Shown: positions 1 through 64,000 of the stretch, piece after piece
Layout of the letters: every line of letters begins with the position of its first letter
Numbering within the stretch: position 1 is the stretch's first letter
NCBI GenBank assembly: GCA_963847705.1
Contig: CAWKBC010000014.1
Coordinates: 160,001-224,000, forward strand
Length of the DNA: 64,000 bases
Reading direction: 5' to 3'
DNA from: an uncultured Pseudomonadota bacterium
Lineage (GTDB): Bacteria; Myxococcota_A; Polyangia; Fen-1088
Notes under the pieces: model-generated
The model's input: only the letters and a program-made list of their open reading frames with translations
Databases searched by the model: none
What the model was told of the DNA's origin: nothing
Made by a program: the position numbers and the translations under genes

Positions 1-499
1 GCTCGCCGCCGCGTGGCTTTCAGGCGAGGTGGTGATCGATCCGGAGAACGACTGGACCGCACCCGCTGCGCTCGAATCGGCGGCGGCAGCAGATGCACCC
101 AGCGGCGAGGTCGTCCTGCCCCCCGAGGGAGGCGAGCAGCCGGACGCCCTGGACGCTCGCTGGATCGCCATCCGCGACGCCAACATTCGCCCCTACCTCG
201 ACTGGCGCCCGGGCGTGGTGGTGCCGTTGCCACCGCTGGTCGTCCGCCCCGGACAACACGTGTCGCGCGGCCCACAACCGCAGCAGCACCACGCTGGCCC
301 CCCGCGCCACGGGGGACGGCCGGGCTACAACGGACCCGGACCGCGGCCCAACGGAGCCGGTGGTGGCGGCGGTGGTGGTGGAAATGGACGTCGGCGGCGC
401 GGACGCGATCGCGATCGCGACCGGCCGCGAAACGATCACGCTCGACACCGCGACCGCGGCCCTCGTCTGCCAGGCTTCTACAATCCCGGCGGCGATTAG
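1..499 (+). CDS. 3' end of a protein of unknown function with a Pro/Gly/Arg-rich low-complexity tail (5' truncated by window edge)
   Basis: Frame +2 open from the window start to TAG at 497-499; tail GGGGGGGGNGRRRRGRDRDRDR. Confidence 0.55.
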   Translation, partial: LAAAWLSGEVVIDPENDWTAPAALESAAAADAPSGEVVLPPEGGEQPDALDARWIAIRDANIRPYLDWRPGVVVPLPPLVVRPGQHVSRGPQPQQHHAGPPRHGGRPGYNGPGPRPNGAGGGGGGGGNGRRRRGRDRDRDRPRNDHARHRDRGPRLPGFYNPGGD

Positions 500-500
500 C

Positions 501-636
501 AACACGGAACCCTGAGAGGGTTCCTGCAACCTCCCGCCACGGGGTCGCGCGAGCAAAGCTCGTGTGACTACAACACACGAACCCTGAGAGGGTTCCTGCT
601 ACCTCCCGCGACCGGCTCGCACGAGCAAAGCTCGTG
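501..636. repeat. Two tandem ~72-bp palindromic REP-like units between convergent genes
   Basis: GAACCCTGAGAGGGTTC hairpin at 507 and 579; CGAGCAAAGCTCGTG in both units; period 72 bp. Confidence 0.8.
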
Positions 637-662
637 CGGGCACGCGCGCGATTGTGCTCCCT

Positions 663-1613
663 CTACGCGCGGAGCCAGGTGACGAAGCGGGCGATGCCCT
701 CTTCGATTGGAATCTTGGGCGCGTAGCCGAGCGCGCGTCCCGAGAGTGTGAGGTCGGCCAGCGTGCGCTTCATGTCCCCCGGCTGCTCCGGTCGCCACTC
801 GACGATCGGCTTCTTGCCGAGCGCCTGACCGAGCAGGTCGACCAACTCCAGCAGGGTCGTCGTGCGTGAGCCACCGAGATTGTAGATGCGGTGGCCGGGC
901 ACGGCGACCGGCTCGTCGATCGACGCCACGATGCCGTCGACGATATCGTCGATGAACGTATAGTCGCGGCTGCTGCTGCCGTCGCCGAACAGGGGAATCG
1001 GCTGCCCCGCGGCGATCAAGCGACCGAACTTGTGGATGGCCAGATCCGGCCGCTGGCGCGGGCCGTAGACGGTGAAGAAGCGCAGACAGGCGACGTCGAG
1101 CGCATACAGGTGATGCGCGGCGAACAGCAACAGCTCGCCCGAGCGCTTGGTCGACGCGTAGGGCGACACCGGCTTGAGGCAGGGATCGGACTCCTTGAAC
1201 GGCGGCTGACTGTCGAGCCCGTAGACCGACGACGACGAGGCAAAGACGAACCGGGGGACACCAGCCGCGCGGGCGGCGTCGATCATCCGCTGGGTGCCGA
1301 CCAGGTTCACGTCGGCGTAGCGCGCCGGCTCGGCCAGCGACGGCTGCACGCCCGCCAGGGCGGCCAGGTGCACCACCGCGTCGGGGCGCGCCCTCCCGAA
1401 CGCACCCGCCAGCGCCGCAGCGTCACGGACGTCGCCCTCGATGAGGGTGAACGCCGCGACGGACCGGAGCCGCGCCAGATTCTGATCCTTGGTCGCCCGC
1501 GGATAAAAGGGATCGAAGTTGTCGACGCCGACCACCTCGTCCCCACGCGCGCACAGCCGTTCGCAGAGATGCGACCCGATGAACCCGGCGGCGCCAGTGA
1601 CGAGGACTCGCAT
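663..1613 (-). CDS. NAD-dependent epimerase/dehydratase (UDP-glucuronate 4-epimerase-like)
   Basis: GAAGFIG Rossmann motif, ASSSSVYG, YASTK (YxxxK), RFFTVYGPRQRPD. Confidence 0.93.
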   Translation of the reverse strand: MRVLVTGAAGFIGSHLCERLCARGDEVVGVDNFDPFYPRATKDQNLARLRSVAAFTLIEGDVRDAAALAGAFGRARPDAVVHLAALAGVQPSLAEPARYADVNLVGTQRMIDAARAAGVPRFVFASSSSVYGLDSQPPFKESDPCLKPVSPYASTKRSGELLLFAAHHLYALDVACLRFFTVYGPRQRPDLAIHKFGRLIAAGQPIPLFGDGSSSRDYTFIDDIVDGIVASIDEPVAVPGHRIYNLGGSRTTTLLELVDLLGQALGKKPIVEWRPEQPGDMKRTLADLTLSGRALGYAPKIPIEEGIARFVTWLRA

Positions 1614-1619
1614 GGGCCG

Positions 1620-2405
1620 CTATGGTACACGCTCCGCGCCGGACGGCAGCCGGAGCGCGAGCAGAAACTCGACGTTCCCCTTCCCGCCCGTGATCGGCGA
1701 GACCGTGTCGGCGCCGACCTCGAAGCCGAGCGCATCGGCGGCCGCGCGCACCTCGGCCAGGGCGCGCGCCCGTGCCGCCTCGTCGCGCACGATCCCCCCT
1801 TTTCCGACGTCGGCGCGCCCGACTTCGAACTGCGGTTTGACGAGAGCGATCACCGGCGCCCCCGGCTTGGCGAACGGCGGCAGCGCCGGAAGCACCAGGC
1901 GCAGGGAAATGAACGACACGTCGATGACCACCAGATCGACCCGCGCCGGGAGCAGATCGGGCGGCGCGGTCCGGATGTTCGTCCGGTCGATCACCCGCAC
2001 CCGCGGATCCGAGGCCACCTTCCAGTCGAGCTGCCCATGCCCCACGTCCACGCAGGTGACGTGCGTGGCCCCGCGCTGCAGCAGGCAGTCGGTGAAGCCG
2101 CCCGTCGACGCCCCGACGTCGAGCGCGCTGAGCCCCCGGGGATCGACAGCGAACGTGTCGAGCGCGTGCGCCAGCTTGAGCCCGCCGCGCGACACGAACG
2201 GCATCGGCCCCGAGCGCAGCCGCAGCTCGGCGTCCGCATCGACCAGATCCCCGGCCTTGTCGATCGGCAGATCGCCCGCCAGCACCTCTCCGGCCAGGAT
2301 CAGAGCGCGCGCCTTTTCGCGCGAGGGTGCCAATCCCTGCTCGACCAGCGCCAGGTCCGCACGCAGGCGCTTGGGGGCCGGGCTGCGCGCGCCGGGCGGG
2401 TTCAT
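1620..2405 (-). CDS. tlyA: TlyA family rRNA 2'-O-methyltransferase (S4 + FtsJ domains)
   Basis: SREKARALILAG (S4), FVSRGGLKL, LDVGASTGGFTDCLLQRGA, DVSFISL, LVKPQFE. Confidence 0.95.
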   Translation of the reverse strand: MNPPGARSPAPKRLRADLALVEQGLAPSREKARALILAGEVLAGDLPIDKAGDLVDADAELRLRSGPMPFVSRGGLKLAHALDTFAVDPRGLSALDVGASTGGFTDCLLQRGATHVTCVDVGHGQLDWKVASDPRVRVIDRTNIRTAPPDLLPARVDLVVIDVSFISLRLVLPALPPFAKPGAPVIALVKPQFEVGRADVGKGGIVRDEAARARALAEVRAAADALGFEVGADTVSPITGGKGNVEFLLALRLPSGAERVP

Positions 2406-2487
2406 GGCGCGATGATAGCGCCGCGTCAGCGCACCAACGTAAGGGAAACACCTAGCCTTCGTGCGCGTCGTCCCCATGTTCTGTGAA

Positions 2488-2787
2488 ATGAAACGAACTC
2501 TGCCGTTGTTTGTATTCCTCTTTCTCGGCGCCTTCGCCCTGGGCAGCTCGATCAGCTGCGACTCGATCGACGAGGCCTTCGACTGCTCGCAGGTCTGCGG
2601 TCGCTACCGCGACTGCTACGACAGCTCGTACGACGTCGACGCCTGCGAGAGCCGCTGTCGGACGAACGCGGCGAACGACCCCAACGTCAAGGCCGCCGCC
2701 GACGCCTGCGACTCCTGCATCGGCGACAAGTCCTGCCTCTCGGCCACGTTCAACTGCGCCAGCAGCTGCGGCTCGATCGTCCCCTGA
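2488..2787 (+). CDS. Small Cys-rich secreted/lipoprotein
   Basis: Signal peptide MKRTLPLFVFLFLGAFALGSSISC and many paired Cys. Confidence 0.75.
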   Translation: MKRTLPLFVFLFLGAFALGSSISCDSIDEAFDCSQVCGRYRDCYDSSYDVDACESRCRTNAANDPNVKAAADACDSCIGDKSCLSATFNCASSCGSIVP

Positions 2788-2867
2788 CCCGGGCCGTCGG
2801 CGCCGGTTGACCTGCGGCGGGCTGGCGGGCCCCAGATCGACCTGTGCCGCGCCCGCGCAGACGCAGG

Positions 2868-2895
2868 TTGCAAAGCAAGCGCCCCTGCGTAGAAT
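2868..2895 (+). promoter_or_regulatory. Sigma70-type promoter of the tRNA gene
   Basis: TTGCAA (2868-2873), 16-bp spacer, TAGAAT (2890-2895), ~30 bp upstream of the tRNA. Confidence 0.6.
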
Positions 2896-2926
2896 GTCGC
2901 CGCGTTCGAGCTTGGTCGGACGCGTT

Positions 2927-2999
2927 GGGGATGTAGCTCAGCTGGGAGAGCGCCTGAATCGCACTCAGGAGGCCGACGGTTCGATCCCGTTCATCTCCA
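2927..2999 (+). tRNA. tRNA-Ala(CGC), CCA not encoded
   Basis: Acceptor GGGGATG/CATCTCC with G3:U70; D arm GCTC/GAGC; anticodon arm CCTGA-ATCGCAC-TCAGG; T loop TTCGATC. Confidence 0.96.
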
Positions 3000-3006
3000 C
3001 GATTTT
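2956..3006 (+). repeat. attL core (tRNA-Ala 3' half)
   Basis: GAATCGCACTCAGGAGGCCGACGGTTCGATCCCGTTCATCTCCACGATTTT, identical to 28608-28658. Confidence 0.95.
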
Positions 3007-4158
3007 CTTACTGTTTTTTCTGACACGGGGCTCCGCGGTAATGAAATTCTGCGAATCATTACCGCGGCTGGGGATGGCGGACCGATTGTTTCGAGGTGCG
3101 TGAGTGCGTCCGCCGGCTAGCACGGTGAGCACCCGCCGCTGGTCCGCGCCGGTGATCGCCTCGCGCGCGATGTAGCTTTCGCGCGACGTGGTCTCCGACT
3201 CGTGGCCGAGGGCCTGCGCCACGGCGTGGGTAGTGGCGCCCCGCTCCACCGCGAGCGTGCCGTGAAGGCCGCGCATCCCGTGCGCGGTCACCTCTGGCAC
3301 CTTCGCCGCTTTGCAGATTCGCTGCACCCATTCCCGTGGCCAGTCCCTCCAGTGCTGCCCGAAGAGCGAATCCGTGGGCCCTTTCCTTTCGGCGATCTTC
3401 TGCAGGTACGGCTGCAGAACCTCGGGGACCGGAAGCGTCCGCTTGCCCGCCTCCGTCTTCGTCTCAGGGATCCAGAGCAACCGTCCCTCGTCGTCCAGAT
3501 CGCGCACGATCCGGCTGACGATCTCCGACGCCCGCATCCCCATCAGCAACGACATCATCGCCGCCACTGCCCCTTCTTCCCCCTGATCGGCGAACTGAAG
3601 AGCCTTCGCCTGCCACCTCCGCGCCTCGTCGATCCGGAGCTGGGCTTTCCCATGCCTCCGCCTGCCCACCCCGGTCACCTCTTCCAACGGGTTGCGCGCG
3701 ATCCACCGCTTCCCCACGCACCACTTCAGGAACGACTTCGCCTCCGCGAGGATGTTCCGGTGCGAGTCGACGGCGAGCGGACGCTTCGTCGTCGGCCTCG
3801 GGCGCGTCCGCAGGTCCTCGTAGTAACCCCTGCAGCGAGCCGGCGTGAGATCGTCGAGCGGGAGATCATCCTCGTGGAAGAAGATCCCCAGTCGCCACGA
3901 GGTGGCCTCGATCGATCGCTGTTTGTTCCCCTTGTCGTCCCGCATATACGCCTCGTACTTCTCCCGCGCTTCCCCGATCGTCCGCTCCCCGCCTTTCGCG
4001 AGCTCCCTCCTCAACGATCGGACGACCTGTTTCGCTTCCTCTTCGCTTTCATAGTCCGTAACAGTCTTCTCGCCTCCTGCTGAGACCAGGAGGACTCTCC
4101 ATCGTCTGTAGTGTCGATATGGTCCGAGCACCCGCTCGGGTTTGCTTCTTCGCGCCAT
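2965..4158 (-). CDS. Tyrosine recombinase/integrase
   Basis: Catalytic set GMRASE (R), TKT (K), HGMR (HxxR), LGH, SY (Y); adjacent to tRNA att. Confidence 0.93.
   Translation of the reverse strand: MARRSKPERVLGPYRHYRRWRVLLVSAGGEKTVTDYESEEEAKQVVRSLRRELAKGGERTIGEAREKYEAYMRDDKGNKQRSIEATSWRLGIFFHEDDLPLDDLTPARCRGYYEDLRTRPRPTTKRPLAVDSHRNILAEAKSFLKWCVGKRWIARNPLEEVTGVGRRRHGKAQLRIDEARRWQAKALQFADQGEEGAVAAMMSLLMGMRASEIVSRIVRDLDDEGRLLWIPETKTEAGKRTLPVPEVLQPYLQKIAERKGPTDSLFGQHWRDWPREWVQRICKAAKVPEVTAHGMRGLHGTLAVERGATTHAVAQALGHESETTSRESYIAREAITGADQRRVLTVLAGGRTHAPRNNRSAIPSRGNDSQNFITAEPRVRKNSKKIVEMNGIEPSAS
3033..3067. promoter_or_regulatory. 12-bp inverted repeat; candidate integrase arm sites or tRNA terminator
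   Basis: CCGCGGTAATGA-N11-TCATTACCGCGG; GCGGTAA/TTACCGC recurs at 28516-28522 and 28558-28564 next to attR. Confidence 0.55.
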
Positions 4159-4515
4159 GGGTCCATCTCCTTTCGCAGGCGCGGAGAAACGTCAGCGGCA
4201 TCGACGCTACCACGACCCGATATGACCGGAGCCAGCAGTCTGGCCAGTAGGGGAGCCAACACCTCCGCCAAGCGACGCACGTCACCAAAGCTCAGCTCGG
4301 GCGTCTCCGCATCCTCGACGGACGACGACCCGGTCTTGGTGGCGCCGGCGCTCACCGCAGAGATCTCCGTGCCCAATCGCGTAAGCAACTCAGATCGCTG
4401 GCCCCCGATAAGGGAACGTCCGGGACGCCGCGCACCTTTTCGTGCACGGCGTCCCGGATGAACCGGCGAAGGAGCTCTGCGAGGGTCACGTCTGAATCCA
4501 AGGTGATGAATGTTT

Positions 4516-4941
4516 TCAGCTGCTCGTCTGCGACCCGATCCGACCGTCACGCCCATTTGGCGGTGGGAGAGCGGTTGGCGCGGTTGCCGTCCGGGTGACC
4601 GGAGAAGGCGACGACGCGGCCGGTGCAGCGGCAAGGGCGGAAGGCTCGGTTTCTGCCGTCCCTACTGCCCGACCGCCCGTTCGCTTGTGCTCCTGCCAGC
4701 ACTTGTCGCGGGCGAAGACGTCGCGGAGCGCGAAGTCGATGGTCTTGGACATGGCCTCGGCAGGTGTCAGCTTCGCGGGTGCCGACTCCCTCACCCATAC
4801 GGCGTAGGCGCTCAGCTCCTGCGCGGTATCCGCGGAAACCTCGGTGAGGATTGTCTCTCGCTTTTGAGTGCCTTCCAGGACCAGCGGTCCGGTGCGGGGA
4901 TCGGATTTGGGTCTGCCAGCTTTCTTCTTCGTGCTTTCCAT
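4516..4941 (-). CDS. Hypothetical DNA-binding protein of the mobility module
   Basis: KKKAGRPK AT-hook-like start; downstream of and co-oriented with the relaxase. Confidence 0.6.
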   Translation of the reverse strand: MESTKKKAGRPKSDPRTGPLVLEGTQKRETILTEVSADTAQELSAYAVWVRESAPAKLTPAEAMSKTIDFALRDVFARDKCWQEHKRTGGRAVGTAETEPSALAAAPAASSPSPVTRTATAPTALPPPNGRDGRIGSQTSS

Positions 4942-4989
4942 GGATGCGTTCCTTTCTTGGTGGGTGCAGGTCCGTGCGCTCCGCACGGC

Positions 4990-6747
4990 TCAGCGGGAAA
5001 TCTCCGGACTGATCTGAATCGAAAGGCGGCCCACGGGATCACGCGCGACGGTCACGACCTTTGCCCGCAGCCGCTCGGCGTCCTTGGGTTTCGGAACAAG
5101 CGCGAGCTGGCGGTGCCGATAGTCGACAACCTGGACGTACTCGGTTCCGGACGGACCCGCTGGCGCTGGAACCAGCTGTCCCCTGAATCGCTGAGGATTG
5201 GCCACGAAGGCCAGCCCAAGCCGTTGGGCGGCCCCCTCACCGATCGTCACCCGTTCCTTTTCCAGGTCGGTGATGAGCGGCGCTGCGGGCTCCCTCTTAG
5301 CGGGCGAGAACTTGTCGATCTGAAGGCGGGGGCGAGAGTGCGTCCGTTCCCTCGACTCCAACTGGGCGATCAGGTCAGATGGGACCCGCCATCGCCCCTC
5401 TGGCAGTTGACTGGCCAACCCATACGCCAACAGGCGTTCGAGTCGACGGACATTTCCCTCGACGAGATTCGCCGGCGACAGGGCGTCCGCGTCGGACTTC
5501 GTGGCCTGCTTGGTTTCGAGCTCCCGCTGATGCTCCCGCGGGGCATACACGCCGCCATTTTCTTTGGCGACTTGAGCGATGGCCTTGTCGGCGGCCTTCA
5601 GCCAATCTTCGGCCTTGAAGCCCACTCTGATCGTGTCCCCCCGGTGCAGGGTCTCCGCGACCTCGGGCCGAATCGGGATGTAATAGCCTTGGCCGTGGGT
5701 CGCCTGCACAGCGACGAACATCTCGCCGGACAACTCGTCATGAAGGCCCTTGCCGACTACGACGGCTCCGAAATTGGACAGGGGCAGTTTCGGATCGACG
5801 AACTGATATTCGGCTGCCTTCTCGCCGACGATGGGATACAGCCGCTCGATGCGGTCGTTCTGCTCGCCCAGGCGGGTAAGCGTTTCCTTCCACCCGCCGG
5901 TCAGACGCCACACCCCGGGTCGCTCTTCGACCGCCAGCTTGAGTTCGGTGAGGGTCTGAAGCCGTGCCACGCAATTCCGACCCTCTGGCCCCGGTCGGGC
6001 GAGCAGCTTCTTGAGAGTCACCGTGCCGTCAGGCTGAACATGCTCGGTCAGAAATCGGTCGACCATGGTGACGCGCTCGACTCCAATTTCCGCCTCGCGC
6101 GCCCGGGAATATTCGAGCTCCGTCCTGGGCCCCAGCTCGCGCGTGACAATTTCCTGCGCCCGCCAGCGCATCTGGTGCTTGATGTAAGCGGAGTCGATTC
6201 GGACGTCGTCACCATCGACGTCGACGCCTCGGACGTCGATATGGACGTGGGGGTTATCGGTGTTGTGATGATTGACGGCGGCCCAGATGAGACGCCGCCC
6301 GAGGTCGTTTTCGACCTGGTTCATCAACCGGCGGGCGAATTCTTTCAGGTCGAGCTCATCCCCATCTTCGGGGGAAACGATGAATCGAAATTGCCGCTCC
6401 TCACCGGCCAGAGGGGCACGAAAGGCATCCCAATCGAACCCATCGTCCGCTCCGTAAAGACGTCCCGGAGAGCCGTCTCGTTCGACGCCGTCGCGTTCCA
6501 GGTACGCGAGGTGGCGCCTCATCCCCGCAAGACCCTGCTTTCCCAGCGTTGCGTACCTGCTCTTGATCACGCATCGCCGACTACTTTCTGCCGGCGTATG
6601 AACCGCCACGCGGGCCGGGCGGGCGGCCTTTCTCGCGAGTCGCCGAAATCCACCCCCGGGCGACGGCACACGATCCGGGCTGCGTCGGCGCCGACCAATT
6701 CGGGGGCGAAATGGCTCCTCTGGATCGCCGAGATTCCAGGTGCTCAT
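4990..6747 (-). CDS. Relaxase, MOBP/VirD2-like with DUF3363-type C-terminus
   Basis: HLAYLERDG (catalytic Tyr), FRFIVSPEDG, HHNTDNPHVH (3H motif), RAQEIVTRELGPR, GLHDEL. Confidence 0.88.
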   Translation of the reverse strand: MSTWNLGDPEEPFRPRIGRRRRSPDRVPSPGGGFRRLARKAARPARVAVHTPAESSRRCVIKSRYATLGKQGLAGMRRHLAYLERDGVERDGSPGRLYGADDGFDWDAFRAPLAGEERQFRFIVSPEDGDELDLKEFARRLMNQVENDLGRRLIWAAVNHHNTDNPHVHIDVRGVDVDGDDVRIDSAYIKHQMRWRAQEIVTRELGPRTELEYSRAREAEIGVERVTMVDRFLTEHVQPDGTVTLKKLLARPGPEGRNCVARLQTLTELKLAVEERPGVWRLTGGWKETLTRLGEQNDRIERLYPIVGEKAAEYQFVDPKLPLSNFGAVVVGKGLHDELSGEMFVAVQATHGQGYYIPIRPEVAETLHRGDTIRVGFKAEDWLKAADKAIAQVAKENGGVYAPREHQRELETKQATKSDADALSPANLVEGNVRRLERLLAYGLASQLPEGRWRVPSDLIAQLESRERTHSRPRLQIDKFSPAKREPAAPLITDLEKERVTIGEGAAQRLGLAFVANPQRFRGQLVPAPAGPSGTEYVQVVDYRHRQLALVPKPKDAERLRAKVVTVARDPVGRLSIQISPEISR

Positions 6748-7208
6748 CGGCCTGGCCCTTTCCCACTGTCACTAACGCCAACCGCTCCCGAACCAGGACG
6801 AGGTGGGACGCGATCGCCCGTTGGCGGGAAGACCTCGCCGGTAAACCTGCGGCCGGCGCTGAACTTCCTCCCGGCCCCGCGCAGTAGCTCGCTGTACAAC
6901 TTCTCCGCCCGCTGCACCGACTCCGGCGTCGGGGGCTGCGTCGGCAGAAAACGGCACCACAGCTCGGTGTAGTGTGCGAACGCCATCGCCAACAGCTCGA
7001 GGGTGTTCTGAAGCCGTTCGAGCCGCTGGGTCAGGGTATCGAGGCGCGATCCGACAAGGTCGACGTCACCTCGTTCGCCTGCCAGGAAGCGCTCATATGC
7101 CTCTTTCGTGAACGCGCTGCGTGTCCATCCCCTCGCGGATGCATAGGCCTGGACCTTCTTCCGCAACTCGGGGTGGACGTAGGATTGCTCTCGGACTTTG
7201 TGACGCAT
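6744..7208 (-). CDS. Ribbon-helix-helix relaxosome accessory protein (MobC/CopG-like)
   Basis: EQSYVHPELRKKVQAYASARGWTRSAFTKEAYERFL RHH pattern plus coiled coil; ATGA overlap with relaxase. Confidence 0.7.
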   Translation of the reverse strand: MRHKVREQSYVHPELRKKVQAYASARGWTRSAFTKEAYERFLAGERGDVDLVGSRLDTLTQRLERLQNTLELLAMAFAHYTELWCRFLPTQPPTPESVQRAEKLYSELLRGAGRKFSAGRRFTGEVFPPTGDRVPPRPGSGAVGVSDSGKGPGR

Positions 7209-7373
7209 CTCTTGCTCCTGGTGTTGGTCTGCTCGGGGTCGTTCTCGGCAACTGGGCGGCAAAAGCGACCAGCTTTCTTCTGACGCGGTTACGTTTTCGG
7301 TCCCTTGCATCACCCTTCTCGGCAACCCGCCTACGAATGGAACTGGGATTCTTCTGGTGGCTCTCTTTCGTCA

Positions 7374-7850
7374 CTGCACGCCGGAGTTGTCGAGAGGAGG
7401 CCCGAAAAAGGGACCAACTTTCGTCGGCGCACCGGATCTTTTTTTCGCTGCTCACCGGGGGTTATCGGCCAACCGCGAAATTTTTGACCTGCACGCCGGA
7501 GTTGTCGGACCGGAGCCGAAAGAACCGACCTCCTTTCTTTCGATTCACGGGGCGCTCAGCGACTGGGTGCGCCCGCCGGCCATTGGGAACCTTCTTGGGG
7601 AACCGTTACTGACCTGTACGGTTCTCGTGGCGAGATGCCCCACCGTTGCCGGCGTGCGCGGCCGCCCGAACGGATCAGCGGCGGGCGCTCAAGAAACCGC
7701 TGAATTCGCGGGTGACTCCCACGAAAGTCCAGTCTTGGCGCGGCCTTCGGCGCACGTGAGCGCCAGCCCGAAAGGCGTGCCTCTATACTTTTCCGAGTGA
7801 ACGCGCCCGCTTAGGGCGGCGTGAACTCCGACCCTTTATCTTGCAGTCCC
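7374..7850. promoter_or_regulatory. Candidate oriT region
   Basis: 19-bp direct repeats CTGCACGCCGGAGTTGTCG (7374-7392, 7489-7507); imperfect hairpin then TATCTTGC (7837-7844) resembling the MOBP nic site TATCCTGC. Confidence 0.5.
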
Positions 7851-7903
7851 AGTCCCTGTGCTAACCCATCTGTCGGATCCCCGATTTTCCCGCGTAGCAA
7901 ACT

Positions 7904-8719
7904 CTACGTTCGGCGACCGGTCCTTCGGCGCCATCGGGGCTCACGTCTGACTCCCCGGCGCCTACGCCGGGGCCGTCGAGTCTTAGAAAGGGAGCGGCGT
8001 GCTTTCCGCGCTCGCTTGATTTCGTACATCGCCGCATCGGCCCGCTTGACTACCTCGTCGAGCGATTCTGTCTCTTCATCGAACACGTGAACCCCACCAC
8101 TGAGCCCGACAGTAATGCCCGCGGCGCTAATGAGGGCGTGAAGGCCGCAGTTCTTTGACACGACAGCGACGATCCTGTCACGGACGGCTTCGGCCCATGT
8201 CCGGTCGTGATCGGGCAACAACACGACTACCTCATCACCGCCCCAGCAGTAAGCCTCACCGGGCCACTTCACGACTGATGCGACGCTTTTGAAATAAATC
8301 TGCAGGATTTCGTCGCCGACGTCGTGGCCGAGGCGATCGTTGATCGCCTTCATCCCGTCGAGGTCCAGAAAAAGGAGTGCGTGGGTCGTTCCGCTAACCC
8401 ACTCAAGTTGCTCTGGGCCGTTCGTTTTGACGAACCGGCGGTCGAACAAGATCCCAAACTTCTCTCTCAGAAGGTCTGGCGCCGCCGCAATTGTACGCGC
8501 AATCTCCTCCTTCGGCATCGACTCGGCTTTGAGCAGGACCCTTCCCTCTTCGTCGAGCAAGGCAGCTCCCCCGCCGGCTGTCTCCGTCCATCGCCATCTG
8601 GGCCCCTGGGCTTGCTCCTGGTCAGGGTGCGCCAGCTTTGCCATCGACCTGTTGAGCCGGCGTAACTCATCGACCGAGCGGTTTAGATGGTCGAGCAGCC
8701 CCTTTTTGGGTTTGGCCAT
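7904..8719 (-). CDS. GGDEF-domain protein (diguanylate cyclase-like)
   Basis: FLDLDGMKAINDRLGHDVGDEIL, WGGDEV, RADAAMYEIK. Confidence 0.85.
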   Translation of the reverse strand: MAKPKKGLLDHLNRSVDELRRLNRSMAKLAHPDQEQAQGPRWRWTETAGGGAALLDEEGRVLLKAESMPKEEIARTIAAAPDLLREKFGILFDRRFVKTNGPEQLEWVSGTTHALLFLDLDGMKAINDRLGHDVGDEILQIYFKSVASVVKWPGEAYCWGGDEVVVLLPDHDRTWAEAVRDRIVAVVSKNCGLHALISAAGITVGLSGGVHVFDEETESLDEVVKRADAAMYEIKRARKARRSLSKTRRPRRRRRGVRREPRWRRRTGRRT

Positions 8720-9024
8720 TCGCCTATAGGAATGACACTTGGATATGGGTCATTTCAAGTCTGGGCCGCGCCTACTCCTGATGATGCAGTCTCGAGATCA
8801 GAGAGGTCCGATCTCGGCCTGAACTTCTGATTCAAGGTCGGTGAGGCCGCTCTCCGCGCGCTGGCCGCAGCGGCTCAGCCTTCCTCATGCGGATAAGGTC
8901 GCGGCGACCGTGCAGGCCCTGCGCAAATCCGGCGCTCCCGAGGCAGACATTGAGGCATTCATCGAGGGGCAGGCGGCGTGAACGAGATTTCCGTGCACGT
9001 CACAGGGCCCGTGGAGTGCTGACT

Positions 9025-10719
9025 CTATGGGCTAAGCACCGCCTGAACCATCGTCGCCAGCAAAGGTTCCAGGGTATCCGACACCCGTGGGAACTGAGAC
9101 TCCTCCAGGAGGCTGTACTCCCGGCTTAACCGCACGGTGGCATCGAACTCATAGTCAGTCTCCGATTCAAGGCCGACGATGAGCTGGTTATTGTCCTCCA
9201 GCCGCTCCGCGATAAAGCGGATCACCCGGGGCAAATTTACGTCGTCCTGGCCCTGTTGGTTCGGCGAGTCGATTACGAGTGGAACGGAAAACGACCCATG
9301 CGGGCCATGACATGCTCGCCAGAGTGCGGAATAGTACGCGAGAATCGAGCGAGGACCTCCGCTGCCGGAAACGTTCGGGCGCGAGGTAAGGCGCTGCGCC
9401 GCCGTGTTTATGGACGGGAGATTCAATTCTTCACGGGCCGCAGCCAGCGCCGTTCTAAAGGTCGCCAAGATTGACTTCGATCTCTCTTTGCTGGTCAGTT
9501 CCTTCAGCCGGGAATCGAGGGTATCGACTTGCCCGGCCTTCTTATCTACCTCCGCCTGCAGAGCATCGGCCTGTGTGTCGAACGCGCGAAATGCGCTCTC
9601 AGCGCCGAGGCTTTCGACGACTTGACCAAACCGTAGCTCGCCCTTTCTTAGGTCTAAGATGGCGGACACTCGCCGATAGTTGTCATCGAGCGTCCGCATT
9701 TCACGCTCAGTCTCGGCTCGCCGCAGGGACGCCTCTTGCGCATCCTTTTGCAGGCGCACCGCGAGTTCCCGGGCAACCCGAGCATCCTCAGCGTAGGTAA
9801 GCGCGTCCAGGAATGGTTCGGCGTGCTCGGCTCCGCACGTGGGGCACACGATACCGGCGTGAGTCCGTTCTCTGATAAAGCGCGAGTCGCTTTCATACCC
9901 GCGGAGAGATTCCTCAGTCAGTCGAATCTGGTCCGCAATGCTCGCGATGAGTTCCTGCTCACGGACCGCACGATCGCGGAGATCTTCCTGCTTTCGATTC
10001 AGCTCAGTCACCTCAGCAGTCAAGAGGCTGATTTCGCGCTCGAAATCCTTCGGATCGAGTTTCGGTCCTGACGACGACAGAGTCTGTTCGAGCCGGCGTC
10101 GGGCTTGCGCCAGGGAAGCGACCTGCCTACGGGACTCGTCCAGCGCTTTTGCCTCCGCGTCGCGCTGGGCGCGCAGGTCATAATATTCGGGGGGCTTTAC
10201 GCCACTGAAATACTCAAGGATCGCGGTCGCAGGACTGGCAAAGCGCTTGAGGGATTTGAATGTGTCCCAGCCTCCCTGCCAGCTCCCGTCCTGATTGACG
10301 TAGAAGGGAAGAAAGAAGCAGCTCGGATCGGCGGGGACGGCTTTCGAATTCTTGTCAGTCAGAACGAGGTTGAAGGAAGTGACTGCGGCGAACGCCGCTG
10401 CCCATTGATCGTGACGTCCCGTAGCAACGATCAATCGGCCATCATGTCGAAACAAAGCTCGTAGCCCGCCGTGCGACAGGGCTCGGTAGGAAGTGCCGTC
10501 CACGCTGAAATCGACTGCGCTGGCCGCCTCGGAGTCCCAGCGCTGGAGCTCTCCCTGCGGGTGAGCGCCGAGCGTTTCGAAGAGATTCTTAATTATCGTT
10601 GATTTTCCGGTGTGGTTGCGCCCGCTGAGGAGGGTCCGCCGGGGATGAAACGTTGTCAGAAGGGCGCGGCGCTCCCTGCGGGATAGCAGCCAAATAGCGT
10701 CGAATCTGAAGCTTTTCAT
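9025..10719 (-). CDS. lmuB: SMC-like ABC ATPase, Lamassu LmuB
   Basis: Walker A GRNHTGKS, Q-loop YVNQDGSW, coiled coil with CPTC Zn hook, signature SGSG, Walker B VIDSPNQQ. Confidence 0.78.
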   Translation of the reverse strand: MKSFRFDAIWLLSRRERRALLTTFHPRRTLLSGRNHTGKSTIIKNLFETLGAHPQGELQRWDSEAASAVDFSVDGTSYRALSHGGLRALFRHDGRLIVATGRHDQWAAAFAAVTSFNLVLTDKNSKAVPADPSCFFLPFYVNQDGSWQGGWDTFKSLKRFASPATAILEYFSGVKPPEYYDLRAQRDAEAKALDESRRQVASLAQARRRLEQTLSSSGPKLDPKDFEREISLLTAEVTELNRKQEDLRDRAVREQELIASIADQIRLTEESLRGYESDSRFIRERTHAGIVCPTCGAEHAEPFLDALTYAEDARVARELAVRLQKDAQEASLRRAETEREMRTLDDNYRRVSAILDLRKGELRFGQVVESLGAESAFRAFDTQADALQAEVDKKAGQVDTLDSRLKELTSKERSKSILATFRTALAAAREELNLPSINTAAQRLTSRPNVSGSGGPRSILAYYSALWRACHGPHGSFSVPLVIDSPNQQGQDDVNLPRVIRFIAERLEDNNQLIVGLESETDYEFDATVRLSREYSLLEESQFPRVSDTLEPLLATMVQAVLSP

Positions 10720-10743
10720 ACGATTTCGTCCTGAGGCTTCGGA

Positions 10744-11883
10744 TCAGCCTTCTGAAATTGGGTCCGCGCATTTGTTCACAGCCGCCAATAGGACAGTTGC
10801 TGAAATCTCAGCTGCCTTAGCTGAAGGGTGTAGGCCTCGGATATCCTCAAGCGCTTTGTTAAGCCACGGCCGCAGGGGGAGCGTGAGTGGGTTGGCATCA
10901 AGCCAGCGGTCGGAGTCGACGTCAAGAGCGCTCGCCGAGCTCGCAGGGAGCAGTTGCCGACGCGATACGGAGAGACACGCAAGCCGCAACCTTGACATCT
11001 CGGTCGGTGGCAAACCCTCGTCGCGGAGCTGTGCATACCAGTCCTCGAGCAAGGCCACGGCGTCCGGCACCTCGTTGAGATGCTCGAGATCCCGGGCGAA
11101 GTCCTCACGGGTGTACCCTCGTTGCCGGAGCAGATCCTCGTAGGTCGCGCAGGCGTCGGTCCGCCTTCCCAGAGAGCTGAGCTTGGCGATGAGCGCGTCG
11201 ACGAGAGCCCGTGCCTGGCCAGCATGGGGCGGGTTCCTCGCCAGCAGAAAATCGTGCGCGATGCCGACCAAATACCGGTCGGGAGCGTCCGGCGGCAGCG
11301 GGACTCGGAGCACCCTCAAGAGACTGGAGCTGAGGGCTCCTGCCGCTGAAAGCAGGTCGGAAATTGCCTCAGTCAGCTCTTTTGCTCTGGAGGGCTCCAG
11401 GTCCTGGAGGGTAAAACCGACCGCCGTCGCAAGATTTCCGCCGTTCGCCAGTTCCAGATCGCAGCCAGCATTGGAGACAAAGTGTCCCTCCACTCGGAGC
11501 TCGTTGAACCCCGAGAGCGTGAGGCAGAGTTTCCCGAGCGGACTGGCACGAAACTTGGCCGGCCTATCCGCGGTGGCCACTGCCCCCTTCTTACGGCGAG
11601 GGTTTGAGAGGCCGGTCAGTTCGGCCCAAGACCACTCTCCCCAATCCTTCTTTTTGACCTGGTAGACGCGAACGGACGTGGGGGCAGTAGCAGAATCCAA
11701 TTCCGCTACATCTTGAAAGCATTCGAAAAGAAACAGGAAATCCTGCTGCCCCGCACCCTCTGCCTCGAACATTCGCATGAGCGCCCAATGGCGCTGAAAA
11801 TCGACGCCCTTTTGGCCGTGCCCACCTCCCGTCTCGGCGAGATCCTCGCGACTCGCCACGAGCATGATTTCTGGATGGGGCAC
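10744..11883 (-). CDS. lmuA: DUF4297/Cap4-like PD-(D/E)xK endonuclease effector, Lamassu LmuA
   Basis: GG..GQKGVDFQRHWAL, ECFQDV, VYQVK motifs typical of Cap4 nuclease domains; directly upstream of the SMC ATPase. Confidence 0.75.
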   Translation of the reverse strand: MPHPEIMLVASREDLAETGGGHGQKGVDFQRHWALMRMFEAEGAGQQDFLFLFECFQDVAELDSATAPTSVRVYQVKKKDWGEWSWAELTGLSNPRRKKGAVATADRPAKFRASPLGKLCLTLSGFNELRVEGHFVSNAGCDLELANGGNLATAVGFTLQDLEPSRAKELTEAISDLLSAAGALSSSLLRVLRVPLPPDAPDRYLVGIAHDFLLARNPPHAGQARALVDALIAKLSSLGRRTDACATYEDLLRQRGYTREDFARDLEHLNEVPDAVALLEDWYAQLRDEGLPPTEMSRLRLACLSVSRRQLLPASSASALDVDSDRWLDANPLTLPLRPWLNKALEDIRGLHPSAKAAEISATVLLAAVNKCADPISEG

Positions 11884-11949
11884 GGCCCGAGTAAATCACG
11901 ACCTGAAACGGCGCTCCAATCTCGTCGGTGCCGGCACTCCCCCCTGGCG

Positions 11950-12173
11950 TCGGATTCTGGAAAATACGTCTCCATCGTCGCTCGGAGCCGCGCCGCCTTT
12001 TCCGACGGAATCTTTCCCTTCGCGACGAGGTTTCGCTCCATTTCGTCGAGGATGTCCTTGCTCCAACGGAGCTAATAGAAGCCCGACGCGGCGGCGTGAA
12101 GCACCGTGTCCCGGAGGGTGAGCGGGTACAGGACGTTTGCGTCGATGACGACGATGAACGGAGGCGGGCCCAT
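11950..12173 (-). pseudogene. PIN-domain (VapC-like) toxin pseudogene: nonsense codon and 3' truncation
   Basis: MGPPPFIVVIDANVLYPLTLRDTVLHAAASGFY*LRWSKDILDEMERNL..YFPES; in-frame TAG at 12072-12074; no recognisable PIN C-terminal half. Confidence 0.75.
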
Positions 12174-12192
12174 TGGGCTGGCGCCGACTGTA

Positions 12193-12648
12193 CTACTTCA
12201 CTTCGACGTCGTAGCCGCCGAACTCCTGGCTCATCTGAGACAGCTCGCGGAGTCCGGCGCGGCGATCCTTGTCACGCTTCTCCTTGAACTTGAGGACGTC
12301 TTCGATCCGCAGTCGGCGGTGCTTTCCGGTCTTGCGGAAGGGAATTCGCTTCTCGTCGAGCAGCCGCACGAGGTACTGGCGAGACACGTTGAGCAGGTCA
12401 GCAGCCTGCTGTGTCGTCACCTCGCGACCAACGGGAACCACGGTGATCGAATCGCCGCGGGCCATGACCTCCGCCACGCGTTCGAGAACGTAGAAGACGG
12501 ACTCGGGCAGGACGATCGTTTCTCCATTCGGACCGACCAGCTTGCACCTCGGCCCTCGTCGCGACCGCGCGTGGCTCATTCCTTCCAGCGCCTTGAACAG
12601 TGCGGCCACATCCGCCTGTTGATCAGGCGGTGCGGCGACAGGAGTCAT
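12193..12648 (-). CDS. Excisionase-family HTH antitoxin (partner of the PIN toxin); start uncertain
   Basis: TTQQAADLLNVSRQYLVRLLDEKRIPFRKTGKHRRLRIEDVL. Confidence 0.85.
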   Translation of the reverse strand: MTPVAAPPDQQADVAALFKALEGMSHARSRRGPRCKLVGPNGETIVLPESVFYVLERVAEVMARGDSITVVPVGREVTTQQAADLLNVSRQYLVRLLDEKRIPFRKTGKHRRLRIEDVLKFKEKRDKDRRAGLRELSQMSQEFGGYDVEVK

Positions 12649-12996
12649 CCGACGGATCTGGCCCTCTATCGTGCTAGCGGCAGCGGTTTTCACGACGTCG
12701 AGGTGGTTTATATTCGACACAAACGCAACATCAGACGACTCAAGCGCAACCAGGTGTTGGCGGTCCTTTGGCCACCAATCACGCCAATAACATTCGCCGT
12801 AGCTAACTAATATCATTCGTGTTTATTCCATTCAGTCCTCGTTCCAAGGTGGCACCGAAGCTGCTAAACTCAGGCACTCCCTCGGGACAATCAGTCATCC
12901 GGCGGATGACGCCGCAGCCGCTCCGGTCCCTGGACTGTAGCGGCGGTCAGAGCTGAGATGCGGGAGGAGCCTTGGGCGAGTGCGGAGCGCTGCAGG

Positions 12997-13734
12997 ATGA
13001 AGCTTCAAATCATGTCCGACTTGCACCTCGAGATGCATGCCGATGGGGGTGCGGAGTTGATTCGCGGGCTGGATCCGACGGGCGTCGACGTTCTCGTGCT
13101 GGCGGGCGACATCACGACGGCGCGGTACTACGAGAACCTCGAGAGGCCGTTCAAAGCGCTGGCCCAAAAATATCGTCACATCCTCTACATTCCGGGAAAT
13201 CACGAGTACTACAAATCGTCACCCAGCCAGGTCACGCGCAACTTGGTGAAGCTGACGAAAGCGCTGCCCGAGGTCGTGATCCCTCAGAACGGCGCTGTGG
13301 AGATCGCCGGTCAGCGATTCGTGGCTGGCACGATGTGGTTTCGTCTCGACCCGACGGCGGAGCCGGGCAAGCGCGTCATGCATGATTTCTCTCTGATCCA
13401 GGACTTCGAGCCCTGGGTGTACGAACAGAACGCAGCGTTCGAGCAAGTCGTCGCCACTCGGTTGAAAGCGAGTGACGTCGTGGTCAGCCACCATCTGCCG
13501 GCCCCGGCAAGTATCCCCGAACGGTTCGCGCGTTCGGCCATGAACGCGTTCTTCGTCTGCGACATGACAAGCTACATATCCGAGCGGCAGCCAAAACTCT
13601 GGATTCACGGACACTCTCACGACCGGTGCGACTACTTACTCGGAGCGACCCGCGTGGTGGCCAACCCACTCGGATACCCCAGTGAGCCCAGAAGCCTGGA
13701 AGCCTTTGACCCCGCGCTTCAGATAGAGGTCTGA
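12997..13734 (+). CDS. Calcineurin-like metallophosphoesterase
   Basis: SDLHLE, LAGDI, PGNHEYY, SHHLP, WIHGHSH, ANPLGY. Confidence 0.9.
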   Translation: MKLQIMSDLHLEMHADGGAELIRGLDPTGVDVLVLAGDITTARYYENLERPFKALAQKYRHILYIPGNHEYYKSSPSQVTRNLVKLTKALPEVVIPQNGAVEIAGQRFVAGTMWFRLDPTAEPGKRVMHDFSLIQDFEPWVYEQNAAFEQVVATRLKASDVVVSHHLPAPASIPERFARSAMNAFFVCDMTSYISERQPKLWIHGHSHDRCDYLLGATRVVANPLGYPSEPRSLEAFDPALQIEV

Positions 13735-13814
13735 CCTGGCCGCCAGGTCTCGTGGAATGCGCAGCGAGTCGACCATCATGGCTGAGGGTTCCGTCATGCT
13801 CGCTTGAACGGGCA

Positions 13815-13823
13815 TGGTAGAAT
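13815..13823 (+). promoter_or_regulatory. Extended -10 promoter; probable leaderless start at 13831
   Basis: TGGTAGAAT ending 7 nt before GTG 13831; no obvious RBS. Confidence 0.45.
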
Positions 13824-13830
13824 ACACGCA

Positions 13831-14532
13831 GTGACCAAGAACCCTCATGCTGTCGCCCTCGGACGCCTCGGCGGTGCCAAGGGCGGAAGAGCCCGTGCGA
13901 GAGCCCTGACTCCTCGCCGCCGTCGAGAGATAGCCCGCCAGGCTTCAGCGGCACGCACGAGGAGTCTCTCGGCCGAGGAACGAAGGGAGCTCGCCAGCCG
14001 CGCTGCTCGAGCCCGATGGTCCACCGCGACGCCTACGGCCCCAACGGTGAGGAGCTGGCTTCGCGATCTAGGCGCGCCGCTGACTCGCGCCGCCGTCGCA
14101 AACAGGCGGGCCCCGGACCCCGAGCAGGTCGTGGTCCAAGGCCTCCGCCTGGCTCACACGGACGCGTCCGTGGCGAGGGCACTCCCCGTGATGCTCTGGG
14201 CCAATCGCGACACGCTACGGCTCGCCGATTTGGTCCGCCGTGCACGGCGAGCGAAGGAGGGAGCTACTCTCGGGTTCTTCCTGGAACTGACGTCCGAGCT
14301 TGCCGGGAGTCGGCCATTCGCCGCCGAATACGCAGATCTAAGGCGGGATCGGCCGCCTTCGAACACCTTCTTCTTCGATGGCGCCGAGAAGAGCCTGGTC
14401 GGGAAGGAGCTGGCTGCGCTCAACACGCCACCCGTCGCTCGGCGATGGCGGTTCCTGATGAACATGCCGCTCGACAGCTTCGAGACCCTCTTCCGAAAGA
14501 CCTTCCGTGCGCCACCGTCCCCAGGAACTTGA
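13831..14532 (+). CDS. Putative antitoxin/regulator with basic KNPHAVALGRLGG N-terminal domain
   Basis: KNPHAVALGRLGGAKGGRARA followed by two R-R-E-I/L-A helical repeats; overlaps the downstream NTase gene. Confidence 0.65.
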   Translation: MTKNPHAVALGRLGGAKGGRARARALTPRRRREIARQASAARTRSLSAEERRELASRAARARWSTATPTAPTVRSWLRDLGAPLTRAAVANRRAPDPEQVVVQGLRLAHTDASVARALPVMLWANRDTLRLADLVRRARRAKEGATLGFFLELTSELAGSRPFAAEYADLRRDRPPSNTFFFDGAEKSLVGKELAALNTPPVARRWRFLMNMPLDSFETLFRKTFRAPPSPGT

Positions 14533-15079
14533 ACGCTTCGTCGAGGCAATCGATGCGGCGCTGCCCGAGCCCGCCGCGATCCTCGTCATCGGCGGTGCCG
14601 CTGCAGCGCTCGCGTACGGAGCGACCCGGCCGACCGACGACATCGACACTTTTCATCCGCTGACTCCCGTCGTCCAGAAGGCCATCGAAGCGGCGCAGCG
14701 CTCGACAGGCCTGACGATTCCTGTCTCCTTCGCGGCGGTGGCGGATGCTCCCTACGACTTCGAGGACCGATTGATCCCGATTCGTGCGCTACGACTGAAA
14801 CGGCTGACGGTCGTGGTTCCGGAGCGGCACGACCTCGTCCTGATGAAGACGCTGCGGGGCTACCAGCACGACGTCGAGGTCATCGAGCAGATTCACCGAC
14901 GACAACCCTTGGTCTTCGAGGTGCTGCGCTCGCGGTGGAAGAGCGAGATGGGCCACGCAGTGGTGGACCCTCGCCGCGCGAATCTGAACTTCGTCGAGGT
15001 CGTCGATCACCTCTTCGGTCGCGAGCGCGCGGAGGCGATTCGACGCGAGTTGGGACACAGCCGCGGACCTGAGCGATAG
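14507..15079 (+). CDS. DUF6036-like minimal nucleotidyltransferase (type IV TA/AbiEii-like)
   Basis: LVIGGAAAALAYGATRPTDDID pol-beta NTase motif; DLVLMK. Confidence 0.8.
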   Translation: MRHRPQELERFVEAIDAALPEPAAILVIGGAAAALAYGATRPTDDIDTFHPLTPVVQKAIEAAQRSTGLTIPVSFAAVADAPYDFEDRLIPIRALRLKRLTVVVPERHDLVLMKTLRGYQHDVEVIEQIHRRQPLVFEVLRSRWKSEMGHAVVDPRRANLNFVEVVDHLFGRERAEAIRRELGHSRGPER

Positions 15080-15204
15080 GCACGGACAACCCAAGATTGG
15101 GATGAGCGCTCCCGGGTTCCGACTTCATCGGGATACCCCGCGCTGCTCTTGGTCGCCGCTCCTCGGCGTAAGAGCCGCAGACGCAGTTACCGTATCGGCG
15201 TCAT

Positions 15205-15513
15205 CTAGACCGGAAGACGAACGATCTTCCCGCGAAGCGTGGCGACGATGTGAATCTCGCCTCCAAGCGCCTCGACATATCTCTTGATCAGGGACACCCG
15301 AGCATCCGCCCCACCCTGCCGCTCGAGCCGCGAGATTTGCGACTGGTCCATCTCGACCTTCTCGGCGATCTCTTCCTGAGTCACCCCCGCGCCTTCACGC
15401 AGGGCTCGAAGATCCTCCTCGAGGAGATCCCGGAGCGCGTCCTTGCGGATTCGCGCGACCTCTTCCGGCTTGAAGCGTTCGGCTTTGATGTCACTCCACT
15501 TGTGCGTCTTCAT
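15205..15513 (-). CDS. XRE-family HTH regulator (HigA-like antitoxin)
   Basis: LRALREGAGVTQEEIAEKVEMDQSQISRLER..KRYVEALGG. Confidence 0.85.
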   Translation of the reverse strand: MKTHKWSDIKAERFKPEEVARIRKDALRDLLEEDLRALREGAGVTQEEIAEKVEMDQSQISRLERQGGADARVSLIKRYVEALGGEIHIVATLRGKIVRLPV

Positions 15514-15692
15514 TTGAATTCCTGCTCCTTCCGGACCCACTCCGGTTCTATTATGCGCCTGGATCATATGCTGTAAACGCATATCGACGTGATAGGGCGA
15601 CCGGGGCCGGAACTCTAAGAAACGTCGGCCAGCCATCGCCGAACACCCTCCCGAGCCGCTGGCCACTTTGAGCCGCGACCGGAGATGAGATA

Positions 15693-16226
15693 GTGGTCGA
15701 CGCCGTGTCGTACCTCATGGTGGACATCGAAGCGGATGGACCGATCCCGGAGCGCTACTCAATGGTGGCGATCGGGGCGGTGGTGGTCGAGCCCGGTTTG
15801 CAGCGCACGTTCTACGGGCGCCTGCGGCCGATCTCCGAGCAGTTCATCCCTACCGCCCTCGCGGTCAGCGGATTCTCGCGTGCCGATACCCTGGCGTTCC
15901 CGAATCCGGGTGACGTGATGCGCGAATTCTCCCACTGGATTGGCGAGAACACGACCGGCCGCCCGATGTTCGTCTCCGACAACAACGGCTTCGACTGGCA
16001 GTTCGTCAACTGGTACTTCCACGCGTTCCTGGGCGAGAACCCCTTCGGGCACTCGTCGACGAACCTCGGGTCGCTCTACAAGGGCCTCGTGAAGGACTTC
16101 AAAAAGAATTTCAAACACCTGCGCCGCTCTCGGCACACCCACAACCCGGTCGACGACGCGCGGGGCAACGCCGAGGCGCTCCTGCACATGAGGGACGCGC
16201 TCGGGCTGAAGATAGATCTCCGATAG
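15693..16226 (+). CDS. DEDDh 3'-5' exonuclease (RNase AS/DnaQ-like)
   Basis: VDIEADGP (ExoI), NGFDWQF (ExoII), HNPVDDA (ExoIII). Confidence 0.88.
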   Translation: MVDAVSYLMVDIEADGPIPERYSMVAIGAVVVEPGLQRTFYGRLRPISEQFIPTALAVSGFSRADTLAFPNPGDVMREFSHWIGENTTGRPMFVSDNNGFDWQFVNWYFHAFLGENPFGHSSTNLGSLYKGLVKDFKKNFKHLRRSRHTHNPVDDARGNAEALLHMRDALGLKIDLR

Positions 16227-16417
16227 CCGGCCCCCCAAGGCCGCTGCCCCAACCCGAAACTCGGTCCGATCAGGTCGTCGAATCCTTTGACCGCGGCCGG
16301 AAGGCAGCCCCCGATTCTCCTAGTGATTTGTCTGAAAGAGCCCGAACTCAAAACGGGATGTTGCCTTTGGATGCCGGAATTCTGTAAGATTCCATCCAGG
16401 GGAAACAGGAGGTTTCG

Positions 16418-16735
16418 ATGGAGCGAGATTGGCGCAAGAAGCTGGCTACTCTGCTGGCGTCGTTGGAGCGAATCTGGGGCCTGAAGACCCGTGTGGCCCT
16501 CGGAGCGACGGTCGCTTCGATAGTCTCGCTGGCGGCTTTACCGGCGGCGAGAGCGGAGGCAAAGACAGACTCGACGGAGATCGCGGCGACCGCCCCCCGC
16601 AAGCCCGGCAAGCTGGCTGGCAAGTTCCTCCTTCGGCAGGCTGGCGGCCGGAGCGGCAGGACGCAGGCTGAACACGGCTCTCACTCCTCGCACAGCTCTC
16701 ACTCGTCGCACCGCTCGGGAGCCTGGCTCCTCTAA
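16418..16735 (+). CDS. hxsA: His-Xaa-Ser repeat precursor protein
   Basis: C-terminal HGS-HSS-HSS-HSS-HRS; hydrophobic N-terminal segment; RBS AGGAGG; upstream of two radical SAM genes. Confidence 0.85.
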   Translation: MERDWRKKLATLLASLERIWGLKTRVALGATVASIVSLAALPAARAEAKTDSTEIAATAPRKPGKLAGKFLLRQAGGRSGRTQAEHGSHSSHSSHSSHRSGAWLL

Positions 16736-16740
16736 CGACC

Positions 16741-17055
16741 ATGTTCGGCGAGACCGAAAGGTCCGTCGAGGGCGAGCGTCAGCTCACTGTCGAGTTGCCG
16801 CTGTACGGGCGTGAGGGACTTCTACGCGCCTGCTATGCCTTCACGGACCGCTGTTTTCTGTTCCTTCGAGACGCCGGTCCCTCGAAGGTCACGGTCGTCT
16901 TTCGTAAGCGACAGAGCCCCAAGACTCTCGAAGCCCTCGTCGAGGAATTCGCCAACGAACTCGTCGGCCAAAGCCTCCGGGCGCAGCTCGCTGCCGAGAC
17001 GAAGTCCGTGCGGGAGCTGATCGTGGCTCAGGCCTTCGCAGAATCTGACCTGTGA
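16741..17055 (+). CDS. hxsD: His-Xaa-Ser system protein HxsD
   Basis: LYGREGLLRACYAFTDRC..EFANEL..LR...AAETKSVRELIVAQAF. Confidence 0.8.
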   Translation: MFGETERSVEGERQLTVELPLYGREGLLRACYAFTDRCFLFLRDAGPSKVTVVFRKRQSPKTLEALVEEFANELVGQSLRAQLAAETKSVRELIVAQAFAESDL

Positions 17056-17279
17056 TCGCCCGTACCCGGACGTTCTCGGCCAGTCTGTACCCGAGATCCG
17101 CCGTTGAGGCCGCCGTGCTCGCTTTCCATGGCATCTGCGAGGTCAGCGTCGAGGACGAACTCGGAGGTATCCGCGCCACGTTCGAGCTACCGGACGGTGC
17201 CACAGAAGATGTCATCGGCGAGTTCTGCAACGTCGCCCTGATCACCGCTGTCGAGATGGAGTTCGGGACCCGTCCATGA
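17052..17279 (+). CDS. Second, shorter HxsD-like protein
   Basis: LYPRSAVEAAVLAF..GEFCNVAL aligns with the N-terminal part of HxsD; coupled to both neighbours by GTGA/ATGA overlaps. Confidence 0.65.
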   Translation: MIARTRTFSASLYPRSAVEAAVLAFHGICEVSVEDELGGIRATFELPDGATEDVIGEFCNVALITAVEMEFGTRP

Positions 17280-18781
17280 CGAAGCCCGTTTTCCGCGAGC
17301 CGAGTCACTTCGAGGAACGGCGGCGGCCATACACATTCCTACCGTTCAGGTACTTGGACCTGGCCGGGCAGAAGCTTCTCGTGAACGAGGTTGGCGAGCA
17401 CCTACTGGTGGCCGATTCCACGTTCGAAGCATTCGTCGGCAAGAAGCTGCAACCGGACGCAGTCGCGTACGGCGATCTAAAGGCTAAGCAAATGCTGCTG
17501 GACGGGCCTCCGGATGTCCCTATCAGGATGCTCGCCACGAAGTACCGGACGAAGCGTAGCTTCCTGTCTGGGTTTACCCGCCTCCACATCTTCGTCGTCA
17601 GTCTCCGCTGCGAGCATTCTTGCCACTACTGCCAGGTCTCTCGAGTGAGTACCGACAAGAGTCGCTACGACATGACTGTGGAGACAGCCAATCGTTCACT
17701 CGACCTCGTGTTTCGGTCGCCGGCACCCGAGCTCAGCATCGAGTTCCAGGGCGGTGAACCACTCCTCAACTTCAACTTGATCCGGCACGTAGTCGAGCAG
17801 GTAGAGCGCAGGATCGCAGTCGAGCCGAGACGGGTCCAATTCGTCATCACCACGAACCTCGCCCTTGTGACCGATGAGATCCTAGAGTTTTGCCGTCAGC
17901 ACAAAATCCTGATCTCGACGTCGCTCGACGGACCGGCATCCATCCACAACACGAATCGCCCCCGACCAGGCAACGACAGTCACGAGCTGACCGTCCGGGG
18001 TATCGAGCGCGCAAGGTCGATCCTCGGTTACGACCAGGTCTCGGCGCTGATGACGACGACGAAGCTGACGCTGGACCACCCCGAGGAGGTCGTCGACGAG
18101 TACGTTCGACTCGGTTTTGACCACATCGTCCTGCGCCCGCTCAGCCCTTACGGGTTCGCGGTCAAGACGAAGCTCAAGACCGGCTACGACACGGACGCCT
18201 ACCTTCGCTTCTATGAGAGGACGCTCGCCTACGTCATCGAGATGAATCGAGGGGGTGGGTTCTTCGTGGAAGGCTTCTCGCAGCTGCTGCTCACCAAGAT
18301 CCTCACCCCGTTCGCGACTGGATACGTCGACTTGCAGTCGCCTGCCGGTGCCGGGATCTCGGCGGCCGTCTACAACTACGATGGCGACGTCTACGTGTCC
18401 GACGAAGCCAGGATGCTGGCCGAAATGGGTGACAAGACCTTCAGGCTCGGAAGTGTCCACACCGACACCTACGAGGCCATGTTCGGTGGCGAGCTGCTGC
18501 GCACGCTTGTGGAATCGTCGTGCGTGGAGTCACTCCCGGGCTGTTCGGACTGCGCACTCCAGACTTGGTGCGGATCCGATCCCGTCGAGAACTACGCCAA
18601 GCAGGGCAACATCGTCGGGCACCGACCGACCAGCGATTTCTGCCACCGGAACATGAGCATCATCAAGCACCTGCTGCGCCTCTATCATGAGGGAGACGAT
18701 CAGCTCCGACGCATTTTCTGGTCGTGGGTGAACAACAGACCAGTCGCCGAACTGGTTCCGGGCTTGGAGGCGATAGCGTGA
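17276..18781 (+). CDS. hxsB: His-Xaa-Ser system radical SAM maturase HxsB (SPASM-type C-terminus)
   Basis: LHIFVVSLRCEHSCHYCQVS, IEFQGGEPLL, YVDLQSPAGAG, YVSDEARML, CSDCALQTWCGSDP. Confidence 0.92.
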   Translation: MTKPVFREPSHFEERRRPYTFLPFRYLDLAGQKLLVNEVGEHLLVADSTFEAFVGKKLQPDAVAYGDLKAKQMLLDGPPDVPIRMLATKYRTKRSFLSGFTRLHIFVVSLRCEHSCHYCQVSRVSTDKSRYDMTVETANRSLDLVFRSPAPELSIEFQGGEPLLNFNLIRHVVEQVERRIAVEPRRVQFVITTNLALVTDEILEFCRQHKILISTSLDGPASIHNTNRPRPGNDSHELTVRGIERARSILGYDQVSALMTTTKLTLDHPEEVVDEYVRLGFDHIVLRPLSPYGFAVKTKLKTGYDTDAYLRFYERTLAYVIEMNRGGGFFVEGFSQLLLTKILTPFATGYVDLQSPAGAGISAAVYNYDGDVYVSDEARMLAEMGDKTFRLGSVHTDTYEAMFGGELLRTLVESSCVESLPGCSDCALQTWCGSDPVENYAKQGNIVGHRPTSDFCHRNMSIIKHLLRLYHEGDDQLRRIFWSWVNNRPVAELVPGLEAIA

Positions 18782-19980
18782 TCAGGCTCGTCTCCCGCGG
18801 CGTCGCGCAGGGTCAGTTCAGGGACGAGAGGCTCGGTCGGATCACGACAACGGCTATCGACCCAGACCTTCGAGCAGATCACGCCTTCCTCGTCAGGCCG
18901 GCATCGGCGACGCCAGACCTCACTGGGTATGCCGGCGTCCTGGTGCTTCCCGGCGCTGAGGTTCCGACGACGGACCTACCAGCGACGAAGGTCGGCGAGG
19001 AACTGAGCTACCTATCAGACGGCGATGTCGTCCTCATGACACCGTCGGGCCGGATAAGCGTCCTGTACCGGAAATCATCACGACACAATACGATCCTGTC
19101 GACGGAGAGGTGCAACAGCCTCTGCCTCATGTGCTCGCAGCCCCCGCAACCTGAGGACGACAGCTACAGGGTTCCCCAGATCCTGCGACTGCTGGACCTC
19201 ATCGACACCGGCTGTGTCGAACTGGGTGTTAGCGGGGGCGAGCCCCTGCTCCTGGGTGACGGCTTCTTTTCGATCGTCGAGAAGTGCAAGCGGCTGCTGC
19301 CATCGACCGCCCTTCACGTGCTCACGAACGGCCGCCTGTTCAAGGATCCGACCTTTGCGAAGCGACTCGGCGACATCGCTCACCCAGACATCATGCTCGG
19401 GATTCCCCTGTACGCGGACGTCGACACCGTCCACGACTATGTCGTGCAGGTGCAAGGCGCCTTCGATGAGACCGTCTTCGGTCTATACAACCTGGCTGAA
19501 CACGGCGTTCCCATCGAGATCCGCGTCGTCCTCCACGCCCAGACGTACCGACGTCTGCCTCAGCTGGCCGAGTACATCTATCGAAACTTCCCATTCGTCT
19601 CCCACGTCGCCCTCATGGGCCTGGAGATGTTCGGGTACACGAACATCAACCTGGCCGACCTCTGGATCGACCCCGTCGACTACCAACCCGAACTTCGGGC
19701 TGCGACGATGACTCTCGCGGAGCGCGGGCTGAACGTCTCCATCTACAATCACCAACTCTGCACGATCCCGCAGGAACTGTGGCCGTTCGCTAGGCAGTCG
19801 ATCTCCGACTGGAAGAACATCTTCGTACCCGAGTGCGAGGGCTGTTCGGCAAAGGCGATGTGCTCGGGGTTCTTCCACTCAGCAGCGAAGCGGCACAGCG
19901 CCCACATAGCGCCGCCGAAGATACCGGCAGTGCTTGCGGATCGATTGACCAGCCTGGGAGTCGAGGCGGCTCGCGGGTAG
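18778..19980 (+). CDS. hxsC: His-Xaa-Ser system radical SAM maturase HxsC
   Basis: TERCNSLCLMCSQPP, SGGEPLL, HDYVVQ..GAFDET, SISDWKN..CEGC..CSGFF; RBS GGAGG and GTGA overlap. Confidence 0.92.
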   Translation: MIRLVSRGVAQGQFRDERLGRITTTAIDPDLRADHAFLVRPASATPDLTGYAGVLVLPGAEVPTTDLPATKVGEELSYLSDGDVVLMTPSGRISVLYRKSSRHNTILSTERCNSLCLMCSQPPQPEDDSYRVPQILRLLDLIDTGCVELGVSGGEPLLLGDGFFSIVEKCKRLLPSTALHVLTNGRLFKDPTFAKRLGDIAHPDIMLGIPLYADVDTVHDYVVQVQGAFDETVFGLYNLAEHGVPIEIRVVLHAQTYRRLPQLAEYIYRNFPFVSHVALMGLEMFGYTNINLADLWIDPVDYQPELRAATMTLAERGLNVSIYNHQLCTIPQELWPFARQSISDWKNIFVPECEGCSAKAMCSGFFHSAAKRHSAHIAPPKIPAVLADRLTSLGVEAARG

Positions 19981-20054
19981 AAGATGTGCTCCTGGCGGTC
20001 ACGATGATCAACCACTCGTGCTCGATCAGCTGGTTGGCCCCCGTCGATGCAGGA

Positions 20055-21153
20055 TCAAGCTTGATCGGTTTTTGCCTGAACCAGGTTACGTACGTAGGCC
20101 AGTAGGCAGTATCGGACCAGTCGGTGGAAGAACTCTGCGTACGGCAGCTTCTGTTCGGACTCGAAAACTTCGGTCCCCCCAAGTCATGCCGACCGAGGCG
20201 TCCATGTGCCAGTCTGGAAACATCGGCACGCCTGGTGACAGATACATGGGGTCGCCGTTGTGGAGGTAACCAGATCTCGCGTCATAGATTGCCGCTGCAA
20301 CGTCAGCGAGAGTTTCCGGCGTCACCTGGGTATGGGCGGGCTCGCGCGGTTCAGGATCGAAGAAGCCTTTGGAGTACTGCTCGAGGAACCCGACGAATCG
20401 GACCTTTGCCTTCCGAGTGTGAAGCAGGCCGCGAAGCTCGCCGCGCTGGTCTTCTCTTAACTGCTCCATCTTGAAGAGCTGTTCGGCGGTGAGGCCGTCG
20501 AATAGATCGCCTGGGATTGGCTGATCCTGTGCGACCGTCTCGATCGCCGATACGAGGCGGACGAAAACCATCTCGGCGTCGAGACCGATGTTTCGTAGAC
20601 CGCGAGCGTAGTGATTGGCGGCCGTGACCACGCGCTGGTGGTACCTCTCGGGAAGAGCGGAGAGGTCGTCCAGGAATGGTGGCAGCGAAAGCGTGAAATT
20701 GCGGTCGCTCAGTGAGAAAACGATCGAGTCGACCCCAGGACCGGTTTGTCCTCGAAGGGGCCAATATTCCGTCTTGAGCCGAACACCGTCATCTCCCAGA
20801 GGGGGAATCGTCGTCGATACGAGATACAAACGGGCTTGAAGAGAGAGTGAGAAGAGCGCGATCAGCTCACCGATTGGACCATCGGGGAACAGATATCCTT
20901 TCCGCGTCCCTTCTGATCGGAGAACTTCCGCGGCGGTGGGCGGCAGCCTGAGTCTCAGGGCATATTTGTACAGCCCTGCCGGATCCGGGACGAGGGTCGT
21001 ACATCGGGAGATGACAGCACCTTCTCGATAAATCATCAGACCCGGGATGAGCACTTCGGATGCGAACTCGGCCTCGAGATACTCTGCGCCACCTTGAGCA
21101 GAGGCGGCGTCTAGGGTCCGCAACCAAAGCATTCGCTTGTCTGGATCTGCCAT
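20055..21153 (-). CDS. HEPN-domain (ApeA-like) protein; apparent single-base frameshift near 20164-20180
   Basis: FVRLVSAIE helix and IYDARSGYLHNG (RxxxxH); alternative frame supplies FESEQKLPYAEFFHRLVRYCLLAYV to a stop at 20055. Confidence 0.7.
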
Positions 21154-21213
21154 CTTGTCTCTTCGTCCGAGCGAGTAAGCGCGACCGGCTACGGCGGGCC
21201 GGCCTGCTCGCAT

Positions 21214-22146
21214 TCAGGACGTCCCTCTTCCATTGGATCCGCGAACTGATTCGTATCGGAGAAGAATGAAGTGCGCGGCCGTCAGCGCGTACTGTCGACA
21301 GATCCTCGCGTGTTCGTGCTCGGACATGTTCGCGTGGCCGCCGTGAATACTGAGGATCGTGTGGAGTGCGAAAAGGAACCTCTCTTCCTCCTCGGTGATC
21401 AGGCCGTTCGCTTTTAGGAAGGCGCGCACCGGGCCGGGCAGCGCACTCCTGGCAAGGTTCTTCTTGCTCGCGACGGCAGCTGCGCGGGCGACGCCGAGCA
21501 GGGCGATCTCCATGACGTCCCGCCCATGCTTGATGCTGTCTCCCCATTTTCCCGCGGTGTAGTGCTCATCAGTCAGATTCAGATCGTTTGATACTTGCTC
21601 GAGGCCTTCCAAACTCAGGCTCTTGAAAAGGGACAGCAAGGCACCCGATTGCTCCTCGACGTCGAACACATTGGCCTCCCGCACGGCGACTTTGCCATCG
21701 CGGAGCTCATAGCCATCCAGTTCGAGGCAATTGGTCATTCGCTTGATGAGCCAGGAACCCGGCTTCACAAGGCATTCCTCGCTGCGAGCGAACTTCACGA
21801 TATCCTCGACGAGCTTCAGCACGATTCGTTGCGAGGCGATCAGCAGCTCTGGCGCGCTCGCTGCTAGTGCCGAGACTTGCGGCGTCGTCCCCATCCTGGC
21901 GTCGAGACCGAGAACGAAATATTTGATGGCGCCTCGCTGGGGCTGGAGTTGGCGTGCGAGGTGGATCAGCGGTGCGGGATACTCGTTTGCGTACAGAAGA
22001 TCAGCGAACCAGTCGGGGCGGACGCGTTCCTCAGATTTGCCACCGAGGTTGATCGTGAACTCGAAGCACGCCGAGACGACCTCCGCCAAGGCCAAGATCG
22101 TTCGGTTACGAAGCGGTGGCCCAACCACGCTGCGTGCCTCTGCCAT
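21214..22146 (-). CDS. Hypothetical Abi-like protein (possible abortive-infection C-terminal/HEPN-like domain)
   Basis: CLELDGYEL linker; C-terminal helical domain WGDSIKHGRDVME..LSIHGGH; defence-island context. Confidence 0.55.
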   Translation of the reverse strand: MAEARSVVGPPLRNRTILALAEVVSACFEFTINLGGKSEERVRPDWFADLLYANEYPAPLIHLARQLQPQRGAIKYFVLGLDARMGTTPQVSALAASAPELLIASQRIVLKLVEDIVKFARSEECLVKPGSWLIKRMTNCLELDGYELRDGKVAVREANVFDVEEQSGALLSLFKSLSLEGLEQVSNDLNLTDEHYTAGKWGDSIKHGRDVMEIALLGVARAAAVASKKNLARSALPGPVRAFLKANGLITEEEERFLFALHTILSIHGGHANMSEHEHARICRQYALTAAHFILLRYESVRGSNGRGTS

Positions 22147-22399
22147 GTGGGCGAGTCTATCGCTTGGCGACGTCGAGCGGGACCAGCCGCCACTATCCGC
22201 TGGACGGGCCGGCCCGATGCCGACCTTCGGCCTCATGAGGCCGACCACAGACGCGGATTTCTGCCGCCGCGGCCGTCGAGCGCAGGGTGTCTGCTTACGT
22301 CGCCGTCGCTTCGCTCATTCACGAGTCGAGCACCACGACGATCTAGGCTATCTCAGGCCCGAGGTCGCCGTCGCGCTTGGAGGGGTGAACGCTCACGGT

Positions 22400-22421
22400 G
22401 CTCAGGGGTGCGCCCCTGAGC
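22400..22421. terminator. GC-rich hairpin (possible terminator)
   Basis: GCTCAGGGG-TGCG-CCCCTGAGC 9-bp stem, no clear U tract. Confidence 0.35.
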
Positions 22422-22579
22422 GATGGCGCGGTGCGAGGCGGATGACCTGCTCACCGGGAAGTTCCCTCGCGTGGGACGATGCCCATGTTGTGTGGGGCTG
22501 GTAGTACGTTCGGCAGTAGGGCGCTTGTGCCAAGTCCAGACGGATATTAGTGTATTCAAATACTTGCGCGGGTGTCCGC

Positions 22580-22607
22580 GCCTATGCCACGCTAGCGTGG
22601 CATAGGC
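22580..22607. promoter_or_regulatory. 28-bp perfect palindrome (candidate operator)
   Basis: GCCTATGCCACGCT-AGCGTGGCATAGGC, 86 bp upstream of the Zn-finger gene. Confidence 0.6.
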
Positions 22608-22693
22608 AACAAAATATGGCTTGACCGGCTCGGCCGCGCTTCCTATGGTCCCTCCCTAAAGGCCTAGGGGGGTCTTTCCGAAAAGGAGAACGA

Positions 22694-22921
22694 ATGGCGT
22701 TGAATCTCAAGGATCTCGCAGCCAATCCCAAGCTGCTTGACGATCTGAGATCACGGGCGGGCGGGCGGGGCTGTGTCAAGTGCAGCACTCCTCTACAGGA
22801 AACGCTCACCGGAAAGCGGCAGCTCGCAGACGGCGATGCCTGCAGCGACTGTTTCTACGAAGAATTGGGTAAGCTCGTCGAAGAGCATCCCATCGCATCG
22901 GCAGGGACCCGCCGAAGCTAA
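22694..22921 (+). CDS. Small Zn-finger protein (CxxC...CxxC)
   Basis: CVKC and CSDC; strong RBS AAAGGAG. Confidence 0.75.
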   Translation: MALNLKDLAANPKLLDDLRSRAGGRGCVKCSTPLQETLTGKRQLADGDACSDCFYEELGKLVEEHPIASAGTRRS

Positions 22922-22991
22922 GAGTAAGCCCAAGGGACAGTAGTCCTTCGGGCTTACCTCTCCATCGGAGTGCCGAGGCTCTACCGATCAC

Positions 22992-23939
22992 GTGAATACC
23001 TATTTCATCGGGAAAGAGGAGATTGAGGCGTACGCCCTCGACCTAGTCGGCCGCTTGGAACGCCTTGAGTCGTTCCCACAGGTTTGGTGCCCCGTCACCA
23101 AGTCCGGGGACGCCATCCAAAAAGTCCTTGCGCCGATCATCCAGGCGATCCGACCGCAATTGTTGGAAGGAGTTCGCAGTGTTTCTATCGGGGTTGAAAA
23201 AACTGGGATCACGTTTTTAGAAGAGGCGAATCCGGGCTCTGAGTTAAGCGGGAAAAGCGTGCTTCTTTTGGACGGCGCCATTCACTCCGGCGATACGATG
23301 AATCGGTGTACGGCGGAGATTCTGAGGTATCAGCCCAAAGAACTGAGTAGCTACTCCTTGGTTATGAAGGTCGGAGCATCCTTCATACCGACCTTTTGGG
23401 GCGTCGCAATAGACGAGACCGATCGCGCCTTTTTCCTCTTAGACAATATCCCGAATCATCGCTTGGACGCTGGGCCGACAAGACGTCAGCCGCCAGTCCA
23501 CCTGGAGCGGCTTTCCGAGAAGCACGTGAAACTGCCGCGGTTAGAATGCGGCGTCGGATCGATGGACCGGATGACATGGTCCGATCGATATTTCCAGATG
23601 CAGGCGGCCGAACATCCCCCGTGTACGTACCTGCTCATGCGCAGCCAGACAATCGTCGGCTACCTGACGGTACGTCATGGTTCCAATGGGGTCTTTTCAA
23701 TCGACGAGGTGGCCAGCACGAAGTCCTCAGGGTATGGGGGAATTCTGATGCGTTTTGCTGACACGCTGGCTCGCCAAACGAATTGCGCGCTCGTCCAGCT
23801 AAACGCAATTGAAAATCAAGTCTCGTTCTACTTGAAATTCGGCTATCGCAAGATAGATGGTCGCCGGCCGCTGACCTTGGATGACGAGATCTTCTGGCCG
23901 ATGGAACGAACGGTTCTTTACCACCAGAGACACCGCTAG
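22992..23939 (+). CDS. Phosphoribosyltransferase-like domain fused to a GNAT acetyltransferase
   Basis: GKSVLLLDGAIHSGDTM PRPP-loop variant; C-terminal IVGYL..IDEVAS..GYGGILM..FYLKFGY GNAT pattern. Confidence 0.72.
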   Translation: MNTYFIGKEEIEAYALDLVGRLERLESFPQVWCPVTKSGDAIQKVLAPIIQAIRPQLLEGVRSVSIGVEKTGITFLEEANPGSELSGKSVLLLDGAIHSGDTMNRCTAEILRYQPKELSSYSLVMKVGASFIPTFWGVAIDETDRAFFLLDNIPNHRLDAGPTRRQPPVHLERLSEKHVKLPRLECGVGSMDRMTWSDRYFQMQAAEHPPCTYLLMRSQTIVGYLTVRHGSNGVFSIDEVASTKSSGYGGILMRFADTLARQTNCALVQLNAIENQVSFYLKFGYRKIDGRRPLTLDDEIFWPMERTVLYHQRHR

Positions 23940-24031
23940 GACCGAGACTTCGTTCGGCCGACCCTCTGCCGCGCAGCCCCCTTTCCCGGCACCTCCGGCC
24001 CGTCGTAAGCTCAGCTGTTGGGAGGCTCGAC

Positions 24032-24337
24032 ATGGCGCGATTCATCGCTCGGGTGCAGCTTCACGAGGACGGGGACTACGAGGCGCTTCACAAAGCGATG
24101 GCTACGCTCGGGTTCGTCCCGACGATACCCGACCTCGGCGTCCCCCCGCTGCGCCTCCAGCTCCCAGAGGGAACTTACTATCGGCTCGCAGACCACGACG
24201 ACGTCATGAGGGCGCTGACCTTGGAGGTCTATGAGGCGGCCGTGAAGGCTAACAAAGGGCGCAAGGCCATGGTGTTGGTCGTGAAGGCGGCCGCTGGCGC
24301 GGAAGACGTGTACGAACTCGGTCTTCCAGCAAAGTAG
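24032..24337 (+). CDS. GhoS/DUF2622-like small protein (Cas2-like fold)
   Basis: MARFIARVQLH..DYEALHKAMATLGF..QLPEGTY. Confidence 0.6.
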   Translation: MARFIARVQLHEDGDYEALHKAMATLGFVPTIPDLGVPPLRLQLPEGTYYRLADHDDVMRALTLEVYEAAVKANKGRKAMVLVVKAAAGAEDVYELGLPAK

Positions 24338-24372
24338 ATCAGCGGACCTCGGCGCTGAGCGAAAATCCGAGC

Positions 24373-25248
24373 ATGACCGCCTCCCGAGAGGTTGTAGAGC
24401 TGATCGACTGCGATACCGCCGAACAGTTCCTTAATGTACTGAGCCCGCAAAACCCCGTTTGGGGACCGGACCCCTCGCTATGGATCTTCAGGGGTCACGC
24501 TCAGGCTGATTGGTTGCTCCTGTCAACCGCGCAGCGGGCCGATCTCCACGAAGATTACAACGTCAGGTGGGCAATCACTCGTGGGTGGGAGACAGGGGCA
24601 AGCGCACAAGAGTCTGACAGAAGGCGGGCGGCCGAGGGAGCCCTAGTCGACCGCTTTCGGCGGGCCCTGGACGAGGCGGCTCTGAATATTCCGGTCAACC
24701 CTTTTCAATCGACGTTCTCTGAGGTCGTTCATTCGTACGAGGTTGATCTCGACGGTCTTCCCTTGCTGGCCTTGGCCCAGCATTTAGGGCTTCCGACCAG
24801 CCTATTGGACTGGACTAGGATCGCCCCTAAGGGTGCCTATTTCGCTGCAGGTGACTTTGAGGTCGCAGAGGACGAAGGACGTCTCGCGGTATGGGGACTG
24901 AATACAGGACTCTTTGCATCGGGGATTTTCGTCGATCCACTCACCATGAGGATCGTCACTGCCCCGAACGCCAGCAACCCGAATCTCCACGCTCAGTCGG
25001 GACTATTTACCCAAGCGCGCGGCGGAGAGCTGCTCGCGGTCGACGACTACGTTCGAGCTGTATTCGACGAGAACTCAGCACACATAAAGGTCCCGCTACC
25101 GTGGATGAGAAAACTGACCCTTCGTCGAACCTTTCGGAAGGAGTTATTGCGCCTGCTTTCCTACGGCGGGATCAACGGATCTTCGATGTTCCCCGGCTAT
25201 TCGGGGGTCGTGCGTCGTCTTCGGGAAGAGGCTCTCTGGAAGCCATAG
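24373..25248 (+). CDS. FRG-domain protein
   Basis: WIFRGHA, AQHLGLPTSLLDWT, AYFA, NPNLHAQSGLFT, SMFPG. Confidence 0.88.
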   Translation: MTASREVVELIDCDTAEQFLNVLSPQNPVWGPDPSLWIFRGHAQADWLLLSTAQRADLHEDYNVRWAITRGWETGASAQESDRRRAAEGALVDRFRRALDEAALNIPVNPFQSTFSEVVHSYEVDLDGLPLLALAQHLGLPTSLLDWTRIAPKGAYFAAGDFEVAEDEGRLAVWGLNTGLFASGIFVDPLTMRIVTAPNASNPNLHAQSGLFTQARGGELLAVDDYVRAVFDENSAHIKVPLPWMRKLTLRRTFRKELLRLLSYGGINGSSMFPGYSGVVRRLREEALWKP

Positions 25249-25358
25249 GTCGTCCGCCTCCCAGTCTGGACAGTCGCACCGGCAGCGTGGGAACCCAAGG
25301 CGGCCAGCGCAGCGAGCAGACCGTGACCCCGGTAAGCCGAGCCAGACTAGCGTCGAAA

Positions 25359-27953
25359 TTAAAAGCCAGGAATCTCGAGCTTGCGGGCGAGACGGAGGAC
25401 GTGATCGTTCTTCGGGTCCAAGGCCAGCGCCTTTTCGACGGCCCGTCGAGCAGGAGGATGTTCTTCGAGATTCAGGTGCAACCACGCCAGCCTTGAAAGA
25501 TCTGTCGCGTCCACCTGCTTCCCGAATCGAGAAAATGCGTCAACGATTGGCGCGATGAGGGAGCGCCGATCGTAACCGTAGTCCTTGAAGTCCCTGAGGA
25601 TTCCATTTATGCGATTTGCGGCTTCACTGATCTCCTCCAGGCTAATGAGAGAACTCCTGCCGTATTCGCCCCAGGCGTGTAGAGCTGCCTCGGGGTCGCC
25701 GAGCCGCTGTGAGTAGAGCGCCAGTTCTCGCCATGCCTGGCGGCGGTCAGCATCTTGCGGTGCTACCTCGATATACCGTCTAAGGGCGTCCCTCGAGTGT
25801 TTCCACCCATCCGCGTTTCCGACTTCGCCGTAGAGGCGAGACATCATCAGCCAAGCCTGTGGATAGTCCTGAGCGATGTATTCCAGAACCGGAACGTAGT
25901 TCTCGAACTGTTCTGGGCCGTCTGCGAGTGCTTCGGACGCAAGCGCAAAGACCTTCTCCACGTGAGGTGCGATCCCGTGCCGAAGATCCGCTTCCTGAGT
26001 CGCACCGAAAGCTCGGAGGAGAGCGACATCAGCAGCGACTGCCGGGCTTGACGGTTCCGTGCTGAGCTTCCTGCGGCCGAACAGCGACGCGACGAGTGGT
26101 GCGCGGAGAAATTCGTGTCGGCCGGACATCAGAACCTCGATCAGGGAGGATCTCCGAAGAGCTTCAACGGCTTTCTCGACATCCATCTTGTCGGCGTTTG
26201 CTGGTCGAAGGAGCACCGCTTCGAGCCCCACCCGTGGGACCCATGACCGCCAACTGCACAGCGTGAGAAACACACGTCGCGAGCTAGGATCGAGGCTGCC
26301 GTACGTCCGCTCGAAGAGAGCCGTCAAGATGTTTTCTTTCGACGCGACGATCCGCTCGACAGCGAGGAGACGGCCGGCGTTTGCCACCTCGCCGAGAAGA
26401 ACCTTCATCACATAAGGGTGGCCCTCTGCTTCCTCGTGCAGGCGCCGCTTGTACTCGGAAGTCAACAGCCCTGTGATCCCGAGACTACTGGCAGTACCTT
26501 CGATCAGCTTCTCGCTCTCTTCCTCCTCCATGCCGGACACCGCGATCTGGTAGTCCCCGTTGAATTCGCTCAGGCGTGTCGTGATCAGAACCTTGTTGGG
26601 CAAACGGATAGAAGCATCGATCCAGCGAAACAGATCCACGGGCGATGACACCGTCTCGAAATTGTCGAACACGAATAGGGTCGCCCCGGCAGCGGCGCGT
26701 TCCATTTCACTCCTCATAAACTCCACAGGCTTGAAACCCCTCTTCCCGGCGTCGGGCGCGTCTATCAAGCGTGCGTATTCCGTCGCAATGTCCACCTCGT
26801 TCAAAACATCCGGTTTCACCGGCTTCGGGCCCGCGGTCATCAGATCGACGTCGCGAGCACTGAACCAGAGAATGGCAGTGAACTGTCCCGACATAGCGAG
26901 GTCGTTCAGGACCTCGAGGGCTAGCGACGTCTTGCCGATGCCGCCGCGCCCATGAAGCGTCACTAGCGGGTGACGATCGTCCGTGAGACAGCGAGACAGT
27001 TCTCGCTCAAGCCTCTCCCTCTTGATGTAGCCTGGTGGGCGAACAGGAAGGTTGGCGAAGGAGTTCCCAACGATCTCCAGTGCACCTCGAGCTTTCGTCT
27101 CACTTCCGGGCAAGGAGGTAGCAGGTACGAGGTATGGGGCCGCATCGGCCGATGCCGCGCTGCCGGTAATGTACGAGACGACCTCGAACCGCTTGTCGTT
27201 GAACCCGCCATTCGGACAGTGGAAGTCTGAGAGTTCACCATCCGAACGCAGCATTTCGACGAGCCGGAGACGATCAAACTCGACGTAGATGCCGTTCGGC
27301 AACGATGTAGAGGTCTTGGATCGGAGGTCGTCGAATGCACGAGATGAAGCGCCACAATAGGCAACCCGATACTTTCCGGAAAGGTTGCGGTGGAGGAACG
27401 CCCACGGGCGACCGAATAGCGCGAAGTTGGCCATGACCATTTCGATCGAGGCGGCCAAGGCCTCGATCGCTGCCGCCCGTTGAACTGGTCCCTGCGCCCC
27501 ATGCCCGCGGGTCTTGTTCCTGAGATGGACGAATATCCTGAACCAGTCTCGTTGGCTCGGACTACCGGAAACGTCCGGAACGTCGGGCGCTAGTTGGCCG
27601 GCGGCACGATGAATAGCTGTAACCGCATTGACCACCCACTCGGCCGACGACTTCTTCTGCGTTAGCGCACGTACCTCGTCTTCAGCTGCCGTTCGGAACT
27701 GTGCCGTAGGCCCCGTAAGGATCTCTTCGATCACTTCCCCCCACACACCGAGACCGCTCGCCCGTACCAGTCGATGGATCTGCCTATATCGATGTCGGTC
27801 GGCGTCATCGTCTATTGCGGCGACCAAGCCAGCGGTAACCAACTTGGTCACGAACTCCCCCGCAAGCATCAGACTGTCGAAATACTCAGCGTCGGAATTC
27901 TCACGGGCGCGCGACATTCGCTCGCGCATCCGATCTAGCGGCAGGAACGGCAT
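25359..27953 (-). CDS. STAND/NB-ARC NTPase with C-terminal TPR-like repeats (NLR/Avs-like)
   Basis: GRGGIGKT, LFVFDNFE, VLITTR, GHPY; helical C-terminus AVEKALALDPKN; N-terminal domain with LRNKTRGHG. Confidence 0.85.
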   Translation of the reverse strand: MPFLPLDRMRERMSRARENSDAEYFDSLMLAGEFVTKLVTAGLVAAIDDDADRHRYRQIHRLVRASGLGVWGEVIEEILTGPTAQFRTAAEDEVRALTQKKSSAEWVVNAVTAIHRAAGQLAPDVPDVSGSPSQRDWFRIFVHLRNKTRGHGAQGPVQRAAAIEALAASIEMVMANFALFGRPWAFLHRNLSGKYRVAYCGASSRAFDDLRSKTSTSLPNGIYVEFDRLRLVEMLRSDGELSDFHCPNGGFNDKRFEVVSYITGSAASADAAPYLVPATSLPGSETKARGALEIVGNSFANLPVRPPGYIKRERLERELSRCLTDDRHPLVTLHGRGGIGKTSLALEVLNDLAMSGQFTAILWFSARDVDLMTAGPKPVKPDVLNEVDIATEYARLIDAPDAGKRGFKPVEFMRSEMERAAAGATLFVFDNFETVSSPVDLFRWIDASIRLPNKVLITTRLSEFNGDYQIAVSGMEEEESEKLIEGTASSLGITGLLTSEYKRRLHEEAEGHPYVMKVLLGEVANAGRLLAVERIVASKENILTALFERTYGSLDPSSRRVFLTLCSWRSWVPRVGLEAVLLRPANADKMDVEKAVEALRRSSLIEVLMSGRHEFLRAPLVASLFGRRKLSTEPSSPAVAADVALLRAFGATQEADLRHGIAPHVEKVFALASEALADGPEQFENYVPVLEYIAQDYPQAWLMMSRLYGEVGNADGWKHSRDALRRYIEVAPQDADRRQAWRELALYSQRLGDPEAALHAWGEYGRSSLISLEEISEAANRINGILRDFKDYGYDRRSLIAPIVDAFSRFGKQVDATDLSRLAWLHLNLEEHPPARRAVEKALALDPKNDHVLRLARKLEIPGF

Positions 27954-28177
27954 CGACCCTCCGGCAAGTTTACGATTGATCTTACTGCGAATCGCCGACG
28001 GCGAGAACGGCACTGAGATCAGCGAGGGAGCCGCGCAGCTTGGTGACCTCCGTTTGCAGGGCCTCCCGAGGATCGGTGCTAAACGCTGTGATTTTTGGAT
28101 TCGCCTCGTCTCACGGGATTGAACACTTTCAAAAGGTTGCGCCCCCCTGCTACCCGCTGCGATGCCCCCCTTGCGTA

Positions 28178-28220
28178 CTGTCACGCCGGAGGCCGCGGGT
28201 TCAAGTCCCGTCCACCCCGC
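28178..28220 (+). pseudogene. 3' half of a tRNA-Asp(GTC), att-site remnant
   Basis: CTGTCACGCCGGAGGCCGCGGGTTCAAGTCCCGTCCACCCCGC: anticodon loop, T arm and acceptor 3' strand; no 5' half upstream. Confidence 0.8.
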
Positions 28221-28228
28221 TGAAACCC

Positions 28229-28456
28229 CTACCTCCTGCGATACTTGCGATACAGAGATCGCCCGAAGTCGAGGATTCGAACTCCCCCGCTGAGGTTGAG
28301 AAAGGAGTTCTCGGCAGCAAGCTGCGCCGGCGAGACCTCGCCCCGCCGAAGGCGGCGCTCATCCTCTTCGCGAGATCGCTGCTTCTCGGCCGCTCGCTCT
28401 GCGAAAGACTTCATCCTGCTAGCCACGTCAGTTCCTACCTGCACCGTATCGACCAT
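28229..28456 (-). CDS. Small hypothetical protein
   Basis: Charged helix EKQRSREEDERRLRRGEVSPAQLAAENSFL; ends 8 bp from the tRNA-Asp remnant. Confidence 0.5.
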   Translation of the reverse strand: MVDTVQVGTDVASRMKSFAERAAEKQRSREEDERRLRRGEVSPAQLAAENSFLNLSGGVRILDFGRSLYRKYRRR

Positions 28457-28577
28457 CTTTTCTCTCGGTCAAGAGAGACATGATCGCCAGGCATGCCTAC
28501 CAGACTTTCCAATCGTTACCGCTGGAACTACCGAGAACTGCTGACGTTTCTCCGTCTGCGGTAACGTTTCGTGGTCG

Positions 28578-28590
28578 TAAGCTATTGATT
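28578..28590 (-). promoter_or_regulatory. IHF-consensus site beside attR
   Basis: Reverse strand AATCAATAGCTTA matches WATCAANNNNTTR. Confidence 0.55.
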
Positions 28591-28607
28591 TTGTTCGTAG
28601 ACGGTCA

Positions 28608-28658
28608 GAATCGCACTCAGGAGGCCGACGGTTCGATCCCGTTCATCTCCACGATTTT
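28608..28658 (+). repeat. attR core (tRNA-Ala 3' half duplicate)
   Basis: 51/51 identity with 2956-3006. Confidence 0.95.
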
Positions 28659-28759
28659 ACTGATGATTTTTTTGCCGCAGGGCAGCGAGAAAACGTTTGA
28701 GAGGCAAACGTTTTTCGTTAGCTCGGCAGAAGTAACGCCCATTCGGGAGACGGCGCCCT

Positions 28760-30169
28760 CTAGGGTCTGGCGATGAGCTGCCCGATCTTGGTGGCCACGG
28801 CGGTCGTCGTGGTCGCGTAGCTCGCGTCGCAGACCGATCCGAGGACGTTGTTCGGGAAGGCGTTCACGAACTGGGCGATGCGCACGCCCGGATCGGCGAA
28901 GCTGCCGTCGGTCGTGTTCTGGGTGGCCTTGGGGTTGACGTAGCCGCCGGGGCCGACCGCGCCGCAGGAGTGCATGACCGTCGGCCAGAGCTCACCCGGC
29001 TGCGTGTTCTGACCACCCTCCGCGGGTATCCAGGCGACCGTGTAAGGTGCGGCGGGCCCGGCGATGGCGGCGACGAGGATCTGGTTGTCCGGGTCTGGCT
29101 TCAGCGACTTGATGTCGCTGATGAACTTCGAGACCGGCGTGAGCGCGCTCGATCCGGTCCCCGTCGGGGGTTGCTCGTTGTCGACGCAGTTGGCGAGATC
29201 GAGAGTGGGCGCGCTGGACGTCCCCTGCGCGTCGGTGGGGGGCTTGAGCGGCGGGATCATCCAGGCGTTTCCGCTCGCCACATCCTGGCAGTAGTGGGCC
29301 CCGCGGGGGCCGCCGTTGCAGCGGTAGTTGGCGATGGGGCCGTCGGGGTTCGAGATGTTCTGCTGGGCGCCGTTGAGCGAATAGATCGTCGTGTCGGCGG
29401 GGGCCGAGCAGTCGTCCTCGTTGGTCAGCATCAAGATGACGAGGTAGGCGCTCGGCCGCAGGAAGTTGGAGTTCGTGGCCGGGGCCGCGCCGAGGCCGTC
29501 GGCGCCGAGGGCGCGATCGATCGAGGCGAGCTGATGCTCGAAGCCGCAGCCTTTGCCACCGAGGAGCTCGATGCACTGGACCACGTTGCCGAGGGGGTCG
29601 GTGTAGTTCGGCATCATGTCGGCATCGGAGATGAACGTGTCGCCGGCGATCAGCGTCGTGTTCACGCAGGTGCCCTGCGGCGCCGCATGGAAGGCACCCT
29701 GGTCGCCCTGTTTGGTGCAGCCAATCGAGGTGGTCGAGTCGCCGGGCGCGCCCATGTCCGAAGAGACGACGGCCAGGTGCAGGCTGAGCGGTACGGGGAG
29801 TCCCTCCAGCGCATTGATGAACCCCGGGAGCTGGTCGTAGAGCTTCGCCTGCATCTCCTCCATCTCGGACGAGTCGTCGATCATCATCAGGACGTCGACC
29901 TCGTTGTTGATCTTGCTTCCGAACGAGCCGCCGACCGGCGTCCCCCCGCTGCCGCCCGAGCCGAAGCTTCCGCCCATGATGCCCGCGCCGCCGGTGTCCC
30001 CGCCCGAACCGCCGGAACCACCAGTCGCGCCCGCCCCGCCGGCTCCCGACAGCGATTCGCCGCCGTGACAGCCGGCCACGGAGCCGGCCACGGAGCCGGC
30101 CACGACCGCCAGTACGACCGAGAGGCCGAGGGGCCACCGCCGAGTCTCCCGAGCTGAGCGAACAGTCAT
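28760..30169 (-). CDS. Myxobacterial vWA-like lipoprotein
   Basis: Lipobox VAGC, Gly-rich linker, DVLMMIDDSSEM MIDAS-like motif, GCGFEHQL, TNEDDCS, SVCDASY. Confidence 0.8.
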   Translation of the reverse strand: MTVRSARETRRWPLGLSVVLAVVAGSVAGSVAGCHGGESLSGAGGAGATGGSGGSGGDTGGAGIMGGSFGSGGSGGTPVGGSFGSKINNEVDVLMMIDDSSEMEEMQAKLYDQLPGFINALEGLPVPLSLHLAVVSSDMGAPGDSTTSIGCTKQGDQGAFHAAPQGTCVNTTLIAGDTFISDADMMPNYTDPLGNVVQCIELLGGKGCGFEHQLASIDRALGADGLGAAPATNSNFLRPSAYLVILMLTNEDDCSAPADTTIYSLNGAQQNISNPDGPIANYRCNGGPRGAHYCQDVASGNAWMIPPLKPPTDAQGTSSAPTLDLANCVDNEQPPTGTGSSALTPVSKFISDIKSLKPDPDNQILVAAIAGPAAPYTVAWIPAEGGQNTQPGELWPTVMHSCGAVGPGGYVNPKATQNTTDGSFADPGVRIAQFVNAFPNNVLGSVCDASYATTTTAVATKIGQLIARP

Positions 30170-30782
30170 CAGAGCCTTCCACGTCTTTAGTGCGATCCCA
30201 CCGATCAGATCGGGTCAGCTTTCGCGCTCCCGAGGATGAGTAAGAAAAGCGCGGGTTTTGGCTGATAATACTTCCTTCCGTCCGTCAGAATCGCGTGGCC
30301 GCCCTGGCGGAACATCGACCTTGGTGCCGCTGAACTTGACGCTCACCTGCGGGGATCGCAGGGCCAGGGACTCTGGCGGTCCTCATTAAGCGATCGCCAC
30401 CACGTCGCAGGCGACCAGCGATGGCAGCGTCACGGTCTCCGCCGTATTGGCTACCTTCATCACCGAACCTCTGACAGTTCTCGTCTCTAGCCTCTGGTTC
30501 TCGTAGACGCCTGAGGCGCTCGGCGTTCGGTCCCGGCCTGAGACCCTTCGCCGCCAGGTGCTTGCCGTAGGAGTCGATCGCGGTCGGCCACAGTCACGCC
30601 CTCCTCCACGATTGGATCGCCGATCTAGCTCTGTGACGGTGAGACTCCCGCTGGCGCCTGGTTCTGCCTTCCGTGAAGAGATCTCCATTCGTTTTGCTTC
30701 CAAGTAGCTAACGTTGCTGACGTTCTCGGAGTCGAGAAAACGTTTGGGTTCATGAGGCGTGGATATCGTTCGTTAATCTTTA

Positions 30783-30817
30783 GAATCGCACTCAGGAGGC
30801 CGACAGTTCGATCCCGT
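30783..30817 (+). repeat. Third copy of the tRNA-Ala att core
   Basis: GAATCGCACTCAGGAGGCCGACAGTTCGATCCCGT, 34/35 identical to the tRNA. Confidence 0.88.
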
Positions 30818-30832
30818 CCCGGGACCGGGACC

Positions 30833-31705
30833 TCAATTGAAGCCGAGCTGAAGTTGGCCCTGGTCAGAGATGAAGACCGGCGCGGCGACGAAGATCGGGG
30901 GGAGAGGGTTCAAAGGATAGAAGTAAACGGCACCTATGGTGAGCGCAAGCACTGGTGGGTTCGGGAGCGACGCGGACGGTACGAGGCGGTACCCGATACC
31001 GGCGCCGTCGCTGGTGAGCGAGGTGCCGCAGCCGTCGACGGCCGGGCTCGGGTCAGACGGAGTGGGAGCGCAATCAGGGAAGTTGGCCGAGACCTCGGCA
31101 TCGAATATGTCCCCGAGCGCCAGCACGGGCGACAGGACCGTACAGGTCGCGGCGTCCGTGCAGCTCACGACCTCGATCGCCTGACCGGTAGGCATGAGAT
31201 TGACCACGGTCACGTGCTCGTTGCCGGCCGTGGGTGCGTCGGGGAGCGACACGAAGAGGCCCTGCAAGGCGTCGAGCGGACCGTACAGAAACAACCGCGC
31301 GTTTCCCCCCGCCGGAATCTGACCGTCGCCGTCGAAGATCGGCGCCTGCCCCGGCGCCGCGATCGTGAAGTGGTGCGGGCCGGCGTCCAGGTAGTGGACC
31401 GAATTCTCGGCCCCCTCGGTCACCGTGTAGAGGGACTGGCCCGCTTGTTCCGGGTCATAGAGGAGATCGCCGTCGAGCCAGAGATCGTACTGCGTCAAGT
31501 TCGGGTTCGTCGCAACGCGCGCCTGCTCCGCCTGGAATGTGGCGTCGGTGGGGGAGAGTGAGGTGACCAGGCCGCCTTTGTTCGATCCGGCGCTGGTGCT
31601 GGCGATGACGACGTTGCTCGGATCGACGTTTTTCGTGGCGCACGCCGAGAGACAGAGATGCATGCAGGCGAACCACAAGACTGTCAACAGCCGACGGTTT
31701 TTCAT
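30833..31705 (-). CDS. Lipoprotein divergent from an ECF module
   Basis: Lipobox LSAC; similar to 48612-49487 (VTVVNL..VVSC..TCT). Confidence 0.75.
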   Translation of the reverse strand: MKNRRLLTVLWFACMHLCLSACATKNVDPSNVVIASTSAGSNKGGLVTSLSPTDATFQAEQARVATNPNLTQYDLWLDGDLLYDPEQAGQSLYTVTEGAENSVHYLDAGPHHFTIAAPGQAPIFDGDGQIPAGGNARLFLYGPLDALQGLFVSLPDAPTAGNEHVTVVNLMPTGQAIEVVSCTDAATCTVLSPVLALGDIFDAEVSANFPDCAPTPSDPSPAVDGCGTSLTSDGAGIGYRLVPSASLPNPPVLALTIGAVYFYPLNPLPPIFVAAPVFISDQGQLQLGFN

Positions 31706-31815
31706 CGAAGCTCCTTCCACCCTTTTTGTTGGGACCGTTGCCTTTCTTGGTCGGGTGCAGTGAGCAAAAAGAAAGATCTTCCCGACCGGGAAGTCCGCCA
31801 GACTAACCACCGGTA

Positions 31816-32805
31816 GTGTATCGGGCCTCTCGACACAAGCTCCTCCTCTGCCTGGCGGGCGTCGCGTTGCTGGCAGCGGCGGCCTCGCGCACCCACGCTG
31901 GGACCGCCGACGCGGCGCCCCCGATGCCGCCCACACCGGAGCAGCTAGACACGCTGCCGTTTTCGGACGCCGAGCTCCAGCAAGCGTTGCTGGCGCGGTT
32001 GCTCGGTCAGGCTGGTGAACCGGCGCTCCTCCGGATCGACGTCAAGCCTGCCGGCGCCGGCGCGGTGGCCGTCCGCGTCGGCGCACGGAGCCGGATCGTC
32101 GCGCTGAACGAGCGAACCGGTGCCGGCGCCGCGCGCGTCGTCGCTCTGGTTATCGCCGAGATCCTGAACAGTGGCGTCGAGACGCCCCCCGCTGGCGAAA
32201 CGCCAACTACCGCCGATGCGAAACGCGCGATCCAGGCGCCCAGCCGGACGGCCTCCGGCACGGTCGTGCCGCACCCCACGCTCGCTGCCACCGGGGAGCC
32301 GACCGCCGCGCCAGAATGGAAGTCGCGTCTCTGCTTGACGAGCGGCGCCGCCAAGGGGACAGGCGACGAGGAGCTCCTGGCCGGGACCCTCGACGTCGAT
32401 CTGACGATGGCGTTCGGCCACGGTCGACTGCGGCTCGCGCCGTCGGCGGGCCTCACGATCATGCCGACGCGCAACGCGGGGACGCTCGATCAGGTTTCGT
32501 TCCTGGCGGTGAGCGGGCGTCTGCTGGGTGGCGCGACCTTCGGCCCGCTCGACTTCCTAGGCGGTCCCGTCGTCTCGCGCTACAGCATCGGCGGGGCCAC
32601 GCCCCATGGCGGGCTCCTTGTCGGAGCCGAAGGGGTGGCCCGCCTGGCGGCGCCGTTGTCGGACCGGTTCCGCCTCGTCGCTGCGGCGCGGGTCGACGGG
32701 TTTGCGGATCGCGTCCGGGTCTTCTGGGTCGACGGTCGGGCCTACGCGACGCCGCGGGTGGAGTTGGGCGTCGGCGTCGGATTGGCCTGGGAATGGGCGT
32801 CATGA
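31816..32805 (+). CDS. Secreted/outer-membrane protein heading an ECF operon
   Basis: Signal peptide; ARVVALVIAE; amphipathic beta-strand C-terminus. Confidence 0.7.
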   Translation: MYRASRHKLLLCLAGVALLAAAASRTHAGTADAAPPMPPTPEQLDTLPFSDAELQQALLARLLGQAGEPALLRIDVKPAGAGAVAVRVGARSRIVALNERTGAGAARVVALVIAEILNSGVETPPAGETPTTADAKRAIQAPSRTASGTVVPHPTLAATGEPTAAPEWKSRLCLTSGAAKGTGDEELLAGTLDVDLTMAFGHGRLRLAPSAGLTIMPTRNAGTLDQVSFLAVSGRLLGGATFGPLDFLGGPVVSRYSIGGATPHGGLLVGAEGVARLAAPLSDRFRLVAAARVDGFADRVRVFWVDGRAYATPRVELGVGVGLAWEWAS

Positions 32806-33410
32806 CCCGGTCGTCCGCTTCCCCTCGCCAGTCGACCGCGGAAGCGGCGGCTAAAGACGCCGGCCTCGTTGACGCGGCGGCGCGCGGCGATCGGCGAGCG
32901 TTCGCAGAGCTCTACCGACGGCACCTCGACTCGGTCTACGCGCGTCTCACGCGTGTGATCGGCCCGGCACCCGAGCGCGAAGATCTGGTCCAGCAGATCT
33001 TCCTCGACGTCTACCGGGCTTTGACGCGATTCCGGGGCGATTCCGCGTTCTCGACTTTCCTGCACCGAATCGTCCTCAACGTCGCCTGCGAGCACCTCGA
33101 GCGCCGGCGGCGTGGGCGCGGGCGCAGCGAACCGCTCGGAGCCCGACAGATCGAAACCCTCATCGCGCCGGACGCCTCGCCCGAGCAAAGGGCGCGCCAG
33201 CGCGAGGAGCTGGCCCGTCTGTTCAGGTTCCTCGAGGTGCTTTCGCCCAAACGGCGTGCGGCCTTCGTCCTGGTGGCGATCGAGTCTCTGCCGATCGAGG
33301 AGGCGGCGCGGCTGCTGGACGCCAAACCGGCGGCGATCAAGCAGCGTGTCCTCGAGGCGCGCCGGGAGCTGGCGCGCGCGCTCGACCGCGCGCATGAGGA
33401 GACGACATGA
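32802..33410 (+). CDS. ECF RNA polymerase sigma factor
   Basis: AFAELYRRH, EDLVQQIF, FRGDSAFSTFLHRI, region 4 LSPKRRAAFVL. Confidence 0.92.
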   Translation: MTRSSASPRQSTAEAAAKDAGLVDAAARGDRRAFAELYRRHLDSVYARLTRVIGPAPEREDLVQQIFLDVYRALTRFRGDSAFSTFLHRIVLNVACEHLERRRRGRGRSEPLGARQIETLIAPDASPEQRARQREELARLFRFLEVLSPKRRAAFVLVAIESLPIEEAARLLDAKPAAIKQRVLEARRELARALDRAHEETT

Positions 33411-34567
33411 AGCCCGACGAGCACGACGCCCGTATCGAGACGGAGATTACCGGTCCGCTGCGAGAGGCGCACTCGGCGCTCGACGAGCTTCACCGCGCCC
33501 GGCTGTCTTTCGCCATCGAGACAACGCTCGACCGCGAGGACAAGGCGATGGCGGCGGGCCGTGCGTCGCGCGTCCGGCGTCGGCGCGTCTGGCTATCAGC
33601 GTCGGGGATCGCCGCCGCGATCGTGGTCGGGGCGGTGTTCTTGACACGCGGACCGCATGCGCCGCCGCGGACCGGCGCGCCCGTGGCGAGCGCTCCTGAA
33701 ACCCGGGCGCCGCCCTTGTTGGTCCCCTACCACGGGGCGGGCGAGCGGGTCCCGGCACCGTCCCCCACGACGAGCCTGCTGGCGCTGGCCGGCGAGAGGG
33801 TGCGTGCCACCGTCGGCACACGCGTGCGCCTTACGCTCGTGGGTCCAGGCCGGGTATCAGTTCTGCCTGCGGCCCGGGTGGGCGACGTCGAGCTAGCGCT
33901 GAACGAAGGACGCCTCCTGGTAGACTACGACGGACACGCGGGGGGCATGCTGAGTGTCGGGTCGCCCGGGGCCGTCACCACGGTCGTTGGAACGCTTTTC
34001 GCCGTCGAGGCGACCGGATCGTCAAGTCGCGTCGCCGTGGCGCGGGGACGGGTTCGGACCACCGACAGCACCGGACACCTCTGGCAGGTCGCCGCAGGCG
34101 ACAGCTGGACCAGCGCCGACGGTCGGTTGGCTCCCATCTCCGACGAGCTCGCCGCGGCCCTCGTGCGCCACGAGGCGGACTGGACGACGGTGCCGCCCGT
34201 CGCGCACCCCGACGAGCCGATCGAGCCTTTGCCGCCGGCGGTGCGTCCGAGCGTGCACCCACGGCGGCAGGTCAAACTGGACGCTCTTTACGCCAAGGCC
34301 GAAGCGGCCATGCGCGCCCACGCGATCGCCGAAGCGTGCCGGATTCTTGAGACCATCGTCGATCGCGATCGCAACGGCCCGCTCGGTGAAACGGCCTTGC
34401 TCGACCTGGCTCGGCTGGCGCTCGCTGACGGCGACCGGGTGGAGGCGCGCCGCGCCCTCGCCCGCCTGCCACCTCGCCTCGCCGATCCGGCCCTGGCCGA
34501 GACCGCCAGCCATCTCCGTTGCCGTGCCGAGCGCGTACTCGACGACGGCGATAGCTGCGGGTTTTGA
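33407..34567 (+). CDS. FecR-domain anti-sigma factor with C-terminal TPR-like helices
   Basis: One TM helix, VVGTLFAVE..VAVARGRV FecR motif. Confidence 0.85.
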   Translation: MKPDEHDARIETEITGPLREAHSALDELHRARLSFAIETTLDREDKAMAAGRASRVRRRRVWLSASGIAAAIVVGAVFLTRGPHAPPRTGAPVASAPETRAPPLLVPYHGAGERVPAPSPTTSLLALAGERVRATVGTRVRLTLVGPGRVSVLPAARVGDVELALNEGRLLVDYDGHAGGMLSVGSPGAVTTVVGTLFAVEATGSSSRVAVARGRVRTTDSTGHLWQVAAGDSWTSADGRLAPISDELAAALVRHEADWTTVPPVAHPDEPIEPLPPAVRPSVHPRRQVKLDALYAKAEAAMRAHAIAEACRILETIVDRDRNGPLGETALLDLARLALADGDRVEARRALARLPPRLADPALAETASHLRCRAERVLDDGDSCGF

Positions 34568-34571
34568 ACCA

Positions 34572-34595
34572 GAATCGCACTCAGGAGGGCGACGG
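34572..34595 (+). repeat. Fourth (shorter) copy of the tRNA-Ala att core
   Basis: GAATCGCACTCAGGAGGGCGACGG, 23/24 identical to the tRNA. Confidence 0.8.
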
Positions 34596-34878
34596 GTCCG
34601 GCCTCGGAATCTTGGTGAACCGGCTGGTCCAATCAGCTTCTTCCCACTCAAGTGCAGGAAAAGCGGACCGGCGCCCCAGTTGCCGGGTGCTGGTCGGCCT
34701 CCTTCCTGCCGGGACTGTCCTGGAAAGCCACGTCGGGCGGCGCCCTTCGTCGGCGCGAAGGGGGAGAAGGGCACCACGTGCCGAGATAAATTCGACGATG
34801 CTTGCTTAGCACTTCGGGGGCCTCGTGCGTCGTGGAGGGTAAATGCTCGCGCGTGCTGCGCGGCTAAGAGGAGAAAAC

Positions 34879-36000
34879 ATGTCCTTTCATCGTTTCGTCG
34901 CGACGTCCGCGCTGGCTCTTGCCCTCGCCCACACCGCCGCCTGTGGCCAACTCTCGGGAGACACCGGCTCCCCCTCCACGCTCACCACCATTCACGGGAC
35001 CATCACTTCCAATTCCACGTCGGCGCCTGCGTCGCTGGCCACGGCCATCGTCTGGGAAGAGATGTCACCGGACGGGACCCTTCATGAGGCCGCCGACAGC
35101 GTGCCTGTGTCCGGGACCTTTCCGGCGTCCTTCAGCATCGCCCTCACCGGGCTCCCCCCCGCGAGCGCGATGCTCGACTTCGCCACCTTTGGGGGCACTC
35201 CTGGGAGCCCCTCCGCCACCGGCGTGCATGTCGCGGTGGGACTCGTGGTGGCGTACGACGACCGCAACGGTAACGGCCAGCTGGATCTCGTCGACGCGAG
35301 CGCATCGCATTACATCGACGAGATCGAGGGTGTGGGCGACCGGTACATCGTCTACCTCGACAGGTCCGTCCCTGCGACGCTCGTGACGAGTCCCGAGTTT
35401 GACGCACTGGGCATCGACGGCTCGATGCCACAGGAGGGCTACAATCTGGTACTTCCGCAGTCCAACTATTGCTTCGCGAACGCCGACGCGGGCGCGGCGG
35501 GAACGTGCACGAGGGGCATCATGTGGGAGCCCATGAAGACCGCCGTCACTATTCCCCTGGGAACGGCCACGGTGATTTTTCCCACGGACCTGCAGGAGCT
35601 GATGTGCTCCTCGGGGCCGAACGGCGACCAGATGGTCGTTGGCGCCCAATCGACGATTTCGGTCGCGGATTTTTCTGGGGCGCTCCCCTCGGCCGACGAT
35701 CCGAACGTGGACTGTTTGGACCTCAACAACTTCCAGTACATCTCGTCTTGCACGACGAGCCCGGCCGGGGTTTGCCAGCAGGTGAACACCGTATGTACCC
35801 AACCGACGATCGTGACACTCGATCCCGCGGGGGGCTCGCCCATCACGCCGCCCGCCAACTGGCCGTGCCCCGCGCAGACGCCGCCGCCTTCCGCCTATCT
35901 GAGCTGGTTGGCAGCGAGAGGGTCGGGGACGGTCAGCGGCGGCGGCGGTGGCGGCTCGAGCGGGTCCGGCTCCGGCGGAACAGGGACGAGCTCGAACTGA
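34879..36000 (+). CDS. Cys-containing lipoprotein
   Basis: RBS AGAGGAG, lipobox TAAC, YDDRNGNGQLD Ca-binding-like loop, Gly/Ser tail. Confidence 0.78.
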   Translation: MSFHRFVATSALALALAHTAACGQLSGDTGSPSTLTTIHGTITSNSTSAPASLATAIVWEEMSPDGTLHEAADSVPVSGTFPASFSIALTGLPPASAMLDFATFGGTPGSPSATGVHVAVGLVVAYDDRNGNGQLDLVDASASHYIDEIEGVGDRYIVYLDRSVPATLVTSPEFDALGIDGSMPQEGYNLVLPQSNYCFANADAGAAGTCTRGIMWEPMKTAVTIPLGTATVIFPTDLQELMCSSGPNGDQMVVGAQSTISVADFSGALPSADDPNVDCLDLNNFQYISSCTTSPAGVCQQVNTVCTQPTIVTLDPAGGSPITPPANWPCPAQTPPPSAYLSWLAARGSGTVSGGGGGGSSGSGSGGTGTSSN

Positions 36001-36024
36001 ATCCGTCGCCCGGCTTGATAGTCC

Positions 36025-36534
36025 ATGCCGACCGACGACGGAGCAGACTTGACCAACGAGGAGCTGGCCGAGCTCTATCGCCGGTACGGGTTCTTGCTTC
36101 GTCGTCGTTGCCGCATGCTCTTACGCGACGAAGCCCTCGCCGAGGACGCCTTGCAGACCGCCTTCGTGAAGATCATCGAATCGCGCGCAGCGCTGGCGCG
36201 CGCCGACAACCGGCTGGCCTGGATGTATCGGGTCGTGGACCGTTGCAGCTTTGACCTGCTGCGCCGCCGCCGCGTGCGGCGCGCCGAGCCGATCGACCAG
36301 CACTCGGACAGGACGGCTGCCGCCCCGGGGGTCGACCTGGAGGCGCGCAACGCCGTGCTTCGCATCCTCAGCGAGCTCACCGAGTCTGAGTTTGAGGTCG
36401 CTGTGCTGTCCTACGTCGACGGGGTGCCCCAGACCGAGATCGCGTCGGCTTTGGGCCTCTCCCGGCCGACAATTTGGAAACGTCTGCTTTCCATACGCGA
36501 GCGGGCAGCTCGTTTGCTCGAGGTGACGCCATGA
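36025..36534 (+). CDS. ECF RNA polymerase sigma factor
   Basis: LYRRYG, AEDALQTAF, LAWMYRV, EIASALGLSRPTI. Confidence 0.9.
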   Translation: MPTDDGADLTNEELAELYRRYGFLLRRRCRMLLRDEALAEDALQTAFVKIIESRAALARADNRLAWMYRVVDRCSFDLLRRRRVRRAEPIDQHSDRTAAAPGVDLEARNAVLRILSELTESEFEVAVLSYVDGVPQTEIASALGLSRPTIWKRLLSIRERAARLLEVTP

Positions 36535-37250
36535 ACGATCTCCCGAACCACCACCACCCCACGGGTGCTCGGCTGGACGCCGTCATCACAGGGGACGCCG
36601 ACCCCCGCGCGGCAGCGCACGTCGCATCCTGCGCCGAGTGCGCGGCCTACGTCGAGCGTCTCCGCCAGGGGGCGGAGAGCTTCGCCGCGGCCCCGCGCCC
36701 CAGCCCCGAGGCATTCGTGCAGGCCGTCGTCCGTCGGCGGGCAGGAGAGGGGGCGCGTCAGGCGCGGTCGCGTTGGATCGGCGCGACGACCTCCGGGCTG
36801 GCCCTCGCGGCGTGCGTCGTGATCCTCGCGCATGCGCGGCCGATCACCGCGCCACCAAACGACGTCCCAGTGGTGGCGCCGGGACCGGGGCCGATCCGGT
36901 TCAAAGGGGGATCTCAGGTGGCCGTGATCGTCGAGCGGCGCGGAGGGCAGTCGCGCGAGCTGGGGGCTCTGAGCGTCGCGCCCGGCGATCGGATCCGAGT
37001 CGAGATTGCGCTCGACCACGACGATGACGTAGAAGCCGGCGTGCTCGCCGGCGACGGCACCTGGGTTGCGCTCCAGCCGGCCACGCACCTCGGTGCGGGG
37101 ACGCACTTCTCGGCGGGAGCGGTTGCCTTTGACCAGCATGTTGACGAAGGTTGGGTCGTCGTCGGGCCCCCCGATGCGGTCGCGCGGGCGCGCGCAACGC
37201 GGGACCTCTCCGGCGTCCACGCCATCCGCATCCACCCGGCTACCCCGTGA
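36531..37250 (+). CDS. Zinc-binding (ZAS) membrane anti-sigma factor
   Basis: HVASCAEC (HxxxCxxC), TM helix, IRFKGG extracytoplasmic domain. Confidence 0.82.
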   Translation: MNDLPNHHHPTGARLDAVITGDADPRAAAHVASCAECAAYVERLRQGAESFAAAPRPSPEAFVQAVVRRRAGEGARQARSRWIGATTSGLALAACVVILAHARPITAPPNDVPVVAPGPGPIRFKGGSQVAVIVERRGGQSRELGALSVAPGDRIRVEIALDHDDDVEAGVLAGDGTWVALQPATHLGAGTHFSAGAVAFDQHVDEGWVVVGPPDAVARARATRDLSGVHAIRIHPATP

Positions 37251-38815
37251 AACGAGCCAACCTCGCGCTGGGCTTGGCGCTCCTCGTCGCCCTGGCTGCA
37301 CCGGAGGTGCTGGCGGCACCGGTTCGCATCCTCATCGCGGTCGGCGCGCCGACGGGGCTCTCGGACGATCAGACTCTTGTGCACCCCCGGGACGACGCGC
37401 GCGGCGTCGCGGAGGTACTGACCGCGCTCGGCGGAGTGTCTCCACGAGAGGCGCTGCTCGTCCCCGATGCGCGGGTCGCTTCCGTCCGGGCGGCCTTTGA
37501 TCGTGCCGAGGCGATTGCTCGCGGTCACGCTGCTGCGGAGGTGACGTTCGTCTTCTACTTCAGCGGCCACGGTGACCACGAGGCGCTCCATCTCTCGGGA
37601 GAGACGCTCTCGCTGGACGAGCTGCGCGCCCGTGTCGAACGCATGCCGGTGGCACTTCGCCTCGTGATCATCGACGCCTGCCGCGTGAGCAGAGATCGCG
37701 CGAAGGGAATGACGATGGAGCCCGGCTTCGCCATTTCCCTCGCTCCCGTACCGTCGGCGTCGGGTATGGCCTGGCTCTTCGCCTCGAGCGACGGAGAGGT
37801 GGCGCAGGAGTCCGACGAGATCGGCGGGGCGCTCTTCTCGCATTTCTGGACGACGGGTCTCCGGGGCGCGGCCGACGCCGACGGTGACGGACGCGTCACG
37901 CTGCAGGAGTCGTTCGACTTCGCGTACGCGCAGACGCTCCTGCGGTCGGCGCGCTCGGGCGCGGTGCTGCAAAGGCCGCAGGAAAAGCTCGATCTCAGTG
38001 TGGCGGGTCCGGTGGTTCTCACTCAGCTGGCCGCGCAGCGTTCAACGCTCGTGCTCCCGGCCGACCGGGACGCCCTTTACCTCGTGTACGGCATTGCCTC
38101 GCACGCGCTCGAGGCCGAGCTGTTCGGGAGCCCGGATCGATCCACCTCCCTCGCGCTCCCCGCCGGGCGTTACCTCGTGCAACGCCGCTTCGCCGGGACC
38201 GGGGCCGCGACGGAGGTGCTTCTCACGCCGGGAGGCGTCCGCACGCTGGAGCCGGGGACCCTTCACCCCTTCGAACCCCAAGCGCTCGCGCGCAAGAGCG
38301 AGCTCGTGGTGAGCCCGTGGAGCCTGACCTTGAGCGACGGCGTTGTTGCGGGGAGCGCGATTCTCTGTGGGCGACGAAGCCATACTCGAGGTCGAGCGGC
38401 GCTGGGCGAGCTTTGGCGTCGCCGTGCGAGCGCTCGGGGGTTGGGGGAGAACGCGACCCCGGCGAACCAAGTCTACGAAACGACGCTCGGGGGCGAAGCG
38501 GGGCTCGTCCGTATCCTGTCGCTGGGCGCGCGGGTAGACATGCGTCTCGGCGTCGACGCGCGCGCGGAATACATCCGGCAACAGGTAGAACGGAAGGATG
38601 CGGCCATGGTTGAAACGGTCGGATACCCGGGCATCATGTATTTCAATGGGAGCGCTTGGGGTGGAGGGCTCCACGCTGACGCCCGATACCAGCTCTCGAC
38701 CACCTTCCATCTCGTGGCCGCGGTGAAGGGCTTGGCGCTGGGGACGCCGACCGCCATGGGGCTCCAGGCGCGACTCTCTTTCGGCGCGTACCTAGGAATC
38801 GGCGCGTCGTTCTGA
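37247..38815 (+). CDS. Exported caspase-like (peptidase C14) protein with beta-barrel-like C-terminus
   Basis: Signal peptide, FYFSGHG (His), IIDACR (Cys), GAADADGDGRVTL, C-terminal YLGIGASF; probable compensating indels at ~38357-38447. Confidence 0.85.
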   Translation: MKRANLALGLALLVALAAPEVLAAPVRILIAVGAPTGLSDDQTLVHPRDDARGVAEVLTALGGVSPREALLVPDARVASVRAAFDRAEAIARGHAAAEVTFVFYFSGHGDHEALHLSGETLSLDELRARVERMPVALRLVIIDACRVSRDRAKGMTMEPGFAISLAPVPSASGMAWLFASSDGEVAQESDEIGGALFSHFWTTGLRGAADADGDGRVTLQESFDFAYAQTLLRSARSGAVLQRPQEKLDLSVAGPVVLTQLAAQRSTLVLPADRDALYLVYGIASHALEAELFGSPDRSTSLALPAGRYLVQRRFAGTGAATEVLLTPGGVRTLEPGTLHPFEPQALARKSELVVSPWSLTLSDGVVAGSAILCGRRSHTRGRAALGELWRRRASARGLGENATPANQVYETTLGGEAGLVRILSLGARVDMRLGVDARAEYIRQQVERKDAAMVETVGYPGIMYFNGSAWGGGLHADARYQLSTTFHLVAAVKGLALGTPTAMGLQARLSFGAYLGIGASF

Positions 38816-39125
38816 GCCGCCGCTCAGCAGAGCGCGGATTCATCAACTGATCCCAGGTGCCGGCACAGGCGATCTGAGGTAGTAACAGAGATCAAGCGCT
38901 TGACCTCACGGCAGCCCATCGTCTGCCCTACGGCGGCCAGGTACTCGGATCTCCGACCGAGCCAGCCGTGACTCTCATCACGTCCCCTTCTGGGACGGAT
39001 GGCTCCAGGATCTTGGAGGCCGACCTGCCAGCGCGTTGCATGTCGATCTTTGATGAGTCGAATTTTGATGATCGGAGGGGGCCTGCCGCACGAACATCCT
39101 GTCGCATATCAGGCGAAGGAGATCC

Positions 39126-39695
39126 ATGACACGTCCAATTTCGCGGTTCGTTACTGTCGTTGGCGTCACTGCAGTGCTCGCGGTCGCTTTGCTCGCCCCG
39201 GGTTGTGGCGGCTCGAGCTCCAGCAACGACGGCGGCGGAACAGGCGGCGAAACCTCGTCGACCGGCGGGACGCCTGGAGCCGGCAAGGCCGGCAATAGCG
39301 GTCACACGGGAGGAACGTCTGGCGCGACGGGGGGAAACAAGGGTACCGGCACCGGCGGGAACAACGGAACGGGCACTGCCGGGACCAACGGCAGCGGCGG
39401 TCAGGGGTTCTTCGGCGGCGGCGGCAACGGCTTCTTCGGCGGCGGCGCCAACGGCTTCTTCGGCGGCGGCGGCGCCAATGGCTTCTTCGGCGGCGGCGGC
39501 GCCAATGGCTTCTTCGGCGGCGGCGGCGCCAATGGCTTCTTCGGTGGCGGCGGCGCCAACGGCTTCTTCGGTGGCGGCGGCGCCAACGGCTTCTTCGGTG
39601 GCGGCGGTGCCAACGGCTTCTTCGGTGGCGGCGGTGCCAACGGCTTCTTCGGTGGCGGCGGTGCCAACGGCTTCTTCGGTGGCGGCGGCGGCTAG
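39126..39695 (+). CDS. Gly-rich lipoprotein with 11 GFFGGG(G)AN-type repeats
   Basis: RBS AAGGAG, lipobox APGC, C-terminal tandem repeat. Confidence 0.75.
   Translation: MTRPISRFVTVVGVTAVLAVALLAPGCGGSSSSNDGGGTGGETSSTGGTPGAGKAGNSGHTGGTSGATGGNKGTGTGGNNGTGTAGTNGSGGQGFFGGGGNGFFGGGANGFFGGGGANGFFGGGGANGFFGGGGANGFFGGGGANGFFGGGGANGFFGGGGANGFFGGGGANGFFGGGGANGFFGGGGG
39405..39692 (+). repeat. 27-bp coding tandem repeat (GFFGGGGAN)
   Basis: GGCTTCTTCGGYGGCGGCGGYGCCAAY units with synonymous variation; first two and last units are 24 bp. Confidence 0.95.
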
Positions 39696-39761
39696 TTCGT
39701 AGCCCGACACTCCCAGCGTCCCCATTGGCTGAACCATTGCTGGCGGCCCACCGGCGCTGGT

Positions 39762-41369
39762 GTGGATAATCGCCTGGCAGTGCGATTCGACGCTCTCCGA
39801 GACAGATATCTGACCATCGATCCGCGAGGATTGGGCGCGGGCCGTATCTCGCTCGCGACAGTCCTACTCCTCGATCTCGTTCGCCGGTTCCCGCTCGTCA
39901 CTCTCTGGTACTCGAATCAAGGACTGTTGCCCAACCACACCGTGTTGTGGCGGCCACCGTTTCCCTACGTTTTCTCGTTGTTCTTCACAGCGTCGCGCCC
40001 CACCGAGGCTCTACTCGGATTTGGGCTCTGCGGCGCTGCCTACGTCATGCTGCTCGTGGGCAACCGGACGCGACTGGCCCACATGGCGAGCTTGCTCGCA
40101 GTCCTCAGTCTTCACGGACGCGTCCTCTTCATCCAGAACAGCGGGGACGTGGTCCTGGTTGAAATCTGTCTTTGGACGCTGTTTCTACCTCTCGGCAGAC
40201 GATATTCGGTCGATTCGTTGCGCACTCGTCTTCGACTGAAACCCGGGCTCGACGTTTCGGACGTCTTCCTGGAGGGCACGGCTCCCCCAGATCGGACGCC
40301 GGTCGTTTCGTTGGCAGTGCTTGCCCTCGTCGCCCAGTTGGCCGTGATTTACCTCCTCAACGCTATTCAAAAGGATGGTCGCACCTGGCGAGATGGCAGC
40401 GCGGTCCACTACGTCCTCTACTACGCCAACGTAGTCACCCCGCTCGGGGTCCTCGCTCGCAGCTGGATCACGCCCCGCGCCTCCCAGCTTCTCACCTGGT
40501 CGAGCAGGTTTACAGAAGTGGTTCTTCCCTTCTTGCTCCTGGCGCCCGTTGCTCAGCGATCGGCGCGCCGGCTGGCTATTGCGCTCGTGGTGGCGTTACA
40601 CGGTGCTTTCGGCCTATTCCTCAACCTCGGAATCTTCGTGCCAGCCATGCTGGTTTTCACGCCCTTCCTGATGACGGCGCCCGATTGGGATCGGATCGAA
40701 CGTTGGTGGGCGACGAGAGGCTTCACCAGGGGCACCCGCGGAATGCTCGCGCAGGCGCTCACCGCCCTCGAACGGCGAGGTCTATTGCGGCTGACGACGC
40801 CCGCCCCCGAGACTCCGTCGCGTAGGGCGGCAACGCGGACCCGCTGGGGGCTCCTGGGCGAAGGAGCGGTGTTTGCCCTGATGACGTTCGCGACCGTCGG
40901 GGTCATAGTCGACAATTCCGCGGTCACGCACGTCCCCGCATCGCTGGAACCACGAGTGGTTTACGCCATTCGGGTCTACCTACAGATGTTCCAATCCTGG
41001 TCGCTGTTTGCACCCGACGTCCCCACGAGCGAGGGCACCGTAGCTGTCGATGCCGTGACCGCCGAGGGCCGCCATGTCGATCCGCTCAACGAAGAGCTCT
41101 CGCCGGGTGCCGCCTGGCCGGGCGATGCGATCCCTTCGCGGTTGGGGAACAACGGCTTCGCTTCAGCCTACCTCCTACGGCTCCCGAATCGCCCGGAGTA
41201 TTTTACGGCGCTCGGAGAATGGTTGCTGCGGTATCCCGATCGCACGAGGCGGGACGCGGACCGAATCGTATCCTTCCGGGTGCTCACACTGGAACAGGAC
41301 GATCCTGCGCCTGGCCGTTATTCGGCGGGCACTCTGCAAGCGAAAGTCTTGTTTCGATACCCCAACTGA
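39762..41369 (+). CDS. HTTM-domain membrane protein (vitamin-K-dependent carboxylase/SdpB-like)
   Basis: DPRGLGAGRI, WYSNQGLLP, LPLGRRYSVD, QLAVIYL..K..W.DG.A, QSWSLFAP. Confidence 0.82.
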   Translation: MDNRLAVRFDALRDRYLTIDPRGLGAGRISLATVLLLDLVRRFPLVTLWYSNQGLLPNHTVLWRPPFPYVFSLFFTASRPTEALLGFGLCGAAYVMLLVGNRTRLAHMASLLAVLSLHGRVLFIQNSGDVVLVEICLWTLFLPLGRRYSVDSLRTRLRLKPGLDVSDVFLEGTAPPDRTPVVSLAVLALVAQLAVIYLLNAIQKDGRTWRDGSAVHYVLYYANVVTPLGVLARSWITPRASQLLTWSSRFTEVVLPFLLLAPVAQRSARRLAIALVVALHGAFGLFLNLGIFVPAMLVFTPFLMTAPDWDRIERWWATRGFTRGTRGMLAQALTALERRGLLRLTTPAPETPSRRAATRTRWGLLGEGAVFALMTFATVGVIVDNSAVTHVPASLEPRVVYAIRVYLQMFQSWSLFAPDVPTSEGTVAVDAVTAEGRHVDPLNEELSPGAAWPGDAIPSRLGNNGFASAYLLRLPNRPEYFTALGEWLLRYPDRTRRDADRIVSFRVLTLEQDDPAPGRYSAGTLQAKVLFRYPN

Positions 41370-41535
41370 GAGAGCCCGCCGCGCCGCCACCATCGCAAGC
41401 GTGGCTGAGCGGCGACCGGACGATCAGCAGAGCGGACGGCGATCGGCGCCACGCACGGCGTTCCGCGCGTGGCGGCGGGAATGGCAAACAGGAGGGGCGC
41501 GTACCTTCGAGAGCAGGAGCCCCGGGCCGCTCCAG

Positions 41536-42084
41536 CTAGCGTCCTCCGTTAGCGAACCGAATGCCTTCCCAGATTTGGGCGAGCGCCTGCTGGATCAAAT
41601 TCAAAGCCTGAACCCGATAGCCTCCTTTGTCGGCCCTGGCCTCCCTGAGCTGCCGTCGCGCCTCGCGCAGCTCCACCACGGCTTGCGCCATGTTCGGCTG
41701 CCTCTCCGCGCCGGGCACGTTTTGATCAACCGGCTCGGGCAGCGCGGGACCTTGCGCCATACCGACCTCAGTCGGGTGTCCCGCTGCGTACCGCATGCCT
41801 TCGTCCACAGCGCCCATTGCCTGGCGAACCAGCTGGATCGCACGCTCTCGATGACCGCCTTTGTTCGGGCTCGCCCTCTGAAGCGAGGCGTCTGCCCGCT
41901 GTAGTGCCGCGAACGCGGCTTGCATCTTCGGCTGTCCGCGGTCGGCAGCCATCGGCACGCCCGGACTCGTCGGGGGCGGGGGCGGGGGCGCGACGGCGCA
42001 GGAACAGAGCACGCCGCAAGAAAGGAGTACGGTAGCGATGAATGGTCTCACTCTGAACACCTCCATGACAGTTGGCGACGCCAC
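41536..42084 (-). CDS. Small lipoprotein with a duplicated QPxM..(N/D)KGG(H/Y)R helical domain; start uncertain
   Basis: QPKMQAA..NKGGHRERAI and QPNMAQA..DKGGYRVQAL; lipobox LCSC. Confidence 0.72.
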   Translation of the reverse strand: MASPTVMEVFRVRPFIATVLLSCGVLCSCAVAPPPPPPTSPGVPMAADRGQPKMQAAFAALQRADASLQRASPNKGGHRERAIQLVRQAMGAVDEGMRYAAGHPTEVGMAQGPALPEPVDQNVPGAERQPNMAQAVVELREARRQLREARADKGGYRVQALNLIQQALAQIWEGIRFANGGR

Positions 42085-42263
42085 TTTCGGCCGGGCTGTG
42101 GATGGTGTCAGTGCCAGGCGTCACGAGGCGAGGCTCGTGGGTCGCAGCACGCTGGCTTTGTCACGAAGGGTTTGCATTTCGCTCGCCGAGGCGAGTGACC
42201 AACGGATCGTTCGAAGATCGGGGTTTGGCGAACCACAGATGATCTTTGGCCGATGTCGGCCAG

Positions 42264-44408
42264 TCAGGGCGTAGCGTCCCCCATCGTGTAGCTCGTCGCG
42301 ATCGCGCCGTTCGTTCCTTGCCCGTGGAGAAAGGATCTCACGTAGTCCACGGTCACGTTCGCCGGAGAGACCGTGACGCGCAGGTGGCCCGAGTTGGCGA
42401 TCATCTGCGCCCCCGCATAGTCCGTGGGATTGGTGGAGAAACCCATGTCGTAGCTGGCGTTCGCGGCCATGGGCATCTCCTGATAGACGATGCCATCCAG
42501 TGACTCTTTCGCGAAGACGTGGTCGTGGGCGTGGAAGAACGCGGTTACGTTATTTTGCGCCATCAGTTGATGGACCGGCAGCGCCCAGCCCGGTCGGTTG
42601 GTGTCGAAGGTCCAGGTCGTTCCATCGGTGTCATAGCCGCCCCATTCGCAATACTTGGCGCCCAGGACCCCGCCTCGACCGTAGTCGTCGATGCCTCCGG
42701 CCACGTGGTGCGCGAAGACGAACTTGTACTTCGCGCTGCTTGTCTGAAGCGTTTGCTGCAACCAGAGATACTGCTGTTGTCCCAGCGTCCAATCCCACCG
42801 GGTCCCCACGACCGCGTTGCTGATGTCGCCGCCCTCGGTACCCGCGTAGGGTTTGTGTGTCGTGTACCAGTAGGGCTCGATCGCCACAAACAGAGCATCG
42901 CCCCACTCGAAGGCGTAGTAATCCCCTCGCAGCTGATCTCCAGTGATGTAAGCTGCGTTGGCGGACGTATCGGTGTTCCCGGTGTAGAAGCCGTCGGGCT
43001 CGGGATTGAGAAAGAATTGTTTGCGGGCGTTGGCGTTGAGAACGGGCAGGGAATCCGCGACGCTCGTGGCCACATCTGCGTACCAGCCCTCTTCTCGCTC
43101 GTGGTTGCCGAGCACCAGGAAGACCGGCGTCGAGTGCGCGGCGAGATCGAAGACCGCCAGCTGGTTCACGTACTTCGTGGCAACGGTCGCGGCGGTCTCG
43201 GTGACGTCGTCATTGCTGATGGTATCACCGAGGTCCAGCAAGAAATCGTTCTGCTCGGCGAGGATGTTCTGCATGGTCGTGCGGTAAAGCGTGTCGTCAT
43301 AAAACTCCGGATCTCCCTGGTGTGAATCGGCCTGCACGGCGAATGTGAACGTTTGTCCCCGCGCGCGCTGGGTGTGGAAAGTGTGCTCGCCGCCGGCGGT
43401 GAGGGCGCTCGACGATCCGGTGGGCCGCGACAGCAGCCGGTAGTAGTAGGCCGTGTCGGGTATGAGGCCGCTCACCAGCACCTCGGCGAAGCCATCCGCG
43501 AAGGACGTCACGGTGGTCGCTCCAGAGTAAACGCCCGAGGTCGTGCCGTACTCGACGGCCGCGTCGAGCGCCTGGGTCGCGATGGCTTTGACCGTCACGG
43601 ATTGATCGGTCGGGCGTCCGAGGAACTCTGTAGAGACCCAGGTCAGGCTCGACGGTTGGCTGGACCCCGCGGCTCCCCCGCTCCCACCGATCATGCCCCC
43701 CAGTCCGTTGTTCGACCCGTCGCCCCCCTCGGCACTGCCGTCCGCGCCGACGGCTCCATCCATTCGTCGAAGTCCTCCCATTCCACCGTCGCGAACTTCC
43801 CCGCCGATCCCGGCGATCCCCCCGCTGCCCTCGGCTTTGACTCCGCCCGGACCCCCGCTTCCGGCCATCATGCTGGCCATGCCACCGAGCGAGCCACCCA
43901 AACCGCCCGCTCCTTCGCCGGCGCTTCCCGGTGTTCTGCCGCCGGCGCTGCCCGCTGCGCCGCCGTTCCCGCCAGGGGAACCGGCACTCGCTGCGCCTCC
44001 ACCCGCGCCGGCGCCAACGGCCGAATCAAGGTGGATCGGAATCGCAGTACAGGACGGGGCCAGGGTCACCGTCGTCGAAGTCGGCGCCAAGGGAGGCCCT
44101 TCGCCGATGACGGGGGTCACGATGACGGTCACAAGGCTTCCCGGAACGTACCTGCTGAAGCTCAGCGCAAGCGAGTCCGTCGTCCGTCCCGGTGCGCGCG
44201 TCACCGAGAAGGCCTGGCCCATCATCCCGTCAAGCTGGGTCTGCACGGTCAGGGCGTTGGCATTTACCGCTGCCCCGGAAAACGTGAAGGACAAGAGGAC
44301 TGTGCCCGGGGCACATTTGTTCGTCGTCTGGCACCCCGCCTCGACCAGCAGGAGCGCGGTCAGGGCGATCAGACTCCCTCTGAATCCGCGCAGCCTGGGC
44401 GCGCGCAT
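42264..44408 (-). CDS. Lipoprotein with purple-acid-phosphatase-like metallophosphoesterase
   Basis: AGC lipobox-like motif, Gly-rich linker, FN3-like region, ADSH, DLGD, GNHE, FAHH, HAHDH. Confidence 0.85.
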   Translation of the reverse strand: MRAPRLRGFRGSLIALTALLLVEAGCQTTNKCAPGTVLLSFTFSGAAVNANALTVQTQLDGMMGQAFSVTRAPGRTTDSLALSFSRYVPGSLVTVIVTPVIGEGPPLAPTSTTVTLAPSCTAIPIHLDSAVGAGAGGGAASAGSPGGNGGAAGSAGGRTPGSAGEGAGGLGGSLGGMASMMAGSGGPGGVKAEGSGGIAGIGGEVRDGGMGGLRRMDGAVGADGSAEGGDGSNNGLGGMIGGSGGAAGSSQPSSLTWVSTEFLGRPTDQSVTVKAIATQALDAAVEYGTTSGVYSGATTVTSFADGFAEVLVSGLIPDTAYYYRLLSRPTGSSSALTAGGEHTFHTQRARGQTFTFAVQADSHQGDPEFYDDTLYRTTMQNILAEQNDFLLDLGDTISNDDVTETAATVATKYVNQLAVFDLAAHSTPVFLVLGNHEREEGWYADVATSVADSLPVLNANARKQFFLNPEPDGFYTGNTDTSANAAYITGDQLRGDYYAFEWGDALFVAIEPYWYTTHKPYAGTEGGDISNAVVGTRWDWTLGQQQYLWLQQTLQTSSAKYKFVFAHHVAGGIDDYGRGGVLGAKYCEWGGYDTDGTTWTFDTNRPGWALPVHQLMAQNNVTAFFHAHDHVFAKESLDGIVYQEMPMAANASYDMGFSTNPTDYAGAQMIANSGHLRVTVSPANVTVDYVRSFLHGQGTNGAIATSYTMGDATP

Positions 44409-44409
44409 T

Positions 44410-44898
44410 TCAGAGCTCACTGTGGGTTCCGAGCGTTGGCGTCGGATTCTTGGTGGAGGACTCTGCGGCGACGATCAAGACCGTCAGACCGATGGCGACG
44501 AAGACGCCAAATCCCATCAACGACCACCTCTGTCGAGAAGCGCGATCACGGGCGGGCTCCGAGGGCAACTGCCCCGGTGAGGCCGGTGAGGTGAGCGTCG
44601 CCCCTCGAGCCGCCGTTCCGGGTGGTTGCGAGGCGAGCGTTGGCGGCGAAAGGGGCGCCGGTGGCTGCGTCGGCGGCGGCGCGTGGATCGACGTCGCGGA
44701 CGGGCTCAAGGGAGATTCCGGAATAGTGATAACGACGGCCTGTGAATCCCCGTCCCTGGGTGCGTCGGCGACCGAACCATCCATGGACACGGCCGGCATC
44801 TGCGGCGAATCAGCGGCCTGCGCGCCCATCGTCGGTGAGGCGATCGCCGACGCAAAGACGAGCAGAGGCACGACCGACGGTGTTCGAGAGACTTTCAT
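44410..44898 (-). CDS. Pro-rich membrane-anchored hypothetical protein
   Basis: Signal peptide, Pro-rich region, C-terminal TM helix; coupled to the downstream gene. Confidence 0.6.
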   Translation of the reverse strand: MKVSRTPSVVPLLVFASAIASPTMGAQAADSPQMPAVSMDGSVADAPRDGDSQAVVITIPESPLSPSATSIHAPPPTQPPAPLSPPTLASQPPGTAARGATLTSPASPGQLPSEPARDRASRQRWSLMGFGVFVAIGLTVLIVAAESSTKNPTPTLGTHSEL

Positions 44899-45310
44899 GC
44901 ATCGCCTTGGTGTGTGTTCGCCAATCGCGCTCCCCCTCCGAGCCGCGGCCCCGCGGAGAACGCCACCAGCCCCGATCGGTTTGTCACGTCAGATTCCGAC
45001 GTGAGTGCCGCAGCTCCGACGATCTCGTCAATCGTCCTGGCGCGCGTCCGTGGCGGCTCGAGGCCTGCGCTTCTTGACCTGACGGCGGGGCGCAAAGACA
45101 TCGCACTTCGCGCGACGGTTGCCGTTGAGCCACGGGTGTCCGTGGGCCCGATCACCGTTCGCGGTCAAAAGGATTCTCGAGACCCCGGTCGTTCTATCGC
45201 GTGCGGTACTTGAGCTCGCAGAGGGTCGCGATCCGATTGCGGCCCAAGCACTCGCGTGACCACAGACTGACCTCGATCTCGCAGAGATGATTCGCGGGGG
45301 CCCAGGCCCG

Positions 45311-46909
45311 TTACGGCTTGCTGCTGCAGGCGGCGTGCAACCGAACCGCCGAGCCGTGCTTCGGATAGCGCCGCTCGAGCTCCGCCAGCAGGGCCTGCGC
45401 CGCCGGGCACCCGCCGCGCACCACCGCCAGAGCCGTCTCGGCTCCGAGCGCGTCGGCATCGTGCGCCGAGGCCGGGAACCGGCGCCGGAAATCGGCCAGA
45501 CACAGCTCCGCCTCCGTGGCGGTCTGCTTGGCCAGCACCCGGCAGCGCAAGTAATCCTTGGGCTCCTCCAGGGACGGCGTGTCGACCGCGGCCAGATCGC
45601 GCAGCGCCGCGTCCCCGGAGCCGGCGGTCTCTTCCATGAGCGCCAGCTCGTATCGCGCGGCCGCCGTTGCGGACTCGCGCGGGAACCGCTCCACCAGGCT
45701 CCGCAACGTACGCAGCGCGAGCCCCGTGTCGCCCGCCGCCCGTGCTGCATCTGCCTCACGGAACAGGGTTTGCGCGGTCATTTCCTCGGGCGGGGCGAAC
45801 GCAGGAGGCTCGGTCGACTCGGCGCTTGCTCGTGCGAGCAGCGAACGCGGACCGGCTGGAGTGGCAGCGCGCACCGGCGGCTCAGACGCCGGGCGGGTCG
45901 GTTCCTGCGCCGGCTCCGTCGAGGGGGGCGGGAATGGATCCGCCGGCGGCGCCGCTCCGCTTGCCGGCGCCGACAGCCGGACGGCGACGTGCGACTCGAC
46001 GAGTATCCAGGCCGGCGCCGACGCGATTCGCCGCCTCCCGACCCAGACGCCGGCCCCCGCCGGCGCCTCGATGACGGACAGGGGAACGGTGGCCCCACGC
46101 GGCGGCGGTGTCCGCTCGTGCTCAAACAGCGCCTCGGCGAGCGCGGGCGCGATCTCGTCCGGCTCTGGCAGCGTCGTCAGCCAGCTCTGGCCGGCCGCGA
46201 TCTCCCGAGACGCGCGTGGCGGGGCGCCCGAGGGGCCGGGGGAGGTGCCCACCCGCACCCGGCCGTGCGCGACCGCCACCCGACTCGCGCCGCCAACCAC
46301 CTCGACGGAGAACAGCGTTCCGACGACGTCGGTGACGGCCCCCGGCGAAACGATCTGCAGGCGCCGGCCGGTGCCGCCTTCGAGTGACGCCAGCAGCCGC
46401 CCTCGATCCAGGTGGACCACCGTTTGCCCGCTGCCGGTCGCGCGCTCGGACCAGGCGCGCGCCGGCCCCTTCAGGGTGATCGCGATGGCGTCGCCCAGCG
46501 ACGCGCGCACCAGCCACCCCGCCGGGACCTCCAGGCGCGAGGCCGGTTGCTCCAGAAGCTCCGGCATGGTGGCGGCTCCCGCGCCCTCCGTCGGCGCGAC
46601 GACGTAGGGTTCGAACTGGGGCGCCGGCTCGGGGCCGCCCGCGACAGGCGATCGGCCGGCCGTCACGACGGTGCGCGCGGCCAGCACGGCGCCAGCGGCG
46701 GCACCCACCGCCAGCAGCGCGGCCGCTCGCCGGAGCGCGCGCCGGTGGCCCCGCCCCGGCTGGCGTTCCAGCTCGGCGCTGAGGCGGGTCTCGGCCCGCG
46801 ACCGCGTGATCTCGTCGAAGGGCGATTCGATGCGCGCGAGCGCGTCGCAGAGCCTGTCCAGCTCCTCGCGCTCGACGGCGCCGGCCTCGGGGTCTCGGCC
46901 CCGGCTCAC
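45311..46909 (-). CDS. FecR-domain anti-sigma factor with TPR-like C-terminus
   Basis: VVGTLFSVE..VAVAHGRV; paralog of 33407-34567; GTGA overlap with sigma. Confidence 0.85.
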   Translation of the reverse strand: MSRGRDPEAGAVEREELDRLCDALARIESPFDEITRSRAETRLSAELERQPGRGHRRALRRAAALLAVGAAAGAVLAARTVVTAGRSPVAGGPEPAPQFEPYVVAPTEGAGAATMPELLEQPASRLEVPAGWLVRASLGDAIAITLKGPARAWSERATGSGQTVVHLDRGRLLASLEGGTGRRLQIVSPGAVTDVVGTLFSVEVVGGASRVAVAHGRVRVGTSPGPSGAPPRASREIAAGQSWLTTLPEPDEIAPALAEALFEHERTPPPRGATVPLSVIEAPAGAGVWVGRRRIASAPAWILVESHVAVRLSAPASGAAPPADPFPPPSTEPAQEPTRPASEPPVRAATPAGPRSLLARASAESTEPPAFAPPEEMTAQTLFREADAARAAGDTGLALRTLRSLVERFPRESATAAARYELALMEETAGSGDAALRDLAAVDTPSLEEPKDYLRCRVLAKQTATEAELCLADFRRRFPASAHDADALGAETALAVVRGGCPAAQALLAELERRYPKHGSAVRLHAACSSKP

Positions 46910-47538
46910 GACGTCCCCTCCACCGGCCGCACCTCGCCCGCCTCCGCGGCCAGGCGGGCCATCAGATCGCGACGCGCGTGCAGCGCCCGTTGCTTGACCG
47001 CGCCTTCCCGGTCGCCGATCAGCTCCGCGGCCTCGGCCAGGGAGCACCCCTCGACGGCGACCAGGACGAAGGCGATCCGCTTCTTAGGCGACAGCTGGTC
47101 CAGCAGCGCGAGCAGCCGGGCCAGATCCGCACGCGCGGCGACCTGATCTTCCAGCGCGGGGCCGAGCTGCTCGACCAGCGCCGCCGCGTCGAGCGGGCCC
47201 TCGTTTTCGGCGGCGCGATGGCGCCCGCGCAAGTGATCGTAAGAAATGTTCACCGCGATACGATGAAGATAGGTCGAGAGCTTCGCCTCGTTGCGATAGC
47301 CGGGCAACCCGCGATGGAGGGCCATGAACACCTTCTGGACCAGGTCGTCGCGCTCGGCGACTGGGCCCACCAGGCGCGTGATGCGCGTCCTCACGGCGTC
47401 CGCGTGGCGGCGGAAGAGGCGGGCGAACGCGGCGCCGTCACCGAGGCGCGCCGCGGCTATCAGCGCCGCGTCGTCGGCTTCCGAGCCGCGATGCGGGTTG
47501 ACGGCCCTCGCCGGTGCCAGGCGGCCACGGATCCTCAC
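46906..47538 (-). CDS. ECF RNA polymerase sigma factor
   Basis: AFARLFRRH, DDLVQKVF, LSTYLHRI, LSPKKRIAFVL; paralog of 32802-33410. Confidence 0.92.
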   Translation of the reverse strand: MRIRGRLAPARAVNPHRGSEADDAALIAAARLGDGAAFARLFRRHADAVRTRITRLVGPVAERDDLVQKVFMALHRGLPGYRNEAKLSTYLHRIAVNISYDHLRGRHRAAENEGPLDAAALVEQLGPALEDQVAARADLARLLALLDQLSPKKRIAFVLVAVEGCSLAEAAELIGDREGAVKQRALHARRDLMARLAAEAGEVRPVEGTS

Positions 47539-48491
47539 GGCCCCAACACCGCCTCGGCAACGACGGCGACGTACGGCGCCAGCTGCGGACTCGAATAGGC
47601 CGTGTTGAAGGTAAGCGTCGACAGCTCCGTGCGCCGGGCGAAGTAATCGAAGCCCCCCATCAGCAAGCCCCGGAAGCGGCCGGCGATCGGAAACTTGGCG
47701 GCCAGGAAGGGGCCCACCAGGGGCGTCACTTCCGTGTAGATCTCCTTGGTCGTGACGCGATACACGGCAACGCCGGCGCGGACACCGGCCATCACGACTC
47801 TATTCTGGATCGCCAGCACCAGCCGGAGGGGCGTGGCATCGTAGTTGACCGTCGCAGACTCGTTCGTCCCAGAATCCGGGTGGCGCACGATCCCGTGATC
47901 CCAGCCGACCTCCAGGCCGATCCGCAGCCAATTGCGAGTCCAGGCAGCGCCAACGGTGCCGGAGACCATCCAGGGATCGGGGCCTTGTGCGCCGCGGGCC
48001 CCGGCGAGCGCGAGGTGCACGCTCCAGGGCCCGTCGAGCTCCGCTCTCTGCGCGGACGGACGCCCGGGGACGCGCACCTCCTCCACCACCCCCGCCGCCG
48101 GGACCGGATCCGGCATCGAACTCGCCGTCGCCGTCGCCGATACCTCGGGCACCTCCGGCCCCGGCTGCAGCAGATCGAGCACGTTGAGGGCGACCGTCCG
48201 CACGGCAGGGTAGTCCCAGGCGACAATCGCGATCCGGCGCGACAGGGAACCGACCCGCACGACCGCTCCAACCGCCTCCAGCGTGACGTCGATCGGGACG
48301 GCTGGCTGGGCGCGCCCCGCCAGCACGTCCTCGATCGCGGCGCGAACGTCGGCGGCCAGCTGCGGCGGCAAGTCCACGCCCGGGGCTTGATGGACGTCGA
48401 TCGGCTCGCCCGCCTTGGCAACCGAGATCGCCGCCGTCAGGCCAGCGAGGACGCCTCCGAGAACGATGTTGCGAATCGACGCTTTCACCAT
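47535..48491 (-). CDS. Secreted/outer-membrane protein heading an ECF operon
   Basis: Signal peptide; VRVGSLSRRI..VRTVAL resembles VRVGARSRIV..ARVVAL of 31816-32805. Confidence 0.7.
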   Translation of the reverse strand: MVKASIRNIVLGGVLAGLTAAISVAKAGEPIDVHQAPGVDLPPQLAADVRAAIEDVLAGRAQPAVPIDVTLEAVGAVVRVGSLSRRIAIVAWDYPAVRTVALNVLDLLQPGPEVPEVSATATASSMPDPVPAAGVVEEVRVPGRPSAQRAELDGPWSVHLALAGARGAQGPDPWMVSGTVGAAWTRNWLRIGLEVGWDHGIVRHPDSGTNESATVNYDATPLRLVLAIQNRVVMAGVRAGVAVYRVTTKEIYTEVTPLVGPFLAAKFPIAGRFRGLLMGGFDYFARRTELSTLTFNTAYSSPQLAPYVAVVAEAVLGP

Positions 48492-48611
48492 GGTGGGTCG
48501 CTCAATGGATTGGACGATCGCACGGGCTCGGAGGGAAAACCGACCTCGATTTTTTCCCCAATCGGGGCCACCGTCGTCTCACAAGGGGAGCATTTCGCCA
48601 CCGGAGCCACC

Positions 48612-49487
48612 ATGACCCTTCGCCCCTTGCTGTTGCTGCCGTTGCTGGCCATCGCCGCCTGCGAGACCCAGAAGAAGCCGCTCACCGGGTACGACAGTCC
48701 GCCGCCCGGGATCCTCCTCGGCGACACGGGGGCGGCGCTGCTGTTGTGGCCGATCTTCGACCTGCCCCCAGGGGATCAGAACTTCGAGCCCCTGCTCAAC
48801 GGTGAGGGGACAGTGATCCCCACCTCCACGGCTGAGGGCTTCAACAACTACGACTACGACATGTTCCCCCTGAAGGGCTGGACGGGGGGCTTCATGACGG
48901 GGCTCGGCTGGTTCCCGGCCGGCACCTACGTCGTCGACCTCGTCGACGAGAACACCGGCCAGAGCTGGGGCCAGTCGGCGCCGCTGCCCGTCCCCCTGTC
49001 CGACCCCTCGGGCCAGCTTCCGACCGTGATGTTCACCCATTTCGACGACCAGGTCGGCTCGTGGTACATGGATCCCACGACGCAGGACTCGGACCCGGCG
49101 ACGGACGAGATCACGGTGACCAACCTGCTCCAGGAAGACGTGGTCGTGCAACGCTGTCAGATGACGGCCGCCGGCCCGACCTCCTGCACTTCGGTCGGCA
49201 CCGTCTCGCCGGGAGCCGACCTCTCCACCGTCGAAACGTTGGCGACCTCGTCCAGCGCCGACTACCAAGCCCTCTTCGTCCAGCTGGCGAGCGATGCCAG
49301 CCAGTCCTACGAGCGCGACCTGGTCCAGGGAACCAGCACCTCGTTCCCACCGGCCTGCGAGATAGAGCGGATCCTGGTCCACGGCGAGCGTCCGCTCCCG
49401 CCGGGCTACAGCGCGACCGGCTACAGCGGGTTCGCCATGTCCTCCTGTTATGGATATGGGAAGGGACCCTTAACCAGCAGCCCGTGA
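48612..49487 (+). CDS. Lipoprotein divergent from an ECF module
   Basis: Lipobox IAAC; ITVTNLL..QRC..SCT similar to 30833-31705. Confidence 0.75.
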   Translation: MTLRPLLLLPLLAIAACETQKKPLTGYDSPPPGILLGDTGAALLLWPIFDLPPGDQNFEPLLNGEGTVIPTSTAEGFNNYDYDMFPLKGWTGGFMTGLGWFPAGTYVVDLVDENTGQSWGQSAPLPVPLSDPSGQLPTVMFTHFDDQVGSWYMDPTTQDSDPATDEITVTNLLQEDVVVQRCQMTAAGPTSCTSVGTVSPGADLSTVETLATSSSADYQALFVQLASDASQSYERDLVQGTSTSFPPACEIERILVHGERPLPPGYSATGYSGFAMSSCYGYGKGPLTSSP

Positions 49488-49636
49488 TCTCTCCGCATCG
49501 GCGGCAACAGCCTCCCCCATGGGTTTCGATCCGCGCGGCGGGTGGGTGGGTGGGTGGGACAAGTCGGGCCGGCGCGCAGGCTGACCTCCTCAACCGCGTT
49601 GCGAACGGTAAGCCCGACGACGATTGACGGCGCGCC

Positions 49637-50830
49637 ATGGCCGAGAATTGCCTGATTCCGAATCTTTGCTCAATTGGCGGCGTTCCCTGGTCGATGCAGG
49701 AGGGTCGCGTGGGGACGTCGGTGTCGTCGTTCGAGATCAAGACCGAACGGTTCGGGCGCTACCTGCTGCTCGCGCTGGCGACGACGCTCGGCTGCCGCGG
49801 CTCGACCGAGGTCCCCGAGGCGGGGGCGATCTTGGTGCGCGCCCATCTGGCGCCCGGCGCGCCGATGCCGGACGAGTTGAGGCTCTTCGTCTACGACGAC
49901 ACCGGGATCCTCTGGCACGACGTCCGCACCCCGTCGGAGGGGCCGCTGGTGGCCGAAAGCGCGACTCTCCTCGGGACGATCCTGATCAATCCGGGGACCA
50001 CGGTGGGTGATCTCCGAATCGACGTGCACGGGCTCGCGGACGGAAGCCTGGTCGACGAGGCGACGCTGGTCATCGCGCCGGACGCGCGCGGGCAAGGGAC
50101 ATTCGATCTGACGCTCTCCGGGGCGCTCCCCTCGGACACCGACGGCGACGGCGTCCCCGATCCAGTCGATGACTGCCCGACCGTTCCCGATCCGGACCAG
50201 ACCGGCTGTCGCGCCGACGGCGGGTCGGCGGACGCGGCCCCCACGCGGAGAGACGCCGGGCCCGACGCGCCGGCGCGGGCGGGAGAGGGAGGCACCGCCG
50301 GTGGCGGCGCGGCCGGCGCGACGGGCGGTGCGGCGGGCGGTGCGGCGGGCGGTGCGGCGGGAAGGACAGGACAAACCGGCACGGGCGGCACGGCAGGGCA
50401 ATCGGGTGCGGGCGGCGGGGCGGGACGGACCGGACAAACGGGCGCAGGCGGCGCGGCGGGCGGCGCGGCGGGCGACGCGACGGGCGGCGCGGCGGGAAGG
50501 ATCGGACAACCCGGCGCGGGCGGAGCGGCGGGACACGGCGGCGCCGGCGGCGCGACGGGCGGAGCGGCGGGACACGCAGAGGGCGGCGGCGGGTCGGGCG
50601 GTGCGGGCAAGCTCCCCCAGGGCGCCGCCTGCAGCAACGCCAGTGCTTGCGCCACCGGCTTTTGCAAGGACGGCGCGTGCTGCGACACCGCCTGCACCGA
50701 GGCGTGCAACAGCTGCGCGAGCGGCACCTGCACCGAGGTGACCAATGCCCCCGACGATCCCGAATGCCCCGAGCCGCTCTTCGCATGCAACAAGAGGGGC
50801 CAGTGCGTCATCTCGCTCTCATCCGACTGA
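49637..50830 (+). CDS. Lipoprotein with TSP3-like repeat, Gly/Ala linker and Cys-rich C-terminus; start uncertain
   Basis: TLGC lipobox, DTDGDGVPDPVDDCP, GAACSNASACATGFCKDGACC. Confidence 0.75.
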   Translation: MAENCLIPNLCSIGGVPWSMQEGRVGTSVSSFEIKTERFGRYLLLALATTLGCRGSTEVPEAGAILVRAHLAPGAPMPDELRLFVYDDTGILWHDVRTPSEGPLVAESATLLGTILINPGTTVGDLRIDVHGLADGSLVDEATLVIAPDARGQGTFDLTLSGALPSDTDGDGVPDPVDDCPTVPDPDQTGCRADGGSADAAPTRRDAGPDAPARAGEGGTAGGGAAGATGGAAGGAAGGAAGRTGQTGTGGTAGQSGAGGGAGRTGQTGAGGAAGGAAGDATGGAAGRIGQPGAGGAAGHGGAGGATGGAAGHAEGGGGSGGAGKLPQGAACSNASACATGFCKDGACCDTACTEACNSCASGTCTEVTNAPDDPECPEPLFACNKRGQCVISLSSD

Positions 50831-50859
50831 CGGCGCGCTGAGCTCCGGCGGCGCGGCGG

Positions 50860-52299
50860 TCAGACTTCGGGCACGGCGACCTTGTGCTGGCTGACGTTGT
50901 CGCCGTCGTCGGGCTTCAGGGTTCGGAACAGGATCGTCGAGAGGACCGTCAGCCCGCCGAGAGCCAGACAGGCCCAGTGGATGCCGTGGACGATCTGGCG
51001 AGGCATGGCGTGGAACCGATCGGGGATGAAGACGGCCACGGCCAGGGACGCCGAGGCGACGCCGAAGCTCAACGACAGCTGCTGGCTGGTGCTGGCGATC
51101 GTGCTGGCCATGCTGGCGTCGCTGTCGAGCACATCGGCGTAGGTGAGCGTGTTCATGCTGGTGTACTGGAACGAGGAGAAGAACCCGAAGCAGAAGGTCT
51201 GCGCGACGATCACCCAGAGCGGCGTGCGCGGTCCCACCAGCGCGAAGAGCCCGATCAGCAGGCCAATCGCGATCGTGTTGGTGAGGAGCACGCGCCGGTA
51301 TCCGAAGCGGCGCAGGAGGCGGGGCATCGCCAGGCGCAGGCTCATCGCCGCCAGCGACTGCGGCAAAATGAGCAACCCCGACTCGACGGCGCTGTATCCG
51401 AGCCCGACCTGGAAGAGCAGCGGCAGGAGAAACGGCAGGCCGCCGACCCCCAGGCGCGTCAGGAAGGCTCCGCCGATCGCCGTCCGCAACGTGCGAATGC
51501 GCAGCAGCGCCAGGCGCAGCAGCGGATTGGGCACGGTGGTCGCGTGGCGCGCATAGGCCAGCAGCAACGCCGCGGAGAGCGCCAGCAGGCCGCCGATCTC
51601 GGTCGGGCGCAGGCGGTGCTCGCCGAAGACCTCGAGGACATAGGACAGGAGCGCGATCCCGCAGCCAAAGAGGGCCAGTCCCACGTAGTCGAGCTTCTCG
51701 ACGCGCTCGGCGCGATAGTCGGGCAGGTGCCGGTGGATCAGGAACAGGCCGAGCAGGCCGAACGGCACGTTGAGAAGAAAGATCAGCCGCCAGTGGAAGT
51801 ACCGGACGATCAACCCGCCGGCCAGCGGGCCCAGCATCGGTCCGATCAGCGATGGGATCGCGACGAAGGCCATCGCGCGGACCAGCTCGGAGCGCGCGAA
51901 GGTCCGGACCATGGTGAGCCGGCCCACCGGCACCATCATCGCGCCTCCCATCCCTTGCAGGATTCGAAACGCGATCAGCAGGCGGAGGTCGGTCGAGATC
52001 CCGCAAAGGATCGACCCCAGCGTGAAGATCCCGATCGCCGATGAAAACACCCGCCGGGTCCCGAACCGATCGGCGACCCAACCGCTCACCGGAATGAAGA
52101 CCGCGAGGCTGAGGGTATAGCTCGACAACACCGACTTCATGCTGAGCGGCGCGATTCCCAGCGCGGTCGCGATGGTCGGCACGGCGGTGTTCAGGATCGT
52201 GGTGTCGAGCGACTCCATGAAGAACGCCACCGCGACCAGCCAGGGGACCAGGGCCTTGGAATCCCCGCTGGCCTGCGAAGTGGTAGTAGGGACGCTCAT
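50860..52299 (-). CDS. MFS drug:H+ antiporter (DHA2/EmrB-like)
   Basis: FFMESLDTTILNTAVP, SGWVADRFGTRR, FRILQGMGGAMMVPVGR, WRLIFLLNVP. Confidence 0.92.
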   Translation of the reverse strand: MSVPTTTSQASGDSKALVPWLVAVAFFMESLDTTILNTAVPTIATALGIAPLSMKSVLSSYTLSLAVFIPVSGWVADRFGTRRVFSSAIGIFTLGSILCGISTDLRLLIAFRILQGMGGAMMVPVGRLTMVRTFARSELVRAMAFVAIPSLIGPMLGPLAGGLIVRYFHWRLIFLLNVPFGLLGLFLIHRHLPDYRAERVEKLDYVGLALFGCGIALLSYVLEVFGEHRLRPTEIGGLLALSAALLLAYARHATTVPNPLLRLALLRIRTLRTAIGGAFLTRLGVGGLPFLLPLLFQVGLGYSAVESGLLILPQSLAAMSLRLAMPRLLRRFGYRRVLLTNTIAIGLLIGLFALVGPRTPLWVIVAQTFCFGFFSSFQYTSMNTLTYADVLDSDASMASTIASTSQQLSLSFGVASASLAVAVFIPDRFHAMPRQIVHGIHWACLALGGLTVLSTILFRTLKPDDGDNVSQHKVAVPEV

Positions 52300-52432
52300 C
52301 CGACCGCGATACCAGGAATTGCGTGAGGACAGGAAGAAAAGGCCGCCTGGCGAGCCCGTTCGACGGCTTCCCGGACCCACCCGACGTCGCCGAGACGGCC
52401 TGGCGAGCAACCGCCGCGCCGCCCTCCGCCGC

Positions 52433-52672
52433 TCAATGAGCGCCGAGGAGCGGCGACGGCCAGGACGGGCGCGACGGACGCTTGCGCGGCTGGCGCTCCG
52501 CTGGATGCGTGAAGATCTGCCCGAACAGCTCGAGCGGAACGGCGAAGGCGCCCACCGTGGTCCCGACCAGCTCGACCACGACGCTGTCGTCCTTGATGTC
52601 GCGGACATTCACCTGGACCCCGCGATCACTCTCCCAACACTCGTTCTTGTCAGGCCTGTCGGGATGGCTCAT
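52433..52672 (-). CDS. Small hypothetical protein
   Basis: 79-aa ORF with a plausible beta-rich core; no family recognised. Confidence 0.35.
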   Translation of the reverse strand: MSHPDRPDKNECWESDRGVQVNVRDIKDDSVVVELVGTTVGAFAVPLELFGQIFTHPAERQPRKRPSRPSWPSPLLGAH

Positions 52673-53015
52673 AGGGCAAGTGTAAGCCTCATACTGAGCG
52701 GGGTAGGACCCTTTCGCCCGCAGCGAGCGTGCTTAAAGCGCGGCGCCGCGAGCTCCGGCTGGATGAGGCGCTGGCCCTGGTTCAGCCAGGGCCAAGCTCA
52801 TGCGACGCGTGCGAGAGCTGGTCACCGACGACGATCCGGGAAGTGACCGCACAGCCAGTTTCAGGAAGCGGTTCCGGTGCGGCCACCCTGGCTCGGATCG
52901 CCGATCGGCCGATGCCAGGCAACCCATCAGAGGGTCCGCTGCAGGATTCCGTGGACCTTGGGCGAACATCTCGAAATAGTCGGGCCTGCTTTCGTTGTGT
53001 CAAAGAGGAGTCACG

Positions 53016-54842
53016 ATGCCCGCAGCGCCGGCCAAGAACGATGGGATGGGGAGCCTGCTCTACCCGAGCGGCGCGTGCCGCTTTCGGGTCTGGGCACCGT
53101 TTGCCAAGAGCGTGAAGGTCGAGGGGGATTTTACGGGGTGGGGCCCCGCCGGCGCCGTCGATCTCAATTCGGAGGGCAACGGAAATTGGTCCGGCGAGAT
53201 CCCCGGGGTGAAGGCGCTTCAGCTCTACAAGTACCTGATCGAGAATGTGGGTGGCCCGGGGAACGACGACTCCCACGTGTGGGAGCAGGCCGACGCGCGC
53301 GCGTTGCAGGTGGAGAGCTCGAACTTCGCGTCGGCGAGCTACGTGATCGCTCCCTTCGATCAATCTCGCCGGCCGGCGTTCAGCACGCCCCGCTTCGAGA
53401 ACTTCTCGCTCTACCAGCTCCACGTGGGCTCGTTCGCGGGACTGAACGACCGGGCGCCGCCGATGACCGGCCGAACCGCGAAGTTCTCTGACGTCGTCGC
53501 CAAGCTCTCTTACATCCGTGGGCTCGGGTTCAACGGGGTGGCTCTGCTTCCGATCGGCGAGGTCAAGGGTGACATCGGGGGGGTCGGGGAGGGCTACGGA
53601 ACCTGCGACATGTTTGCGCCTGAAGATCTGTATGGAACCACCAAGGACACCGCCGTCGCGGATCTGCTGGCGCTGGTCGACGCCGCCCACGTCGCCGGCT
53701 TGGCCGTGATCTTCGACGTCGTCTATGGTCACTCGGCGACCAATGACAACCGTTACTGGACCTACGACGGCAACCAGTACGGAGCCAATCAGGGCGGTGA
53801 GTATTTCGACCGTGGGAACTACAACACGGGCTTTGGGGCGGGATTTGCTTTTTGGCAGCGAGAAATTAAGGACTTCTTCCTCGACAACGCGCGGATGTTC
53901 CTGCGCGACTATCGCGGCGACGGGTTGCGGTTCGACGCCATTCAACTGGTGCAACCGGACGCCATTCAGGATCTCGCCGGAGCGTTGCAAGCGGAGTTTC
54001 CCGACAAGTACCTGATCGCCGAATACAACCCCGGGGACAGCAACGCCTGGGGGCCGTCGATGGACCCTTTCACGGGTCTGCACTTCGACGCCACCTGGGA
54101 TCTGGCCGGTCCGTACCAGGCGTACGCCGCGCTCAATGGCGCGGGCCCCGTCGACAACCTGCTCACGCTCATCGGCGATTTCCAAAATCCCGCGCCTTGG
54201 TGCTCGGTGCGATACCTGGCTGGATCACACGATCGGATCTTCAACGACGGCACCGACATCGAGAGACGCTACCTGGTCGAGCGCTTCGGTGGTCGGACCA
54301 ACGGCTGGGCTCTGGCCAAGGCGCGGTTGGCCTGGGCGCTGACCGTGACGCTGCCCGGAACGCCCATGCTGTTCATGGGGACCGAGGGTCACCTCGACGG
54401 ATTCTGGAACCCCGACCTCGTCAACGGCGTCGACCGCCGTGTCGACTGGAGCAAGATGGGAGATCCGACCGGCGCTCCGATGCAGCGCATGGTGGGCGAC
54501 ATCAACAACCTCCGGTGGCAACATCCCGCCCTGCGCTCGCCGGCGGGGAACGTCACCCACGTCGACCGGCAGGGGCAGGTCGTGGCGTTCAAGCGTTACA
54601 CGCTCGACGGCGATCTGCTGCTCGTGGTGGTGAATGTCAGTGACAACCAGTGGGCCTTCCACGACTACGGCGTCCTCATGGGCGGCGAGGCGGGCACCTG
54701 GACGGAGGTCTTCAACTCGCAGGCGCCCGAATATGGCGGCATCGACAGCACCGGGAACTTCGCAGAGTTTCTCACCGTCTCGGATGGCAAGCTGTTCTTG
54801 AACCTGCCTCGGTGGTCGGTCGTGGTGTTCCGGAAGACCTGA
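53016..54842 (+). CDS. GH13 alpha-amylase family protein with CBM48 (branching enzyme/TreZ-like)
   Basis: FRVWAPFA, YQLHVGSF, DVVYGH, DGLRFDA, IAEY, SHD, PMLFMG. Confidence 0.9.
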   Translation: MPAAPAKNDGMGSLLYPSGACRFRVWAPFAKSVKVEGDFTGWGPAGAVDLNSEGNGNWSGEIPGVKALQLYKYLIENVGGPGNDDSHVWEQADARALQVESSNFASASYVIAPFDQSRRPAFSTPRFENFSLYQLHVGSFAGLNDRAPPMTGRTAKFSDVVAKLSYIRGLGFNGVALLPIGEVKGDIGGVGEGYGTCDMFAPEDLYGTTKDTAVADLLALVDAAHVAGLAVIFDVVYGHSATNDNRYWTYDGNQYGANQGGEYFDRGNYNTGFGAGFAFWQREIKDFFLDNARMFLRDYRGDGLRFDAIQLVQPDAIQDLAGALQAEFPDKYLIAEYNPGDSNAWGPSMDPFTGLHFDATWDLAGPYQAYAALNGAGPVDNLLTLIGDFQNPAPWCSVRYLAGSHDRIFNDGTDIERRYLVERFGGRTNGWALAKARLAWALTVTLPGTPMLFMGTEGHLDGFWNPDLVNGVDRRVDWSKMGDPTGAPMQRMVGDINNLRWQHPALRSPAGNVTHVDRQGQVVAFKRYTLDGDLLLVVVNVSDNQWAFHDYGVLMGGEAGTWTEVFNSQAPEYGGIDSTGNFAEFLTVSDGKLFLNLPRWSVVVFRKT

Positions 54843-54872
54843 CATGGATGAGACGCGCCAATGAGGTGCCGG

Positions 54873-55499
54873 TCACCTCGACGAGACGGCCTGGCAGACG
54901 CCAGCCACGCAGGGTTGGCCCTGCGCGCAGGTGAGGTGGCAGCTCCCGCAATCGTTGCTGTCGCTGTTCAGATCGGCGCAGGCCGGTGGGATGTTGCCCA
55001 GCGCGGCGCACAGGGTGTTGCCAGGAGGGCATTCACATGCGCCATTCGTGCAGGTCTCACCGCTCAAGCAAGCGTTGCCGCAGCCGCCGCAGTCGTTGCT
55101 GTCGCTGTTCAGATCGGCGCAGAGCTCCTGGAGACCGACCGTCGCCGGGCACCTGGTGTGACCGGCGGGACAGATGCAAACGCCATTCAGGCAGCTCTCG
55201 CCGACCAAACATGCCTGCGTGCATTGAGCTGAGGCGGCCGAGCCTCCCGGGCCCGAGACACCGGTGGTGCCCACCCCGCGCGTGGCTCCTGCGCCAGTCG
55301 TCTCCCCTGCCCCGCCCGCACCCGACGGTCCCTGCCCAGTGGCACCCGCGCCGGCCGCAGCGTCCGCGCCGGTCGACTGAGCACCTCCGCAACCTTGCAT
55401 CATCGCGGCCACGACCAAGATCGACATTCCGACGCCGACCAATGAGGTCCTTGACCACATGCCCGCCCTCTGGTTCTCCACCCGGAAGGTAGCGACCAT
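54873..55499 (-). CDS. Lipoprotein with myxobacterial Cys-rich repeats; start uncertain
   Basis: MQGC lipobox-like motif; two CADLNSDSNDCGxC units. Confidence 0.75.
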   Translation of the reverse strand: MVATFRVENQRAGMWSRTSLVGVGMSILVVAAMMQGCGGAQSTGADAAAGAGATGQGPSGAGGAGETTGAGATRGVGTTGVSGPGGSAASAQCTQACLVGESCLNGVCICPAGHTRCPATVGLQELCADLNSDSNDCGGCGNACLSGETCTNGACECPPGNTLCAALGNIPPACADLNSDSNDCGSCHLTCAQGQPCVAGVCQAVSSR

Positions 55500-55617
55500 T
55501 CACTTGCCAGCACAGTGGGTCGCGCGCGAAACGATTTCGCTGCCGCTCCTCGCCGCATTCCGCAGAGTGGGAAATCGGCGCTATCTTTGAGCGCGACCCG
55601 ACGGTCGAGGAGCGCCC

Positions 55618-56661
55618 ATGGTCACGGGATTGGTGCTGCAGGGTGGGGGAGCGCTGGGGGCCTTCGAGCTCGGCGTGATCGAGTGGTTGCTCGACCAGGA
55701 GATCTCGCTCGACGTCGTCTCGGGGGTGTCGATCGGGGCCGTGAACGCCGCCGTGCTGGCGGGGAGCAAGCATGGGGATCCGCGGAAGGATCTCCGCGGG
55801 CTGTGGGCCGACCTGACCACGCCGGCGCTGCCGCCGCCGCTGGATCTCGCGAATGGGCAGGTGTCGCTTTTCGGCAACCCGGGGATGTATGCCCCGCGCG
55901 TCGACTACCTGGATCTGTGGCGGTGGACCAGCTTCTACGAGACGGGGCCGCTCCGGGCGACCCTCTCCAGGTACGTGGACTTCGAGAAGCTGAAACCCGG
56001 CGCCACCCACTCGCCGCAGCTGATCCTCAGCGCCACGAACCTGGCCTCCGGCAGGCTCGATCGCTTCGACAGCCGGAAGATGGCGGTGACGGCGGAGCAC
56101 GTCGTCGCCAGCAGCAGCCTGCCGCCCGCCTTTCCGATGACCACCGCGGCAGGCCCGACGCCGGGGGGGCCCCCGATCCCGTACTGGGACGGCGGGTTGT
56201 TCGACAACACGCCGCTCTCCAAGGTCATCGACGCGCTGGAGGATCGCCAAGACGATCCGGACAAGACCATGTACGTGGTCAACCTTTTCCCCTCGAGTGC
56301 CCCCCTGCCGCGGAACATGTCCGAGGTGCTGAACCGGATCACCACCCTGGCGTTCAGCAACCGGACGGAGAAGGACCTCCAGCGGGCACACCGAACCACC
56401 AAGATCATCCAGCTCGTCGACGAGCTCGACCGGATGATGATTGCGCACCCCGAGTTGGAGCAGCTCAAAGCTCACCCCGGTTACCGGGCAGTGAAGGAGC
56501 GCAAGCGGCCGATCCGGATCATCCAGATCACCAACACCGACGTCACCGGCCCGTCCGATTTCTCACCTGAAGCGATCGCGGACCGCCGCCGCCGTGGCTA
56601 CGCCGCGGCCGCCGCGTCCCCCGAGACAACAGCTCCCGCTCCGGACCTTCGCTTTCGATGA
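55618..56661 (+). CDS. Patatin-like phospholipase
   Basis: GGGALG, GVSIG (GxSxG), SSSLPP, WDGG. Confidence 0.92.
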   Translation: MVTGLVLQGGGALGAFELGVIEWLLDQEISLDVVSGVSIGAVNAAVLAGSKHGDPRKDLRGLWADLTTPALPPPLDLANGQVSLFGNPGMYAPRVDYLDLWRWTSFYETGPLRATLSRYVDFEKLKPGATHSPQLILSATNLASGRLDRFDSRKMAVTAEHVVASSSLPPAFPMTTAAGPTPGGPPIPYWDGGLFDNTPLSKVIDALEDRQDDPDKTMYVVNLFPSSAPLPRNMSEVLNRITTLAFSNRTEKDLQRAHRTTKIIQLVDELDRMMIAHPELEQLKAHPGYRAVKERKRPIRIIQITNTDVTGPSDFSPEAIADRRRRGYAAAAASPETTAPAPDLRFR

Positions 56662-56674
56662 CGCTTGATCGTGT

Positions 56675-58927
56675 TTGACAGACACTCAGTGTGTTCTCTC
56701 GACCGCGCCCGCAATGGCTTCCAGGAACTCGGAGCCCCCCTCGGCACCTGCTCAGAGCCCAAGTCGGGCTGCTAGACTGGTCGGCGTGCGCGAGCGCTGG
56801 TCTTCGATCGACCTCACGCTCGTCTTGGTGTTCGTCGCCCTGCCGCTGCGAGCCGCGGCCGCGGAGCAGCCGCAGCTCTCTCCCCGGATCGATCCGGCCA
56901 GCGTCGTCCTCTACCCCGACCAGGGACGGCTCGAGCTCACGGGTGACCATCTGCTGGGGTTGCGGCTGCGCTGGGAGGCCGCGCACGTCAACGGAGCGCC
57001 CGTCACCGGAGCGCCCGTCGGTGGCGGGCCGGTCAGCGGAGCGCCCGTCAGCGGAGCAGACGTCTGCCTCGAGCCGACGCCCGCCGGAAAGCACGAGCAC
57101 TGTGCCTTTTCGATCCCCCGCACCCTGCCGCCGGACGCGGAGTTTGCCTGGGCGCCGGTCCTGTCGTTCGGGGCTGTCGGCGCGGCGGCCGAACAGACAG
57201 CGGGCTTCGCGCCGCTGCGCCCCGCGCGGGTGGTGCTGGATCGAATCTTCCCCGCTTCCGCGACCGCCGTCGATCTGAGCGCCGACGTGGGACGGATCCC
57301 GCTGGCGCATCCGGAGGCGGTCGCGGCGATCGACTGCGGCCAGGCGCGTTGCGAGCTCGATGAGGGCGCGGTCCAGGTCCGCGCCATCTCCGCGGCGGTC
57401 ACGGCGTTGACGATGCACGTCCACCTCGCGCCCCACTACGTTCTTCTCCGCAACGACTCCGCCGACAACACGATCACGCAGACCATCGCGGTGCTCCACT
57501 GCCCCGCCGAGATCGTCTCGGGCGCGCCGCTCCGGAGAGCGGACGCCACCAACGTGCTGGTCCGGCTGGGGGGCCGTTGCGGCGGCGATCAGCGCGAGCT
57601 GCGGTGGAGCGCCAACGGCGAGCCTGCCACGGTGGTCCGGACGGCCAAGGAGGGCGAGTCGTTGTTGGTTCTCCTGGCGGTCGGTGATCTCGAAGATGCG
57701 ACGCTGACCCTGACGGCGACCCGGCCGGAGGCGGACGGATCCGTGGTGGCGGTCGCTCACGCCTCCACCCGCCCTGCCCCGCTCGCCCGCGCGACCCTCG
57801 AGCTGCCGGGGTACGGGCCGATCGACTTCATCCCCACCAACCGGGACGTGGAGGTCCACGTCGCGCCCGTGGGAAATCACGCCTACCTCGTTCCGTTGCC
57901 CGAGGAGGGCGCCTATCGTGTCACCGCGGACCCGAAGGGCCCGGGTGTTCGGGGCGAAGACAGCGTCGGCGGCTTCGTCGCGCTCCGTTTCGGTTACCGC
58001 GTGGAGGGACTTCCGCCGCCGTTCGCGGCGACCGACCTGGCCGTGCTGACCGAATCGCTCCAGCGCCCGATCCGCGAGGCCAGCATCCCGGCGCCGATCG
58101 GCCCCTCGGCGCTGGGGCCGAATCCCCTGGTGGATCTGCTCTGCACCGACGAGCACGGCAACCTGGAGCGGATCCCGCCGGGGAAGCGGACCTCGATCCC
58201 TTTCGCGCGCCGGGATGGCTGCCGGGTGGTCATTCATCGCGAACGCTTCAAGCCCGAGGACGGCACGCAGGATCTCAACGTCGAGATCGACGTGACGAAG
58301 GTGGACGACAGCCCGCGCGCGGACGCCCACGTCACCGAGCGCATGGTGCTTCGTCCCGGCCCGGAGAGCCGCATCTTCTGGATTCGAGGCGTCAAGGGGC
58401 AGTTCGATCGCGTCACGGTGCGGATCGCCCACGTGGCCGACGACGCCCGCTACGTCGGCGGGAGCGAAACGCGGACCTCCCTGCCCGCCGTGCAGTGGAC
58501 GCTGGTCGTGGGCGAAGGCCGGATTCGGTTCTACGCCACCGCCGCCATCCCCACCGGCCTCTTTCACATCACCGCGCCGAGCGGCGTGTTGAGCCTCAAC
58601 TTCGGCGTGGTGTCGCGCCTGACCTGGCTCGATCAGGAGGGCCACGAGGGGCTGCTCGGGCTGGAGCTGGGCGCGATGGGGGTGGGACTGGCGTCGACGC
58701 CGGCTTTTCCGACCACGCTGGCCGTGCTGGGAGGCGTGGGGGTGAGCATCCCCATCGGGAACCGCGGCGAGCCCACCCAGGCGGCGGTCAACCTGCACGC
58801 CTGGGTCGCCTACGAGCTCCGCGCCGACTACACGTATGTGTCAGGAACCTCGACGCTCACGGCCAGCCACTGGTCGCTCCTCTTTGGACCGAGCATCACA
58901 ATTGGCAACGTCGGAACGAACCTGTGA
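56675..58927 (+). CDS. Large secreted hypothetical protein with beta-barrel-like C-terminus; start uncertain
   Basis: 750-aa ORF with GC-rich codon usage; signal-like LVLVFVALPLRAAA; C-terminal LLFGPSITIGNVG. Confidence 0.7.
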   Translation: MTDTQCVLSTAPAMASRNSEPPSAPAQSPSRAARLVGVRERWSSIDLTLVLVFVALPLRAAAAEQPQLSPRIDPASVVLYPDQGRLELTGDHLLGLRLRWEAAHVNGAPVTGAPVGGGPVSGAPVSGADVCLEPTPAGKHEHCAFSIPRTLPPDAEFAWAPVLSFGAVGAAAEQTAGFAPLRPARVVLDRIFPASATAVDLSADVGRIPLAHPEAVAAIDCGQARCELDEGAVQVRAISAAVTALTMHVHLAPHYVLLRNDSADNTITQTIAVLHCPAEIVSGAPLRRADATNVLVRLGGRCGGDQRELRWSANGEPATVVRTAKEGESLLVLLAVGDLEDATLTLTATRPEADGSVVAVAHASTRPAPLARATLELPGYGPIDFIPTNRDVEVHVAPVGNHAYLVPLPEEGAYRVTADPKGPGVRGEDSVGGFVALRFGYRVEGLPPPFAATDLAVLTESLQRPIREASIPAPIGPSALGPNPLVDLLCTDEHGNLERIPPGKRTSIPFARRDGCRVVIHRERFKPEDGTQDLNVEIDVTKVDDSPRADAHVTERMVLRPGPESRIFWIRGVKGQFDRVTVRIAHVADDARYVGGSETRTSLPAVQWTLVVGEGRIRFYATAAIPTGLFHITAPSGVLSLNFGVVSRLTWLDQEGHEGLLGLELGAMGVGLASTPAFPTTLAVLGGVGVSIPIGNRGEPTQAAVNLHAWVAYELRADYTYVSGTSTLTASHWSLLFGPSITIGNVGTNL

Positions 58928-59974
58928 TCTCGGCGGCCGTGTCGGCGTCCAGGAGCTTCTCGTAATCGACAGATACTCGTCGGCCATGCGTTGCGCGGTG
59001 AACCGTTCTTCGAACGAGGCGCGGCAGAGCCGGCGCGGCAGGGCCAGCGCGCGCTGGACGGCGTCGACCGCTTCGTCGACGTTCTCGACGACGAAGCCTG
59101 AGACGCCGTCGACGATGACCTCCGGCACCGAGCCCCGCGCGAACGCGACCACCGGAGTTCCGCAGGCCATCGCCTCGATCATCACCAGACCGAAGGGCTC
59201 CGGCCATTCGACGGGAAAGAGGACCACCGCGGCCTCGCCCAGGAACCGGTCCTTCTCCGGCTCGTCGATCTCGCCCAGGAACTCGATCAGGGGATCATCG
59301 AGGAGCGGCTTGATCCTCGACGCGAAGTACTCCTCGTCGACCTTGTCGACCTTGGCCGCCATCTTGAGCAACATCCCGGTGCGTTTGGCAATTTCGATCG
59401 CGCGTTCGACCCCCTTCTCCGGCGACATGCGGCCCAAGAAGGCCAGGTACTGCCCTCGGTCGGCCCGAAACGAGAGCAGGTCCGGCGGCAGTCCGTTGTG
59501 GACGGTGCCTTGCCAGGCCGCGAACTCCACCGGAGTCCGCTGGGCGTCCGAGATCGACACCAGCGGTTCATCGGCAAACGTTCGGTAGAGCGGCAGCAGA
59601 TCGGGAATATCCAGCCGGCCGTGCATCGTGCTGACGTGCGGGGTTCCCAGGCGGCGCATGACCGGGAAATGCGGATGGCCGACGTGGAAGTGGATGACGT
59701 CGAACTCGGCCTCGCGGCGTGCGACCTCCTCGACCATGCGCATGTGATGCGCAAACGGATCGACGCAGCGGCTCTCGAATCTCAGGGCGCGCGGCACACA
59801 AGCCACGAGATTGGCCCTGGTCACGGAGTCGCCGCTGGCGAACAGGGTCACCTCGTGACCGTCGTTGACCAGCTCCTCGGTGAGAAACGAGACCACCCGT
59901 TCCGTTCCACCATAGAGCTTGGGCGGGACACTCTCGGTGAGTGGGGACACTTGAGCAACTCGTAGCGGACGCAT
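58896..59974 (-). CDS. Glycosyltransferase family 4 (probable 1-bp indel near the C-terminus)
   Basis: VPPKLYGGTERVV, FLGRMSPEKG, EPFGLVMIEAMACGTPV; expected MADEYLSIYEKLL restored by adding one T near 58965. Confidence 0.92.
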
Positions 59975-60142
59975 GCGTTATGGATGATAAGCACCTCGGG
60001 GCGATCCGCGACCGTCGACGAGCGATCGAACGCATCGGAGCCGGTCAAGCCTCGGCCAGCAGCAAACCGGCTGCCACCAGACTCGGGAGCGTTGCCAGCT
60101 TGCGGCCTCTCCAAGCGGGCCTTATCCGATAGGGCGTCGACA

Positions 60143-61426
60143 ATGGACGGAGCCGGAGGTCGTTTCAGATCGGGGGCCTCGCTCCGGCTCCTGGTGAGGC
60201 GCGACTTCGGGCTGCTGTGGGTGGGCGAGACGATCTCCCAGGTCGGCGACAGCCTCAACCGTGTCGCGCTGCTCTGGTTCGTCTATCAGATCAGCCGCTC
60301 GACGTTGCACACGTCACTGGTCGGCGTCGTCCAGACGCTGCCTCCGTTCTTGCTCGGGCCCTTGATCGGAGCCTATCTCGACAAGCTCCGAAAGCGGCCG
60401 GTGCTGATCGCGGTCAGCCTGGCCCGCGCCCTTCTGGTATCGATGATTCCCCTCCTGCACGCGGCGCACCTGCTCCGGTTCTGGCTGCTCTACCTGATCG
60501 TCCTCATCCTCTCGGTCGTCGGGACCGCCGCCGGCCCCGCTCTGCTGACCGCGGTGCCGCTTCTGGTCGCTCCGGCCGACCTCGCCGCGGCGAACGCGCT
60601 GATCCAGGGCACCGCCACGCTCGGCGTGCTGGTCGGCCCGGCGGTGGCCGGGCTGGGCATCTCCCTCTTCGGCATCTCGAAGGTGCTCTATCTCGACGCC
60701 GCGAGCTTCGTCGCCTTCACGGTGTGCGTCGGGCTGGCGCGCATCCCCGAAGGAGTCTCCGGCCACCGCCTGCCCTGGCGCCTCCGAGAGCTCGCCGATG
60801 ACCTGCGCGCCGGCGTCGTCTTCCTGCTTCGCGGACAGACGGGAATCCTCTCCCTCACGCTGGTCGCCGCGGTCCAGAACTTCGGCGCGAGCGCCTTCAT
60901 CGTTCTCTTGCCCGCCTTCGTCCACGAGGAGTTCCTGGCGGGCTCACTGTGGCTGGGGACGCTCTGGTCGGCGCTGGGCCTGGGCATGCTGCTGGCGACC
61001 CTGTCGATTGCGCTCCTGGGGGCGCATCGCATCTTGAGACTGCTGCGCCTCGCCCTCCTGGCGCTGGTCATCGGCGGCCTGTCGATCGCCGCGCTCCGTT
61101 TCGTCAAGGTGAAGCTGGCGGCCGCTTCCTTGATGGTCCTCATCGGCTGGAGCTCGGCGGCCTTCAACCCGGTGATCATTTCGATTGTTCAGCGCTCCAC
61201 GCCCGTCGAGCTGCGCGCCCGCATCTTGACCACCTTCAACAGCGCGAACATGGCGGCGGTCGCGGCCGGGATGTTGATCTTTGGATGGGCCGCCGAGCAT
61301 GTGAGCAGTGCTGTCACCATGTTCGGAATCGGCGCCGTCCTCCTGCTGAGCGCGGTCGCGCTCGGGACGCTGATGCGCGTCCAGGCCACGCGCCAGCTCG
61401 TCGAGAGACTGGCCGGGCTCCCCTGA
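60143..61426 (+). CDS. MFS transporter (DHA3/MefA-like)
   Basis: DFGLLWVGETISQVGD, GAYLDKLRKR, ~12 hydrophobic segments. Confidence 0.88.
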   Translation: MDGAGGRFRSGASLRLLVRRDFGLLWVGETISQVGDSLNRVALLWFVYQISRSTLHTSLVGVVQTLPPFLLGPLIGAYLDKLRKRPVLIAVSLARALLVSMIPLLHAAHLLRFWLLYLIVLILSVVGTAAGPALLTAVPLLVAPADLAAANALIQGTATLGVLVGPAVAGLGISLFGISKVLYLDAASFVAFTVCVGLARIPEGVSGHRLPWRLRELADDLRAGVVFLLRGQTGILSLTLVAAVQNFGASAFIVLLPAFVHEEFLAGSLWLGTLWSALGLGMLLATLSIALLGAHRILRLLRLALLALVIGGLSIAALRFVKVKLAAASLMVLIGWSSAAFNPVIISIVQRSTPVELRARILTTFNSANMAAVAAGMLIFGWAAEHVSSAVTMFGIGAVLLLSAVALGTLMRVQATRQLVERLAGLP

Positions 61427-61642
61427 CCGAGAGCCGCGCCTCAGGATCGCGCGGAATGTCTGGCCGGGATTTCGGGTTGTGGAGTGTGGATGGTGGGTGT
61501 GCCGCATGCGACGTCGCAGAGGATCGGAGAGCGTATTTTGGCGAGCGGCCGAGTGGTCGGCTGTGATGGTCGCGCTCGGTTGGTTGTTCGTCTGGACGTG
61601 GGCGGAGAACAGACGAAGCGGTCGGGCCTAGGGCCGAAGGTG

Positions 61643-63997
61643 TCAGGCAGCCCGTTCCGCGGTGATGTCATGATGCTCGGCCGCCGCCCGCCAGGCGGGC
61701 AGGAGATCTTTTATCAGCACTTCGTGCCAGGTCGGCGCATGCACCAGCGACCACGCGTGGGCGTCGCGGCCCATCGCCGCCGTCCGTTGGGGGTCGCGCA
61801 GCAACTCGGCCAGTGCCTCCGCCCACGCTCGTGGCGTCACCTCGCGCGCGACAAGCCCCGTCTTGCCCTCGACGACGAACCGCTCGCTCCCGCTGCCCGC
61901 CGTGACCACCAGAGGCAGGCCAGAGCTGGTCGCCTCGAGGACGGCGTTCGACAGCTCCTCGACGACCGCCGGTTGAGCGCAGACGTCTGCGGAGGCGTAG
62001 ACGCGCGCCAGCGTAGCGGGGGCGAGCACGCCCGGGCAGGTGACGCGATCGCCGAGCAGCGCCATCACCTCGTCGCGATCCGCGCCCTTGCCCGCGCAAA
62101 AGAGGTGCAGATCGGCCCCCTCATCGATGAGCTGGCGAACCGCGCGCGCCAGCACGAGCACGTTCTTGATGGCGTCCAGGCGGCCCACGGAGATCACCAC
62201 CCGTCGACCGGACGGGATCCCAAAGGTGGTCGACAGCCAGGCGCGGTCGCGCCGAGACGGGTTGAAGAGATCGCGCTCGATCCCTCGGCGGAGGAGGCCC
62301 ACCCGTTCGGGCCCGAGCAGGGCAGCGAGCCGCGCGCGGTCGTCGGCGCGCGACGCAAGGACGAAGGCGCAGCGGCGGTGGTGGTCGTCGAGCAGGCGTT
62401 GCATGTGCGCCTCGGCGGCCCGGGCGACGGCCCAGCGGTCGAGGAGCAGCCGCGACAGCCGACCCGGACCGGCGAGGTGCTTGACGGTGGCGGCGGTGAA
62501 CACCCGCGTGTAGTAGGGCGTCGAGGTGTGCACCGAGCTGGTGAGGGGAATGCCGTGCCAGCGTGACACCCGCGCGGCCGTGCGTGCCGCAGCGAACGTC
62601 CCGTCGGTGGTGTGGATGACGTCGTAGCCCCGCAGCCGCGACGTCAGCAACGGATTGTGGGGCGCCAGATCGGTGTGGTCAGGGATGTTGGACAGAAACG
62701 GGAGGTGGGCGCTGCTGAACAGCGGCGGATGAATCTGGTAGCGGACATGGGGACCGAGCGGGTGCGTCGCGTTCCGATCGCCCAAAAAATGAACCGTCAG
62801 ATCGATCCCCTCGCCGGCCTCGGCCGCCGCCGCCGCCAGCCGCTCCCAGGTTTTGACGTGACCTCCTGCCGTCGGGCTCCAGTAGAGGTCGACGAGCACG
62901 CCGACACGCAGGCGCGGCGCGCGGCGCATGACCGTCAGGGTCGGCGAGGTGACTGCGCGTTCCACCCGGCGTCTCTCCTTCCTGTAACGCCTCGACCAGA
63001 AGGTAGCGATGGAGTGCCGCTCCGCAATCATCCAGACGATGATGGCCGGGGCGCCGACCAGCAGCTCGCGCCCGCGCTTGACGACCCCCAGCGCCAACGC
63101 CGCCGAACCGGTGACGCCGAAGGCGGCGCCCACGGCCACCAGCGCCCCCTCCTGCACGCCGATGCCGCCTGGGACCACGAACGCCGCGCCCCGCGCCGAC
63201 GCGGCCAGGCTCTCGATGGCCAGCGCCGCCACCCAGCCGATCGGTCGCCCGAGCAAGCGAAGGACCATCCAGGTTTCGAAGATCTGGGCCAGCCAGGCCG
63301 CCAGGTGCCAGATGGCGCTGGTCAGCAGCGCGCGGGGCCGACGCCGGATCGAGCGCAACGACCGATCGATGGCGGCGCCGCCGATCCTCAGCCGGTCCGC
63401 GACGCGGCCGTGCAGGTGCAGGGGCAGCGCCGTGAGCAGCCGCCCCACGCCGACGCGGGCGACCACGATCAGCAGCGCGGCGAAGCCGGCTCCGATAGCG
63501 ATCACCAGCGCCAGCCACCCGAGGTGTCTGCGCGCCGACGCAGCAGACGCGGCGCCGAAGATCAGCGCGGCCGCGCCCAGGAAGGTGAACAGCACCTGGG
63601 TGAAGGCGCCGACGGCGACGTCAGCGACCATCGCCGCGGTCGCCTCGCTGGCCGGAACGCCGCCCGCGGTCAGCAGGCGGGCGCGCGCGAAGTCGCCGCC
63701 CACCTGGGCGGCCGGCAAGAGTGAGTTCACCGCCTCGCCAATCCAACGCAGCCGCAGCGTGGCCGCCCAACCCAGCCGCCGCTTCTCGAGCAACGCCCCC
63801 CAGGCGGCCGCGTTCAGCTCGACCGGAATGATCCGGTACAGCGAGGCAGCCAGCAGCGCCCATCCGCCTCCGGCGCTCAGGATCGTCAGCACGTCGGCCG
63901 TGCGCGACCGAACGGCTATGAAGATCAACAGCGCCAGCCCGAGCAGGCCGCCCAGAGCGACGATCCGGTACTTGCGGGATCTCAGATCCCCGTTCAT
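61643..63997 (-). CDS. HpnL/LPG-synthase-TM (flippase-like) domain fused to a GT4 glycosyltransferase
   Basis: N-terminal RWIGEAVNSLLPAAQVGGD and FVVPGGIGVQEG; C-terminal SVGRLDAIKN and EELSNAVLEATSSGLP; start at window edge. Confidence 0.82.
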   Translation of the reverse strand: MNGDLRSRKYRIVALGGLLGLALLIFIAVRSRTADVLTILSAGGGWALLAASLYRIIPVELNAAAWGALLEKRRLGWAATLRLRWIGEAVNSLLPAAQVGGDFARARLLTAGGVPASEATAAMVADVAVGAFTQVLFTFLGAAALIFGAASAASARRHLGWLALVIAIGAGFAALLIVVARVGVGRLLTALPLHLHGRVADRLRIGGAAIDRSLRSIRRRPRALLTSAIWHLAAWLAQIFETWMVLRLLGRPIGWVAALAIESLAASARGAAFVVPGGIGVQEGALVAVGAAFGVTGSAALALGVVKRGRELLVGAPAIIVWMIAERHSIATFWSRRYRKERRRVERAVTSPTLTVMRRAPRLRVGVLVDLYWSPTAGGHVKTWERLAAAAAEAGEGIDLTVHFLGDRNATHPLGPHVRYQIHPPLFSSAHLPFLSNIPDHTDLAPHNPLLTSRLRGYDVIHTTDGTFAAARTAARVSRWHGIPLTSSVHTSTPYYTRVFTAATVKHLAGPGRLSRLLLDRWAVARAAEAHMQRLLDDHHRRCAFVLASRADDRARLAALLGPERVGLLRRGIERDLFNPSRRDRAWLSTTFGIPSGRRVVISVGRLDAIKNVLVLARAVRQLIDEGADLHLFCAGKGADRDEVMALLGDRVTCPGVLAPATLARVYASADVCAQPAVVEELSNAVLEATSSGLPLVVTAGSGSERFVVEGKTGLVAREVTPRAWAEALAELLRDPQRTAAMGRDAHAWSLVHAPTWHEVLIKDLLPAWRAAAEHHDITAERAA

Positions 63998-64000
63998 CAG

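Follow-up and report, generated by a model that had tools for sequence, protein, structure and literature searches.

What does a radical-SAM maturation cluster do when its precursor peptide ends at its own repeats, and when it lies on a mobile element among defence genes? This question is raised by a five-gene locus in the 64,000 nucleotides of DNA analysed here (the window). A preliminary description had given the gene order as hxsA-hxsD-hxsD-like-hxsB-hxsC, and indeed all five open reading frames are found on the plus strand: hxsA (16418-16735, 105 aa, with AGGAGG 5 nt ahead of its ATG), hxsD (16741-17055, 104 aa), the HxsD-like gene, here hxsD' (17052-17279, 75 aa), hxsB (17276-18781, 501 aa) and hxsC (18778-19980, 400 aa from a GTG start at 18778; an alternative start at 18724 gives a longer frame that overlaps hxsB). 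A gap of 5 nt separates hxsA from hxsD, and the coupling of the last four genes by start/stop overlaps is confirmed by three overlaps of 4 nt (GTGA at 17052-17055, ATGA at 17276-17279, GTGA at 18778-18781). Plus-strand scans for promoters over the locus, and for terminators from hxsA to the end of hxsC, found none; totals were near chance.

The five reading frames were searched against the NCBIfam profiles and their bit scores compared with the family cut-offs. HxsB reaches 612.8 bits against TIGR03978 (cut-off 370), HxsC, whose gene adjoins hxsB, 398.6 bits against TIGR03977 (cut-off 267.9), HxsD 64 bits against TIGR03976 (cut-off 50) and HxsD' 47.3 bits against NF038315 (cut-off 41). HxsB, HxsC and HxsD above their cut-offs and an adjacent HxS-repeat protein are what TIGRFAM defines as an Hxs radical SAM system. 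HxsA itself stays below all four HxsA models: its best score is to HxsA2 (NF038296, 31.1 bits, cut-off 48), followed by TIGR03979 (29.4, cut-off 121.65), NF038313 (23.4, cut-off 55) and NF038309 (18, cut-off 65). HxsB and HxsC are radical SAM maturases, as had been stated. Aligned with the Klebsiella proteins (144/457 identical residues for HxsB, 129/350 for HxsC), both keep both Fe-S cysteine motifs, C112/C116/C119 and C423/C426/C432 in HxsB, C112/C116/C119 and C353/C356/C362 in HxsC; the Klebsiella cysteines carry the same numbering as those mutated in PMC13128918, and all of them have counterparts in the window. Purifying selection acts on each of the five genes, with dN/dS at or below 0.22. 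The five-gene operon is intact, and because of this selection, together with 22 equally short aligned relatives of HxsA, we do not regard it as a decayed copy.

The precursor deserves the closest look. The preliminary description had counted five HxS triplets at its C-terminus, and these are residues 86-100; what it overlooked is, in our opinion, a more telling difference, namely that HxsA has no peptidoglycan-binding domain. The protein ends HGS-HSS-HSS-HSS-HRS-GAWLL, that is, five residues past the repeats, and a Pfam search of it returned no match, while the positive control, Klebsiella HxsA, matches PG_binding_1 (PF01471). Its N-terminal region is long and basic, with a hydrophobic segment at residues 26-40 (mean Kyte-Doolittle value 2.1) and then an AxA site, LPAARA-EA, at which we predict cleavage from the sequence. 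A leader motif, F70-x-L72, and the junction A84-x-H86 are invariant columns among 23 aligned sequences; 22 of the 23 have HRS as their final repeat, and H98, S100 and G101 are invariant. The equivalent of the E. coli modification motif SHRSS is here SHRSG. The literal SHRSS occurs in only 3 of 79 HxsA frames examined, the residue after the last repeat being Ser or Gly in 78 of them; among short HxsA proteins, 22/46 have Gly. Ending at the repeats is also not peculiar to the window (45/78 among relatives), and a Leptospira phage carries a short-HxsA version of hxs. What follows the HxS module varies: nothing, a PG-binding domain, an SH3 domain, or an unnamed tail of 110-270 aa. Such exchangeable tails suggest that the repeats are what stays constant and does the work.

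HxsD is predicted by AlphaFold2 (pLDDT 92.5) to fold as beta-alpha-beta-beta-long alpha. The E. coli protein has the motifs LYW (Y23) and LLNDYxLRE (D61, R65), of which D61 and R65 were tested only jointly (PMC13128918); in alignment to the Klebsiella protein, Y32 and R80 of the window correspond to Y23 and R65, and Gly76 replaces D61. For hxsD, dN/dS is 0-0.07. Searches for the fold with Foldseek (best E 8e-3, to Rpb11) and VIA-align (best Z 7.6; Rpb11-type 6.5; Gon7-Pcc1 5.9; none at 8 or above), with the Pcc1/Gon7 and Rpb11/RpoL folds considered, gave no clear family. HxsD' (pLDDT 91.1) has the same predicted fold, save that the final 30 or so residues of the long helix are absent and Glu68 occupies the place of the invariant HxsD Arg80. 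That 17052-17279 encodes a homologue of HxsD, as first proposed, is borne out by profile-profile comparison (probability 97.4%, E 1.5e-11), and the gene has dN/dS of 0.22 against locus L156 and of 0.08 against L155, the latter with dS near saturation. The further suggestion that this second gene may define a subtype does not hold, since it belongs to an already catalogued family: NF038315 takes in 9 of 10 HxsD' homologues of related loci, and a second HxsD-like gene is present in 10/80 GTDB loci, in 40/80 metagenome loci and in a second deep HxsB clade. A scan of metagenome contigs for HxsD' confirmed nothing, the short exact patterns used being insensitive. We also considered the second HxsD as a clade marker and rejected it, given at least three changes on the HxsB tree, where the nearest GTDB neighbour (L002, support 0.64) has a single HxsD. 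Loss of the D61-equivalent Asp fared no better as a mark of two-HxsD loci: the position is acidic in 1/31 two-HxsD versus 71/74 one-HxsD genome loci, but these amount to only 2-3 independent tree pairs (p 0.5 by sign test). In the metagenome loci (duplicates included), Asp is kept in 12/36 readable two-HxsD loci and Asn stands in 4/18 one-HxsD loci. At most it is a weak trend.

In this soil bacterium the operon sits in a 25.7-kb element integrated at tRNA-Ala. The left attachment repeat (2956-3006, plus strand) includes the 3' part of tRNA-Ala CGC (2927-3000), and the right one (28608-28658, plus) is identical to it in 51/51 nt; the island has 61.3% GC versus 69.1% for the genome. A tyrosine integrase (2965-4158, minus; PF00589, E 1.4e-11) and a VirD2-like/DUF3363, RlxS-like relaxase (4990-6747, minus; NF041267, E 1e-84, below cut-off) are present. 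An integrase, a relaxase and direct repeats at the 3' end of a tRNA are all features of an integrative mobilisable element, which the relaxase suggests this to be. The Lamassu, HEPN and STAND setting described earlier stands for the element itself, for Lamassu and for STAND. Lamassu is represented by lmuA (Cap4 nuclease, 10744-11883, minus; PADLOC E 7e-118) and lmuB (9025-10719, minus; PADLOC E 3e-238), with no match to LmuC among the 38 reading frames scanned, and is a neighbouring system outside Hxs; the STAND (NB-ARC) ATPase with TPR repeats lies at 25359-27953 (minus). The element also carries two HEPN-like genes. The frame at 20086-21153 (minus), a variable neighbour, has no match in Pfam, NCBIfam or PADLOC, nor in a PDB sequence search; we call it a probable Apea/MauJ-like HEPN protein because R293-x4-H298 (RSxYLH motif) is invariant in 29 aligned sequences and an Atlas neighbour (score 0.96) is named Apea-like HEPN. 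Also variable is a probable AbiJ-NTD/Abi_C-like protein (21214-22146, minus), so called from Atlas matches (0.90-0.93) to clusters with these families.

Contigs of other soil runs show the cassette to be a movable unit with approximate limits at 16272-19986 (plus). In run X4 a contig matches 16287-19986 (126 differences in 3700 nt), and in run X8 one matches 16272-20187, each continuing into other sequence; locus L153 matches 16227-19986 at 95.4% with different flanks. A DEDDh exonuclease gene upstream of hxsA (15693-16226, plus) was considered as a sixth gene and placed outside the system, as none of the 80 GTDB loci has a relative and the gene is absent from the X1, X8 and X5 contigs. An ion-channel gene is likewise no fixed part: it lies 3' of hxsC in L153 and L156, and is not in the window, L154 or L155. 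Transfer RNA genes lie near 15/80 Hxs loci, a count made without a control and hence uninformative.

Are hxs clusters, then, enriched near defence genes? We compared about 6.5 kb on either side of 30 Hxs loci with 30 same-contig controls by PADLOC. Unfiltered, there is no difference (19/30 versus 15/30, p 0.43), and 11/30 Hxs loci have no PADLOC match at all. After promiscuous models were removed by a filter picked post hoc, once the matches had been seen, defence-specific genes are found at 14/30 Hxs loci versus 2/30 controls (Fisher p 0.0009), and at 11/22 domain-less HxsA loci versus 1/22. It should be kept in mind that mobile cargo of any kind tends to adjoin defence genes.

The role of these clusters, described earlier as poorly characterised, is so no longer: in E. 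coli, HXS was shown to keep phage DNA from entering the cell (Li et al., Nat Commun 2026, PMC13128918). There each gene is required; HxsC together with HxsD, and HxsB as well, cleave HxsA and add +8 Da to its last repeat, and the product is exported; mutation of the HxsA peptidoglycan-binding domain abolishes defence, and the final Ser of SHRSS is essential (PMC13128918). The anti-phage role supposed in the preliminary description was therefore right in direction, although not new. We believe with a probability of roughly 60% that the intact operon of the window hinders phage DNA entry by means of a short, radical-SAM-matured, exported HxS peptide that has no wall-binding domain. The full operon, intact Fe-S motifs, purifying selection and defence-rich integrated element are observed. 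From homology to E. coli, HxsC/HxsD and HxsB would cut HxsA, modify the last repeat (SHRSG) by +8 Da, and the product would be exported. Recognition would take place at the conserved F-x-L, 16 residues ahead of the repeats, and the mature product would be approximately the last 20 residues; its retention in the envelope would likely depend on the hydrophobic C-terminal tip or on a kept N-terminal segment, in place of a peptidoglycan anchor. HxsD' and HxsD may form a heterodimeric adaptor, and HxsD' could not replace HxsD, since it is missing the helix that bears the conserved Arg/Glu-Thr/Arg residues. As in the E. coli model, the repeats would then hold up entering phage DNA or its channel. 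Apart from the published function of the same enzyme set, this reading is favoured by the kept cysteines, the HRS repeat, the dN/dS values, the delimited island with its integrase, relaxase and Lamassu, the filtered enrichment, the rarity of HxsB among congeners (1/25, at 40% identity), the exchangeable tails and the Leptospira phage version. Against it are the absence of a domain essential in E. coli, Gly for the final Ser of SHRSS and for D61 of HxsD, the equal unfiltered counts with a post hoc filter and over a third of loci (11/30) bare of PADLOC matches, and the distance of the enzymes.

The missing domain, together with HxsA scores under all four cut-offs, could also mean that HxsA is a truncated relic in a non-functional operon, or that the operon matures a substrate encoded elsewhere. 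We think this very improbable: dN/dS of hxsA is 0.11-0.16 versus three relatives, 24 relatives are of 101-112 aa with a common short end in all 23 aligned sequences, and the longer relatives reach at best 41% identity. No second hxsA was found in the genome by tblastn, and its six-frame translation shows just one further (HxS)3 run, an HPS-type stretch on C32. Contigs from RNA libraries of three studies span hxsA, at low depth and without a silent control stretch, and give a weak hint of transcription.

A more serious competitor, although in our judgement still unlikely, is that the product is an ordinary RiPP released from the cell, a modified His-rich peptide that acts in metal binding, competition or signalling, and that the operon has defence neighbours only as mobile cargo. 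The leader-core layout with no anchor domain past the core fits such a peptide, and defence neighbours are lacking at several loci, among them four long-HxsA loci of Thermoanaerobaculia/Acidobacteriota. Moreover, nearly all members of some families in the host phylum have HxsB of the second clade (29/29 in f24), unlike a patchy defence gene; that clade is, however, a different, deep branch. The sole tested member is anti-phage (PMC13128918), no gene for a transporter, a protease or immunity could be recognised next to the cluster, nor is any common to the four closest loci, and the filtered enrichment speaks for defence. Somewhat less probable still is a real envelope barrier that serves the mobile element, excluding plasmids, conjugative elements and superinfecting phages instead of defending the host broadly. 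The carrier indeed has an integrase and a relaxase, of the closest relatives, L153 lies next to an integrase gene and L155 next to one resembling an SLT lysin, HxsB is found on 328 plasmids (262 predicted conjugative) and in 2 phage records, and the mobile elements assayed in PMC13128918 were phages only. On the other hand, 304/328 plasmid records come from Klebsiella, with many near-duplicates, and E. coli HXS inhibited 110/113 phages, T4 and P1 being among those that escaped restriction, with 77% of operons outside prophages (PMC13128918). A scan of viral contigs for HxsB confirmed nothing, again with insensitive short exact patterns.

The finding as described at first, with its anti-phage role and its second HxsD gene, is for the most part already known or catalogued; new is an HXS variant whose HxsA ends at the repeats, without a wall-binding domain. 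A natural HxsA of this kind isolates the core for questions left open in PMC13128918, namely how DNA is blocked, what the +8 Da is and why the anchor is needed, and it offers a way to learn if a short modified histidine-serine peptide suffices. Protection by the anchor-less version would mean that no anchor is needed and that a small modified peptide is the effector, an easier substrate for chemistry; full-length E. coli HxsA was insoluble, and its in vitro maturation was not possible (PMC13128918). The published census gives 99.7% Pseudomonadota, more than 99.8% four-gene operons and 99.6% D-B-C-A order (PMC13128918). Relatives of the window cluster mostly have their genes in the order A-D-B-C, and often two HxsD genes, which calls that census into question. 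A wider proposal we advance tentatively, with rather more doubt than belief: the HXS effector would be the modified HxS array, with the peptidoglycan-binding domain as one exchangeable tail; the cassette would make an envelope-retained anti-phage RiPP of about 20 residues on an HxsD/HxsD' heterodimer; and cargo-less A-D-B-C loci may be the commonest HXS outside Gammaproteobacteria, missed by a survey seeded with E. coli HxsA.

Compared with known systems, the window shares with E. coli/Klebsiella HXS (TIGR03976-03979) the paired radical SAM enzymes HxsB and HxsC, each with its two cysteine motifs, an HxsD, and an HxsA of predicted exported type with five HxS repeats, the last being HRS. It differs in a 105-aa HxsA without PG_binding_1 (211 aa with it in Klebsiella), in the order A-D-D'-B-C with an extra HxsD' instead of D-B-C-A, in SHRSG and Gly instead of SHRSS and D61, and in enzymes only 32-37% identical to the enterobacterial type. 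In the NCBIfam pair HxsA2 (NF038296)/HxsD-like (NF038315), too, the HxS precursor is short and has no C-terminal domain; the window HxsA is below the HxsA2 cut-off and has a longer N-terminal region, and our literature search found no paper naming either family or testing such a system. The HxsA4-type (NF038313; D-D'-B-A, long His-Gly-Ser repeats), common in the host's phylum, also has two HxsD-type genes directly 5' of hxsB and a precursor that ends in repeats and an aromatic residue, but it forms a separate deep HxsB branch (about 40% identical), has 8-23 repeats and hxsA after hxsB, and in the stretches fetched no canonical hxsC lies beside hxsB. Gene order and a related N-terminal region are shared with acidobacterial A-D-D'-B-C loci (L001, L003, L004, L006-L008, L011, L016, L019, L033), whose HxsB is 59-64% identical; although 7 of their 9 visible hxsA genes carry an unnamed tail of 231-258 aa past the repeats, L003 and L004 have, like the window, a short HxsA, ending GGMF(A/V).

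The complete five-gene hxs cluster of the preliminary description is indeed present as five ORFs on the + strand. These are hxsA (16418-16735), hxsD (16741-17055), hxsD' (17052-17279), hxsB (17276-18781) and hxsC (18778-19980), with a 4-nt overlap at each junction among the last four, and each is single-copy in the genome by tblastn. HxsD, HxsD', HxsB and HxsC pass the curated cut-offs of TIGR03976, NF038315, TIGR03978 and TIGR03977, respectively; HxsA matches four HxsA models, all under cut-off. The five C-terminal HxS triplets noticed earlier in the precursor are there, followed by GAWLL and the stop. The cluster belongs to the Hxs family, whose definition PMC9062424 credits to Haft and Basu.

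The second small gene was thought to be HxsD-like and perhaps to define a subtype. Its homology is upheld: a profile of 11 HxsD' sequences matches a profile of 72 HxsD sequences with 97.4% probability, and the predicted fold of both proteins is beta-alpha-beta-beta-alpha (pLDDT 92.5 for HxsD and 91.1 for HxsD'). The subtype is not new, since HxsD' is the already catalogued family NF038315 and recurs across loci (10/80 GTDB loci, 40/80 metagenome loci). It is found in all four closest loci that cover the region, and also in a distinct, deep-branching clade that many members of the host's phylum have. HxsD' is about 30 residues shorter at its end, without the stretch that bears the invariant R80 and R91 and the near-invariant E86-T87 of HxsD; an invariant Glu of its own stands at the R80 position. 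Fold searches showed no more than a faint resemblance to small folds that dimerise, for example Rpb11 and Pcc1. A putative HxsD/HxsD' heterodimer is plausible. In one data set HxsD' went together with loss of the D61 Asp; a second data set broke this link, which leaves a weak trend.

In a sample of the host phylum HxsB is above cut-off in 141 of 401 genomes, and in 29/29 of one family (f24). The loci fetched from this phylum (L084-L110, L144-L152) are mostly of the HxsA4 type (NF038313), with the order D-D'-B-A, 8-23 His-Gly-Ser repeats and a terminal Trp; they look inherited, not mobile. At the hxsD' position of a further locus, a 64-codon ORF (L048:7753-7947) has an HxsD'-like end, LLNFILEESVE, and is scored by no model; it is possibly a diverged third lineage.

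The surroundings were described as a mobile element with Lamassu, HEPN and STAND genes. The element is bounded by a 51-bp identical repeat at 2956-3006 (the 3' part of tRNA-Ala) and 28608-28658, spans 25.7 kb at 61.3% GC (genome 69.1%), and has genes for a tyrosine integrase and for a relaxase of VirD2/RlxS-like type. Lamassu LmuA and LmuB stand, as does the STAND-type gene, an NB-ARC/TPR ATPase, together with an FRG protein (PDC-S15); two more genes are only probably HEPN-type, judging from motif and Atlas evidence. HxsB is present in 1/25 congeners, at 40% identity, hence the cluster is acquired. Furthermore, approximately 16272-19986 is matched at 95-97% by contigs of other soil runs and by the close relative L153, with different flanks, so that the cluster also moves as its own cassette; the upstream exonuclease is missing from some of the matching contigs.

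Several other features in and beside the island deserve mention. The Lamassu genes (9025-11883) are 24 nt apart, and no lmuC was recognised there. At 14191-15079 a small ORF overlaps a DUF6036 nucleotidyltransferase, which we take to resemble a toxin-antitoxin or AbiE-like pair; it belongs to an element core recurring in other soil runs. A phosphoribosyltransferase-GNAT fusion (22992-23939) matches contigs of one such run (X1) at 99-100%. Past the right end, degenerate copies of the attachment repeat at 30783-30817 (34/35 nt) and 34572-34595 (23/24 nt) suggest older tandem insertions.

Are hxs clusters enriched near defence genes? We compared 348 flanking ORFs (simple script caller) of the 30/80 loci on contigs of at least 197 kb with 342 control ORFs, taken on the same contigs from stretches of 13.4 kb at a distance of about 90-200 kb, using PADLOC at E 1e-12. 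Without filtering the answer is no: 19/30 Hxs loci and 15/30 controls have a match (p 0.43). The control matches are, as we read them, mostly to models that pick up housekeeping domains (ABC ATPases, cysteine desulfurases, helicases, kinases). After mad2, mad3, SspA/DndA, BrxHI, DpdF, DpdJ, PsyrT, DrmD, RtcR, IetA/TRIP13, PD-T4-6, MkoC, pVip and caspase were dropped from both sets, a list picked post hoc with the results already seen, it becomes 14/30 versus 2/30 (Fisher p 0.0009; 13/14 discordant pairs), and 11/22 versus 1/22 where HxsA has no C-terminal domain. The remaining matches include Septu, Gabija, Lamassu, AbiU, CBASS phospholipase and restriction-modification genes. The 30 loci include non-independent ones (three Mesorhizobium, four related Acidobacteriota), only two have two HxsD, and AT-rich genes escaped the caller (one ORF in L023).

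In our opinion the operon makes an envelope-acting anti-phage peptide, with a probability of about 0.6. Location in an island is no proof of a defence role, and a RiPP serving some purpose other than defence would be consistent with the four tested long-tail acidobacterial loci of the one-HxsD branch, 0/4 of which have a defence-specific neighbour; the filtered counts point the other way, and we hold it rather unlikely. Exclusion of other mobile DNA would suit a cluster on a mobile element; set beside the published activity against phages, it seems to us quite unlikely. That activity also overtakes the earlier statement that the biological role is poorly characterised: according to PMC13128918, four-gene E. 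coli HXS inhibited 110/113 phages via delayed DNA entry, and every gene was needed. The anti-phage proposal is thus published for E. coli HXS, and for the window variant it is a reading.

That the operon is a relic we consider very improbable, despite its short HxsA. This protein is no decayed remnant: it has 24 matches of 101-112 aa, and all 23 sequences in the alignment share F70, L72, A84, G101-A102 and the repeats' His and Ser, with HRS as last repeat in 22. Pairwise dN/dS against the relatives L153, L156 and L155 does not exceed 0.22 in any of the five genes, the values against L156 and L155 being rough (dS >1). Of longer relatives the best has 41% identity, in a crowded search that is weak as a negative.

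The 80 GTDB loci were ranked by HxsB similarity and are biased to the window's relatives. An HxS protein is visible in 75, the other five being mostly cut by contig ends. With the window removed, 45/78 HxS ORFs stop within 8 residues past the repeats, 6 are short-tailed and 27 have tails of at least 60 residues; in 14 long tails scanned, SH3 exceeded cut-off once and PG_binding_1 never. Acidobacterial HxsA has a conserved-looking tail (225-273 aa) in L001, L006-L008, L011, L019, L031, L033-L035, L041, L043, L044, L047, L049, L055 and L064, and six such tails scanned gave no Pfam match above cut-off. Tandem hxsA pairs precede hxsD in L002, L050, L073, L165 and L226. In Leptospira phage KF114877.1 (L142) the A-D-B-C operon is complete, and its HxsA, of 99 aa, has no C-terminal domain. 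A potassium-channel-like gene (Ion_trans) lies directly 3' of hxsC in L153 (8545-9456) and L156 (8687-9610), not in the window.

Anatomy, selection and setting of the window operon are direct observations. On the anti-phage reading, HxsB and HxsC together with the HxsD pair, presumably including HxsD', would recognise the F-x-L leader and modify the last repeat; a core of about 20 residues would be released from HxsA and exported, hindering DNA entry. Chemistry and export are here borrowed from E. coli. The core would work without a wall anchor and be retained by other means.

In PMC13128918, E. coli HxsA is cut, gains 8 Da on SHRSS and reaches the periplasm. The protein needs its signal peptide, every one of the repeats and the peptidoglycan-binding domain, and HxsC bound HxsD. 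As stand-in for the tested system we used a Klebsiella oxytoca plasmid operon with cysteine numbers equal to those of that paper. Window HxsB and HxsC are 32% and 37% identical to it, with both cysteine motifs kept. Window HxsD keeps the Tyr and Arg of E. coli HXS, but has Gly in place of D61. The parts of the window variant are already catalogued, and the literature searched yielded no test of a system that lacks the anchor or has two HxsD. The survey in PMC13128918 gives the order D-B-C-A in 99.6%, whereas in our GTDB sample, biased to the window's relatives, 71/75 loci have hxsA co-directional with hxsD and upstream of it (divergent in 4/75). Klebsiella HxsA is a 211-aa protein with a PG_binding_1 match, while window HxsA has no such domain and its last repeat reads SHRSG. 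Because the wall-binding domain and a literal SHRSS are absent, the window cluster stands, strictly, outside the characterised E. coli-type HXS.

Follow-up and report, generated by a model that had tools for sequence, protein, structure and literature searches.

The cassette and its carrier element

The DNA analysed here (a stretch of 64,000 nt, referred to as the window) includes a 25.7-kb integrative element at tRNA-Ala (CGC). Among its cargo is a compact cassette of 1.3 kb (positions 22580..23939) that consists of a palindrome, a gene for a 75-aa C4 zinc-finger protein and a gene for a 315-aa PRTase-GNAT fusion protein. The features of the element and cassette are:

2956..3006, + strand: left att site, a 51-bp repeat (3' half of tRNA-Ala CGC; tRNA at 2927-3000)
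2965..4158, - strand: tyrosine integrase of the carrier element (PF00589, E 1.4e-11)
4990..6747, - strand: DUF3363/VirD2-like relaxase of the carrier element (PF11843, E 1e-33)
22580..22607, no strand: perfect 28-bp palindrome just 5' of the -35 box, with arms of 14+14, 100% complementary and loop-free
22621..22649, + strand: predicted sigma-70-type promoter (TTGACC-17-TATGGT), between the palindrome and the zinc-finger gene
22694..22921, + strand: 75-aa C4 treble-clef-like zinc-finger protein with a basic C-terminal tail, predicted antitoxin
22921..22961, + strand: intergenic hairpin (RNA fold z -3.5)
22992..23939, + strand: 315-aa PRTase-GNAT fusion ORF, GTG start
22992..23441, + strand: N-terminal 6-oxopurine-PRTase (HGPRT/Gpt-like) domain with an altered PRPP loop, D-[GS]-x-x-H-[ST]-G
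23484..23939, + strand: C-terminal half of the fusion, a GNAT domain that retains the acetyl-CoA loop and Tyr280 and is predicted to be toxic
28608..28658, + strand: right att site, a 51-bp repeat matching the left att perfectly

A first-pass annotation had reported the palindrome, the 75-aa CxxC...CxxC protein and the fusion, and all are present, the palindrome with its 14-bp arms fully paired, the small protein as CxxC-x19-CxxC and the fusion with all three of the motifs quoted for it. The promoter-type site and the intergenic hairpin had been missed. A lower GC content than in the flanks had also been noted, and the values agree: the fusion gene is 54.8% GC, the zinc-finger gene 60% and the element 60.7%, compared with 68.4% for the flanks and 69.1% for the genome. 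Pfam searches of the fusion returned Pribosyltran for residues 67-125 (E 1e-4, below cut-off) and Acetyltransf_1 for residues 195-285 (E 2.5e-4, above cut-off), and the AlphaFold2 model of the protein (pLDDT 91, pTM 0.90) has two domains.

The integrase and DUF3363 relaxase sit within the left end of the element. Its cargo includes a Cap4-type nuclease gene adjoining a long coiled-coil ATPase-like ORF, which we take to be a Lamassu-like layout, as well as a DUF6036 nucleotidyltransferase, a DEDD exonuclease, a His-Xaa-Ser radical-SAM cluster, an FRG protein (PADLOC PDC-S15, E 4e-28) and an NB-ARC-TPR protein. The presence of the Cap4-nuclease, FRG/PDC-S15 and NB-ARC-TPR genes among the neighbours bears out the earlier statement that the cassette lies in a defence-gene setting. 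A same-genus genome (G001) has only the start of the integrase and the att site in common with the element (40 kb compared). Pattern scans found the fusion in 0/150 host relatives and the zinc finger in 0/400 genomes of the host phylum.

The palindrome is one of two that are loop-free with arms of at least 14 in the 6.1-Mb genome (one of nine if loops of 0-4 are allowed), and has an RNA fold z of -6.1. Homologous palindromes occur 108-114 nt 5' of the start codon at three other loci (L024, L026 and L028), and the four show three two-sided and two wobble changes with 48/48 cells paired (four sequences only). Across these loci the loop is 0-3 nt and the centre of the palindrome lies 27-31.5 bp from the -35 box. 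Being confined to close relatives and present in only 4/50 upstream regions, it does not define the system. It is selected for within one clade and is closer to a hairpin than to a phased operator. Because it is missing from 46/50 upstream regions and its loop and spacing vary, a role as operator for this pair is improbable. Three other roles were considered and rejected: a REP-like repeat (it is single copy in the genome), a class I activator site (its distance from the -35 box differs by as much as 4.5 bp between loci) and an attC or dif site (it is too short, has no bulged bases and shows no sequence likeness, as judged by eye). An Rfam search of the region gave nothing near a gathering score.

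One promoter-type site was found where 0.5 would be expected by chance; its -35 and -10 columns are conserved in the four aligned loci, and TTGAC is found in 33/50 upstream regions. The gap between the two genes is 0-143 nt across relatives and 0-10 nt in many loci, and the sequence of the intergenic hairpin is not conserved across relatives. PyrR-like attenuation via the hairpin was rejected on these two grounds. Possibly, the hairpin is an attenuator that lowers expression of the second gene.

Distribution, pairing and neighbourhoods of the two genes

The cassette is found across many soil and water bacteria. The fusion gave 100 matches (self included) among 5931 candidates, and 148 clusters (50% identity) were recovered with the fusion profile at E values of up to 1e-30. 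Scans for the fusion located 22 loci in GTDB genomes and 66 loci in metagenomes, counts that are lower bounds because the scans are pattern-limited. Hosts include Verrucomicrobia, a Myxococcales bin, Alphaproteobacteria, Gallionella, Planctomycetota and Chitinispirillaceae. The fusion was not found in IMG/VR (pattern scan) or in plasmid or phage collections (tblastn), and fusion leads from the ESM Atlas all scored under 0.9.

The zinc-finger gene lies directly upstream of the fusion gene in 75/75 loci before de-duplication. These were taken from the 88 loci plus the window where the N-terminus of the fusion was matched and at least 330 nt of upstream sequence was present (74 by pattern, plus L053). 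After removal of near-duplicates the zinc-finger gene is directly upstream in 57/57 distinct loci with room for it, four others being short of upstream room, and the pairing suggested for the window is thus upheld in the gene neighbourhoods of its relatives. Loci in which only an internal or C-terminal part of the fusion was matched were left out of the count. One of them, L022, is a short spurious match; another, L061, which matches from residue 69, had no zinc finger found upstream and may be a pairing exception or a truncated copy. Pairwise distances of the zinc-finger and fusion proteins correlate (Mantel r 0.90, 46 pairs), equally so for both domains. Linked genes would show correlated partner distances even without binding. 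Between the PRTase and GNAT domains, the top covarying pairs (164 rows, a shallow alignment) resemble clade markers. Fused zinc-finger forms were not detected among 7993 longer candidates scored, which is weak evidence, and the N-terminal extensions of long fusion members are not zinc fingers.

Four loci have an intact zinc finger next to a fusion that carries a frameshift or truncation, and an internal deletion in the fusion of L087 makes a fifth. The reverse case, a broken zinc finger with an intact fusion, was not seen among the examined loci. This direction fits what is expected of a toxin, and the asymmetry is not significant given the fourfold length difference between the genes. Some of the fusion breaks may be sequencing errors.

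Flanking ORFs were annotated for 46 distinct loci (about 4.5 kb per side, simple ORF picking), the annotation covering 242/287 picked ORFs against Pfam, 85 against PADLOC and 50 against PHROGs. Clear defence genes lie within about 4.5 kb in 12/46 loci and specify type I, IIG and III restriction-modification, GmrSD, HmaBC, Septu, Old and a Hhe-like helicase-nuclease. At L010 the pair sits between hsdS and hsdR, and at L020 it is flanked by HmaC-like and HmaB-like genes. About ten further loci have integrases, recombinases, transposases or phage genes nearby. Some 17/46 have housekeeping neighbours only, the pair often being wedged inside an operon, as in rplA-rplJ (L019, L021), murD-ftsW (L077) and nuo (L005). 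No salvage gene, metabolic neighbour or pathway recurs among the 46 loci; the nucleotide-salvage context that the first-pass annotation had named as speaking against a defence role is thus not a recurring one.

For comparison, 19 control windows of 10.2 kb drawn at random from the host genome yielded four PADLOC hits at 1e-20, three of which are generic (two sigma-54 activators and one kinase) and one doubtful (MzaA). On a strict reading, defence genes are near 12/46 loci versus 0-1/19 random host windows, and Fisher p values are 0.013, 0.09 and 0.76 when 0, 1 and 4 of the 19 control windows, all from one genome, are counted; with all raw PADLOC hits included (4/19) the difference is gone. Since p depends on which control hits are counted, the enrichment is suggestive only.

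Comparison of the domains with known proteins

The N-terminal half of the fusion has a type I PRTase fold with PPi and PRPP loops. Its top structural match (VIA) is archaeal HGXPRT 4z1o (Z 16.0, rmsd 3.1, 134 aligned), and PyrR 1w30 scored Z 13.3. Among 164 full-length members the PRTase columns are well kept: S38 in 159, G39 in 161, D94 in 161, H98 in 150, G100 in 164, K126 in 149, P133 in 164, D144 in 163, R145 in 159, P154 in 156, N155 in 149 and R157 in 151. Position 95 is Gly in 79 and Ser in 76, so that the altered PRPP loop (DG for DD) described earlier for the window extends to the family in one of these two forms.

According to the accessible text of PMC6783271, ppGpp and PRPP are bound in B. 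anthracis HPRT by loop I and by loop III (Glu99, Asp100, Asp103-Thr107), the site also including Arg165, Lys131 and the cleft Ile101/Phe152/Leu158. The residues of the fusion were mapped onto HPRT via an hhalign alignment to the host's own HPRT-like ORF. In this alignment D94 corresponds to Glu99, G95 to Asp100, A96 to Ile101, H98 to Asp103 and K126 to Lys131, while D144 falls on the base-stacking Phe152 and D151 on the Asp that follows, both in low-confidence columns. Whether R157 corresponds to Arg165 depends on an alignment gap. Of the two adjacent acids plus catalytic Asp of the HGPRT loop III (EDIID), only the first acid is retained (D94), the second being G/S95 and the catalytic Asp H98. 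Because of this mapping, the PRTase half is judged from its sequence to have kept the phosphate sites and to have rebuilt the catalytic acids and the base pocket. Such a domain would suit the binding of PRPP or a nucleotide, or else catalysis on a new acceptor, and loss of the second acid and catalytic Asp from the PRPP loop is as expected of a binding domain. The likeness to HGPRT/Gpt extends to the fold, PPi loop (S38-G39), first acid (D94), 5'-phosphate loop and Lys126, equivalent to HPRT Lys131 (residue roles from the accessible part of PMC6783271), but the fusion has Gly/Ser as second acid, His for the catalytic Asp, Ala/Ser at the base-pocket position Ile101 and, as aligned with low confidence, Asp at that of Phe152. 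Unlike HGPRT/Gpt, PyrR and PurR, it carries a GNAT domain and has no salvage neighbours. A function as a salvage enzyme was rejected on motifs and context.

The C-terminal half has a GNAT fold with the acetyl-CoA loop and catalytic Tyr, as in TacT/AtaT; Tyr280 is kept in 152/164 members and G249 in 137/164. The structural ranking (VIA) has TA toxins at its top: 7byy (titled bacterial toxin) scored Z 15.4 (rmsd 2.9, 143 aligned), TacT2 15.3, TacT3 14.9 and AtaT 14.5, scores that tie with those of Ard1 (14.8) and RimI (14.2). Foldseek and profile searches of the PDB returned PaiA/Ard1/RimI-like proteins first, with no TA toxin among the matches listed. Motifs were compared between 26 TacA1-adjacent GNATs (30 loci) and a set of 21 other GNATs encoded by the host. 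Scoring with a profile built from residues 168-229 of the family gave medians of 6.7 bits for the TacA-adjacent and -1.4 bits for the ordinary GNATs, a comparison in which the sequences are related and p values overstate. A profile of the acetyl-CoA half separates the two sets little. A hand-made N-terminal motif, drawn after seeing the sequences, is present in 74/164 family members, 20/26 TA and 0/21 ordinary GNATs.

Profile-profile alignment with TA toxins shows the start and the Tyr in common, a 19-column gap at the TA insertion, and a family Asp-Glu where TA toxins have Gly-Arg (GRLAV strand). In the fusion model a beta-hairpin without a helix takes the place of the TA beta2-beta3 insertion, which in TacT and AtaT forms the dimer and tRNA site together with a basic patch (accessible sections of PMC4942678 and PMC7595197). 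The net charge of the GNAT domain is near neutral (median +1 vs +3). In a quick tree a branch with support 90 sets the 26 TA rows apart from all 25 family rows; the family GNAT has no supported sister link and the deep links are unresolved. The family GNAT resembles TacT/AtaT-type toxins in part and is not a member of them. Of the likeness proposed by the first-pass annotation, the N-terminal signature was supported by the profile test; the insertion, the GRLAV Arg and membership of the clade were not found. With the insertion and the Arg missing and the family outside the TA clade, tRNA as a target is therefore a guess. One speculation is that the PRTase domain could stand in for the surface that a second subunit, missing here, provides in TacT.

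The fusion shares with TacT/AtaT/ItaT/KacT a small gene placed first, the GNAT fold (Z 14.5-15.4), the L-x-x-x-H...[SC]G-x-x-x-[LM]D start, acetyl-CoA loop and catalytic Tyr, and a mobile, patchy distribution. It differs in its N-terminal PRTase, acidic acceptor strand, lack of the ~19-residue insertion and position outside the clade, and whereas the antitoxins of those systems are RHH/DUF1778 (TacA) or DUF4065 proteins, its partner is a zinc finger of the C4 type. Some GNAT pairs that look TA-like yet fall beyond the clade are left unexplained in the accessible text of PMC9177977, whose GNAT tree is limited to proteins of 150-245 aa and so excludes a 315-aa fusion.

Residues C27, C30, E36, T39, G40, C50 and P66 are invariant in 58 zinc-finger sequences, 42 of which end in RRG, RRS or RRA, a basic tail that is possibly a degradation tag. 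The zinc-finger model has a pLDDT of 84. Treble-clef fingers (ClpX ZBD, the anti-sigma factor CsfB, LIM, GATA) likewise have CxxC-x19-CxxC followed by a helix, but all of the matches are weak (best Z 3.1, Foldseek E 0.25 or more). No Pfam family was above cut-off for the zinc-finger protein of the window, and RHH, HTH, DUF1778 or DUF4065 were not among the top Pfam families of the 58 members.

A codon pattern scan of IMG/VR gave 11 stretches, of which only one is a real zinc finger (record L120). This homologue is 45% identical to that of the window, has a longer extension in place of the basic tail, and lies in a replication region, upstream of Sak4-like and polymerase-like genes, with no fusion after it. 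The fusion was not found in the L120 record (25% complete; search without a positive control), and a captured antidote and a decayed cassette both fit. Another viral record, L133, holds the start of the L011 cassette beside a portal gene, at the cut end of the record.

Interpretation of the pair

PADLOC gave no hit for either protein of the window, no NCBIfam family was above cut-off and PHROG returned only a weak acetyltransferase match, in agreement with the earlier remark that no named system matches the pair. Nor is it described in the literature searched, which includes the accessible text of PMC5512222, PMC9177977 with its text supplement, PMC12839542 and the main text of the DefensePredictor preprint, and covers few subscription papers. 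The arrangement is that of type II TA systems, a mobile and patchy two-gene operon with the small gene first, and the cassette has two intact folded domains under selection. We regard the pair as a conserved, apparently undescribed two-gene module with TA-like genetics (probability about 70%). The module proposed by the first-pass annotation is retained as regards pairing, mobility, lack of a named system and the N-terminal GNAT signature; a TacT/AtaT-like tRNA target is weakened, and the palindrome is an unlikely operator.

A division of labour can be offered tentatively, with a confidence that falls a little short of even, in which the GNAT domain is the warhead, the PRTase domain the sensor and the zinc finger the antidote. 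Growth would be blocked by the GNAT half, through acetylation of an amine within the translation machinery (that of aminoacyl-tRNA being the likeliest), and the zinc finger would hold the fusion off by binding to it. The PRTase half would act as a switch operated by a bound nucleotide, not as a salvage enzyme, and candidates for its ligand are PRPP, a purine nucleotide and molecules similar to (p)ppGpp. The toxin would be set free when host shut-off leads to loss of the zinc finger, presumed labile, or when infection shifts the PRPP/nucleotide pool, and the host would gain abortive infection or the element its own maintenance.

The alternative that survives best, although unlikely, is a toxin-antitoxin or defence pair in which the PRTase is catalytic and the GNAT domain either acetylates its product, as the second of two coupled steps that would yield a new modified nucleotide, or only regulates. 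PRPP would then be spent or an unusual acceptor phosphoribosylated, as ShosT is thought to do. UPRT is active with only one acid in the PRPP loop. Conservation of at least 90% is seen in 17 columns of the PRTase half against 5 of the GNAT half, so that the PRTase half may be catalytic rather than a sensor. An invariant new pair, D144-R145, aligns with low confidence at the base-stacking Phe of HPRT, and a conserved His is in the catalytic position; in some divergent members (P0212, P0234, P0235 and P0244) the acetyl-CoA loop or Tyr has decayed with the PRTase motifs still in place; and the pTM of the model suggests a rigid two-domain unit. Yet loss of either site is about equally rare, with 12/164 members lacking Tyr280 and 8/164 lacking two or more of nine PRTase residues, and the N-terminal GNAT signature points to TA toxins. 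Two-gene conflict modules with a PRTase domain are known in ShosTA, PsyrTA and DS-32, and there were weak PADLOC hits to PsyrT (9/123 members) and ShosT (5/123). The toxicity of ShosT depends on its PRTase and is abolished by D331A/D332A (accessible text of PMC11961720), but the DD pair that ShosT needs is absent in this family. ShosT is also APRT-like, is fused to a pyrophosphatase and has a DprA-like, non-binding antitoxin (same source), while the PRTase of DS-32 is paired with NADAR (available part of bioRxiv 2025.01.08.631726). None of the three systems has a GNAT domain or this zinc finger.

It is rather improbable that the fusion is a non-toxic accessory acetyltransferase, acting on a protein N-terminus, a lysine or a small-molecule amine to detoxify or to regulate stress responses, and that the zinc finger is its adaptor or a subunit of it. 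Whole-domain similarity is highest to Ard1/RimI, streptothricin and polyamine acetyltransferases, the acidic acceptor-strand residues suit a basic amine substrate, and many loci have housekeeping neighbours only. However, those neighbours belong to no recurring pathway, the operons entered are unrelated (rplA-rplJ, murD-ftsW, nuo, hsdS-hsdR), and the spread is rare and patchy with the small gene first. Very improbable is a zinc finger that senses a phage protein and switches on a silent fusion enzyme, since, although its conserved surface motif E-x-x-T-G-x-R between the Cys pairs, its net charge near zero, the lack of a DNA-binding fold and the mostly protein-binding nature of treble-clef modules (weak matches) would suit an activator, it is intact where the fusion is broken and stands alone on the phage record, both of which an antidote explains more easily.

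In a larger proposal, the PRTase with its rebuilt pocket and the acetyltransferase might work as one machine, and the pair would be a bacterial immune module of a new class. The machine would be either a toxin whose gate is PRPP or a nucleotide altered by phage, or an enzyme that first phosphoribosylates and then acetylates, making an unknown antiviral nucleotide. The new zinc-finger antitoxin would have been captured and stabilised by at least one phage as a counter-defence. We hold this larger proposal to be doubtful. To our knowledge, a DNA-binding antitoxin is the sole control on acetyltransferase toxins, and the known PRTase toxins kill by themselves. If the fusion is a toxin that uses both domains and has the zinc finger as its partner, toxin release would be linked to PRPP/nucleotide status, a signal that is disturbed by phage replication, the zinc finger would represent a new antitoxin fold, and the family may represent a stage in the evolution of tRNA-acetylating toxins that preceded their dimer insertion.

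Mobile element and its cargo

The zinc-finger/PRTase-GNAT cassette lies within an integrative element, whose relevant features are as follows.

2956–28658: integrative element of 25.7 kb in tRNA-Ala(CGC), with an integrase, a relaxase and mixed defence cargo
9025–11883, minus strand: Cap4-type nuclease gene, then a long coiled-coil ATPase-like gene
13804–16226: DUF6036 nucleotidyltransferase preceded by a partner gene, together with an HTH gene and a gene for a DEDD exonuclease
16418–19980: full His-Xaa-Ser cluster, with genes for an HxsA-like peptide, HxsD and an HxsD-like protein plus two radical SAM genes
20086–22248, minus strand: two unannotated ORFs, divergent from the cassette

Degenerate att copies at window positions 30783–30817 and 34572–34595 suggest that the tRNA-Ala(CGC) site received tandem insertions in the past, before this element. 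In the 9025–11883 pair, Pfam matched the nuclease but not the coiled-coil ATPase-like gene, and the gene order is Lamassu-like. The DEDD exonuclease matches a PADLOC effector model (E 4e-37). The His-Xaa-Ser cluster is carried as cargo of the mobile element, with defence genes around it. Neither of the two divergent ORFs was matched by Pfam or PADLOC; by eye, the 375-aa ORF has an R-x4-H motif close to its end, which resembles that of HEPN RNases.

Cassette insertions in core operons

In two Rhizobiales/Hyphomicrobiales bins (loci L019 and L021) the cassette interrupts rplA-rplJ, in L077 it interrupts murD-ftsW, and in L005 the nuo cluster. These insertions occur without an integrase.

Divergent and phage-borne homologues

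Four divergent members of the fusion family (P0212, P0234, P0235 and P0244) retain the PRTase motifs, while the acetyl-CoA loop or the predicted catalytic Tyr280 of the GNAT half has decayed. Three ESM Atlas clusters, each scoring 0.83, are leads toward further PRTase-GNAT fusions: a 307-aa cluster of 56 members that carries PF00156 and PF00583 under the automatic name orotate PRTase, and two unnamed clusters of 463–506 aa.

A zinc-finger homologue was also found in an IMG/VR record (L120).

L120, 469–750: orphan homologue of the zinc finger, located among phage replication genes

In this protein an extension stands in place of the basic C-terminal tail of the window's zinc-finger protein. It is possibly a phage-borne antidote, as a single case.

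Follow-up and report, generated by a model that had tools for sequence, protein, structure and literature searches.

Repeated tRNA-Ala(CGC) att cores in an uncultured Polyangia bacterium probably delimit deletion remnants of integrase-bearing elements

Integrons are defined by the integrase IntI and by the recombination sites attI and attC. Pavlovic 2004 and Bellanger 2011 are reportedly the works cited for site-specific accretion and for cis-mobilizable elements (CIMEs). CIMEs and their accretion with ICEs and IMEs are documented in streptococci where, as far as the available text of two papers goes, decayed elements of 1–13 kb lie behind an IME at the target gene, with att sites kept and the genes for integration and transfer gone (PMC5704250, PMC7563491). 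For Dehalococcoides, the accessible part of one report describes tandem islands at ssrA in a row parted by repeats of the 3′ end of the target, 15 of them without an integration module and possibly CIMEs (PMC3146451). Tycheposon islands of Prochlorococcus, according to the accessible part of a preprint, contain partial tRNA copies and fragmented integrases and grow by repeated integration (bioRxiv 10.1101/2020.12.28.424599). By analogy with these three precedents, the array described here is an instance of a known general pattern.

The window, i.e. the whole stretch of DNA that was analysed, comprises 64,000 nt from an uncultured soil Polyangia bacterium. Copies of one tRNA 3′ half delimit a large element (2956–28658) and two small segments, segment 1 (28608–30817) and segment 2 (30783–34571):

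2927..3002, plus strand: tRNA-Ala(CGC), the target gene (ARAGORN 2927–3000); the att core (attL) is formed by its 3′ half, from 2956 on
28608..28658, plus strand: att core 1, 51/51 to the tRNA 3′ half; attR for the large element and at once attL for segment 1
30783..30817, plus strand: att core 2, 34/35; cut short at tRNA position 64, within the T arm, then a short fold-back palindrome (hairpin)
34572..34595, plus strand: att core 3, 23/24; cut short at tRNA position 53 and lacking a right arm upstream

The first-pass annotation had noted the second and third copies at the same identities and taken the repeats for att cores, and both statements hold, the elements being of the tyrosine-integrase kind. 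All three are co-oriented, and with genome-wide core scores of 51, 32 and 21 against ~16 for the best matches outside tRNA genes and att sites, they are not due to chance. They differ from one another mainly by 3′ truncation. The A before GAATCGC is present in the copies, but it is no shared signature, G standing at 30782 in 8/8 homologous arms aligned. The tRNA gene is 100% identical in 13 of the 24 same-genus genomes searched, and a family of integrase (plus relaxase) elements occupies it throughout the genus; by these sequence comparisons, it is a genus-wide integration hotspot. A relaxed-threshold scan of the whole genome for tRNA fragments was swamped by false tRNAs and discarded.

We consider it probable (roughly 0.7) that the repeats are cores of tyrosine-integrase elements at tRNA-Ala(CGC) and that the two small segments are deletion remnants formed by CIME-type accretion, not purpose-built cassettes. 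Each element would recombine in the 7-bp anticodon loop, restore the tRNA and leave a displaced 3′ half; internal deletions would next remove the integrase and mobilisation genes, often the arms too, while the displaced cores would remain usable as targets. The remnants would then move only when excised along with a neighbouring intact element, or rarely by an integrase in trans. Both the definition of CIMEs and this route of accretion agree with the available text of the streptococcal papers (PMC5704250, PMC7563491), which we count in favour of the remnant reading.

As in streptococci, within the accessible text of those papers, an IME (a probable one here) lies beside the target gene and the most decayed elements lie furthest from it; different here are the Myxococcota host, the crossover in the anticodon loop, the presence of at least four arm-motif types on one core (regular-expression typing missed several arms visible by eye, including both of segment 1, so that types are lower bounds) and a segment 2 that has neither arm and probably entered at a distal core. 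The islands of Dehalococcoides, as far as that report is available, likewise form a row at target repeats, with a recombinase ORF overlapping attL, but their target is a tmRNA, their crossover lies in the T-loop and their recombinase is Ccr-related, as opposed to a tyrosine integrase at tRNA-Ala (PMC3146451). Scattered partial tRNAs and integrase pieces in a tRNA-anchored island are shared with the tycheposons, in the accessible part of their description, whereas here a relaxase is carried by the elements (bioRxiv 10.1101/2020.12.28.424599). A literature search found nothing on the combination of one core, several arm types and an empty/filled allele pair at a distal site in uncultured soil Polyangia.

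With integrons, the locus shares small gene blocks lined up between recombination sites of one orientation, at which the blocks are gained and lost, but its sites consist of tRNA halves flanked by lambda-type arms where integrons have attC hairpins, and the multi-gene blocks contain debris. The label integron-like in the first-pass annotation was dropped: the element's integrase (2965–4158) matched six Xer-type NCBIfam models (E<=0.01), all far below cut-off, with no integron-integrase model near cut-off; RYYYAAC...GTTRRRY pairs 40–145 bp apart (searched as a plain pattern and not by covariance model) numbered 0 on both strands of 28501–34800; and cargo lies in both orientations. With four divergently arranged genes in segment 2 and one gene plus debris in segment 1, the segments also depart from the single, co-oriented, mostly promoterless ORFs of integron cassettes.

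The stretch 2956–28658 is, by its predicted gene content, a complete-looking integrase-plus-relaxase mobile element that has its own integrase, att sites and relaxase as an IME does; T4SS families were not found among the 24 of its ORFs scanned against Pfam.

2965..4158, minus strand: tyrosine integrase (type A), PF00589 E=1.4e-11
3011..3075, plus strand: left arm, type A, with the inverted pair GCGGTAATGA/TCATTACCGC
4990..6747, minus strand: MobP/VirD2-type relaxase, PF03432 and DUF3363; NF041267 below its cut-off
12193..12816, minus strand: excisionase-family DNA-binding protein, TIGR01764 above cut-off, PF12728
28498..28607, plus strand: type-A right arm of the large element; many relatives have homologous arms in front of their cores

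The integrase translation has the R, HxxR, H and Y motifs (by eye) and is 55–62% identical to same-tRNA integrases of three relatives (G015, G017, G019); homology to related integrases stops near 3106, and the ORF continues through the left arm into the core. G020, G010 and other relatives have this left arm beside an integrase of the same type, and the right arm includes an IHF site with 0 mismatches to the consensus. These arms bear a different motif from those of segment 1, and integrases may cross-recognise other arm types, given that G016 and G050 combine a type-B left with a type-A right arm, a finding for which strict left/right pairing of arm types was dropped.

Segment 1 is laid out as follows:

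28659..28719, plus strand: left arm, type B, with the inverted pair GAAAACGTTT/AAACGTTTTTC; the integrase that comes next in relatives is missing here
28760..30169, minus strand: segment-1 cargo, a predicted lipoprotein of 469 aa from a multicopy Myxococcota family (lipobox by eye)
30284..30294, plus strand: 11 bp that match the attR junction, either by chance or as a possible scar of a secondary site
30500..30629, minus strand: frameshifted integrase fragment corresponding to residues 83–123 of the G015 integrase, fused to the right arm
30674..30782, plus strand: right arm, type B, 84–92% to arms in G021, G023 and metagenome loci

Because it retains both recombination arms of another element type and a frameshifted integrase fragment, segment 1 fits a CIME, that is, a deletion remnant. 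Its putative attL and attR (28608–28719 and 30674–30817) are homologous to element ends of relatives, and between them lie one gene and ~500 bp of debris, with no functional integrase or transfer gene but only the frameshifted 130-bp fragment. The earlier statement that no integrase lies between the copies thus stands for intact genes and fails for this fragment, which is 74.6% identical to L020 over 130 bp (E=4e-18; 74–75% in amino acids). The left arm with its core matches the left end of an integrase-bearing element in G017 (89% over 107 bp) and L092 (96%/111 bp); integrase sequence adjoins such an arm in both of these and in G016 and G024, and is absent here. On the right, 30597–30817 is 89% identical to L138. 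The motif CGAGAAAACGTTTG, reported earlier at 28686 and 30733, was confirmed at these as its only sites in the assembly; its recurrence in left arms of relatives' integrase-bearing elements makes it a likely arm-type site. The IHF site of the right arm has 2 mismatches against 0, 1, 1 and 2 in four relatives, a faint hint of decay. The 469-aa protein has 8 paralogues in the genome, no Pfam or NCBIfam match and, in the protein atlas, only unnamed Myxococcota clusters and no named family.

The 11-bp piece GTCAGAATCGC does occur at 28604 and 30284, with no third site in the 6.1-Mb assembly. It was not accepted as a true cassette boundary: one of the 12 junction-spanning 11-mers was present in 11/983 other 6-kb windows of the genome (~1%), a borderline chance level, and no arm lies upstream of 30284.

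The first-pass annotation had regarded the segments as minimal integrase-free cassettes. On such a reading, active non-autonomous circles would be moved by an integrase in trans and gather envelope and signalling genes at tRNA-derived sites. It can point to the two arms kept by segment 1 with matching type-B motifs, to small segments elsewhere with matching arm pairs (L056 C/C, L057 D/D, L065 C/C, L085 D/D), to arm-less cores that begin at the crossover (L058:5540, L065:7788) and to a segment 2 that is precisely present or absent with its cargo close against the cores. We nevertheless regard it as unlikely. Segment 1 contains an integrase remnant and other gene debris, its right arm has 8 private changes in 96 columns against 6 homologues, 7 of them near the core, and full-length relatives of the integrase number just two in the assembly (85% complete), namely the type-A integrase, 61% identical to that of type B, and another on C40 at 43%. 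Among 67 left ends surveyed, 8 have a full-length integrase (6/19 of those adjoining the tRNA vs 2/48 behind attR), 24 a truncated one, each of a different length (57–917 nt), and 35 none, which argues for repeated decay and not for one minimal cassette family; the deletion-remnant origin from integrase-bearing islands that the annotation had named as its own counter-case is what the segment-1 fragment and this continuum indicate. Cargo homologues also occur elsewhere without a nearby core, namely modules of the segment-2 type (4 relatives) and relatives of the segment-1 gene (19 other loci), with no Ala core in the stretch compared, and other segments hold unrelated cargo, so the proposed specificity for lipoprotein/ECF cargo is not borne out.

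Inter-core segments of relatives (14, of 0.9–9.1 kb) have an intact integrase in 1 case, a remnant in 8 and no match in 5. A 5.9-kb integrase-less segment of G021 retains a 32-residue integrase tail, 84% identical to that of G017, and 962 bp of its cargo are 97% identical to the interior of the intact G017 element. Four pairs of right ends (L012/L100, L061/L082, L063/L114, L019/L124) are 99% identical over 0.8–1.2 kb and have different neighbours past the core; a complete integrase-less unit in two different array contexts was not found, the nearest case being L068/L138 with 527 bp at 91%, which also counts against cassettes. The left end of the second type-B element of G021, sought on C14 to the contig end, yielded no core and no integrase. 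Two observations count against the remnant reading: the truncated integrases in 9/19 tRNA-adjacent elements could mean that defective elements integrated in trans, and 9 left ends retain a recognisable A–D arm with no integrase adjoining it.

Segment 2 comprises four genes in divergent arrangement, followed by a block beyond core 3:

30833..31705, minus strand: predicted lipoprotein, DUF4397-like (PF14344 E=8e-4, below cut-off; atlas clusters 0.94; lipobox by eye)
31816..32805, plus strand: predicted exported protein, no family match; homologues 41–46% identical
32802..33410, plus strand: ECF sigma factor, PF04542 and PF08281; TIGR02937 above cut-off
33407..34567, plus strand: FecR-domain anti-sigma factor with a C-terminal TPR-like part, PF04773
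34596..38858, plus strand: older accessory block tied to core 3, with predicted lipoprotein, ECF sigma, anti-sigma-like and caspase-like genes

The exported protein adjoins the ECF/FecR pair in all four homologous modules. The tight cargo fit described earlier was found again, with 15 bp between the lipoprotein stop and the 30783 copy and 4 bp between the FecR stop and the 34572 copy. Neither arms nor an integrase remnant were found in segment 2, which has cores only: its left core ends at position 64 and both arms are missing, in relatives core 3 stands directly behind a type-B right arm, and this arm-less state is the one odd feature of the array. Segment 2 behaves like a more decayed remnant than segment 1.

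As the first-pass annotation had expected, presence and absence vary at the boundaries. X10, G021 and L151 have an empty-site allele that lacks segment 2 exactly from the core on, which marks the cores as genuine points of exchange. The downstream block is ~96% (X10), 92% (L151) and 77–78% (G021; 78% over 4.3 kb) identical to that of this genome, its first gene being present in 3/26 genus genomes; a relative with segment 2 at this site was not found. Segment 2 most likely entered late, at the most distal core, as parsimony has it, and array order therefore does not equal age, contrary to the proposal that identity decays with distance. By the remnant reading, segment 2 would have come on a full element, with its own longer tRNA tail (position 64), and subsequently been trimmed at both sides; the right trim, <=4 bp from the crossover, may be integrase-promoted. 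The lack of both arms and of an integrase remnant in the segment counts against this inferred descent. Its arrival also seems to postdate the split from the relative with ~96% identity, so that two trims would have had to happen in a short time, which counts against the remnant reading. The right junction at the crossover, seldom expected from random deletion, is a further point against it.

Distal truncated cores might instead be live landing pads at which resident integrases capture arm-less modules; segment 2 would then have been excised at a sequence immediately past the FecR stop that happened to resemble a core, and integrated as a circle lacking arms. We hold this improbable; if true, it would give myxobacteria an integron-like route for gathering modules of envelope signalling, by way of tRNA-derived sites and an integrase supplied in trans. 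Specialist surprise at the array would be modest unless such capture were demonstrated. The comparison charts a family of integrative elements together with its decay products among uncultured soil Polyangia: a single core is combined with at least four arm-motif types, and a distal site offers a clean pair of empty and filled alleles. These are concrete substrates for experiments on cross-recognition of arms by integrases and on the continued activity of distal, truncated cores, and they bear on the growth of tRNA-anchored islands and on why array position is an unsafe clock.

Alternatively, segment 2 may be old here, the outermost being the oldest, and relatives may each have lost it on their own when its two flanking 24-bp cores recombined. 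The allele of X10, G021 and L151 is exactly what a 30783 x 34572 exchange yields; the GC content is host-like (0.697 vs 0.691), homologues in other genomes are only 67–68% identical, and the arm in this genome has 9–14 differences vs 2–9 among other arms, as if long idle. The graded downstream identities, however, demand at least 2–3 separate losses, and segment 2 was seen in no relative at this site, which makes an old origin quite improbable.

Back-joints (circles) at cores were absent among the joints listed in contigs of 8 of the 20 candidate runs, each sharing <=10% of words. Terminal repeats were not found in the loci collected, nor a match in viral contigs for two patterns, and no RNA dataset listed holds the sequence.

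That the array is partly an assembly chimera of the metagenome bin, joined via its repeated cores, is very improbable. In its favour are a bin of 85% completeness and 6% contamination, junctions placed at repeats and the lack, among the independent contigs listed, of one that bridges the 30817 or 34572 junction. Against it, the cores of just 24–51 bp are below read length, mis-joined real att sites would not give the arm-less 34572 junction, X1 has 30261–30709 and 32943–33672, in pieces, at 99–100% identity, and comparable arrays stand on long contigs of G019 and G021. A loose end was seen behind 30826 in run X8.

The window spans positions 160001-224000 of contig C14 in a 6.1-Mb bin (G000; 85% complete, 6% contamination). 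It carries a single tRNA gene, and copies of the 3′ half of that gene (att cores) mark off the following features:

2927-3000, tRNA-Ala(CGC)
2956-28658, large element with integrase and relaxase
28608-28658, 30783-30817 and 34572-34595, downstream cores
28608-30817, segment 1
30783-34571, segment 2

All coordinates and identities of the first-pass annotation hold on rechecking, and in a genome-wide comparison the three downstream cores score far over background. The cores start at tRNA position 30-31, beside the 7-base anticodon loop, so that the crossover would lie in this loop. An 11-bp piece at 30284, previously listed as a further att fragment, occurs in the assembly only there and at 28604; it is a weak lead, because no arm precedes 30284 and control windows also match (one of 12 junction-spanning 11-mers was present in 11 of 983 other 6-kb windows). 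The A preceding GAATCGC, taken earlier as common to all downstream copies, is replaced by G at the position of 30782 in 8/8 aligned homologous arms. In many loci (e.g. L061, L069, L086, L097, L111, L119, L172) the array frequently ends in a core that breaks off at tRNA positions 46-64 and passes into unrelated DNA, a situation also seen at 30817 and 34595. Partial tRNA-Ala copies at L046:9628, L048:9769 and L049:9295 begin at positions 22-27, 5′ of the anticodon stem, and run to 55-66, one of them after the apparent end of a different integrase gene (by eye); they possibly represent another element family or secondary-site insertions.

The array is genuine and belongs to a known kind, accretion arrays; we found none described for this lineage, and a literature search covering few subscription journals gave no paper that combines myxobacteria, genomic islands, tRNA-Ala and integrase. 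Passages of PMC5704250 define cis-mobilizable elements (CIMEs, deletion remnants keeping att sites) and a three-step accretion route, and parts of PMC7563491 put CIMEs at 1.2-13 kb, with the elements furthest from the target most decayed. In excerpts of two further reports, 15 ssrA islands lack integration modules (PMC3146451) and Prochlorococcus islands contain partial tRNAs and fragmented integrases (bioRxiv 10.1101/2020.12.28.424599). The earlier designation as integron-like does not hold for the integrase family, for attC boxes or for the form of the cassettes.

The target is shared across the genus. A 16-base core is present in 20 of 25 other genus genomes, 12 of these 20 carrying at least two copies, and in 50 of 89 family genomes, a count that includes G000; a reversed control pattern gave 1 match. 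The right-arm-plus-core pattern was found in 112 metagenome stretches and 17 genome stretches, and G015, G017, G019 and G020 carry related integrases (55-78% identity) behind the tRNA. By eye, the arms comprise at least four motif types, with AA(C/T)G(A/T)(A/T)T common to all. Synteny with the relative G001 is lost at about 3500 and regained at 45309, and the variable region thus reaches well past the array. The same arm types lie beside tRNA-Ala(GGC) cores in G010, G019, G015 and G021 (L056, L057, L058, L047), so the element family also uses a second alanine tRNA. In the G015 element (L020, 4900-6870), an apparent second tyrosine recombinase gene (by eye) lies directly upstream of the integrase, which is 1.7 kb away from attL.

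The large element codes for a tyrosine integrase, a MobP-type relaxase and an excisionase-family protein, has a low GC content (0.613 vs 0.691) and carries defence-type cargo. Its two arms share inverted pairs of a GCGGTAA(T/C)G motif (type A), and the right arm contains a perfect match to the IHF consensus. Lambda-type integrase biology supplies the frame for integration site, arm-type sites and IHF. By this analogy, elements would integrate in the anticodon loop, their arms would contain arm-type sites and an IHF site, and genes would be lost by deletion; the cores, arms, integrase remnant and presence/absence at a core are observed directly. Cis-mobilisation by the large element may also occur. 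Within 2965-3105 the integrase ORF lacks the usual stop and runs through the left arm to a TGA within the att core; the stop in G017 lies ~140 bp earlier. Cargo within 9025-11883 and 16418-19980 includes a Lamassu defence pair, LmuA (Cap4 nuclease domain) and LmuB, and a His-Xaa-Ser radical-SAM cluster (HxsA-like, HxsD, HxsB, HxsC); FRG and NB-ARC/TPR proteins are also encoded.

Segment 1 fits a CIME, since both arms are homologous to element ends and an integrase fragment is retained. The left arm, which reaches 28719, matches the left end of an integrase-bearing element in G017 at 89% identity and the locus L092 at 96%; integrase sequence follows in both, where segment 1 has the 3′ end of a cargo gene. 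The right arm (30674-30782) resembles arms of G021, G023 and several metagenome loci (84-92% identity), and the 14-mer noted as repeated is a motif common to both arms (type B), unlike that of the large element. A frameshifted piece of integrase gene (74.6% over 130 bp to that of G015) sits between the cargo and this arm, contradicting the proposal of integrase-free cassettes; its fusion to the right arm recurs in L138 at 89% identity. Of 96 columns in the right arm of segment 1, 8 show private changes, 7 of these near the core, and the arm differs from six homologues at 9-14 positions vs 2-9 among the homologues themselves. The cargo gene has 8 paralogues within the genome, and no Ala core was found within 1.5-kb flanks in 19 other loci compared, nearly all with homologues of this gene. 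No close type-B integrase was found in the 85%-complete assembly. Integrases may cross-recognise arm types, a possibility kept because G016 and G050 contain mixed-arm elements.

Decay of integrase-bearing elements and mobile integrase-less cassettes were compared in relatives. Their inter-core segments contain an intact integrase in 1/14, a remnant in 8/14 and no match at E<=1e-4 in 5/14. We surveyed 67 non-redundant left ends (2 from the window, 4 from other genera), excluding cores cut before position 72 or with <1.4 kb downstream and near-duplicates. Eight have a full-length integrase (by coverage), 24 an integrase truncated at 24 different lengths, a class possibly inflated by frameshift errors of long-read bins, and 35 none within 300 nt. 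Full-length genes occur in 6/19 cases at the tRNA vs 2/48 behind attR, one of the latter two being a tRNA cut by a contig end. A 5.9-kb integrase-less segment in G021 retains the tail of an integrase, and 962 bp of it match the interior of the intact G017 element at 97% identity, which makes the two a direct pair of parent and remnant. Nowhere among the loci compared did a complete integrase-less unit turn up in two different contexts. Against decay stand (i) a truncated integrase in 9/19 tRNA-adjacent elements, (ii) 9 left ends with the arm kept and the integrase absent, (iii) matched arm pairs retained by several small segments and (iv) recurrent arm-less cores beginning at the crossover, which together leave room for occasional use of an integrase in trans.

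Segment 2 encodes a predicted lipoprotein and, in the opposite orientation, genes for an exported protein, an ECF sigma factor and a FecR protein. Neither arm and no integrase match is present, and its left core ends at position 64, with a short fold-back behind it. Modules 67-68% identical occur in G001, G004, G017 and G020, and the 14-kb stretches that contain them have no Ala core. The anticipated presence/absence variation is borne out exactly at the core, segment 2 being missing there in three related sequences. A contig of run X10 (1 of 8 runs compared) connects 30800 to 34590, omitting 3789 bases, and in G021:C6 and L151 a type-B right arm is joined to a position-53 core and a downstream block as in G000. 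The block downstream of the 34572 core matches G000 at ~96% in X10 (140 differences, 31 gaps, 3411 bp), 92% in L151 and 77-78% in G021. A single gain in the G000 line appears more parsimonious than repeated loss. The left core of segment 2 is longer than the resident core, and incoming DNA would thus have carried its own tRNA tail. Segment 2 would have integrated late, at the distal core, with its right arm trimmed in an integrase-promoted step. If so, the core furthest from the tRNA holds a late arrival and the order of the segments is no measure of their age, contrary to the suggested decay of identity with distance. L061 and L082 offer a parallel, with the same right end (99%) followed by a truncated core in one and a full core and left arm in the other. 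Arm-less and precisely polymorphic, segment 2 is the part of the array most worth a bench test. A contig in run X8 tracks the window up to 30826, 9 bases beyond the truncated core, and then diverges.

Further repeats and fragments were noted. A 45-bp tRNA-Asp(GTC) 3′ half lies at 28178-28222, within the right end of the large element, which suggests that this element may itself be composite. Other copies lie at C47:235227, C47:231937 (3.3 kb apart) and C14:324876, and 3/4 copies share upstream arm-like sequence; together they resemble a second att array. With default settings, ARAGORN detected no gene for tRNA-Asp in the assembly. A short C-terminal integrase fragment inside the large element (22272-22343) is 71% identical over 24 residues to the G019 integrase (E=0.004). 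On contig C21, a mobilisation module adjoining tmRNA (321342-324808) is 88% identical to window 4382-7845 (relaxase 91%), with no integrase of the tRNA-Ala element family found in that stretch; a further tRNA-Ala core (304563-304620), its arm reduced to a short remnant, lies 22 kb downstream of tmRNA. Within the window, two 58-bp direct repeats (507-636; 72 bp apart, 91% alike) lie upstream of conserved genes preceding the tRNA, and tandem glycine-rich coding repeats with 27-bp and 12-bp units occupy 39359-39736 and 50290-50590.
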